A stretch of 24,000 nt of DNA, taken from contig JAXWVI010000033.1 in the NCBI GenBank assembly GCA_037245165.1, forward strand, positions 54,796 through 78,795. The letters run 5' to 3'. Below are positions 1-24,000 of this stretch, one piece after another. The DNA is from a bacterium (GTDB taxonomy: Bacteria; Bacillota; Clostridia; Oscillospirales; Oscillospiraceae). The translations under genes and the position numbers were made by a program. The notes below the pieces were generated by a model, which saw only the letters and a list, made by a program, of their open reading frames with translations, made no database searches and was not told the origin of the DNA. Each line of letters begins with the position of its first letter. Position 1 is the stretch's first letter.

Positions 1-157
1 CTCCCGCCTGACGGCGCACGCCGTGTGGGCCATCGGAAAGCACCATGGAGGGGACGCCGGCCTGGGGAAACTCATAGGTGCTCCAGATGTCCCGGCCGGA
101 CAGGAGAGCGACCTTCTGCTTCAGGGTCAGCTTTTTTAAAATGTCTTCGTGCTTCAT
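1..157 (-). CDS. glycoside hydrolase family 3 (beta-glucosidase-like), first 52 codons only; the gene runs off the left edge
   Basis: Reverse complement of 1..157 reads MKHEDILKKLTLKQKVALLSGRDIWSTYEFPQAGVPSMVLSDGPHGVRRQAG. An AAGGAG (complement of 166..171) lies 8 nt upstream of the ATG. The LSGxDxW...SDGPHGxR string is the usual GH3 N-terminus. Absent from the ORF track because it is truncated. Confidence 0.75.
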   Translation of the reverse strand, partial: MKHEDILKKLTLKQKVALLSGRDIWSTYEFPQAGVPSMVLSDGPHGVRRQAG

Positions 158-181
158 AGGTCCAGCTCCTTATTTTATCAG

Positions 182-212
182 GGGCGGGCCGTTCCCAAGG
201 AACGGCCCGCCC
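182..212 (-). terminator. GC-rich stem-loop between the two GH3 genes (weak terminator or mRNA-stabilising hairpin)
   Basis: GGGCGGGCCGTTCC-caa-GGAACGGCCCGCCC, a 14-bp perfect stem located after the stop of the 969-aa GH3 gene. No clear U-tract on either strand. Confidence 0.3.
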
Positions 213-239
213 GCGGTTTCATTCCGGCATGGGGACAGA

Positions 240-3149
240 TTAGTCCTCGATCTTCTTGGCCTTTTTCCCGATGGCCACAGCGCCGGCCACAACGGCCAGG
301 CCGATGACTACGTCAGCGCCGATGAGCAGCTTCTGCCAGGTCTGCATACCGGGGTTCAGGTTCTCCTCGGCGTAAGCACGGGAGTTGACCACGGTGTACA
401 GGATATTTTTAGAAGCCTGACGCATGGCCAGAACAGAGGTAGCGCTCTCGGTGTCGGTAACATGGTTGGTGTCGGTGTCATAGTTCACCAGACAGAAGTC
501 GGTGCCGCCCCGGATGGCCTGGTCGGCGTCCATATAGCCGTACACGCCGAAGTAGTCGGTGAGCACCATGCCTACGAAGCCCCACTCGTCCCGGAGAACC
601 ACGTTGCACAGCTCGTTGTTGGCGCCGGTCCACTGGGTACCGATGTAGTTGAAGGAGGACATGACGGCGTCGGCGCCGCCCTCCTTGACGGAGATTTCAA
701 AGGGCTTGAGGTAGATTTCCCGGATGGCCTGCTCGTTGGACCAGGTACACAGCATGCTGTTCCGGTTGCCCTCCTGGTCGTTGAGGGCGTAGTGCTTGAT
801 GTAGGCATACACGCCGAATTCCTCCGCGCCCTGGATGGCCTGAGCGGCAATCTTGCCGGACAGAAGGCTGTCCTCGGAGTAGTACTCGAAGTTCCGGCCG
901 GCAAAGGCGGAGCGGTGGATGTTCATAGCGGGGGCGTACCAGCCGGAGGTGTCCATCTCGTCGGCCATCTTGCCGATGCTGCGGCCGAATTCCTTGGCCA
1001 GATCCGGGCTCCAGGTGGCGGCAATCATCACTCCGGCGGGGAAGCCCACGGAGCCCTGGCCGGTAAAGTTGTTGTTGATGGAGGCAGGGCCGTCGCAGTC
1101 ATAGGTCTGTACCTTCTGAATGCTGGAAATGGGGGCAGTCTGATAGCCGCCGTAGGCGATGAGGCTGTCCATCTCGGAGATGGTCAGCTGATCCAGCAGC
1201 TGGTCCCACTTGGGGTCGTCGTAGGCCACACCCCGCAGATCCACCAGCTTCAAGCCGTTCTTGGCCCCGGTGGTGGGCATGACGTCGTCGGGGTTATTGT
1301 ACTGAGTGGGGTCGTAGTTGTTATTGTTGATAAAGGCGGCCTTGCTCTCCTCATCCAGAGAGAGGTTGGTGGGGGCAGCGGTGGCCTCGTCATAGTTGGC
1401 AAAGCCATCAGCCCGGCTGAGATAGGTGGCGTTGCCCTCGGCAAAGGCAAACTGGTTGGTGGCAGGGGTCTTGTCGCTGCTGCGGCCGTCCTTGTAGGAG
1501 ATGGTCTCAGGCACGATGTACTCCTGAGAGTCCAGAACGGTGTGGGAGTCGGCGTTGATGGAGATAGTGTATACGCCGCCTTCCAGCACATAGGCGCCCT
1601 CGCCATAGGTGTCATAGGAGGCCATATCCTCCAGCTTGATGGTAAAGCTGAGCGTCTCGGAGGCGCCGGGTTCCAGGGTCCCGGTCTTGTCAAAGGCAAT
1701 GAGGTTGGCGCTGGCCTTTTCAATGCCGCCATTGGTGTAGGGGGGATTGTAGTAGACCTCCACCACATCCTTGCCGGCCACAGCGCCGGTATTGGTGACA
1801 GTTACGTCAAAGGAGAGGGTGCCGTTGGCCAGATCCTCGGTGAGGATGCTCATCTCCTGGGTAAAGGTGGTGTAGCTCAGGCCGTAGCCGAAGGGGTACT
1901 GAACGGTGGCATCGTAGTCGATGAGGCCCTCCACAGCGGCGGTCTCATAGAACTTATAGCCTACATAGATGCCTTCCACATAGTTGACAAAGGCGGGGGT
2001 GGCGTTCTGGTTGAAGCTGCCTCCGGCCAGATACTCGTCCATATTGTCATAGTAGAATGCGCCGAAGTTGTTCCAGGTGGGGGTCTGGGTCAGGTCGTAG
2101 ACAAAGGTGTCAATGAGGCAGCCGGAGGGGCTGACAGTGCCGTTAAGGATATTGCCCAGACCGTTGAAGCCACCCTGGCCGGTGCCGGCGCACCAGATGA
2201 CGCTCTGAATCTGGTCATAGTCCTCCACAAAGCCCAGCTCAAAGGGGTTGGCGCCGTTGTAGAGAAGGATCACCTTGTCAAAGTTGGCGCACACCAGGTC
2301 CAGCAGCTCCTCCTCCCGGTTGGAAAGCTCCAGGAAGTGATCGCCCTGGTCCCAGTCGTTGCCCTCGTTGAGGCTGTCGTCATAGGTGCCCCGGTAGTAG
2401 GCGGAGTCGCCGCCCACGGACTGCTCGCTGTTCCAGGTGCCGTCCACCACGGCGGCCATATCGGTGGGCAGGTCGGCGCCCTCGCCGCCCACACGGCCGA
2501 TCACCACCATGGCGGTGTCGGAGAAGTCCTTGGCGTTCTGGATCATCTCATCGGTGTACAGGTTCACATTGGGTTCAGGCAGGGTCCAGTCCTGGGCGCT
2601 CATGCCCACGGAGGGGCGGTCGGCCTTGTAGTCGATGTAGAACTGGCTGAGCTCCTCATTGGTGGTAAAGCCGGCGTTGGCCAGGCCCTCCAGCAGGGTG
2701 GTGGTGTGGTAGGCGTCGTTCAAAGAGCCGGAACCGGTGCCGCCGTACACGGGGTTGGTGGAGGCCCAGCCGAAGACGTTCAGGTTGGTATTGGCCTGGA
2801 GAGGCAGGGCGCTGTTGTCATTCTCCAGCAGCACAATGCCCTCCTCAGCAATGTCCTCCACCAGGGCAGAAGCCTCGGCGGAGGTCTCCTCGCTGATGGT
2901 GCCGCCTCCGGTGGCAAGCGAGATCATGGTAAACATGGGGCCGGTGCAGATCAAATTGACGATCACGGCCACGGCCAGGATCATGGCCATCGCTGTCTCG
3001 CCCCGGGCCAGGAACTTCTTGCTTTTGGGCAGTTTGCGCACAGCGACCATAATGGCAATGCCCAGCACGATTACGACGGCAAGGGCAATCAGGTGATACT
3101 TGACGGAACTGAGTACCTTATAGACGTCGTCCATGTTGATACTTAACAT
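240..3149 (-). CDS. membrane-anchored glycoside hydrolase family 3 (beta-glucosidase / beta-xylosidase-like), 969 aa
   Basis: GH3 hallmarks in the translation: KHYALNDQEGNRN, SFNYIGTQWTGANNELCNVVLRDEWGFVGMVLTDY (nucleophile Asp context), and a long beta-sandwich/Fn3-like tail. Hydrophobic segments sit at the N-terminus (HLIALAVVIVLGIAIMVAV, MAMILAVAVIVNLICTGPMF) and the extreme C-terminus (LLIGADVVIGLAVVAGAVAIGKKAKK). An AGGAGGA lies ~8 nt upstream of the ATG at 3149. Confidence 0.9.
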   Translation of the reverse strand: MLSINMDDVYKVLSSVKYHLIALAVVIVLGIAIMVAVRKLPKSKKFLARGETAMAMILAVAVIVNLICTGPMFTMISLATGGGTISEETSAEASALVEDIAEEGIVLLENDNSALPLQANTNLNVFGWASTNPVYGGTGSGSLNDAYHTTTLLEGLANAGFTTNEELSQFYIDYKADRPSVGMSAQDWTLPEPNVNLYTDEMIQNAKDFSDTAMVVIGRVGGEGADLPTDMAAVVDGTWNSEQSVGGDSAYYRGTYDDSLNEGNDWDQGDHFLELSNREEELLDLVCANFDKVILLYNGANPFELGFVEDYDQIQSVIWCAGTGQGGFNGLGNILNGTVSPSGCLIDTFVYDLTQTPTWNNFGAFYYDNMDEYLAGGSFNQNATPAFVNYVEGIYVGYKFYETAAVEGLIDYDATVQYPFGYGLSYTTFTQEMSILTEDLANGTLSFDVTVTNTGAVAGKDVVEVYYNPPYTNGGIEKASANLIAFDKTGTLEPGASETLSFTIKLEDMASYDTYGEGAYVLEGGVYTISINADSHTVLDSQEYIVPETISYKDGRSSDKTPATNQFAFAEGNATYLSRADGFANYDEATAAPTNLSLDEESKAAFINNNNYDPTQYNNPDDVMPTTGAKNGLKLVDLRGVAYDDPKWDQLLDQLTISEMDSLIAYGGYQTAPISSIQKVQTYDCDGPASINNNFTGQGSVGFPAGVMIAATWSPDLAKEFGRSIGKMADEMDTSGWYAPAMNIHRSAFAGRNFEYYSEDSLLSGKIAAQAIQGAEEFGVYAYIKHYALNDQEGNRNSMLCTWSNEQAIREIYLKPFEISVKEGGADAVMSSFNYIGTQWTGANNELCNVVLRDEWGFVGMVLTDYFGVYGYMDADQAIRGGTDFCLVNYDTDTNHVTDTESATSVLAMRQASKNILYTVVNSRAYAEENLNPGMQTWQKLLIGADVVIGLAVVAGAVAIGKKAKKIED

Positions 3150-3354
3150 TTCATCTTCCTCCTAATCATATTGAGAGCGCAACACACACGCCGCGGCTCG
3201 TTGGTGTACCAATCATAACAGACCTTTTCATATATTTTTCATCCACCGCACAAATTGACTGTTTTTTTGCGTAAACTGTTTTTTATCTTGTGCTTATCCA
3301 ACAAAAATTATAAAATGTATTTGTCGATTTAGCCCATAACCCCCTCTTAAAGCT

Positions 3355-3383
3355 GTGCCGCGGGGCCTCGGACCCCGCAGCAC
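3355..3383 (-). terminator. hairpin just after the kinase stop codon
   Basis: On the minus strand GUGCUGCGGGG-uccgagg-CCCCGCGGCAC forms 11 bp including one G-U. It begins 7 nt after the stop at 3390. The U-tract is weak (AGCUUUAAG). Confidence 0.4.
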
Positions 3384-3389
3384 GCGACG

Positions 3390-4706
3390 TTATGTTTTTT
3401 CTTTTCTCAGGGGAATCAGAACCGTCATGATGAACCAGCTGTTCTTGACTTCCATAGTCACCGAGCCATCGTACTTCTGCGCTGTATATCGGATGCTTTT
3501 TACTCCATAGCCGTGATACTCAGGGTCCTGCTTGGTTGTGACAGGCAGGCCGTCACGGAAGGACACTTCCTCGGGACAATAGTTCTCGCAATGAATGATC
3601 AGGAAATCTTTTTTGGAATACACCGCCACATGGATCAGCCGCTTTTCCTTCTCTGAAATCCGCAGCTCGCACTCAATGGCGTTATCCAGCATATTGCCGA
3701 AGATGGTACAAATGTCCATCACATCCATAAACTCCAGCAGCGCCCCGTCCGCCACGCACGTCAGCTCAATTTTGTGCTTGGCACAGTAGAGGCTCTTGCC
3801 CGTCAGGACGGTGTCCAGCACTGAATTTCCCGTCTTGTTCTGGGCCTCGTAGTTTCGGATCTCATTTTCCATCTCGTCCAGGTAATCCGCCCGCTTCTGC
3901 GCGTCCGGCTCCGCCCGAAGCACGGCGATCTGGTGTTTGAGATCGTGGTATTTCCGGTTGATGAGGTCAATGCTCTCTCGGCTCTGGCGGTACTGGACAT
4001 ACTGGTTTTGCAGAATATTCTTGACCGCGTCCAGTTCGTACTTCACCCGCAGTTCACTGCGCTGGATATGATACGCATAGAGCATCACCAGGCCGGCCAA
4101 ATCCACCAGCGTGCGAATATTGTTCACATCACTGATGTAACTGCCGCTGAAAGGGGTGTTGGCGTAGACAAAGCTCAGATTGCTCATGGCAAAGCAGGTC
4201 ACTCCCATGACCAAGGCCGGCCAAAGCTCTCTGGGCCGTACCACGAGCACCGGGTACTGGACAACCCGACGACTCTCCAGACGATACATCAGCAGAAAAA
4301 CCGCCACATATACCGCCAGAGCAAACAGGAGGGAAAACAGGACGCTGTCCTTTCCAACCCGAAGGGCTCCATAGGCATAGAGCTGCCACTCCAGCGAGGC
4401 GGCAAACTCCGCCAGCAAAAAAGCCCGCACCGTACAGTAGCCCGCGCTCACCAGAGACATGTTGCAGCACAGGGAAATGGCCGAAAACATCAGCCCCACC
4501 GCAACCGCCATACAGGGAATCCACAAAGCCACCGGCCATGATCCGGTGAAATGAAGAAACAGGCACTGTACTATCAAAAACAGCGCCAGGACCCCCCACA
4601 GGCGCCAGCCCCTGAGGCGTTTGTCATATTTGCAGATATAGACCAGACAGGCACCCCACTCGGCCAGAGCTGTGAGGATGCGGGGAATGCTGGGCACTAC
4701 ATTCAT
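3390..4706 (-). CDS. AgrC/VirS-like sensor histidine kinase (multi-TM N-terminus plus GHKL ATPase)
   Basis: About six hydrophobic helices in the first 200 aa. H-box-like RKYHDLKHQIAVLR and N-box FGNMLDNAIE. The ATG overlaps the upstream regulator stop (ATGA), which suggests translational coupling. Confidence 0.85.
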   Translation of the reverse strand: MNVVPSIPRILTALAEWGACLVYICKYDKRLRGWRLWGVLALFLIVQCLFLHFTGSWPVALWIPCMAVAVGLMFSAISLCCNMSLVSAGYCTVRAFLLAEFAASLEWQLYAYGALRVGKDSVLFSLLFALAVYVAVFLLMYRLESRRVVQYPVLVVRPRELWPALVMGVTCFAMSNLSFVYANTPFSGSYISDVNNIRTLVDLAGLVMLYAYHIQRSELRVKYELDAVKNILQNQYVQYRQSRESIDLINRKYHDLKHQIAVLRAEPDAQKRADYLDEMENEIRNYEAQNKTGNSVLDTVLTGKSLYCAKHKIELTCVADGALLEFMDVMDICTIFGNMLDNAIECELRISEKEKRLIHVAVYSKKDFLIIHCENYCPEEVSFRDGLPVTTKQDPEYHGYGVKSIRYTAQKYDGSVTMEVKNSWFIMTVLIPLRKEKT

Positions 4707-5416
4707 CGTCCCACCCCGCTGACATAGTTGGTCAGGGCCTCTAAAAAAGCGCCCTTCCTGGTCCGGCTGATAATGAGCCGCTCCCCATGGATCAGGGCAC
4801 AGCCATCCCGCACTCCGTCCACATGCTCCAGGTTGACCAGATACCCCTTATTGCTGCGAAAAAAGCTGTGTTCCTTCAGATTCTCCTCCGCCTGCTGAAT
4901 GGTTCCCCCTGCCGCTACATGGTCGCCGGTACGGGTGTGGTAGATCAGCTGGTGTCCTCGGCTTTCCACATAGTAGATATCCCGGATGGCCAGCTTCATG
5001 GCCCCACCCTTTACAGGAATGGTAAGATAGGCCGTTTCCCGCCGGTCAAGGCGCTGGATCGCCCGGCTCAGCCGCTGGCTGAAGGCAAAATAATTCACCG
5101 GCTTGAGCACATAGTCCAGGGCATCCACAGCGTATCCCCGGATGGCGTACTGGGCCATATTGGTGATAAAAATGATGATAACTTCTGGGTCCTGACGACG
5201 GATCATCTCCGCCGCCGTCATCCCGTTGAGAAAGGGCATCTCCACATCCAGCAGGATGATGTCGAACTGGGCCTTGTAGCGCTCCACCAGCTCGTCTCCA
5301 TCACTGTATACGGTCACATCACAGCTCTGGCCGCTCTCCCGGGCAAAATCATCAATGTATTGACAAAGCTGCCTGGTGCAGTCTCTGTCATCATCCGCCA
5401 CCGCGATCCGGATCAT
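4703..5416 (-). CDS. LytTR-family response regulator (REC + LytTR DNA-binding domain)
   Basis: REC motifs are present: IAVADDD, DIILLDVEMPFLNGM, IIFITN and KP. The C-terminal LytTR-like segment reads IYYVESRGHQLIYHT...FFRSNKGYLVNLEHV. Confidence 0.9.
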   Translation of the reverse strand: MIRIAVADDDRDCTRQLCQYIDDFARESGQSCDVTVYSDGDELVERYKAQFDIILLDVEMPFLNGMTAAEMIRRQDPEVIIIFITNMAQYAIRGYAVDALDYVLKPVNYFAFSQRLSRAIQRLDRRETAYLTIPVKGGAMKLAIRDIYYVESRGHQLIYHTRTGDHVAAGGTIQQAEENLKEHSFFRSNKGYLVNLEHVDGVRDGCALIHGERLIISRTRKGAFLEALTNYVSGVGR

Positions 5417-5518
5417 GTTTTGCCCTCCTTTTTTCTTTCAGTATAACCAGTATACCGGAGGAAATGTGGGATTGCAAGACGAAAAAAGTCTGTTTTAAAC
5501 CAATAAATACCAAAAATT

Positions 5519-5548
5519 CCCCGGCAAAGCCAGAAGGCTTTGCCGGGG
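5519..5548 (-). terminator. rho-independent terminator (bidirectional hairpin)
   Basis: CCCCGGCAAAGCC-agaa-GGCTTTGCCGGGG, a 13-bp perfect stem. On the minus strand it is followed by AAUUUUUGGUAUUU. It lies 15 nt after the stop of the 66-aa gene. Confidence 0.8.
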
Positions 5549-5562
5549 AATTTCATTTCGCC

Positions 5563-5763
5563 TTATTCTGTTACCTTCAGCCCGTGATCCCGGGCCAGGT
5601 TGGCGATGCTGCGGTCGTAGGTCGCCTCTCCCTCTTTGGAAAAGAAGCAGCCGGGCACCCCCTCGTTATGATCCCGGTGATGGGCCACACAGGCGCAGCA
5701 TTTTCCATGCCGGGGGCAGTCTGCCGTACAGGGGCAGGGCAGTTTATTGTCACAGTTTGCCAT
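5563..5763 (-). CDS. small cysteine-rich protein, 66 aa (resembles the family I recall as DUF6485; name from memory)
   Basis: MANCDNKLPCPCTADCPRHGKCCACVAHHRDHNEGVPGCFF... An AGGAGA lies 8 nt upstream of the ATG at 5763. The track's extra first residue is a TTG codon. The gene starts 38 nt downstream of mgtE and is followed by a strong terminator. Confidence 0.7.
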   Translation of the reverse strand: MANCDNKLPCPCTADCPRHGKCCACVAHHRDHNEGVPGCFFSKEGEATYDRSIANLARDHGLKVTE

Positions 5764-5804
5764 CAATCATATCTCCTTTTTCTTTAATCCCAAGCGCCGC
5801 CGGG

Positions 5805-7175
5805 TCAGATTCCCAGCACGCAGGTTGCTATGGTGAAATAGATGAGCAGAGACAGGGCGTCCACCACGGTGGTAATAAAGGGAGCGGCCATCACAGCAGG
5901 GTCAATGCCCAGTTTCTCCGCCGCCATAGGTAAGGTACAGCCCACCACTTTAGCGCATACCACAGTGAGCACAAGCGTCAGGCATACCACCAGAGCCACC
6001 GGCACGGTGACCTCAGGGTTATTCATCAGCCAGCGGTCCACGACCATCATCTTGATAAAGTTGGCCGCCCCCAGACAGGTACCGCACAGTACGGCCACCC
6101 GGACCTCCTTCCACACTACGGCAATCACATCGGAGAACTCCACCTCCCCCAGAGACAGGGCGCGGATCACGGCCACCGAGGATTGAGACCCGGAGTTTCC
6201 GCCCGTACCGGAGAGCATGGGGATAAAGGAGGTGAGCACCACGCAGGCCGCCAGTGCAGACTCAAAGCTGGTGATAATAATCCCGGTAAAGGTGGCTGAC
6301 AGCATGAGCATCATCAGCCATGGGATACGGGAGCGCCATGTCTCAAACACCCCGGTTTTCAAGTAGGGCTTGTCCGAGGGCAGAATGGCGGCCATCTTCT
6401 CAAAGTCCTCGGTGGTTTCCTCTTCGATGACGTCCATAGCGTCGTCGAAGGTGATAATCCCCACCAGACGGTTCTCTCCATCCACCACAGGCAGAGCCGA
6501 CAGGTCGTACCTTGAGAACATCTGCGCCACATCTTCCTTGTCCTCGTGGGTATTAACGGACAGGACGTTGGTTTCCATAATGTCGCCGATCCGGGTATCA
6601 TAAGCGGACAACAGCATTCTCCGCACCGTCACCACACCCAACAGCACCCGGTTTTTGGTAACATAGCAGGTGTATACCGTCTCCTTGTCCAGACCCACCC
6701 GGCGAATCCGGGCAAAGGACTGCTCCACGGTGGCGTCTGGATGGAGGTAAACAAACTCCGTGGTCATGATGGAGCCGGCGGAGTCCTTGGGATAGTTGAG
6801 CAGCTGGTTGATCTGGCTGCGGGTGGAGGCGTCGGTATTGCGCAGAATACGAGACACCACATTGGCAGGCATGTCCTCGATGATATCCACCGTATCGTCC
6901 AGGTAAAGCTCGTCCAGAACCTCCCGCAGCTCCTTATCACTCAGGGCCCCGATCAGCTTTTCCTGGTCCTCGCTGTCCTCCAGATAGGTAAACACCTCTG
7001 CCGCCAGCTCTTTGGGCAGCAGCCGGAAAACCAGAATCTCCTGCTCCACCTCCAGCTCATCCAGGAAGTCTGCAATGTCCACCACGTTCATCTGGGACAG
7101 CTCCTCCCGAAGGCGGCGGAACTGGCGTTTTTCCACCAACTCCATCAGCTGGTCCAGATCATAATTCTCATGCAT
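5805..7175 (-). CDS. mgtE: magnesium transporter MgtE
   Basis: MgtE N-domain (LRRLREELSQMNVVDIADFLDEL), tandem CBS region (IMTTEFVYLHPDATV...LPVVDGENRLVGIITFDD) and C-terminal TM domain (GNSGSQSS motif). Start trimmed from the track's 7319 to the ATG at 7175 (MHENYDLDQL), which has a GGGGAGGGG SD. The 48 upstream codons are Arg/Cys-rich and lie within the leader. Confidence 0.92.
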   Translation of the reverse strand: MHENYDLDQLMELVEKRQFRRLREELSQMNVVDIADFLDELEVEQEILVFRLLPKELAAEVFTYLEDSEDQEKLIGALSDKELREVLDELYLDDTVDIIEDMPANVVSRILRNTDASTRSQINQLLNYPKDSAGSIMTTEFVYLHPDATVEQSFARIRRVGLDKETVYTCYVTKNRVLLGVVTVRRMLLSAYDTRIGDIMETNVLSVNTHEDKEDVAQMFSRYDLSALPVVDGENRLVGIITFDDAMDVIEEETTEDFEKMAAILPSDKPYLKTGVFETWRSRIPWLMMLMLSATFTGIIITSFESALAACVVLTSFIPMLSGTGGNSGSQSSVAVIRALSLGEVEFSDVIAVVWKEVRVAVLCGTCLGAANFIKMMVVDRWLMNNPEVTVPVALVVCLTLVLTVVCAKVVGCTLPMAAEKLGIDPAVMAAPFITTVVDALSLLIYFTIATCVLGI

Positions 7176-7209
7176 AACAAATCCCCTCCCCAAAATCCAC
7201 GTCCTTGAC

Positions 7210-7430
7210 ACAAGACAAAAGGCCACGGGGCATAGGAGGGCATTTGGAAAACGGCCAGACATTCGCCATCTTCCAAACGCGCTCCGGCCCTGTGGCCGCA
7301 CACAGACAGGGAGGTCCAAAGGCCGGAGGGCCCTAGGACAATCCGTTTCGGCGATAAGGCAGGGGGAAACGATACTTTGTCCCCCGTCTCACCGCCTGTC
7401 GTCTGTGACAGCGGCTATCGGTATCATAAC
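7210..7430 (-). promoter_or_regulatory. candidate Mg2+ riboswitch (M-box / ykoK leader) in the mgtE 5' UTR
   Basis: The minus-strand leader contains GGCGGUGAGAC-GGGGGAC..GUUUCCCCC-UGCC, then GCCGAAACGG..CCUAGGGCC, and later CCUAUGCC. These resemble the M-box strings GGUGAGGC / CUGCC / ..GGGUC / CCUAUGCC of the B. subtilis mgtE leader as I remember it. I could not find the CUAAAGCUC.ACG element, so the match is partial. Confidence 0.4.
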
Positions 7431-7550
7431 CGCAACTTCGGCCTTCCATATCCTTCCCACTTCCTTTCATTCTTTTCGGTTTTGTCCTCTCACTTTTTTC
7501 ACGGAGCGCAAGCTTCCTTTGCCTGCGCTCCGCCACCGCCAGGCAACGCT

Positions 7551-7580
7551 ATTGTACCATCATCACTTCCCTGTTTGCAA
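7551..7580 (-). promoter_or_regulatory. putative sigma-A promoter for the mgtE leader
   Basis: Minus strand: TTGCAA (7580..7575), 18-nt spacer, TG-n-TACAAT (7556..7551, extended -10). This would give a ~370-nt leader. Confidence 0.4.
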
Positions 7581-7624
7581 GAGCTCCAGGGAGCGCATTG
7601 ATGTTAAATTCATGAAAAATCTGC

Positions 7625-8731
7625 CTAAGACCACTCCACCTGGGCAGAGCTGTCCACCACATTGATGTAACTGCTTCCCGGCTTCAGGGAAATCTCCTGT
7701 CCCTCCTCCGTCAGGAAGACATAGCAGCTGCTCTTGCTGTCCCTCTGCCAGACGATGGAATATACCTGGCCGTCCCGCAGGAGCAGCCCTTTTCCCGTGC
7801 CGGTGGTCCGAACAGACTTTCGCCCGGCGGAGTCCCCCGGAACATTGGAGATATTAGTATAAAGTACCAGTACATTGGACACCAGTACATCCTCCCCCGT
7901 GACGCCGTCCACATAGGCCCGGCCATTTCCGTTGATGTACTGGGAAATCTGATACTGCCCTGTCTCCTGATCATAGTCAAAATAGCCGGTCTTATACGAG
8001 GAGAAGGGCACAGTCAGTTCCACCGCCGCCTCCCCCCCGGCAGGAAGCTCCCCGTCGAAGGTCCACCCCACCTGATACCCGTCCTTGTGCTCCAGGCGGA
8101 AGCGCTGGGGCATCTGGTTCAGGATATTTTCACTGGAGGTGAGCAGGGAGTGCTCATACCCCGCATTGGCCCGCCGTTCCGGGTCCCGCCAGCACATATC
8201 TCCATAAGGGCCGTTGACAAAGTCAATGGCGGTAACGCCCCAGCCCTTGATCGCCTCATAGGCCTGGGGACTTCCTCCGGCATGGATATAGATGGCGTCG
8301 TGTCCATAGGCAAGGTTCACATAGTAATCCCGGGCAGAGCGAATAGAGCCCAGAGTACCAACACCCTCCATATCCTGATACAGGGCCATCATTCGGGTGA
8401 TCCCACCCTCGGCCACAATCTCATAAATGACATCTGCCTGTCCCACTCCAAGCTGGGGCAGCGCCTTTTCCAGGTTATTGAGCATGACGGCAATGGGGCG
8501 GTTCCCGCTGATATCTTCCATCAGCCCTTCCCCTGTCAGGGGATTGGTATAGGGATAGACCGGCTCCGGCTCCTGAACAGGCTCCGGGACAGGGGCAATC
8601 ACAGGGATCTCCGATTGATCTGATTGGGAGGCCGCCTCTTGGGATGACGCTCCTCCCCCTCCGCCGCAGGCCGTCATCGTCACCAACAAAAGCCCCGTCA
8701 GCAGCATGTGTCCTAAGTTCACCTTTTTCAT
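7625..8731 (-). CDS. DUF3048-type (YerB-like) lipoprotein
   Basis: Lipoprotein signal MKKVNLGHMLLTGLLLVTMTAC followed by a Gly/Ser/Pro-rich linker. Conserved core NRPIAVMLNN...QLGVGQADVIYEIVAEGGITRMMALYQD is typical of DUF3048 proteins (family name from memory). Confidence 0.85.
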   Translation of the reverse strand: MKKVNLGHMLLTGLLLVTMTACGGGGGASSQEAASQSDQSEIPVIAPVPEPVQEPEPVYPYTNPLTGEGLMEDISGNRPIAVMLNNLEKALPQLGVGQADVIYEIVAEGGITRMMALYQDMEGVGTLGSIRSARDYYVNLAYGHDAIYIHAGGSPQAYEAIKGWGVTAIDFVNGPYGDMCWRDPERRANAGYEHSLLTSSENILNQMPQRFRLEHKDGYQVGWTFDGELPAGGEAAVELTVPFSSYKTGYFDYDQETGQYQISQYINGNGRAYVDGVTGEDVLVSNVLVLYTNISNVPGDSAGRKSVRTTGTGKGLLLRDGQVYSIVWQRDSKSSCYVFLTEEGQEISLKPGSSYINVVDSSAQVEWS

Positions 8732-8804
8732 CTCCGTCCCTCCTCAACAGCCTGATCTTTCTTTCATCATACCGTCTTGCGTACGGGCATGTCAACCAAA
8801 AAAA

Positions 8805-8831
8805 GGATATTTGCCGTCATGGCAAATATCC
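8805..8831 (-). terminator. rho-independent terminator of prfB (bidirectional)
   Basis: GGATATTTGCC-gtcat-GGCAAATATCC, an 11-bp stem flanked by A7 on one side and T5 on the other. It starts 12 nt after the prfB stop. Confidence 0.8.
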
Positions 8832-8842
8832 TTTTTCCCATA

Positions 8843-9964
8843 TCATTTGGTGGCCCAGTTACCTGTTGCCTCTGCGGTGAGGTAAGCGTTGATGAAACCG
8901 TCCAAATCGCCATCCATCACGGCGTTAATATTACTTGTCTCATAGGCGGTCCGGTTATCCTTCACCAGCTGATACGGCATAAAGACATAGGACCTGATCT
9001 GACTGCCCCATTCAATCTTCAGCTGCACGCCTTTCAGATCGGAAATCTTCTCGGCCTTCTCCTGCATTTGCAGCTCCACCAGCTTGGCACGGAGCATTTT
9101 CATACAGTTATCTTTATTCTGGAACTGGGAGCGCTCCTGTTGGGAGGCCACCACCACCCCCGTGGGCTTGTGAATCAGCCGCACAGCGGAGGAGGTCTTG
9201 TTGACATGCTGGCCGCCGGCGCCGCTGGCCCGATAGACCTGCATCTCAATATCCTCGGGACGAATCTCTATCTCCACATCCTCAGGCAGGTCCGGCATGA
9301 CCTCCACCGAGGCGAAGGAGGTCTGCCGGCGGGCATTGGCGTCAAAGGGCGACACCCGGACCAGCCGGTGGACGCCGTGTTCTCCCCTGAGGTATCCGTA
9401 GGCGTTAACGCCCTCGATCATAATAGTGGCCGACTTGATCCCCGCCTCGTCTCCCTCCTGATAATCCATGATCTGATAGGTAAAACCGTGGCGCTCTGTC
9501 CACCGAGTATACATACGGTAGAGCATCTGAGCCCAGTCCTGCGCCTCGGTGCCGCCGGCGCCCGGGTGGATGGTCAAAATTACATTGGATCGGTCGTACT
9601 CCCCGGTCAGCAGGGTTTCCAGCCGGGCAGACTCCATACTGGACTCCAGCTGAGCGAATCCCTCCTCCAGCTCAGGCAGCAGCGACTCATCCTCAAACTC
9701 GTTGCCCATTTCGCACAGCGCCATCAGGTCGTCCCACTGGCGCTGCCGCTTATTCTGACTGTCCACCTTGTCCTGTAAATTTTTGATCCGCTGCTGTACC
9801 TTCTGGGCCTTGGCCAGATTATCCCAGAACCCATCGGCCGCAGATTCGGCCTGAAGCATATCCAACTCCCGCTCCGCGCTCTCCAGATCCAGCGCCTGGG
9901 CCAGCTCCTTCAGGGCGGGGGTCAGGTTGTTCAGCTTCACCTTATATTCGTCAAACTGGAGCAT
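8843..9964 (-). CDS. prfB: peptide chain release factor 2, encoded as one uninterrupted ORF
   Basis: SPF tripeptide (RVSPFDANARRQTSFASVEV) and GGQ motif (SGAGGQHVNKTSSAVR). 373 aa is full length. There is no in-frame TGA at the usual codon ~25 position. Confidence 0.95.
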   Translation of the reverse strand: MLQFDEYKVKLNNLTPALKELAQALDLESAERELDMLQAESAADGFWDNLAKAQKVQQRIKNLQDKVDSQNKRQRQWDDLMALCEMGNEFEDESLLPELEEGFAQLESSMESARLETLLTGEYDRSNVILTIHPGAGGTEAQDWAQMLYRMYTRWTERHGFTYQIMDYQEGDEAGIKSATIMIEGVNAYGYLRGEHGVHRLVRVSPFDANARRQTSFASVEVMPDLPEDVEIEIRPEDIEMQVYRASGAGGQHVNKTSSAVRLIHKPTGVVVASQQERSQFQNKDNCMKMLRAKLVELQMQEKAEKISDLKGVQLKIEWGSQIRSYVFMPYQLVKDNRTAYETSNINAVMDGDLDGFINAYLTAEATGNWATK

Positions 9965-10057
9965 AAATGTCCCACTCTTTCCTGTAGATTACAATTTAGG
10001 CCCAATTATTATACATGAACGGGCAGAAAATGTAAAGGACAAACTGCATTTTGGCAC

Positions 10058-10093
10058 AAAGAGGCCGCCTCCCGGCCAGGAGACGGCCTCTTT
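10058..10093 (-). terminator. hairpin terminator
   Basis: AAAGAGGCCG-(16 nt)-CGGCCTCTTT with flanking A/T runs on both sides. It overlaps the stop of the 37-aa ORF. Confidence 0.55.
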
Positions 10094-10206
10094 TATCGAT
10101 CGCTGATCAGCCATCCTTCGCCCCGGAAAATCAAATCATCCAGATCGTCTTTTTTCTCCCCAGTAGGAAGGACGCTCTCAGGCAGCAAACCTTTTTCCTC
10201 GCTCAT
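10093..10206 (-). CDS. possible 37-aa acidic small protein (below the ORF-track cutoff)
   Basis: ATG at 10206 preceded by GGAGGA with 9-nt spacing. Translation: MSEEKGLLPESVLPTGEKKDDLDDLIFRGEGWLISDR. It runs straight into a terminator. No recognisable family. Confidence 0.35.
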   Translation of the reverse strand: MSEEKGLLPESVLPTGEKKDDLDDLIFRGEGWLISDR

Positions 10207-10321
10207 ATGTTCAATTCCTCCAATCGTAAAGTTGGGATATACATATCAGTATATGCAGCGCAAGGGAAAGTATGTGTATGTTGATGTGCAACTAGTCTCC
10301 AAATTTTCTTAAAATATTTGC

Positions 10322-10348
10322 TTGACATCGGTTCGCTTTTGTGATAAT
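10322..10348 (+). promoter_or_regulatory. promoter of the tRNA cluster
   Basis: Perfect TTGACA at 10322..10327 and TGTGATAAT at 10340..10348 (spacer 15-16 nt), about 45 nt upstream of tRNA-Leu. Confidence 0.55.
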
Positions 10349-10390
10349 GTATTTAAGCACTCTAAATGAGCAGACCGGAAGCCACCCTAT

Positions 10391-10477
10391 GCCGGAGTGG
10401 CGGAATTGGCAGACGCCCGGGACTTAAAATCCCGTGGGAGCGATCCCGTGCCGGTTCGATCCCGGTCTCCGGCACCA
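10391..10477 (+). tRNA. tRNA-Leu (anticodon UAA), class II with long variable arm, CCA encoded
   Basis: Acceptor GCCGGAG/CTCCGGC. Anticodon arm CGGGA-CTTAAAA-TCCCG. Long variable arm. T-arm CCGG-TTCGATC-CCGG. Ends in CCA. Confidence 0.9.
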
Positions 10478-10480
10478 TAT

Positions 10481-10562
10481 CGCGGGGTAGAGCAGTTGGT
10501 AGCTCGTCGGGCTCATAACCCGAGTAGCTACCAGCACTTCCGGGGCAGTACCGGAAGCCGCG
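10481..10562 (+). pseudogene. truncated / chimeric copy of initiator tRNA-fMet (authentic 5' half, aberrant 3' half)
   Basis: 10479..10522 is identical over 44 nt to 10574..10617, covering the acceptor 5' strand, D-arm, anticodon stem 5' strand, CAU loop and CCCG. The copy then diverges into AGTAGCTACCAGCA, a 7-bp hairpin CTTCCGG-ggcagta-CCGGAAG, and CCGCG, which can pair with the 5' CGCGG. It has no T-loop consensus and no CCA. Confidence 0.6.
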
Positions 10563-10575
10563 GAAAAGTGAACAT

Positions 10576-10651
10576 CGCGGGGTAGAGCAGTTGGTAGCTC
10601 GTCGGGCTCATAACCCGGAGGCCGGTGGTTCAAGTCCATCCCCCGCAACCA
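10576..10651 (+). tRNA. initiator tRNA-fMet (anticodon CAU)
   Basis: CGCGGGG...CCCCGCAACCA gives the C1:A72 mismatch. Three consecutive G-C pairs close the anticodon stem (GGG/CCC) next to the CTCATAA loop. T-arm GGTGGTTCAAGTCCATC. All are bacterial initiator hallmarks, and the sequence is very close to E. coli tRNA-fMet. Confidence 0.92.
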
Positions 10652-10652
10652 G

Positions 10653-10690
10653 AAAGTCCTGAAACTCAAGGGTTTCAGGACTTTTCCTTT
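10653..10690 (+). terminator. rho-independent terminator of the tRNA operon
   Basis: AAAGTCCTGAAAC-tcaagg-GTTTCAGGACTTT followed by TCCTTT. Confidence 0.8.
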
Positions 10691-10890
10691 ACCCCGTTGC
10701 AATTTGCAGTTGATTTTCCCGAAGAGTCTCCTCGGGATTTTTCTTTTTTTATTCCCTCATAAAAAGTTCCTCCAATTTGTAGAACGACGATCCAGCTCGA
10801 AATGCTCTTCAAACTCCGTTTGCAATAAAGTAGGCAACCGCACAAAGTTTGCAAAATCATCTCTTGACCGGCGATCCTGCGGATGCATAG

Positions 10891-12252
10891 TCACTCTGAA
10901 AAGTTCGGCAGCGTAATGCCCGCAAATTTCGCCCGCTTCTTGGCTCCGTTGAGACGAGGTGCATTTGACAGCTTCTCCATGTCCAGATAATCCGTCATGG
11001 CGGTGATCGCGTCCCGCTCCACATCGTCATTCTTATGCAGATACTTTCTGGTCGTTTCAATAGATGAATGTCCCAGGATGCCCTGTACAATATTCAGCGG
11101 CGTCTTCTCTTCTACCAGACGGGTCGCCAATGTGTGCCTCAATGCGTGGGGATTTACCTTTTTGATCTCGCACCGTTTGGATATGGCGGCCAAGCGGATC
11201 TCAAAGGACTTGGGATCAATGTAAGTTCCAGCTTTCGAGGGGAACAGCAGGTTATCCGGATTAGGCCAACTGGAGTGTGCCAGCGTGAAGATATGCCGCA
11301 CCAGCAGTTCGCACAGCCCATCAGAAATCGCGATCTCCCGGTTTGAGCTTTTCGTCTTAGGCGTACTCTGTACAATAAGATGGGTCTTTTTCTCCGGGTC
11401 GTAGTTGAGAATCTTAATGTTTGGATTCTCCAGGGACAGCGCCTCGGTTTTCACCCGAATGAGATTTTTATTGATCGTAAGGGTCTGGCGCTCCAGGTTC
11501 AAATCCGAAATTTCCAGCGCCAACAGCTCTCCCACTCTGAAGCCAACGAACAAATCTGTAAGGATTGCGATACGCTGGGTTTCCTTCATGACTTCTTCAA
11601 TGAAAATCCGCATTTCATCAGGACTCAGAACACGCATCTCTTTCTGAACGACTTCCGGCCGTGTGGTACTGAGCGTCGGGTTGCCCGGCAGTTTGTACTT
11701 CCCGATGGCGTATTCAAAGAAGTCCTTTAGTATCATGTGGTGGTTCCGGATCGTCTTGGGCGAGAGGCCGCCCTTCTTCCCATCCATTCGGCCGCCGTTT
11801 AGCTGCTTGATCTGGTAGTATTCCTGTATCACATCCTGCGTGATCTGATACAACGGCATGGTGCCGAATGCTGGGCCAAAATGAGTGTTATAGGTGTCGA
11901 TGTAGCTGGCATAGGTAGAGGGCTTGCGCGTAGGAGGGGATTTATAAAGCCGAAGCCACTCCAGAAAAGCCTCCTCAAACAGTGTCTCCGATTCTATGGA
12001 ATGTCCCAGCCGCTTTTGTTCTTCTTCAAGCCGTTCTGTCTCTCGCTGCTCGTTCTCGGCCTGTGCTTTCAACGCGGCCTGCTGTGCTTCCCATTCCTCT
12101 TTGCGCTGTTTGCAGATCGCTTTCGTGCGGCCTTTGAAGGATTTCCTCTCAGGAGCGCCATTTTCCTTGCGGCCAACCGTGATCTGATAGACCCATGTGC
12201 GGTCTGAAAGCTGCCAAAAGCTGCCTTCACCATTTGAGCGTTTCTTAGCCAT
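10891..12252 (-). CDS. int: tyrosine recombinase / phage-type integrase
   Basis: C-terminal catalytic region with HALRHTLATRL and GHSSIETTRKYLH (the R..HxxR..Y set). SAM-like core-binding N-domain and a Lys/Glu-rich arm region. Start set at MAKKRSNGEGS (ATG 12252, GGAGG 5 nt upstream) rather than the track's 12264. Confidence 0.92.
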   Translation of the reverse strand: MAKKRSNGEGSFWQLSDRTWVYQITVGRKENGAPERKSFKGRTKAICKQRKEEWEAQQAALKAQAENEQRETERLEEEQKRLGHSIESETLFEEAFLEWLRLYKSPPTRKPSTYASYIDTYNTHFGPAFGTMPLYQITQDVIQEYYQIKQLNGGRMDGKKGGLSPKTIRNHHMILKDFFEYAIGKYKLPGNPTLSTTRPEVVQKEMRVLSPDEMRIFIEEVMKETQRIAILTDLFVGFRVGELLALEISDLNLERQTLTINKNLIRVKTEALSLENPNIKILNYDPEKKTHLIVQSTPKTKSSNREIAISDGLCELLVRHIFTLAHSSWPNPDNLLFPSKAGTYIDPKSFEIRLAAISKRCEIKKVNPHALRHTLATRLVEEKTPLNIVQGILGHSSIETTRKYLHKNDDVERDAITAMTDYLDMEKLSNAPRLNGAKKRAKFAGITLPNFSE

Positions 12253-12292
12253 AAATACCTCCAATTAAATACGTCATAATTGAAGATTTGGC

Positions 12293-12481
12293 TTAGTGTT
12301 TCGCAGCACCGGGATTCTCCAGCCATGCGTAAAAAGGCCCTTTCGGAATCCGGTAACTCTGACCTATTTTGATGACAGGAAAGGCTTTGCTGTGGATCAA
12401 ATTATACGCGGAGTTGGTTCCGATGTTCAGAATCTCCCGCACCTCTTTCACCGTCAATGTTTCCTGAGTCTGTTTACACAT
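12293..12481 (-). CDS. excisionase-type helix-turn-helix protein (62 aa)
   Basis: LTVKEVREILNIGTNSAYNLIHSKAFPVIKIGQSYRIPKGPFYAWLE is the MerR/Xis-like HTH_17 pattern. Start set at the ATG at 12481 with a GAGGAGG SD. It lies immediately upstream of int. Confidence 0.75.
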   Translation of the reverse strand: MCKQTQETLTVKEVREILNIGTNSAYNLIHSKAFPVIKIGQSYRIPKGPFYAWLENPGAAKH

Positions 12482-12554
12482 GATGATCCTCCTCATTGTG
12501 CTGCGGATCGAAGTTTGTTTAATTTTCAAGGTACACTTGCTGACTCATAGAACT

Positions 12555-12583
12555 ATTTTACGATAGCTCTTCGGGCATTTCAA
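12555..12583 (-). promoter_or_regulatory. putative promoter for xis-int
   Basis: Minus strand: TTGAAA (12583..12578), 17 nt, TAAAAT (12560..12555). Confidence 0.5.
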
Positions 12584-12713
12584 GTCATACCTCTTGTCTG
12601 AAGCACTTTTATTTTTAAACGTCTTCGCCGCAAAAATTTTGTCAAAATGAAGGTGCTTTCTTATTCGCTTGAATCCGGCCCATTGCAGGCATGATGGTAT
12701 TGTGCCGTCATCT

Positions 12714-13004
12714 CTATTGTTCTGGCGTCAGCATTGACTGTTCGTAAGCAAACAGCCGGCCTAGTATGCACTCCCAGCCTCGACGTGCGAAAATTTTTCC
12801 GTTTGGAGCTATTGCAGTGTACGGTTCCCAGCACTCCACTCGGCGGCCTGCTCGTTCTCTGTCCGGTGGAATACCGGAAACCTCGTATTCATGCAATCGC
12901 CGAACCGCAGAATCATAACCGTACCGTGCGGTCACAGATCCATCTTCCCACAATACCAAACTGCTCTCAAAGGAATCGTGATCTTCACTGGTATTGCCCA
13001 TCAT
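12714..13004 (-). CDS. hypothetical small protein (96 aa), in the position of Tn916 orf8
   Basis: AGGAGGGA SD 8 nt upstream of the ATG at 13004. The track's longer 142-aa version would read through the 13037..13066 terminator. It contains two copies of an RL-x-x-YE-(5 aa)-P motif (RRLHEYEVSGIPP, GRLFAYEQSMLTP). Confidence 0.55.
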   Translation of the reverse strand: MMGNTSEDHDSFESSLVLWEDGSVTARYGYDSAVRRLHEYEVSGIPPDRERAGRRVECWEPYTAIAPNGKIFARRGWECILGRLFAYEQSMLTPEQ

Positions 13005-13036
13005 GAATGCCGTCCCTCCTAATGAAAGAAAAGAAA

Positions 13037-13066
13037 TGCTCTCCGGTTTAGTAAAACCGGAGAGCA
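13037..13066 (-). terminator. bidirectional rho-independent terminator
   Basis: TGCTCTCCGGTTT-agta-AAACCGGAGAGCA, a 13-bp perfect stem with T-rich tracts on both sides. Confidence 0.75.
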
Positions 13067-13179
13067 CTCCTTTTTGACAGTCTAATGATACCATAATTGG
13101 AGGCGAAGTTACAAGCCATCTAAACCCACAAATATGGTACAACTTTCATGCAGAAAAGGCGAAGCGAACGCACAGCCAC

Positions 13180-13665
13180 TCAATTCAGCCCGGCAGTAAA
13201 GGCATACATCTCCGCAAGAGCGTCAATGGCCTTGGCTTTAATGTCCTGCACGCTCCTCACAGACACCCCGAGTTCTCGGGCCACCTGTTCCTGCGGGACT
13301 TTCTCCAGGCAGGCTTTCCGTAACACCTGCTCCTGTCGGGGCTCCAGCAGAGAAAGGTAATAGTTCAGTCTATCCTGCTCCTGTTCCAGCTTCATCAGCT
13401 GGGCGGAGATCTCCTGGAAGGTCTCGGCGTTGAGCTGCCTGGCCCGGTCCTGGTAATTCAGGGCGATGTAGAGCGTCTTGTTGGAAATATGTCCCTCCGG
13501 ACGGCCCGCGCCCTCCTGGCGCGCAAAATTCATCGCCCCGATCAGGTCTTTCTCCGTGACCCAGGCCGGGTGAGCCAGTTCATAGCGTAGCAGGGCGATC
13601 AGCCGGGCCCGCTTGTGGTAATTGTCCAGCAGTTCCAGTACGCGATTTTTCATTTCCGTATTCAT
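13180..13665 (-). CDS. sigma-70 region-4-like / ArpU-RinA-like transcriptional regulator (Tn916 orf7-like position)
   Basis: C-terminal LEPRQEQVLRKACLEKVPQEQVARELGVSVRSVQDIKAKAIDAL is a sigma region 4 (HTH) pattern. 161 aa. GAAAGGA SD. Confidence 0.65.
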   Translation of the reverse strand: MNTEMKNRVLELLDNYHKRARLIALLRYELAHPAWVTEKDLIGAMNFARQEGAGRPEGHISNKTLYIALNYQDRARQLNAETFQEISAQLMKLEQEQDRLNYYLSLLEPRQEQVLRKACLEKVPQEQVARELGVSVRSVQDIKAKAIDALAEMYAFTAGLN

Positions 13666-13680
13666 AAGTCAAAATCCTTT

Positions 13681-13724
13681 CCAGTCAAGTTTTCATCCGG
13701 GCTTCGCTGAACACCCTTGACTGG
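13681..13724. repeat. 9-bp perfect inverted repeat immediately upstream of the sigma-like gene
   Basis: CCAGTCAAG (13681..13689) and CTTGACTGG (13716..13724) separated by 26 nt, 16 nt from the start codon. It could be an operator or a leader hairpin. Confidence 0.5.
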
Positions 13725-14118
13725 GGGACCCCTGCACCTGAGAGGCCAACCAAAGCGAAAGAGGAGCCAATCCGAATGACGCGGCTCACCACGCTTCAGA
13801 TCCGCATGAAACGATACCGGGTCATCGCCTGATCGGGCAGGCGGAGGCTTTTCGGACCGGTCTGCCCGTTCCCTGCAATGGCCGCGGCAAAAGCAGAGCG
13901 CCGCCACTTTTCTTCCAGGCACGGAACACCGTGGCGCACCCAAAAGGAGGGCTCTCTCAATACGATGGATATTCTGCCCCATCGCGTACCCCTCTTCCGC
14001 TTACGCGGCCGGTACATGGCGGAAAATCGTATCCTCGCGTCCCAATGGAACAGCGGCTTGCCGGCAGAAAGCCGCCGCCCCATCGAGCATCTTCTGTCCA
14101 GCATTGAGGAATCCTGTC

Positions 14119-14163
14119 GAAAAAATCAGGCGCACATACTCCCTTTTCGGGATATGTGCGCCT
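14119..14163 (-). terminator. strong rho-independent terminator closing the RT / regulator transcription unit
   Basis: Minus strand: CAGGCGCACATA...TATGTGCGCCTG, a 12-bp perfect stem with 4 further inner pairs, followed by AUUUUUU. Confidence 0.85.
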
Positions 14164-14378
14164 GTGCGGATGACCTCATGGACTTGTCGATATTCCGTTA
14201 TTCCCTCATGCCCGGCGCATCTCCTGATCCTGCTTTTTGGCAATAAAGCATTTTAAAATTTTCTGACATAAACAGGATTATATAAGCGAAAAGGGGCGAG
14301 AGAAGGGAATAAGAGAGATGGGACAGGGGGAGATTTCGCTTTTTTTCGACATTGCTCGACCCTGCGATATAAAAACGC

Positions 14379-15068
14379 CTATCCCGCGAATCGGTATCCA
14401 ACGCCGCGAACATTTTGTATATACTCTTTGGGCGCCTGGGCCAATTTTTTCCTGAGCGCTTTGATGCTGGACTTGACTGCTTCATCCACATTGTAGTCCG
14501 CCTCATTATGCCAGACGTTGTGATAGATCTGCTCTCGTGTGAAAACCTGGCCCGGATAACTGGCCAGAAAGTACAGCACGTCAAACTCCTTTCGGGTCAG
14601 TTCCAGCCAATTCCCATTTAAGACCACCTGGCGATGGAGTGGGTCGATGGTCAATTCCATACCAAAGGACAAGGTATAGCAGCGCTTTTCTGAATACTCT
14701 GACCCCAGATAGAATTGGACAAGAGCGCGGGACTGAGCAATGAAGTGCCGTAATTCAACGGACTTCGGGACACAAACGGTTGCCCCCAGCGAGAAAAATT
14801 TGATTTCGTCCTCAACAGACTTCCCATCTGTGAGCACCAGGATCGGGACCGGTTTGGCCCTATGCATCATTTGGAGCAGTTTGTGACTGTCCACATTCTC
14901 CAGGCAGCTATCCATAATAACCAGGCAGTATCGCTGCCTGGTATAGCTGTCCAGAGCATCCGCCACGGTTAGAAAGTATTGAATGGTTGTGGTGTCGTCC
15001 TGCATGGTCTCCTGGAATCTTCTGCAAAAAGAGAAGTCGTCGCACATTAAGAGAATCTGTTTCCGCAT
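14379..15068 (-). CDS. OmpR/PhoB-family response regulator (REC + winged helix), no cognate kinase nearby
   Basis: Winged-helix region: LTRKEFDVLYFLASYPGQVFTREQIYHNVW...VKSSIKALRKKL...IQNVRGVGYRF. REC-like N-terminus with CDD, VIMDSC (putative phospho-Asp), LVLTD and VPKS. Confidence 0.85.
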   Translation of the reverse strand: MRKQILLMCDDFSFCRRFQETMQDDTTTIQYFLTVADALDSYTRQRYCLVIMDSCLENVDSHKLLQMMHRAKPVPILVLTDGKSVEDEIKFFSLGATVCVPKSVELRHFIAQSRALVQFYLGSEYSEKRCYTLSFGMELTIDPLHRQVVLNGNWLELTRKEFDVLYFLASYPGQVFTREQIYHNVWHNEADYNVDEAVKSSIKALRKKLAQAPKEYIQNVRGVGYRFAG

Positions 15069-15126
15069 CGCATAGAATTACCTCAAAAACGGAATTTTGT
15101 TATTTATTGTTAGTCAAAGCGAACTA

Positions 15127-15155
15127 AGTATAACGCTTTTGTGGTTATGGGTCAA
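15127..15155 (-). promoter_or_regulatory. putative own promoter of the OmpR-type regulator gene
   Basis: Minus strand: TTGACC (15155..15150), 17 nt, TATACT (15132..15127), about 55 nt upstream of the ATG. Confidence 0.55.
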
Positions 15156-15417
15156 GACGAATAGCAAAATTACCTACTGGTTAAGAGGGAAAAGAGCCGC
15201 TGTGCCGTAGTTTTTGAACGCACAAACGGAATCCCAGAATAAGATGACTCCTTAGAGACAAATCGGAGATTTGAGCCCTATCTAGGGGGGCGAATAGGGA
15301 AACGGGCCATTTTAGCCCGCTTCTTATAACTTTAAATAGATTGCAGGGATTTTGTTAAGACCTTGAGAAATCAACCCGGAGAGGGTTTCGCCGGGCGCTA
15401 ACACCTAAGCGTTCTTC

Positions 15418-18249
15418 CTACAATGCGTACTTTTTGATCAGATAATCAAAAAAATCCTTGGCCTCATATACCGCTTTGTCCGGGAGCTTTTGTTCTGTCA
15501 GGGCTTTTGGAATCTCCAGCCCGGAAACACCTGCCGCCACTCGGCGGAATACCACCCGGCGGTCTGCCAGCCGCAGCCGCATAATGCGGTAGCCCTGGCT
15601 GATCCACGCATTGGAGATGCAGTATTCTCTTTCCGGAGGGGTGATCGCGTGGAAGGGAAACTCCAGCTCCCAGAGCGCGGAATTCATTCCAGCGGCTTCA
15701 TCAAACCACCACGCCTCGCAAAAATAGGCTTCCCAGTCCAGACGGTCCCCGATGATCTCCTCAATGTCTGAAAAAGTCAACGTGACCGGTGAGCGGCTAC
15801 ACAGCCGGAAAAACTCCCGCAGCGGATAATAGGGGTCCTCTATCTGAGGGAATTCCGTTGCTCCCTCCAAAAGCGTGAGCACATCTATGCCGTTCTCCTC
15901 CCCCTGAACCTTCACAACGTCATAGCCGCATCGTTTATGGATGTACGCCATGTTCTGTAGTCTGCGCCCCTTTCCCGGGGCGATTTCCACTAATTCAACC
16001 TCTTGGTCCGGGAGCATGGGCCGTCCGCAGTAATAGCACCGCCCGGCCTGCCGCATCCAAACAGAGCGCCGCTGAGGCCCGCTGACCTTTTGATCGTCCC
16101 GCTGGCACCGCAGCCACAGACCATACTCCTGGTCCAGATAGGGGTGGAAACCGGTGCGGATGGCCTTGTGTTCTGTAAAGTTCAAAGCGGTCAGTCGGAG
16201 AACTTGGATGCTCTTTTTATTCTGAACGGCAAAGATATGCTCGCCCTGGTTTGTACGAAACCAGTACCGCTTGCGGATATGCTCCCACTGCCGCTTTGGA
16301 TGGAGCTGCCGCATCTTTTTGACCAGCAGGCTCTGCACTACTGTGTCGATCCGCCGGAAGGCGTCGTAGGCGTCTGTGATTCGGTGATAGTTGCCCCAGC
16401 CGGACAGCCTGCGGTTGAGACGTTGGATCAGAGTCTTCTGTGAGCCATGGAAATTCAAGATAAATTCAGACAGCCTTTGCTCAAAATCGTTGACCGCCTT
16501 CTGTGAGGGGCGGACCATCAAGACCCCATCTTTCCGCTCGTAATGACGGGAGAGGAAGTCAAACCCGACCGCAAGATGAAATACCCCGGTTTTATCCATA
16601 TTCAGTTTCAGCCCGCGTTCCGCCAGAAAATCGGTCAGCAGATCCAGCGCGGCGATCCCATCCGCCAGACTCCGCACGGATACGATCAGGTCATCGGCGT
16701 AGCGGATCAAATTCCCATTTTTGTAATCAATCTTTCCGTCTGGGTAAAGGTGCTCATAGAGGTATCGTTGAAGCCCATCCAACGTCATGTTGCCCAAGAT
16801 TGGGGAGAGCGTGGCCCCCATGGAAATGCCTTGTTCGGAGGGAAACAATTCCCCGGCAAACACAGCTCCCGCCCGCAGAAACTCCCGCAACACCTTGGTG
16901 TCCATAGGAATATGCTCTAAAAGCCATTTGTGGCTGATGGTATCATAGCAGGCTTTTACATCGGCGCGGACCACCCAATCAGGCGCATTGTCTCCTTCAA
17001 ATGCGGCGCAGATATAGGCGTGCGCGTCAAACATGGAGCGCCCCTTGCGAAAAGCGAATGATTTCCTATCTGCGGTGGATTCGGCCACCGGGTCCAGGGA
17101 GTAGGAATACAACGCCTGCATCGCTTTGTCATAGGCGGCCGGGACGTGGATGCGGCGCTCCTTCCCGCGCTCCGATACGATAATCCGGCGGTAGGGCTTG
17201 GCATGGTACCCACGGGAGGTCAGCGACAGGGCCGCGCGCATTTTCTCCGCGTCAGTCTGCCAGCGCACGCCGTCCACCCCTGCCTCGGAGTTGATCTGCA
17301 CTACATGGCGCACCGCCAAGACCTTGGCCGGAAGTGAGCGGACGAGCTGCTTTTGGAGCGCGGTCACGGCCTCACCGTCCCCGCTATATGCGGCGCGGGC
17401 CAGCCGCTGCTGAACGCGCAGGAGCTGATTCTCCATCTTGCCCCAGTCAATAGCGCGCCACATGACCGCCATATCCTCATCAGACAATTCCTTTCGCGGA
17501 GGCGCGGCTTGCAGGGTCAGGGAAATTGGGCAGTGATCGGACCCCAGAATGTCGGTGTGATGCTCCATGCTTCGGACAGAGGGAAGCAGGGCGTCGGACA
17601 CCAGGAAATAATCCAGCCGCCAGCCCCGGTTTTCCAGGCGTTTGTTCAATCGGTTGGACCACCAGGTATAGGCGCCGGTTTTTTCCGGATGGAGCGCCCG
17701 GAACACATCTACATAGCCGCGAGTCAACAGCCGTTCCATTCCCTCCCGTTCATCGGAAAGAAAGCCGGGCGGATTTTCTTCGTTGCGGAGGTTTTCGGGG
17801 TACACATCGAGATAGCTCCGCGCCACATTAAAGTCCCCGCAGAGGATGGCCGGCTTGTTCAGTCTGTCCAGAAAATCCAGCAGCGCCTGATCCCATGCAA
17901 TCCGGTAATCCAGCCGCTCGTCCGAGCTCTGGGAGTTAGGAACATACACGTTGACGATGCAAAAGGAGTCATATTCCAGTGCGATCAGCCTTCCTTCACA
18001 GTCGAGCTGGTCAATCCCAAACCCATACTGAACGGAGCGCGGTTCCTTTTTAGCCAGGATCAATGTCCCGGAATAGCCGCTTTGCTCCGCCAGATTCCAG
18101 TATTGAAGGTACTCCGGGGTATTCAGCGGGCAGTTCGTTCGTACCTCTTGGCAGCATACGATGTCCGCCCGGAGACGGGCGATGGATTTCAAAAATCCTT
18201 TGCGCTTACAGGCGGCCAGTCCGTTTACATTCCAGGAAACCAGCTTCAT
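15418..18249 (-). CDS. fusion protein: ExoIII/APE-type EEP nuclease + group II intron-type reverse transcriptase/maturase + degenerate HNH finger + unknown C-terminal domain
   Basis: Residue numbers follow the 953-aa track ORF. aa 11-256 are XthA-like: MKLVSWNVNGL, CCQEV, GDFNVA, WRLDYFLVS, GSDHCPISL. aa ~270-585 match group II RT blocks: AIDWGKMENQLLRVQQRL...LPAKVLAVRHVVQINSEAGVDGV (RT0), RRIHVPAAYDKAMQAL, FAFRKGRSMFDA, ADVKACYDTISH, QGISMGATLSPILGNMTLD, IRYADDLIV (16690..16701), LKLNMDKT, GFDFLS. X/thumb: LIQRLNRRLSGWGNYH. aa 748-784: CYYCG...VELVEI...NMAYIHKRC. aa ~815-953 form the extra domain. Start chosen at 18249 (GAGGG 7 nt upstream); the track's ATG at 18279 adds 10 aa. Confidence 0.9.
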   Translation of the reverse strand: MKLVSWNVNGLAACKRKGFLKSIARLRADIVCCQEVRTNCPLNTPEYLQYWNLAEQSGYSGTLILAKKEPRSVQYGFGIDQLDCEGRLIALEYDSFCIVNVYVPNSQSSDERLDYRIAWDQALLDFLDRLNKPAILCGDFNVARSYLDVYPENLRNEENPPGFLSDEREGMERLLTRGYVDVFRALHPEKTGAYTWWSNRLNKRLENRGWRLDYFLVSDALLPSVRSMEHHTDILGSDHCPISLTLQAAPPRKELSDEDMAVMWRAIDWGKMENQLLRVQQRLARAAYSGDGEAVTALQKQLVRSLPAKVLAVRHVVQINSEAGVDGVRWQTDAEKMRAALSLTSRGYHAKPYRRIIVSERGKERRIHVPAAYDKAMQALYSYSLDPVAESTADRKSFAFRKGRSMFDAHAYICAAFEGDNAPDWVVRADVKACYDTISHKWLLEHIPMDTKVLREFLRAGAVFAGELFPSEQGISMGATLSPILGNMTLDGLQRYLYEHLYPDGKIDYKNGNLIRYADDLIVSVRSLADGIAALDLLTDFLAERGLKLNMDKTGVFHLAVGFDFLSRHYERKDGVLMVRPSQKAVNDFEQRLSEFILNFHGSQKTLIQRLNRRLSGWGNYHRITDAYDAFRRIDTVVQSLLVKKMRQLHPKRQWEHIRKRYWFRTNQGEHIFAVQNKKSIQVLRLTALNFTEHKAIRTGFHPYLDQEYGLWLRCQRDDQKVSGPQRRSVWMRQAGRCYYCGRPMLPDQEVELVEIAPGKGRRLQNMAYIHKRCGYDVVKVQGEENGIDVLTLLEGATEFPQIEDPYYPLREFFRLCSRSPVTLTFSDIEEIIGDRLDWEAYFCEAWWFDEAAGMNSALWELEFPFHAITPPEREYCISNAWISQGYRIMRLRLADRRVVFRRVAAGVSGLEIPKALTEQKLPDKAVYEAKDFFDYLIKKYAL

Positions 18250-18270
18250 GGGGCATCCCTCATTTCCTGT

Positions 18271-18428
18271 ATATTCCATCTTCTTTTATCATAACGCATG
18301 ATGCGACTAAGGCCAAATAGAAATGCAAAAAATGACAATCCCATATTCCAGACAGCTCATGCCAGGGTGCATATATGGTTTGTCCAACGTTACATAGAAT
18401 GGTACTTCTCCTTCTCAAGCATATTCCA
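18271..18428 (-). repeat. three direct copies of TGGAATAT (minus-strand sense) in the RT upstream region
   Basis: ATATTCCA occurs on the plus strand at 18271..18278, 18343..18350 and 18421..18428, spaced 72 and 78 nt. The two distal copies share extended context: TGA(G/C)CTG..TGGAATATG. Confidence 0.6.
18288..18316 (-). promoter_or_regulatory. weak candidate promoter for the nuclease-RT gene
   Basis: Minus strand: TTGGCC (18316..18311), 17 nt, TATGAT (18293..18288). It would place the TSS near 18281, which favours the 18249 start. Confidence 0.3.
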
Positions 18429-18581
18429 CAGCAGTCAAAGCGCCAAGAGCGGTCGGAACGTCCTGTACCGCTACGGGTATTAAGAAGTGCTGCGGTTGGT
18501 AGCCTGGATGGGGAGGCGGCCTATAGTGTCCGCTGACGATCTGGCGGCCAAATGCGCCGCCCATACTGTAGCGCCGATGCC

Positions 18582-18610
18582 GTGACAAGCCGGAAAACCT
18601 ATGATATGAT
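18582..18610 (+). promoter_or_regulatory. putative promoter of the DUF4317 / IreB-like pair
   Basis: GTGACA (18582..18587), 17 nt, TATGAT (18605..18610). The 5' UTR would be about 47 nt. GAGG lies 8 nt before the ATG at 18665. Confidence 0.5.
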
Positions 18611-18664
18611 AACAACCAGAGCGGTCTGATCCGCACCAAATTTTGTACGAGCGAGGCAAGGACC

Positions 18665-19792
18665 ATGAATCAGAAAGAACTCAGCGAACTGCGCCGCCGG
18701 TTTCGCCCGGAAAAGAGCGCCATCAGCCATATTTATGGCTGCTACGTCAATGGAAGCCGGGAGATCATCTCCTATCTGGATGAGCCTATGGGCATGATGC
18801 CGCAGGAGGAGGCCGAGAAATACCTGGGCCTCTTGAGAAAAGCCCTTTCCGGGACGCTTGGCCGGAATCTTGTAGACATTGTATTCTCGACTCAGCAGGT
18901 CATGGACAGCGACGAACACCGCTTTCTGATGGGACTGCGGGATTCCCAACTGAAGGATGGGGCCCTCCGTCAGTCGTTCTATGATAAAGTTATCGCCTCT
19001 CTGGATATGGACGGCAGCAATTACCTGATCCTTCTGGCCCATGACGCATACGATGTCCCCTATAAGGGCCGGGACGGCGAACTACAGGATGACGCATCGG
19101 ACACCGTCTTTTCCTATATCATCTGCTGTGTCTGCCCAGTCAAGGATGGTAAGTTGGAACTGGGCTTTTTCTCCGGCGAAAATGAATTCCATAGCTGCGC
19201 GGCAAATCAGATCGTAGCTCCGCCAGAGTTGGGATTTCTCTTTCCGGCCTTCGACGACCGGGCGGCGAACATCTATAATGCTCTGCTCTATTCTAAAAAA
19301 GCGGACCAGCTCCATCAGGAATTCATCAATGCGGTATTCCGTACAGAGCCACCGCTGTCCGCGGCGGAACAGCGGGAGGCGTTTGAGGGGGCGCTGACTG
19401 GTGCGTTGGAGGATGCCTGCAGCATAGAAGTAGTACAGGCAGTTTATGAGCGTCTGCGGGATCAGATTGTTCAGCACAAGGAAACCAAGGACCCGGAGCC
19501 GCTGGCCCTCACCGCCGGCGATATTGGGAATATCCTGCGGGACTGCTCCGTACCGGAGGAACGGGTGTCCGCGTTCCTGGAACGGTGTGGAGAACGGCTG
19601 GGCGCCAACGTCGTACTCAACCCAGTGAATCTCATCGAGAGCGGAAAATTTGAGGTGGAAACAGCAGACGCCAAGCTGTCTCTTGACCCGGAGCATAGTT
19701 ATTTGCTGGAGATGCGGGTCATTGATGGGCGTCAATACCTGCTGTTTCCGGCAGACAGTGTGACAGTCAATGGGCTGCCGGTCCACACATAG
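18665..19792 (+). CDS. DUF4317-family protein (375 aa; family name from memory)
   Basis: The N-terminus MNQKELSELRRRFRPEKSAISHIYGCYVNGSREII matches my recollection of Clostridia DUF4317 proteins (M..KE..E.K..F.PE...I..I.GCYV). Codon usage is clean and there is no competing ORF. Confidence 0.75.
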   Translation: MNQKELSELRRRFRPEKSAISHIYGCYVNGSREIISYLDEPMGMMPQEEAEKYLGLLRKALSGTLGRNLVDIVFSTQQVMDSDEHRFLMGLRDSQLKDGALRQSFYDKVIASLDMDGSNYLILLAHDAYDVPYKGRDGELQDDASDTVFSYIICCVCPVKDGKLELGFFSGENEFHSCAANQIVAPPELGFLFPAFDDRAANIYNALLYSKKADQLHQEFINAVFRTEPPLSAAEQREAFEGALTGALEDACSIEVVQAVYERLRDQIVQHKETKDPEPLALTAGDIGNILRDCSVPEERVSAFLERCGERLGANVVLNPVNLIESGKFEVETADAKLSLDPEHSYLLEMRVIDGRQYLLFPADSVTVNGLPVHT

Positions 19793-19894
19793 AAGAAGCT
19801 GGAAGCGAAAGAGTAACAGTGAAACAGAAGGAGAACACGGAAGCCATATCACTTTAGCAGGAGATAGGGATACGAAAGAGAGTAGACGGGTAAT

Positions 19895-20116
19895 ATGACA
19901 GACATCGAACGGTTAAATTTTATATATGCGGCGCTTCAAGAGCGTGGCTATGCGCCAATCAGTCAAATTGTTGGTTTTTTGCTGTCTGGGGACCCAACCT
20001 ACATCACAAACCACAATGGAGCCCGAGCCATAGCTGGTCAAATTAACCGTTCCGAAATTCTGACAGAAATCGTTGGCGATTATATAAGTCATCATTGCCA
20101 TAGTCAAACACAATGA
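19895..20116 (+). CDS. ireB: IreB-family (UPF0297) small regulatory protein, 73 aa
   Basis: ALQERGYAPISQIVGFLLSGDPTYITNHNGARAIAGQINRSEILTEIVGDYI matches the IreB core (EKGYNP.NQI.GYLLSGDP.YIT.H..AR). The N-terminus is shorter than in typical IreB. Confidence 0.7.
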   Translation: MTDIERLNFIYAALQERGYAPISQIVGFLLSGDPTYITNHNGARAIAGQINRSEILTEIVGDYISHHCHSQTQ

Positions 20117-20215
20117 ATTGAAAAATACAGGAAATCTCCTGTATCAAAGTAATATGGCGCAGATGTCGATATGTTCTTTCCGTTGCTTCAAATAAGAGTT
20201 GCTGAACGAAAAAAA

Positions 20216-20241
20216 GCGGGGAGGGCGATTGCCCTCCCCGC
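20216..20241 (-). terminator. rho-independent terminator of the minus-strand element operon (the hairpin also faces ireB)
   Basis: GCGGGGAGGGC-gatt-GCCCTCCCCGC, an 11-bp stem. On the minus strand it is followed by UUUUUUU. It starts 15 nt after the stop at 20257. Confidence 0.85.
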
Positions 20242-20256
20242 ACGAAACCGGGACCA

Positions 20257-21279
20257 TTATGCGGCGAGATCTATCGTCTGCTGCATAGGGTCCTTTTTTC
20301 CTTTCTGCGTCTTTTTTTGTGCCCGGAGACTATTGGCACGGAGCTGAAGCTCCTGTGCCAAGAACTTCAGCGTGGAGAACTCGTCGTCCAGCCCGTTCAG
20401 CTCCTGGCGCAGCACCGCTTCATAGTGCCGCTTGCGCTCCTCCAGAGCCTGCACCTTCAGTACCCACCGGTCCATCACCGCGGGGCTGTTGCTTCCGCTC
20501 TTAATGAAGTAATCGCACTTGTCCTGATACTCCAGGATCTCCTTCTTTACAGCGATATAAAATTCCTGTGCCATCTTATCCCGCTGCTTGGCGTCGTCAA
20601 TGACATAGAGGCTGTTGACGGTCAGCGGCGTACCATTTCGGTTCAGCCCGCTGAGAAGCGCCAGAAAGTCCTCAAAAATATCTACCTTTTCCATATGAGT
20701 GCGGGGCACAAAGTACATATGGCCCGCGATGCTGACTTTGGTGGACTCCAAAGAGCGCAGATAATTTGCACAGATGGTTTCCACCTGCCTGCGGTTGGCG
20801 CACCGCTGGTAGAGTTCAAACAACTCCTCCGCCCGGCGGCAGCACCCGCGCACATCCACCGCATCGTCCGGCACCAGGTTATCGCAGCGGAACACGCCGT
20901 CAGATTTGTCATAACTGATATTCGCCAGTTTTTCATAGTGGTTGGTCTGCTGATTCAGTGTCTCCTTCACCAGTTCACGGGAGAGAACATTGGCCGTGCG
21001 CTTGTTGTCCCGGCAGTAGGCCAGATAGATATTGGTCTGCCCATCGGCCGTGACCGGGATGCGCTCCCGGATGTCCCCGGTGGCGCTGCGGAATGCGTCG
21101 GCCACGGACAGGCGCACCCCGCCTGAGTACGGGATGCCCATATCTTCACACAGCTTGGTGAGGGCGTCTTTTTCCACCAGAAGGTTAGCCAGGGAGAAAT
21201 AAAGGAACTTCCCCAGCACGTGCCCTTCGTCAGCCTGCGTGGCCACAATGAAATCCTGCATATCAAATACCTGTTCCAT
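20257..21279 (-). CDS. conserved hypothetical mobile-element protein (340 aa) with C-terminal coiled coil
   Basis: AGGAGGAG SD. No catalytic motif recognised. The C-terminal ~70 aa are heptad-like and Lys/Gln-rich. Confidence 0.7.
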   Translation of the reverse strand: MEQVFDMQDFIVATQADEGHVLGKFLYFSLANLLVEKDALTKLCEDMGIPYSGGVRLSVADAFRSATGDIRERIPVTADGQTNIYLAYCRDNKRTANVLSRELVKETLNQQTNHYEKLANISYDKSDGVFRCDNLVPDDAVDVRGCCRRAEELFELYQRCANRRQVETICANYLRSLESTKVSIAGHMYFVPRTHMEKVDIFEDFLALLSGLNRNGTPLTVNSLYVIDDAKQRDKMAQEFYIAVKKEILEYQDKCDYFIKSGSNSPAVMDRWVLKVQALEERKRHYEAVLRQELNGLDDEFSTLKFLAQELQLRANSLRAQKKTQKGKKDPMQQTIDLAA

Positions 21280-21288
21280 AAGCTCCTC

Positions 21289-21459
21289 CTATACTTTTAT
21301 AGCTCCTGAATACTCCGGTTTGTGGGAATCGGCCTCCGGGTCCGTTTTGCTCCGGGCGATCTCCTGATAGAAGTCGAACTGCTCAAGCCCGGGGAAGTTA
21401 TGCTCACAGCCCCGGCACCAGCCTGTGCCTCTGTTTGCACAGCTGTCACATTTTTTCAT
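21289..21459 (-). CDS. unlisted 56-aa CxxC...CxxC zinc-ribbon-like protein
   Basis: MKKCDSCANRGTGWCRGCEHNFPGLEQFDFYQEIARSKTDPEADSHKPEYSGAIKV. It starts 13 nt after the upstream stop. Its own stop overlaps the SD of the 20257..21279 gene. It is below the 60-aa track cutoff. Confidence 0.5.
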   Translation of the reverse strand: MKKCDSCANRGTGWCRGCEHNFPGLEQFDFYQEIARSKTDPEADSHKPEYSGAIKV

Positions 21460-21474
21460 ACTCCCGTTCCCGCC

Positions 21475-22089
21475 TTATGTGTGAATGGAGTAATGGGCTG
21501 TTTTCAGGTCCTCCTGGCCGTGGAGGATCAGACCTCCACAGATTCCGGGCTGCCCACTCAGGATCTCCCGGAAGAAAAAGCTGTACGGCACATAGTCGCT
21601 GTAAAAATGGATCGTTCCGCCGCTTTTCCATTGAAAATGGTCCCGCAGAAATCGGGCCAGCTTACGGCGCACCAGTTTGTTTGCCGCCACCTCCCGAATG
21701 GTCTGCCCCCCGCAGAAAATCAGCCTGGGGGACAGGTTTTCTTCTGAGGATAGCACGCTCCACTGTTCACCTTCCGCGGCGTTGTGCAGGAAGCGGACGA
21801 ACGCCTCATAGGGAATCGTCACCGCCTCCGTCCAGCCAGTCAGGTGGTCGTTGGTACAGTTCATCCAGCTGAAGCGGACCTGGAGCTCTCCACGGGCTAC
21901 ATTCCGCCGAAATTCAGCAAAATCAGGAAAATTACTGACCACTACCACCGGGTCGTACAAGCCATCCAGTTTTTCCAGGCTGTTGCGCGGGATGTAAAAT
22001 GCGGTTGGCGACTTTTTTGCCTGGGAGATCGTGCGGAATAACAGGTATTGATCTTCCGCTTTGATTTTTACAAGCGTTCTTGACTTCAT
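21475..22089 (-). CDS. hypothetical protein (204 aa)
   Basis: Start trimmed to MKSRTLVKIKAEDQY (ATG 22089, GAGGTGA SD 7 nt upstream). The track's 74 extra N-terminal codons lack an SD. Confidence 0.65.
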   Translation of the reverse strand: MKSRTLVKIKAEDQYLLFRTISQAKKSPTAFYIPRNSLEKLDGLYDPVVVVSNFPDFAEFRRNVARGELQVRFSWMNCTNDHLTGWTEAVTIPYEAFVRFLHNAAEGEQWSVLSSEENLSPRLIFCGGQTIREVAANKLVRRKLARFLRDHFQWKSGGTIHFYSDYVPYSFFFREILSGQPGICGGLILHGQEDLKTAHYSIHT

Positions 22090-22238
22090 TTTATATTCAC
22101 CTCGTATAATCATTTTAGGCCGTTCGGTTCTGTGATACGGGTAGGTCACCCGCCTATGTATTACCGCATCATGATTGTTGAGCCTCAAATCCCCCGGCCG
22201 TAATTCCGTACTGGCCCACAGTTGAAGCGGAACAGGCT

Positions 22239-22580
22239 TCACTCGGATGCCGTCGCTTCCGCCTGCGGCGGCCTGCCGGTTGCCAGCCATGCTTTCCAGC
22301 ACGACTGGCAATCTTGTTCACAGCAGGAAAAGTCGCCAAGTTCGAGCGGGAACGGTGGACAGGCGCCGCAGATCAACTGTGCTATATGCTCCGCATCCAT
22401 GTTCGGTGCCCGGAGCATAACAAGCCCGGGGCAGTCTGATTTTGCCGGACATTCTCCCGGCCCCAGCACTAACTCAATGACGCGCTCCATCGCCTCGGCA
22501 AATGCCTTTCGAGGGATAGAACTGCGATACCGCTCCAGCACGGAACTGGTGATCTGGATGATCTCGTTGGACTTATTCAT
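22239..22580 (-). CDS. hypothetical Cys-rich protein (113 aa)
   Basis: Its start overlaps the upstream gene's stop (ATGAATAA at 22573..22580). It has seven Cys, including CGAC and CCEQDCQSC. Confidence 0.55.
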   Translation of the reverse strand: MNKSNEIIQITSSVLERYRSSIPRKAFAEAMERVIELVLGPGECPAKSDCPGLVMLRAPNMDAEHIAQLICGACPPFPLELGDFSCCEQDCQSCWKAWLATGRPPQAEATASE

Positions 22581-23151
22581 TCCTGTTTACCCCTTCTGTA
22601 TCCACAGGAACTGTTATGGCCGGCTTGAGCGGCCGCATCTCTTCATAGAGTTCCTGCCGGCGCTTTTCTGAAATGAGGTCCAACTGCCGGGCGAGGTCAA
22701 TAGAGCCGATGTGTGACCAGTACCACGCCAAGCGTGATGCCTCTGAAGCGCCCGGATTTTTGATGCTCCGGCTTGCCTCCTGCTGCATGGCAGCTAAGAG
22801 GGTTTCAATATTCGTTCCGTTCTCCGCCCACGCGCTGCCGCATGTGGGGCAGTATTGGAACGGCGGCAATGAGGCGTTACATACCGGACAGGGCTCACCC
22901 TCCTCCAATTGGTAAAGCACTACAGCATCTCCGGGATCTTCGTCCATCATATCCAGGCAACCGTTGCCGCCCATCGTCACCTCCGTACAGTCGAGGAGGA
23001 TGACATAGCGGCCGACCCAGCACTGCCGGTCTCCATAATGCAGAGTATCGGTGATCTCAGGGAGCGCCAATTTCCCGCGTTTCTTTTTGATGACAACGCA
23101 CGGGATGCCTTGGTAGTCATAGTCACGGTTAATGCTAATTCCGCGTTTCAT
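22573..23151 (-). CDS. hypothetical protein with central zinc ribbon (192 aa)
   Basis: GAGAGGAG SD. CPVC-(11 aa)-CPTC motif. Acidic patch MMDEDPGD. Confidence 0.65.
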   Translation of the reverse strand: MKRGISINRDYDYQGIPCVVIKKKRGKLALPEITDTLHYGDRQCWVGRYVILLDCTEVTMGGNGCLDMMDEDPGDAVVLYQLEEGEPCPVCNASLPPFQYCPTCGSAWAENGTNIETLLAAMQQEASRSIKNPGASEASRLAWYWSHIGSIDLARQLDLISEKRRQELYEEMRPLKPAITVPVDTEGVNRNE

Positions 23152-23295
23152 ACGATATTCTCCTCTCGTATAATAAGATTTGCAGACAATTTTAAGTGCA
23201 TTTGCTTAGTTCACTCAGAGAAGTCAGCAGGCTTTGAGATGCCCGTGACACAATAGCTGTAGGACAGCAGGGCCAAGCTCTATCATTCCTCGTTA

Positions 23296-23997
23296 TTACA
23301 TGGTGGCTGCCCGGCTGAGGAAGTAATCGTCCACTCCCTTATAGGCTGGGTTCCATGTATATTTGGAATAGCGTATGCCGGGGAGCTTCTGTACCTCCCG
23401 GCGCATGGTCTGAATGGCGCTGCGCACCTGCTGGTTGGTGTTCTGGTCCATGTCCATGGCCTCCACCACCTCCCGCACGTCAAGGGACCGCAGGGCTGCC
23501 GTCAGGCCGCCCAGGGCGTTGACGCCGCCGATACAGACGAAGAGGGCGTCGCCCGCCAGAAAACTGGCCACATCCCCTTTCAGCGGCCCTTCCGTCAGAA
23601 AGGCCCGCTTGCTGCTGGTGTCCCCGGTGATATGCACCCAGGAATAGCTTCGGGTGCCGCCTGGCATATTGCGGCTGGAAAGCCAGCGGTATTTCCGCTC
23701 GGGTTGCTCCTCTTGATCCAGGCGGATTTTCAAGCCCTGAATCAGCCCATTCTTGTCCCGGACTGGGATGAGAAATCCGTTGGGGCCGCTCAGGGTCCAC
23801 TCACCGTAATAGGTGCGGAAACCCGGCAGACCCAGCAGGTCATGGCCGCCGGCGCGGAGCAGGGAGGCAAGTAACCGCCGTCCCCGGTCCGTCTCCGGCA
23901 TACTGCGGTATTGATTCTGCTCAATACGCGCTTCAGACAGCCCCCGCTCCAACAGGTTTTCCCTGTGCTTGGGGAGCAGCGTCAGATAATCCAGCAT
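23296..23997 (-). CDS. Toprim / DUF3854-like domain protein (primase-associated in conjugative elements); may extend beyond the window
   Basis: GFLIPVRDKNGLIQGLKIRLD...KYRWLSS...FLTEGPLKGDVASFL...VVEAMDMD resembles the Toprim-like DUF3854 pattern (IPV.D..G...G.QIR...KY.W.SS...ITEG.LKA). The listed Met is 3 nt from the window edge. Confidence 0.6.
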   Translation of the reverse strand: MLDYLTLLPKHRENLLERGLSEARIEQNQYRSMPETDRGRRLLASLLRAGGHDLLGLPGFRTYYGEWTLSGPNGFLIPVRDKNGLIQGLKIRLDQEEQPERKYRWLSSRNMPGGTRSYSWVHITGDTSSKRAFLTEGPLKGDVASFLAGDALFVCIGGVNALGGLTAALRSLDVREVVEAMDMDQNTNQQVRSAIQTMRREVQKLPGIRYSKYTWNPAYKGVDDYFLSRAATM

Positions 23998-24000
23998 TTC

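Follow-up and report, generated by a model that had tools for sequence, protein, structure and literature searches.

The question raised by this locus is whether four neighbouring accessory genes of a mobile element make up one functional system or arrived separately. In the 24,000-nucleotide stretch of DNA analysed here (the window), positions 14119–20241 encode a nuclease–reverse transcriptase (RT) fusion followed by an OmpR-type regulator on the minus strand, and a DUF4317 protein followed by an IreB-like protein on the plus strand. The first-pass annotation had read these genes as a self-contained cassette, bracketed by terminators and served by one long control region. Our analysis suggests that the interval is instead quite probably a variable, mosaic accessory slot that holds three separately acquired and separately transcribed modules: the nuclease–RT fusion, the orphan OmpR regulator, and DUF4317 with its IreB-like neighbour. 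The fusion is the interesting part of the slot.

The gene and Pfam content of the window places the slot as annotated, between a recombination/regulation end (int, xis and sigma-like genes; 10891–13665) and a replication/transfer-type end (DUF6744, DUF4120-like and DUF3854-like genes; 20257–23997), and all four genes are present as described, each with a Pfam match. The host is an integrative, tRNA-Met-associated element of a type found in Flavonifractor plautii and very common across human-gut metagenomes. The proposed comparison with Tn916 holds as an analogy of layout, but no Tn916 conjugation genes adjoin the slot. That the four genes are not backbone was borne out by related IMG/VR elements (L141–L147), whose DUF3854–DUF4120–DUF6744 ... 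sigma–p142–recombinase backbones carry none of them. These elements have approximately 1.4–2.1 kb of sequence at the slot position, consisting of small ORFs with no Pfam match in L141, the one locus of this set that was inspected.

Strong hairpins do stand at both ends of the interval (z about −6, with 0 of 200 shuffles as good for each), and in both cases the minus strand carries the U-run. The left hairpin (14119–14163; −29.5 kcal/mol, z −6.3) therefore terminates the OmpR unit; because it lies inside a block collinear with two relatives, L081 and L096, it is not a homology boundary. The right hairpin (20216–20241; −28.8 kcal/mol, z −5.6), found by scan, is the intrinsic terminator of the backbone gene DUF6744, whose stop codon is at 20257. 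It is kept in L081, which has no DUF4317 or IreB gene and in which it stands directly upstream of the RT promoter, and it is the right-hand limit of the variable slot. The plus-strand IreB-like gene could use it at most as a hairpin without a U-tail; that gene has a weak hairpin of its own (20124–20145, −9.6 kcal/mol).

The divergent region between the RT and DUF4317 genes is indeed long (385 nt, 18280–18664), but it is composite rather than shared. It contains recombination joints at 18298 (relative to L081), 18350 (L096) and 18580 (L131), and two separate predicted promoters, and a search of it for shared operator-like repeats found none. The predicted RT promoter (18288–18316, minus strand; TTGGCC-17-TATGAT) is conserved in L096 and reads TTGGAT-17-TATGAT in L081, and the predicted DUF4317 promoter (18582–18610, plus strand) reads GTGACA-17-TG-TATGAT. 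A third, sigma-70-type promoter is predicted for the OmpR gene (15127–15155, minus strand; TTGACC-17-TATACT), with the same hexamers in L096 and L081. All three are consensus matches from a scan and thus predictions only.

Related elements separate the modules. L081 is a sister element (RT 88% identical in amino acids) with the same integrase, tRNA end and backbone, collinear with the window by blastn at 10477–15068, 15415–18298 and 20210–24000; it keeps the RT and OmpR genes and lacks DUF4317 and IreB. Its junction sequences show that a block at 18299–20209, 1.9 kb here and 42 nt there, is flanked by the DUF6744 terminator on one side and the RT promoter on the other, and comprises the DUF4317–IreB module plus about 280 nt without a match elsewhere. 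L095 and L096 (RT 89% identical) have only 13057–15193 and 15412–18350 in common with the window, corresponding to sigma–OmpR–RT, with serine recombinases downstream and genes for an FtsX permease, a response regulator and a histidine-kinase-type ATPase protein upstream. The DUF4317–IreB pair, in turn, has a 90% identical counterpart in L131, a conjugative element otherwise unrelated to this one: at the nucleotide level, only 18580–20087 of the window is homologous to it. The pairing is found throughout L131–L135, which have neither this RT nor this OmpR gene. More distant DUF4317 genes either stand alone on chromosomes or belong to other mobile elements.

A wider survey pointed the same way. 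Window proteins were compared by tblastn and phmmer with 47 RT loci in 28 lineages, many on short contigs; one further lineage, L137, was judged from its Pfam table. None of the three partners was detected in 24 of the 28 lineages, and DUF4317/IreB lay upstream of the RT in 1 of the 18 for which 1.5 kb or more of upstream sequence was available. RT homologues neighboured unrelated genes, including pilin-like giants, serine recombinases, Rep_1, R-M genes and an FtsK-like ATPase. For the commonest DUF4317 variant, the four genes stood together in 25 of 25 long contigs read, so the arrangement is evidently stable; these contigs are near-identical copies of one element, however, and therefore provide no independent evidence for linkage, and it is only in such copies that DUF4317/IreB was found beside the RT. 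The proposal that all four genes form one RT-based defence or stress system, with OmpR as regulator, the RT–nuclease as effector and DUF4317/IreB as sensor or accessory, draws on their being together and intact in each near-identical copy examined, on the terminator-bounded slot and on the fact that all four products plausibly touch nucleic acids or regulation. Set against the separate occurrence of the modules, the three predicted promoters, the joints and missing repeats of the intergenic region, and the lack of PADLOC matches beyond generic RT models, we regard it as highly improbable; the comparative data largely refute it.

The OmpR-type gene (14379–15068, minus strand) encodes a 229-residue receiver plus winged-helix protein (Pfam Trans_reg_C 80 bits, Response_reg 40 bits) in whose translation Asp53, Thr80 and Lys102 can be read. 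It scores below every NCBIfam equivalog cut-off, and no histidine kinase was found for it among the element genes in the window. We considered whether RT and regulator form a genuine two-gene unit, with control in either direction, that DUF4317/IreB joined later as a passenger. RT–OmpR–p106–sigma is collinear in three element types with differing recombinases and upstream genes, and in the distant L001 (RT 46% identical) a Response_reg plus Trans_reg_C gene starts 13 nt past the RT stop codon. However, the L001 regulator is only 36% identical, over the C-terminal domain only, and the L001 RT has an in-frame stop. A regulator of this type lies downstream of the RT in 4 of the 22 lineages with at least 1 kb of downstream flank and is lacking in the other 18; it is linked to the RT only in the closest RT clade and one distant lineage. 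OmpR-family regulators are very common, and this one has a conserved predicted promoter of its own. Within the window clade, moreover, the sequence between RT and regulator is hypervariable: a spacer just past the RT stop codon, delimited by blastn breakpoints (15194–15411) and without a match in Rfam, measures 218 nt here and 69 nt in L096, and 346 nt of the window (15069–15414) are swapped in L081 for 845 nt that include a 103-aa ORF. A two-gene unit thus seems rather unlikely.

The third module spans 1.5 kb and consists of two genes, 102 nt apart, behind a predicted promoter of their own. The IreB-like protein (19895–20116, plus strand; 73 aa) resembles IreB (UPF0297), a regulatory phosphoprotein of enterococci, in matching the Pfam IreB core (85 bits, positions 19–77 of 78), but falls just below the NCBIfam cut-off (85.1 against 91 bits, positions 21–80 of 81), and its gene lies on a mobile element beside DUF4317, outside the usual chromosomal context. 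It is truncated: about 20 positions at the start of the IreB profiles have no counterpart in it, and this is the region of the phosphorylated threonines of Enterococcus faecalis IreB.

The DUF4317 protein (18665–19792, plus strand; 375 aa; Pfam 421 bits) gave an AlphaFold model (pLDDT 93, pTM 0.86), whose sole significant fold match in the PDB was Escherichia coli YejK (9be2; PMC11229321), over 361 columns (E 1.6e-5, probability 1.00, TM 0.47/0.51). The two have no sequence-level match, and the predicted YejK/NdpA-like nucleoid-associated-protein (NAP) fold is a relationship at fold level only; YejK is described as conserved among Gram-negative bacteria in its structural report (PMC11229321), whereas DUF4317 is a family in Clostridia-type contexts. 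Among YejK/NdpA proteins, the ICE-borne NdpA2 controls PAPI-1 transfer (PMC8565334), and DUF4317 likewise sits on a mobile element with a small partner gene next to it. The module most likely acts as a nucleoid protein carried by the element together with a small partner, either in regulation or as a NAP-plus-partner defence pair. Under the latter possibility, DUF4317–IreB would be a PANGU-kind operon of NAP sensor and partner, the fusion a separate single-gene defence RT, and the slot a small defence island. YejK-like NAPs with diverse downstream effectors, in many uncharacterised operon types, have been reported as abortive-infection systems (bioRxiv 10.64898/2026.04.06.716658); beyond the predicted fold and this precedent, the pair is shared by two distinct elements, and some RT lineages have R-M or nuclease genes close to the RT (L137, type III R-M; L111, Dam; L109, YhcG). 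But the 102-nt gap exceeds the 40-bp operon criterion of that preprint, and the IreB-like partner falls outside the effector clusters that it names (bioRxiv 10.64898/2026.04.06.716658). IreB-like proteins are not known as toxins, DUF4317 is most often a solitary chromosomal gene, neither DUF4317 nor IreB matched a PADLOC model and the fusion matched generic RT models only, and the nuclease domain of the fusion passes a housekeeping equivalog model that fits repair as well as defence. We therefore judge a defence island unlikely.

The fusion gene (15418–18249, minus strand) most likely starts at a conserved ATG at 18249 (MKLVSWN, preceded by GAGGGA), giving 943 aa, rather than at the 18279 of the longest ORF, because this start is common to all homologues and no ATG lies further upstream in L081. 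Its Pfam order is Exo_endo_phos, RVT_N, RVT_1, GIIM and DUF7662. The N-terminal domain (17512–18249, minus strand; residues 11–256) is of ExoIII/ExoA/APE1 type, matching Bacillus subtilis ExoA (5cfe, 1.6e-68) and APE1 (about 1e-54); it passes the NCBIfam xth equivalog cut-offs (249 > 99 and 227 > 182.6) and is about 45–50% identical to bacterial housekeeping ExoIII. An RT with an X/maturase thumb follows (16261–17460, minus strand; residues 274–673; RVT_N, RT motifs and YADD). Across 22 sequences, N17, E45, Y112, D149, N151, D223, D248 and H249 of the nuclease are invariant or nearly so, as D440, A528, D529 and D530 of the RT are invariant, so that both active sites persist across sequences 45–88% identical. 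Alignment to the T.el4h intron maturase (6me0_C) places a degenerate En (HNH) region at 15910–16062 (minus strand), with weak HNH-domain fold matches only, in which zinc ligands C748, C751, H781 and C784 are kept and the catalytic His-His is replaced (EIHHI to EVELVEI; family consensus EVxLVE, with Cys/His invariant). The C-terminal DUF7662 domain (15421–15831, minus strand; Pfam 27.5 bits; AlphaFold pLDDT 86) is predicted to form helices and a beta-hairpin, which we read as winged-helix-like; a Foldseek search of the PDB with this model yielded no significant match (best E 0.19). No intron RNA was detected in the window at E ≤ 1 or, at gathering score, beside seven other family members, in a run that recovered a true intron in L131. 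The fusion also scores below the NCBIfam equivalog cut-off for group II intron proteins (231 < 300). In this free-standing enzyme, a bona fide ExoIII/APE-type AP endonuclease precedes a group II intron protein with all of its regions (RT, thumb/X, DNA-binding, En), from which the ribozyme and the catalytic HNH histidines have been lost.

At least 100 full-length homologue clusters (45–99% identity) establish the fusion as a large, widespread and conserved family carried by gut-Clostridia mobile elements, and our literature search found no description of an ExoIII–RT fusion family, which is thus apparently undescribed. The mechanism that we consider most likely is that the nuclease would incise DNA at abasic sites or nicks, or trim blocked 3′ ends, and that the RT would extend the resulting 3′-OH on an RNA or DNA template; mobile elements could employ such nick-and-extend activity of one polypeptide in DNA repair, in damage tolerance or in defence. 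The gene might alternatively be a LINE-like retrotransposon acting autonomously, with its own mRNA copied into nicked DNA, which would explain the scattered locations. The APE–RT–Cys/His order matches that of LINE ORF2p, neighbours vary from lineage to lineage, and homology to relatives ends 3–6 nt past the stop codon and 19–71 nt upstream of 18279 (49–101 nt if counted from the probable start, 18249). Yet across 22 representatives neither 5′ nor 3′ untranslated sequence is conserved, nor are there conserved tails or duplications, and the gene abuts or overlaps its neighbours in some loci. RT divergence (83–85% nucleotide identity) is close to that of the flanking backbone (83–89%), as expected for co-inheritance; identical RT proteins keep to one context rather than turning up in new ones, and there is one copy per locus, L097 apart. 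Flank mosaicism is in any case general in these elements, the integrases of the window and L081 being 99% identical but the sigma-like proteins only 60%. Retrotransposition is accordingly very unlikely. In L097, a second EEP-like match of 85 residues lies about 2.7 kb downstream.

Comparison with known systems places the nick-and-extend proposal in context. The closest solved relative of the fusion is not a G2L or IIC-type RT but the En-containing mobile intron protein T.el4h (6me0), which matches residues 272–794 (RT–X–D–En; 1.4e-92, 314 bits) with RVT_N, RVT_1 and GIIM all present; the fusion differs in having no flanking ribozyme domains, in the loss of the HNH His-His and in its extra N- and C-terminal domains. 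LINE-1 ORF2p similarly has an APE/ExoIII-family endonuclease, then an RT, then a C-terminal Cys/His motif, an order that suggests nick-primed DNA synthesis. The RT of the fusion, by contrast, belongs to the group II intron lineage, its nuclease is near bacterial housekeeping ExoIII, and no conserved UTRs, dispersed copies or duplications were found for it. The resemblance is most likely convergent. The PrimPol–RT hybrid protein (PPRT) of E. coli, reported to aid phage defence and the oxidative DNA-damage response (bioRxiv 10.1101/2025.09.07.674619), is comparable in architecture, with an N-terminal DNA-metabolism domain, a group II intron-like RT and a long C-terminal domain, although it carries PrimPol in place of ExoIII and its RT lineage differs. 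Compared by features, not phylogeny, the fusion differs from free-standing G2L RTs in several ways: ExoIII is added at its N terminus and DUF7662 at its C terminus, an En region is retained though catalytically degenerate, the active site reads YADD where G2L4 has YIDD, and the gene is carried by gut-Clostridia mobile elements. It nevertheless resembles G2L RTs in its RT, thumb/X and N-terminal RT extension, which are close to those of intron-encoded proteins, and in being a single free-standing gene with no intron RNA. G2L4 of Pseudomonas aeruginosa repairs double-strand breaks by microhomology-mediated end joining (bioRxiv 10.1101/2022.03.14.484287; reviews PMC8632793, PMC2602772) and provides a precedent for a DNA-repair role of a free-standing group II intron-like RT.

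The four genes between the two hairpins (interval 14119–20241) are those that the first-pass annotation had described, as Pfam searches confirmed: an OmpR-type regulator (14379–15068) and a 953-codon open reading frame (ORF) combining Exo_endo_phos, RVT_N, RVT_1, GIIM and DUF7662 domains (15418–18279) on the minus strand, and a DUF4317 gene (18665–19792) and a 73-amino-acid IreB-like gene (19895–20116) on the plus strand. The left third of the window carries genes assigned by Pfam to the chromosome (a LytTR regulator, MgtE, DUF3048 and prfB), and tRNA-Leu(TAA) and tRNA-Met(CAT) at 10391–10651 lie directly left of a tyrosine integrase (10891–12264). An HTH_17 excisionase (12293–12529), a 142-amino-acid ORF, a sigma region-4 protein (13180–13665) and a small ORF follow before the interval begins; beyond it lie genes for DUF6744, DUF4120-like, 192-amino-acid and DUF3854-like proteins, all on the minus strand, and the far end of the element is outside the window. 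The tRNA pair falls within the region homologous to a sister element (L081) and to a distant family member (L001), and the 3′ end of tRNA-Met is the likely attachment site. Two further features were seen at this end of the element. A hairpin with a 20-bp stem and A/T runs on both sides (13029–13074), between the 142-amino-acid ORF and the sigma-like gene, is kept in L081 and looks like a bidirectional terminator. Two minus-strand ORFs overlap in different frames within 13662–14104, one of 106 amino acids (13662–13982) and one of 102 (13796–14104); public gene calls take the latter, whereas tblastn found the 106-amino-acid frame conserved at 53–93% in relatives.

Both hairpins are real, with folding energies of −29.5 kcal/mol (z −6.3) on the left and −28.8 kcal/mol (z −5.6) on the right, and none of 200 shuffled sequences was as stable. 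Their U-runs are both on the minus strand: the left hairpin ends the OmpR unit, and the right one, 16 nt past the DUF6744 stop codon, is the terminator of the DUF6744 gene. Because it belongs to DUF6744 and persists in L081, which has neither DUF4317 nor IreB, the right hairpin marks the edge of the slot and lies outside any cassette. The proposed likeness to Tn916 held, by analogy only, for a layout in which a variable slot follows a terminal group of tyrosine integrase, excisionase and sigma-like regulator, but not for gene content: no Tn916-type conjugation genes adjoin the slot, where DUF6744, DUF4120-like and DUF3854-like genes are found instead. Past the DUF3854-like gene, L081 encodes an SMC-like ATPase, Rad52, Prok-E2_D and DUF6094. 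The backbone genes had no PHROG matches, and relatives of the backbone are listed as viral in IMG/VR.

Comparison with relatives shows the interval to be a mosaic, made up of three cargo modules. L081, with an 88% identical reverse transcriptase (RT), a 99% identical integrase and the same backbone, is collinear with the window at 10477–15068, 15415–18298 and 20210–24000, but has only 42 nt in place of the 1,911 nt of 18299–20209, which comprise DUF4317, IreB and the sequence preceding them, so that the RT promoter follows the DUF6744 terminator almost directly. The RT and DUF6744 flanks are thus element DNA that is adjacent in L081, and for this reason we rejected the idea that DUF4317 and IreB are chromosomal genes flanking a smaller insertion. 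Two relatives with 89% identical RTs (L095 and L096) are homologous to the window only at 13057–15193 and 15412–18350, that is, across the sigma gene, the small ORF, the OmpR gene and the RT together with the 71 nt before it; further upstream are genes for an FtsX permease, a response regulator and a histidine-kinase-type ATPase protein, and downstream serine recombinases replace the tyrosine integrase. A related backbone was also found without the cassette. Seven IMG/VR loci (L141–L147) share the DUF3854–DUF4120–DUF6744 genes at 70–77% identity, followed by the sigma gene (38%) and the 142-amino-acid ORF (66%), and none of the four genes occurs in their 1.4–2.1-kb gap between DUF6744 and sigma, supporting the view that this is an accessory slot and that none of the four is a backbone gene. 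In L141 the gap holds four small ORFs, the two scanned having no Pfam match, and three large recombinase-sized ORFs come after the 142-amino-acid ORF.

The long control region said to be shared by the two halves of the interval proved to be composite. Recombination joints at 18298/18350 and 18580, together with separate predicted promoters, divide it into about 70 nt carrying the RT promoter, about 230 nt without a homologue and about 85 nt that are part of the DUF4317 module. A consensus scan predicted the RT promoter (TTGGCC-17-TATGAT, 18316–18288) and the OmpR promoter (TTGACC-17-TATACT, 15155–15127) on the minus strand, both kept in L096 and L081, and a DUF4317 promoter (GTGACA-17-TATGAT, 18582–18610) on the plus strand. 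For the middle segment (18351–18579), neither L081 nor L096 nor the conjugative element L131 offered a homologue, Rfam gave no match and no ORF matched Pfam; an 83-amino-acid minus-strand ORF in the RT–DUF4317 region (18415–18666) had no match either. No operator-like repeats common to the RT–OmpR and RT–DUF4317 intergenic regions were found, only 10–12-mers at chance level. The RT–OmpR spacer is itself variable, with a non-homologous segment of 218 nt in the window versus 69 nt in L096, and a 346-nt stretch that becomes 845 nt, with a 103-amino-acid ORF, in L081.

We grouped all fetched RT-bearing loci into 28 lineages at a nucleotide identity of at least 95%. Upstream flank of 1.5 kb or more was available for 18 lineages, and DUF4317 and IreB lay there in one of them, the window's own, represented by 98–99% identical copies. 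Of the 22 lineages with 1 kb or more of downstream flank, 4 had an OmpR-type regulator on that side: L001 and three lineages that belong to a single clade (RT identity of at least 84%). In other lineages the RT stands beside unrelated neighbours: giant SpaA-type surface proteins; ALP/ParA partition genes with a sigma factor; a small sigma-r4 protein with serine recombinases; YpsA/DprA-like, sigma-r4, FHA–FtsK and type III restriction–modification genes; or Rep_1, Dam, YhcG nuclease and radical-SAM genes. The four genes therefore do not travel together, and their separability across L081, L095/L096, L141–L147 and the 28 lineages leaves the proposal of one self-contained four-gene system mostly refuted; the slot is a model example of cargo made of recombining modules.

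Several observations accompany this survey. At L001 (10001–13555, Oscillospiraceae bacterium 38-13) the RT is 46% identical with one in-frame stop and lies about 7 kb from tRNA-Leu/Met and an integrase; an OmpR-type gene starts 13 nt past the RT stop, the only RT–regulator pairing outside the window's clade. Small sigma-70 region-4 proteins of 149–161 amino acids adjoin the RT or lie at most two genes away in several otherwise unrelated lineages (for example, L082 7244–7720, L137 6438–6887 and window 13180–13665); phmmer detected no homology among them, and they may be no more than markers of the elements' regulatory end. In at least two lineages (L102 4313–4798 and L137 5820–6347) a YpsA/DprA-like (SLOG) gene precedes the RT by about 600 bp or less, and the ORF cluster that includes the L102 gene is found upstream in L104 and L106 too. 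An Rfam pemK RNA motif (73 bits) lies at L082 8027–8107, between the sigma-r4 and resolvase genes of an RT-bearing element. L123 is 98–99% identical to the window's element except that 2.3 kb encoding an IstB_IS21-type ATPase (10400–12712) takes the place of the central part of the RT (about residues 395–840; window 15772–17095), so the element can persist without the RT.

DUF4317 and IreB form a module of their own. In L131, a conjugative element with NYN, NlpC/P60 and TraG/VirB4-like genes, a 90% identical DUF4317 gene is paired with a 72-amino-acid IreB-like gene, and nucleotide homology to the window is confined to 18580–20087, that is, the predicted promoter and the two genes. The pairing is kept in these two elements and absent at more distant DUF4317 genes, and the 102-nt gap between the partners in the window compares with less than 40 bp for a tight PANGU-type bicistron. 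Some distant DUF4317 genes are solitary chromosomal ones beside SMC/RecN-type ATPase, SpoIVB-type peptidase, alanine racemase and cotJ genes, one is beside a patatin gene, and others, with Y-family polymerase and SRAP genes as neighbours, belong to further mobile elements; neither IreB nor the fusion RT was found nearby at these loci. An 83% identical DUF4317 gene lies near genes for a Y-family polymerase (IMS) and an SRAP abasic-site protein (L136 1114–3117), and a 67% identical one lies near IMS and SSB genes, in an operon-like order of IMS, a 137-amino-acid ORF and DUF4317 (L154 3968–7134). Together with the AP endonuclease–RT beside DUF4317 in the window, these two contexts hint at a DNA-damage theme. 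The commonest DUF4317 variant, whose NCBI name comes from Flavonifractor plautii, is recorded in over 2,300 assembly-collection blocks, and every one of the 25 long contigs read had the window's arrangement. This indicates a very successful element but is not independent evidence of linkage; the window's element as a whole is found in thousands of blocks, and the contigs sampled were largely from gut metagenomes.

The predicted structure of DUF4317 (AlphaFold, 59-sequence alignment; pLDDT 93, pTM 0.86) had one significant fold match in the PDB, the E. coli nucleoid-associated protein YejK (Foldseek E 1.6e-5, probability 1.00, TM 0.47/0.51 over 361 columns). No sequence-level link to YejK was found by phmmer or by a 59-sequence profile against the PDB, and the Pfam match was to DUF4317 alone. 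The family had no annotation, and no paper on it was found in the open-access literature or bioRxiv; the predicted YejK-like fold is a first clue to function for this family, which comprises about 2,200 representative clusters (50% identity). The IreB domain of its partner was clear (Pfam 85 bits, cut-off 25); the protein scored 85.1 bits, just below the NCBIfam cut-off of 91 for the IreB phosphoprotein, and lacks profile positions ~1–20, where IreB has its N-terminal phospho-acceptor segment. Element-borne NdpA/YejK-like proteins regulate ICE transfer, as with NdpA2 of PAPI-1 (PMC8565334), and YejK-like proteins paired with diverse effectors have been reported as abortive-infection systems (bioRxiv 10.64898/2026.04.06.716658). 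By analogy, either a regulator of ICE transfer or a nucleoid-associated protein–effector abortive-infection pair would be a reasonable model for DUF4317–IreB.

The OmpR-type regulator has receiver and winged-helix output domains (Pfam), and its translation retains the phospho-acceptor Asp53 as well as Thr80 and Lys102. No histidine-kinase domain was found among the element genes scanned (10891–23997), and the only kinase-sized gene in the window lies in the chromosomal flank beside the LytTR regulator.

Follow-up merit lies with the nuclease–RT fusion. Its longest ORF begins at 18279 (MEYTGNEGCP), but all homologues begin at the ATG at 18249 (MKLVSWN), which is preceded by a GAGGGA ribosome-binding site, and in L081 the upstream position lacks an ATG and is frameshifted, so that the gene probably encodes 943 rather than 953 amino acids. 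The Exo_endo_phos domain spans residues 11–256 and the RT residues 274–673. The nuclease domain matched B. subtilis ExoA (1.6e-68) and human APE1 (about 1e-54) in the PDB, passed the xth equivalog cut-offs (TIGR00633, 249 bits against 99; TIGR00195, 227 bits against 182.6) and is 45–50% identical to housekeeping ExoIII, encoded by stand-alone xth genes of many Firmicutes. From its sequence it is a bona fide exodeoxyribonuclease III, the catalytic set N17, E45, Y112, D149, N151, D223, D248 and H249 being conserved in 22 sequences. Pfam identified RVT_N, RVT_1 and GIIM, the RT and X/maturase domains of an intron-encoded protein, and residues 272–794 aligned across the entire RT, X, D and En regions of the T.el4h mobile group II intron protein (6me0_C, 314 bits, 1.4e-92). 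In the En region the Cys/His zinc ligands are invariant and the HNH His-His is lost (EIHHI to EVELVEI; family consensus EVxLVE). The last ~140 residues form DUF7662, modelled by AlphaFold as helices and a β-hairpin (pLDDT 86) and without a significant match among solved structures. The RT aspartates D440, D529 and D530 (YADD) and the ExoIII set are invariant across 22 sequences that are 45–88% identical to the window protein.

This is a large family: at least 100 of the 120 top clusters (90% identity) are full-length fusions. It was found only on contigs, chromosomal or metagenomic, from gut-type Clostridia and their relatives, usually with recombinases, replication genes or other mobile-element genes nearby where flanks were long. 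A scan of genome contigs with a back-translated N-terminal pattern recovered mostly stand-alone xth genes, and full-length fusions only at L001–L003. Searches of PLSDB plasmids and INPHARED phages returned no full-length fusion, only ordinary ltrA (34–37% identity) or xth matches, the RT part had no match in IMG/VR, and the C-terminal 154 residues retrieved only three proteins and no new architectures. A 685-amino-acid 'RT-only' variant (P0109) was considered as a split gene and ruled out, being a contig-edge truncation. No ExoIII/APE–group II-like RT fusion in bacteria was described in open-access papers, bioRxiv or reviews of bacterial RT diversity, although this absence is not proof. The fusion thus apparently constitutes an undescribed member of the free-standing, group II intron-derived RTs, and one that is abundant and strongly conserved.

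Searches for group II intron RNA (Intron_gpII, D1D4) found none in the window with E ≤ 1 as the threshold, and none at gathering score next to seven further members of the family; as a positive control, the latter search correctly placed Intron_gpII and D1–D4 around an unrelated 494-amino-acid RT in L131, a true intron (10386–13048) beside NlpC/P60- and TraG/VirB4-like genes. Only about 350–415 nt of non-coding DNA flank the fusion ORF in the window, and at some other loci the gene abuts or overlaps its neighbours. No UTR sequence is conserved across 22 representatives, and no partner RNA was found beside the RT. An autonomous LINE-like retrotransposon, which would share with the fusion an APE-family endonuclease N-terminal to an RT in one polypeptide, is unlikely: the loci have no conserved ends, the RT diverges about as much as its flanks (83–85% versus 83–89% at the nucleotide level), identical proteins recur in identical contexts, and each fetched locus holds a single copy, save for an 85-residue EEP-like fragment in L097. 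Nor did the 22 representatives show a conserved 3′ tail or target-site duplications, and the fetched loci gave no evidence of dispersed copies.

ExoIII-family enzymes have AP-site incision, 3′-phosphodiesterase and 3′–5′ exonuclease activities. In the simplest reading, drawn from domain anatomy only, the fusion would be a self-contained nick-and-extend enzyme: the nuclease domain would make or clean 3′-OH ends, the polymerase would extend them on RNA or DNA templates, and the intron protein's own HNH nuclease would be disabled. E. coli ExoIII also has RNase H activity, and an alternative by analogy is that the ExoIII domain would remove the template RNA, a task that falls to RNase H in retroviral RTs. 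The candidate nick-and-extend activity would make the fusion a single-protein nick-and-write enzyme. A role in repair or damage tolerance is plausible because of two precedents, a G2L4 RT active in double-strand-break repair (bioRxiv 10.1101/2022.03.14.484287) and a PrimPol–RT hybrid protein acting in both defence and oxidative-damage repair (bioRxiv 10.1101/2025.09.07.674619); a role in defence is equally open. The family bears on how free-standing intron-derived RTs are repurposed, for repair (G2L4) or defence (DRTs), and on the evolution of the endonuclease-plus-RT arrangement of LINEs. A bolder reading, which we put forward tentatively and consider doubtful, is an undescribed class of bacterial retroelement-derived enzyme, in which a group II intron protein lost its ribozyme and HNH nuclease and took on a housekeeping ExoIII/APE domain, arriving independently at the APE–RT–Cys/His architecture of LINE ORF2p and, on mobile elements of human-gut Clostridia, synthesising DNA that is target-primed from nicks or abasic sites. 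If true, it would offer a bacterial model for APE-type target-primed reverse transcription arising from an intron-type RT.

Against known systems, the fusion has the RT and X/maturase domains of mobile group II intron proteins, but ribozyme domains D1–D4 and D5/D6, which flank an intron ORF, were not found beside it, it lacks the functional HNH motif of En-containing lineages, and at 231 bits it falls below the NCBIfam group_II_RT_mat equivalog cut-off of 300. Models of defence RTs (DRT/UG, Abi, retron and CRISPR-associated) gave no specific match: the best PADLOC match was the generic 'RT' model (120 bits), UG/DRT models reached at most 68 bits, and the protein scored far below the cut-offs of the NCBIfam Drt2, Drt3a and retron models. 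With the free-standing G2L RTs it shares a group II-type RT without intron RNA, although its active site is YADD whereas that of G2L4 is YIDD. The RT of LINEs belongs to the non-LTR clade, whereas the best matches of the fusion RT are bacterial group II intron proteins, and the nuclease domain matches exodeoxyribonuclease III (Xth/ExoA) at equivalog level with a complete catalytic set.

Follow-up and report, generated by a model that had tools for sequence, protein, structure and literature searches.

Which kind of element or enzyme is encoded by a bacterial gene that joins an ExoIII (Xth)-type nuclease to a group II intron-type reverse transcriptase (RT) in one frame? The gene lies in a 24,000-nucleotide stretch of Oscillospiraceae DNA (hereafter, the window), and a preliminary description of it had proposed either a nick-and-prime retroelement or an RT-based defence or repair effector carried as ICE cargo. 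It had also given the gene as one 953-codon open reading frame; the frame is indeed uninterrupted (15418..18279, minus strand), but the protein is probably 943 aa long, and translation most probably begins with the ATG at 18249, which corresponds to M11 of the 953-codon frame (MKLVSWNVNG). This start is favoured because all homologues begin there, a GAGGGA Shine-Dalgarno sequence precedes the codon, and a −10-like TATGAT is located at 18288-18293. Comparable −10 boxes were found 35-50 nt 5′ of the start codon at most homologous loci.

15418..18249, minus strand: coding sequence of the Xth-RT fusion, 943 aa; stop codon at 15418-15420.
18288..18316, minus strand: putative promoter TTGGCC-17-TATGAT, 5′ of the fusion gene (consensus scan; consensus match only).
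17512..18249, minus strand: ExoA/Xth-type AP endonuclease/3′-5′ exonuclease domain, residues 1-246 (TIGR00633, 5cfe match, and Foldseek).

The nuclease domain matched Pfam Exo_endo_phos (residues 14-249, E 3.5e-26) and the NCBIfam xth model TIGR00633 (249 bits; cutoff, 99; N-terminal domain only). Its best relatives are ExoA/APE1: it showed 44-50% identity with ExoA of Firmicutes, and B. subtilis ExoA (5cfe) gave 234 bits, a Foldseek TM of 0.90, and 44% identity. All the EEP/ExoIII catalytic positions listed in the preliminary description are present, and N7, E35, D139/N141, D213, and D238-H239 were invariant in an alignment of 30 members reaching down to 45% identity. The DNA-clamp residues were likewise all conserved, as was the aromatic pair W196-W197 in that alignment. 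This pair corresponds to W212-F213 of ExoIII, which is needed for AP-endonuclease and exonuclease activity (PMC8887469). The AP-site recognition residues are kept, and the AP-site pocket is intact. On the other hand, the LINE-type endonuclease model PF14529 (Exo_endo_phos_2) reached 23.4 bits, under its cutoff of 27.4. The nuclease is thus of the bacterial XthA type and not LINE-like, as had been suspected from the sequence. NCBI labels some full-length members of the fusion family simply as 'exodeoxyribonuclease III'.

The remainder of the protein consists of the following parts.

17215..17466, minus strand: RVT_N/RT0 N-terminal extension typical of group II intron-encoded proteins (IEPs), residues 262-345 (Pfam RVT_N, 69.9 bits; T.el4h IEP alignment).
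16495..17214, minus strand: RT fingers/palm with motifs RT1-7, residues 346-585 (Pfam RVT_1, E 2.6e-27).
16690..16701, minus strand: YADD polymerase active site, residues 517-520 (direct reading of the sequence).
16240..16494, minus strand: X/thumb (maturase, GIIM) domain, residues 586-670 (Pfam GIIM, 47.5 bits).
16060..16239, minus strand: D (DNA-binding) region, residues 671-730, homologous to its counterpart in En-containing IEPs (6me0_C alignment; mean pairwise identity 0.48).
15910..16059, minus strand: degenerate En/HNH module (T.el4h IEP alignment; zinc ligands C738, C741, H771, and C774 kept).
15421..15849, minus strand: family-specific C-terminal region of ~160 aa (DUF7662 module at ~801-880 and a second module at ~881-943).

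Pfam placed RVT_N at residues 274-353, RVT_1 at 372-576, GIIM at 597-673, and DUF7662 at 817-912. D430, R516, and D519-D520 were invariant in the 30-member alignment, and the active-site motif across the family is [Y/F/W]-[A/C]-D-D. The full-length IEP 6me0_C aligned end to end with residues 272-794 (E 1e-92, 314 bits), and comparison of the RT part with 8fli_B and 6me0_C gave Foldseek TM values of 0.87-0.91. These matches bear out the complete group II-type RT, from RT1-7 with YADD through X, that had been read from the sequence, and the profile searches proposed at that time (Exo_endo_phos, RVT_1, and GIIM) all gave matches. The proposed HNH search gave no Pfam match in the fusion protein at E<=1; the degenerate En/HNH module was seen by alignment instead. 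In the fusion, V-E stands where HNH has its catalytic His-His, and the terminal His residues are gone (EIHHILP and CHKQVH in the T.el4h IEP versus ELVEIAP and CGYDVV in the fusion). No His occupied these columns in any of 30 fused and 4 split members, which carry V/I/A/T followed by E/P/K at the former His-His, and the zinc ligands were invariant. The module appears to be a catalytically dead HNH remnant held under purifying selection. The preliminary description had identified the IEP modules correctly but overlooked the D/En region with its lost histidines and the ~160-aa C-terminal region; it had also implied that HNH was replaced, whereas the remnant is still retained with its zinc ligands.

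The C-terminal region was resolved by profile searches into two separable modules, of which the first matched DUF7662 (Pfam, 27.5 bits) and the second is conserved and ends in KKYAL or KKYGL. Elsewhere, DUF7662 is found alongside Bro-N, and some stand-alone proteins carry it in 3-11 tandem repeats. AF2 modelled the region with a pLDDT of 80, and its fold had no significant match in PDB or BFVD.

Nuclease and IEP part are joined by a short linker.

17467..17511, minus strand: variable linker, residues 247-261, QAAPPRKELSDED... (low identity, low pLDDT).

The linker length is 13–15 aa, in agreement with the 13 aa first read, and a whole group II IEP (RT0-7, X, D, and En) follows. Mean pairwise identity was 0.25 for the linkers and 0.47-0.55 for every module, and the AF2 pLDDT fell below 50 at residues 250-253. 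In some relatives, xth and RT are two adjacent genes with overlapping ATGA/GTGA stop-start codons (L002, L096, L097, and L100), and the overlap lies at the linker position of the fused form. The split genes are predicted to be translationally coupled. Since both fused and ATGA/GTGA-coupled split forms occur, the Xth-RT partnership itself appears to be selected. The preliminary description had held that two separate genes would refute the fusion; the split form does exist, yet as a naturally occurring alternative to the fused one.

We also considered that an assembly or sequencing artefact had joined xth to an intron RT, merging two separate genes. Some relatives do have both parts as separate genes, but the precision of their ATGA/GTGA overlaps is unlike random frameshifts. 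Moreover, the identical 943-aa protein was present on 73 public contigs from independent samples (its index entry in 138 blocks of the collection), and the fused frame of ~945 aa is shared by >100 clusters (90% identity level) with 45-99% identity. An artefact is thereby ruled out to all practical purposes, and the fusion is real, as first claimed. The host range of the family is Clostridia.

With an RT part so close to group II IEPs, a mobile group II intron was an evident candidate. An Rfam scan of the window at E<=1 gave only two tRNAs and no group II intron RNA, and none was found within ±10 kb of seven diverse family loci (~138 kb), whereas the positive control L021 was detected (RF02012, 117 bits; RF00029, 55 bits). 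The NCBIfam equivalog TIGR04416 (group_II_RT_mat) gave 231 bits, below its cutoff of 300. With neither ribozyme nor equivalog-level match and with a dead HNH, the fusion was rejected as the IEP within a mobile group II intron. A related explanation is that the protein acts in trans as the maturase/RT of ORF-less group II introns elsewhere in the ICE or host, Xth standing in for HNH in bottom-strand cleavage at retrohoming. The RT-X-D-En region is ~35-40% identical over ~520 residues to genuine mobile-intron IEPs (34-37% for plasmid ltrA genes), and the intron-RNA-binding RT0, X, and D regions are kept under selection. However, the lack of group II RNA in the window and around the seven loci and the low equivalog score count against it as well, and an AP endonuclease is ill-suited to sequence-positioned cuts in undamaged DNA; we consider this role very improbable.

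The fusion gene is ICE cargo, as the preliminary description had already suggested: in gut Oscillospiraceae it occupies the accessory slot of Tn916-like ICEs. The following features surround it in the window.

10391-10474 and 10576-10648, strand not stated: two tRNA genes marking the ICE integration end (Rfam scan).
10891..12264, minus strand: tyrosine integrase of the ICE, adjoining the two tRNA genes (Pfam).
14379..15068, minus strand: orphan OmpR-type response regulator, found downstream of the fusion gene at several loci (Pfam; context only, putative link to the system).
18299..20209, no strand assigned: 1.9-kb insertion directly 5′ of the RT gene, with a DUF4317 gene (18665-19792, plus strand) (blastn versus L088; Pfam).

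The same response regulator neighbours the gene in L088/89, in L001 (4 nt past the stop), in L108-113 (9 nt past the stop), and in L092, where a remnant of the fusion gene is left. The DUF4317 insertion is missing from the otherwise syntenic ICE of L088. YpsA/DprA-like SLOG genes were located immediately 5′ of the fusion gene in four lineages, and genes for a Rad52-type annealase and an SMC-like ATPase lie within the same ICE. Such neighbours would suit a role in DNA processing.

This setting bears on the proposal of an autonomous, ribozyme-free LINE-like retroelement, in which Xth would nick the target and target-primed reverse transcription by the RT would turn the element's mRNA into DNA at the nick. 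The order of an APE-type nuclease followed by an RT, colinear with L1 ORF2p, is as such an element would have it, and a working nuclease in place of the dead HNH suggests that the RT has not become independent of DNA cleavage. Between L088 and the window, DNA homology stops <=3 nt from the stop codon and ~50 nt 5′ of the start, and in L090 the fusion gene lies alone with a small HTH gene within a tRNA gene array. However, identical proteins never occurred in differing local contexts: in the 23, 24, 21, and 21 contigs read for four clusters, one and the same ICE arrangement was found each time, and the ICE itself stood beside differing chromosomal genes. Gene and ICE backbone have diverged at a similar pace, as nucleotide identity between the window and L088 was 83% for the gene and 83-86% for the backbone (blastn). 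Locus comparison revealed no conserved 5′ or 3′ UTR or flanks and no RNA structure at the gene junction, and the contexts examined contained no dispersed multicopy insertions, target-site duplications, or LINE-type 5′ truncations; L092, the sole copy found with a 5′ truncation, is what a deletion left behind in the parental context. The AP-site residues and the sub-cutoff LINE-type endonuclease score argue in the same direction. A nick-and-prime retroelement is hence improbable, and the earlier choice between scattered copies with target-site duplications and a single copy in an island falls to the latter.

A further possibility is an anti-phage or anti-plasmid defence RT resembling the DRT systems, which would sense infection or react to it with the synthesis of a DNA product, with Xth as effector or processing nuclease and the split form as a two-gene operon. 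The mobile-element cargo slot fits such a role, as do the neighbours: the gene directly adjoins restriction-modification genes (MmeI-type, directly 3′, in L102-107; HsdM in L096; Type III-like in L081), and a CHAT protein gene was found among the neighbours of the family. The gene forms a lone transcription unit with a putative promoter to itself and, in L090, a terminator as well, and some members are on IMG/VR 'viral' contigs. In the literature, 25% of G2L RTs are near defence systems (review PMC8632793), and the PrimPol-RT (PPRT) fusion acts in phage defence (PMC12439943). Nevertheless, of 12 distinct contexts, only about 3 had restriction-modification genes next to the fusion gene, and no defence RT model matched specifically: NCBIfam scores were 43 for Drt3a (cutoff 200), 36 for retron (cutoff 235), and 27 for Drt2 (cutoff 390), and the best PADLOC matches were generic RT models, with UG10 at just 27.8 bits. 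No Cas gene was present in the window and no conserved ncRNA beside the gene, where intergenic gaps go down to 9-100 nt. In addition, the nuclease is a housekeeping-type base excision repair enzyme with an intact AP-site pocket and no typical toxic effector. A defence function is therefore a real but somewhat unlikely alternative.

We prefer, with a probability of roughly 0.4, the reading that the fusion descends from a group II IEP that was domesticated and is now without a ribozyme, that it is carried in single copy, as cargo, by Tn916-like ICEs and further integrated elements in gut Oscillospiraceae and other Clostridia, and that a complete, host-type ExoA/Xth enzyme was recruited to do the nuclease work of the dead HNH. 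Tentatively, recruitment may have taken place either in frame, giving the fusion protein, or by translational coupling, as in the split relatives, and the En module may have been kept as a zinc-binding scaffold after its inactivation. The role is likely to be accessory repair, damage tolerance, or establishment for element and host, akin to G2L4 and PrimPol-RT, and not self-propagation. We infer template, primer, and role: Xth would make or clean a 3′-OH in duplex DNA, by incision at abasic or damaged sites, removal of blocked 3′ ends, or 3′→5′ resection, and the tethered YADD RT would extend that 3′-OH with DNA or RNA as template, filling gaps, displacing strands, or switching templates. Binding of nucleic acid could be the task of the D region, the dead En, and both C-terminal modules. 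ExoIII-type enzymes have RNase H activity, and Xth could clear RNA templates as well. The housekeeping xth-polA pair of L064, 4 nt apart, follows the same nuclease-plus-polymerase logic. If this reading is true, Xth-RT couples 3′-OH production to DNA synthesis, for repair or defence.

Several points count against a repair function. The hosts already own ExoA and Pol I, so that what an RT would add is hard to explain; the RT carries a canonical YADD, whereas the repair enzyme G2L4 has YIDD; the region upstream of the gene contained neither a LexA box nor another damage-response motif; and the restriction-modification genes in about a quarter of contexts fit defence equally well. The inter-domain geometry of the AF2 model is uncertain (pTM 0.54), and so is the physical coupling of the nuclease and RT active sites.

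Among known systems, mobile group II IEPs (T. elongatus T.el4h, PDB 6ME0/8FLI; plasmid ltrA) have the same module order of RVT_N/RT0, RT1-7 with YADD, X, D, and a zinc-containing En. The fusion differs from them in being without an intron, in its lost HNH histidines, in the added Xth N-terminus and ~160-aa C-terminus, and in scoring under the equivalog cutoff. G2L4 and other G2L RTs are, like the fusion, free-standing, nearest to intron IEPs, and without intron RNA, with a maturase-like X domain (PMC2602772, PMC4244168, and PMC12337344), and the fusion belongs to G2L in this broad sense. It lies outside the G2L4 clade: G2L4 is ~420 aa, proteobacterial, and YIDD, with no fused nuclease, whereas the present family is ~945 aa, from Clostridia, and [Y/F]ADD, with Xth, a dead En, and DUF7662. 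G2L4 and group II RTs have a role in double-strand break repair (bioRxiv 10.1101/2022.03.14.484287; PMC12337344). PPRT likewise is a single polypeptide in which a group II-like RT stands between an N-terminal DNA enzyme and a long C-terminal domain, and it is linked to the DNA damage response as well as to phage defence, contributing to the response to oxidative damage (PMC12439943); at the N-terminus it has a primase-polymerase instead of an EEP nuclease, and its host range and C-terminal domain also differ. Bacterial ExoIII/ExoA (B. subtilis ExoA, 5CFE; Firmicute xth) share the fold and the catalytic and DNA-contact residues of residues 1-246, but these housekeeping enzymes stand alone at ~250 aa, whereas the fusion domain is tied to an RT covalently or translationally.

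LINE-1 ORF2p (PDB 8UW3/9HDR) also has an N-terminal EEP nuclease, then a non-LTR-type RT, and a C-terminal cysteine-rich region in one frame, and ~890 aligned columns were colinear in Foldseek. Identity was 15-16% with an rmsd of ~25 Å, the nuclease is ExoA/APE1-like and the RT outside the LINE clade, and the multicopy, UTR, and target-site duplication hallmarks are missing. Because the nuclease is ExoA/Xth-like, the likeness appears to be convergent, as the preliminary description had supposed. That description had also placed the fusion outside the described RT classes, and we found no published description of this architecture in the literature searched. The Xth-RT fusion thus appears to be undescribed so far, outwardly resembling human LINE-1, yet apparently stable cargo rather than a jumping gene.

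The minus strand of the window carries a 953-codon ORF without interruption (15418..18279). Translation most likely begins at its second ATG (18249), giving a 943-aa product whose first methionine is residue 1 here, because all homologues begin with MK[IL]VSWN, a GAGGGA Shine-Dalgarno sequence precedes this codon, and a -10-like TATGAT (18288-18293) lies upstream. Pfam profiles assigned Exo_endo_phos (residues 14-249), RVT_N (274-353), RVT_1 (372-576), GIIM (597-673), and DUF7662 (817-912) to the product. The score was 249 bits with NCBIfam TIGR00633 (exodeoxyribonuclease III; cutoff 99) and 231 bits with the NCBIfam group II RT/maturase equivalog, under its cutoff of 300. Residues 272-794 matched the full-length Thermosynechococcus group II intron maturase/RT (PDB 6ME0) end to end (E 1e-92, 314 bits), indicating that the RT part holds D and En (the C-terminal nuclease module) besides RT0-7 and X. 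The AlphaFold2 (AF2) model of the fusion protein (mean pLDDT 82, pTM 0.54) gave TM-scores of 0.87-0.91 against group II intron-encoded proteins (IEPs) and 0.90 against ExoA of B. subtilis (44% identity). The ORF, the Xth-then-RT architecture, and the 943-aa product of the preliminary description were borne out by the ORF read and the profiles, and the profile search and structure prediction proposed there confirmed both the nuclease and RT parts.

Residue conservation was evaluated in an alignment of 30 members sharing 45-88% identity with the window protein. The ExoIII catalytic residues (N7, E35, D139, N141, D213, D238, and H239), the phosphate-clamp equivalents (R87 and Y102), and the RT aspartates (D430, D519, and D520) were invariant. 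W196-W197, the counterparts of W212/F213 of E. coli ExoIII, were conserved; these consecutive aromatics of the E. coli enzyme are experimentally required for AP-endonuclease and 3'-5' exonuclease activities (PMC8887469). Judging from these residues, the nuclease domain is predicted to be a fully equipped ExoA-type enzyme and the RT active site to be of the canonical group II type.

The En module is degenerate. In the 6ME0 alignment, C..C...EIHHILP...DNL..IH..CH..VH of the T.el4h IEP corresponds to CYYC...ELVEIAP...QNM..IHKRCGYDVV of the window protein. The zinc ligands C738, C741, H771, and C774 were invariant in the 30-member alignment, and a histidine occurred at the catalytic His-His or terminal CH...H positions in none of the 30 members. 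Four relatives in which xth and RT are separate adjacent genes showed the same En pattern as the fused members. Mean pairwise identity was 0.47-0.55 in every module, including this En remnant and the C-terminal region, and 0.25 in the two linkers. The alignment argues for an HNH nuclease that is dead yet conserved. A nuclease swap within the group II intron RT lineage is clear: the HNH is dead but kept, and the RT has gained an APE/ExoIII-type enzyme, either fused or translationally coupled to it.

The last ~160 residues of the fusion protein are family-specific. A profile of the C-terminal region detected 1483 proteins at E<=1e-3 among 1.84 billion representatives and resolved two modules, the first of which is Pfam DUF7662. 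Elsewhere, DUF7662 is found as 3-11 tandem copies in stand-alone proteins (for example, 10 copies in a 1167-aa protein) and joined to phage-type Bro-N (proteins P0126, P0143, P0163, and P0166). Searching a word index for homologues of the C-terminal domain gave fragments only. In a separate AF2 model of the region (pLDDT 80), neither PDB nor BFVD contained a significant match to the fold, and the weak matches were mostly winged-helix DNA or RNA binders; from this model, a nucleic-acid-binding role is tentatively proposed. The preliminary description had the nuclease and RT parts right and missed that the HNH is dead, that a C-terminal domain is present, and that split forms exist.

Such a fusion could in principle be an assembly artefact joining two genes. 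A search for the same fusion elsewhere found the identical 943-aa protein on 73 contigs (NCBI, ENA, and Logan assemblies) and colinear ~945-aa proteins in >100 clusters at 90% identity. In the split relatives, the stop codon of xth overlaps the start codon of the RT gene (ATGA or GTGA):

L002:1150-1290, adjacent xth and RT genes
L096:8650-8790, adjacent xth and RT genes
L097:8650-8790, adjacent xth and RT genes
L100:3540-3700, adjacent xth and RT genes

Together, these three observations effectively refute the artefact, and the fusion is real. The concern that xth and RT are two genes was thus unfounded for the window protein and correct for the coupled split relatives. The stop-start overlap represents classic translational coupling, and the coexistence of split and fused forms indicates that the conserved entity is the Xth-RT partnership, with fusion and fission as one-nucleotide variants. 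Gene fusion and fission recur within the family, and coupling of the nuclease to the RT appears to be obligatory.

No fusion was found in 72,556 PLSDB plasmids or 50,697 phage genomes (INPHARED), in which the matches were only ordinary ltrA IEPs (residues ~259-783, 34-37%) or stand-alone Xth. The named hosts were Oscillospiraceae, Dysosmobacter, and Flavonifractor plautii, and public databases name the members 'exodeoxyribonuclease III' or 'reverse transcriptase domain-containing protein'. The Xth domain shares 45-50% identity with housekeeping xth genes of Firmicutes, suggesting recruitment from a host-type gene; housekeeping xth genes dominated the genome-contig scan. A Helicobacteraceae 'Xth+RT' lead (L064) was rejected as a housekeeping xth followed by polA. 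At this locus (4983-8558), polA (DNA polymerase I) begins 4 nt after xth, which can be viewed as a natural AP endonuclease and polymerase operon pairing, parallel in logic to Xth-RT.

The chromosomal genes of the window (GH3, LytTR two-component system, MgtE, DUF3048, and prfB) end at two tRNA genes, after which an ICE begins in the following order:

10391-10474 and 10576-10648, tRNA genes beside which the ICE is integrated
10891-12264, tyrosine integrase of the ICE, adjoining the tRNA genes
next in order, sigma-70 region-4 protein
14379-15068, orphan OmpR-type response regulator
15418-18249, minus strand, fusion gene
18665-19792, plus strand, DUF4317 gene
next in order, DUF6744 and further ICE genes

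Compared with the syntenic ICE in L088, the DUF4317 gene with its flanks (18299-20209) is a 1.9-kb insertion, and the gap between DUF6744 and the RT gene in L088 is only 42 bp. Immediately downstream of the RT gene, the window has 346 bp (15069-15414) where L088 has an unrelated 845 bp. Therefore, both ends of the gene abut indel-variable DNA. In other assemblies (L114-L116), the ICE carrying an identical RT protein lies next to prfB, SpoU methylase, or mnmA. The ICE therefore moves and the fusion gene rides along, in agreement with its earlier description as ICE cargo, and these placements indicate that the ICE has been mobile recently across sites or hosts. A 1022-codon ORF (78-3146, plus strand) lies antisense to the GH3 gene (240-3149, minus strand) and has no Pfam match; a spurious mirror ORF, in DNA of high GC, is the likeliest reading.

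In ~12 distinct contexts, the fusion gene occupied an accessory region by the regulation/recombination module of Tn916-like ICEs, and also phage-like or other integrated elements; one locus (L102) has the order HTH, RT, MmeI-type RM, sigma-r4, Tn916-Xis, and Int. Restriction-modification (RM) genes were beside the fusion gene in about a quarter of contexts, and YpsA/DprA-like SLOG genes or DUF6465 recurred directly upstream. In several lineages, an OmpR-type regulator lies directly downstream, as an orphan with no histidine kinase beside it in the window and in two other loci:

L001:12851-13555, OmpR-type regulator
L108:10868-11542, OmpR-type regulator

The gap of 4-9 nt between the two genes in L001 and L108 suggests co-transcription. 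At most loci, a -10 box and SD of its own precede the gene. The presence of LexA/Cheo boxes upstream of the family genes was rejected, with 2 matches observed against 1.7 expected. In L098, a contig from a viral collection, a pemK RNA motif (RF02913, 69 bits; 5598-5678) precedes the fusion gene by ~2.3 kb.

An Rfam scan of the whole window (E<=1) detected two tRNAs only and no group II ribozyme, and no group II intron RNA was found at the gathering threshold in seven diverse family loci (~138 kb). In the positive control L021, whose IEP is genuine and shares 32% identity with the RT part, D1-D4 (117 bits) and D5/D6 (55 bits) flank the ORF. A group II ribozyme around the ORF was therefore rejected. 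All-versus-all blastn of flanking non-coding DNA from 13 loci (400 nt upstream and 500 nt downstream) yielded only matches explained by synteny, and on this basis a conserved flanking ncRNA or UTR was rejected. At the Xth/RT junction, RNAalifold gave no consensus structure, and MFE z-scores were ~0 in 12 of 14 loci; a DIVa-like structure there, possibly a surviving ancestral binding site, was also rejected. A role as a trans-acting intron maturase lacks support and is the least probable of the functions considered.

The preliminary description had also offered a retroelement, for which dispersed copies might be expected. None were found; the identical protein was always in the same local gene arrangement within each of four abundant clusters (23, 24, 21, and 21 contigs). 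The fusion gene and its L088 counterpart share 83% DNA identity, and the ICE backbones share 83-86%. With no conserved flanks, one local arrangement, and divergence like that of the backbone, the retroelement option found no support, and LINE-like retrotransposition is considered highly improbable. The fusion gene is stably carried in single copy on mobile elements, with no ribozyme.

In L092 (6869-7888), the one internal 5'-truncated copy encodes only residues ~668-943, with the usual response-regulator gene after it and a serine recombinase gene upstream. Here the system seems to have decayed through a deletion or an insertion; a LINE-like truncation was rejected since this copy is a deletion remnant in its parental context. 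In L090 (6233-13768; 62% identical protein), the fusion gene and one small HTH gene are embedded in a tRNA gene array (22 or more genes, every one on the opposite strand). This fusion gene has its own RBS and a clean intrinsic terminator (12845-12880), and no integrase was found near it; the locus may be a self-contained insertion.

Enzymes of the ExoIII/ExoA type cut at AP sites, clear blocked 3' termini, degrade DNA 3'->5' starting at nicks or ends, and show RNase H activity. Group II RTs combine processivity with template switching and also accept DNA as a template. Given these activities, the simplest working model would be nuclease-coupled priming, in which Xth would make or clean a 3'-OH and the tethered RT would extend it. 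Repair and defence roles fit this model about equally. We place repair-type coupling first, and a role in repair, tolerance of damage, or establishment that serves both element and host is given a probability of roughly 0.4. As precedents for this role, G2L4 and group II RTs act in microhomology-mediated end joining (bioRxiv 10.1101/2022.03.14.484287; PMC12337344), and PrimPol-RT acts in the oxidative damage response (PMC12439943). That the protein is a defence RT carried by mobile elements is favored by its place in a cargo slot beside RM systems and by a review stating that 25% of G2L RTs are near defence genes (PMC8632793); we regard this role as somewhat less likely than repair. A bolder proposal, which we consider improbable, is that the family is a ribozyme-free 'nick-and-prime' enzyme, in which an AP-endonuclease-type activity would supply the 3'-OH and the group II-derived RT would copy RNA into DNA (target-primed reverse transcription). 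Replacement of an ancestral nuclease by APE is the step thought to have produced LINE-type retrotransposons, and 'nick-and-prime' would be its independent prokaryotic re-invention, whether selfish, defensive, or for RNA-templated repair.

The nuclease swap itself offers a present-day model, in bacteria, for the kind of domain replacement by which APE-type non-LTR retrotransposons are proposed to have arisen. The Xth-RT family, which conjugative elements of gut Clostridia from humans and animals carry in abundance, adds a branch to the domesticated group II-like RTs, which recently yielded G2L4 DNA-repair enzymes, PrimPol-RT defence/repair hybrids, and CRISPR spacer-acquisition enzymes. Since a 3'-OH-generating nuclease joined to a processive intron-type RT follows the logic of engineered prime editors, it could be a useful tool.

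The apparent novelty of the fusion held: searches of the open-access literature found no description of a bacterial ExoIII/APE-RT fusion, including in the main bacterial RT surveys (Simon & Zimmerly 2008; Toro & Nisa-Martinez 2014; myRT 2021; Gonzalez-Delgado 2021), the PrimPol-RT 2025 preprint, and the ExoIII 2022 paper. Among known systems, the N-terminal domain is a bona fide member of Xth (ExoIII/ExoA). LINE ORF2p shares only its domain order and is not the same family; human LINE-1 ORF2p is colinear with the AF2 model over ~890 columns, yet with an rmsd of ~25 A and 15-16% identity, in line with the convergence proposed in the preliminary description. PrimPol-RT (PPRT) has a design principle in common with the fusion protein, but the appended domains are not homologous. 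The fusion protein is not G2L4, which is a YIDD protein of ~420 aa from proteobacteria. It descends from En-containing group II IEPs and resembles them most in how it works, but it does not reside in a ribozyme, the defining property of a mobile group II intron, and its score stays under the curated equivalog cutoff. The protein counts as a group II-like RT in the broad sense, and the family is a widespread, conserved, and apparently undescribed branch of domesticated group II-like RTs with a fused accessory enzyme.
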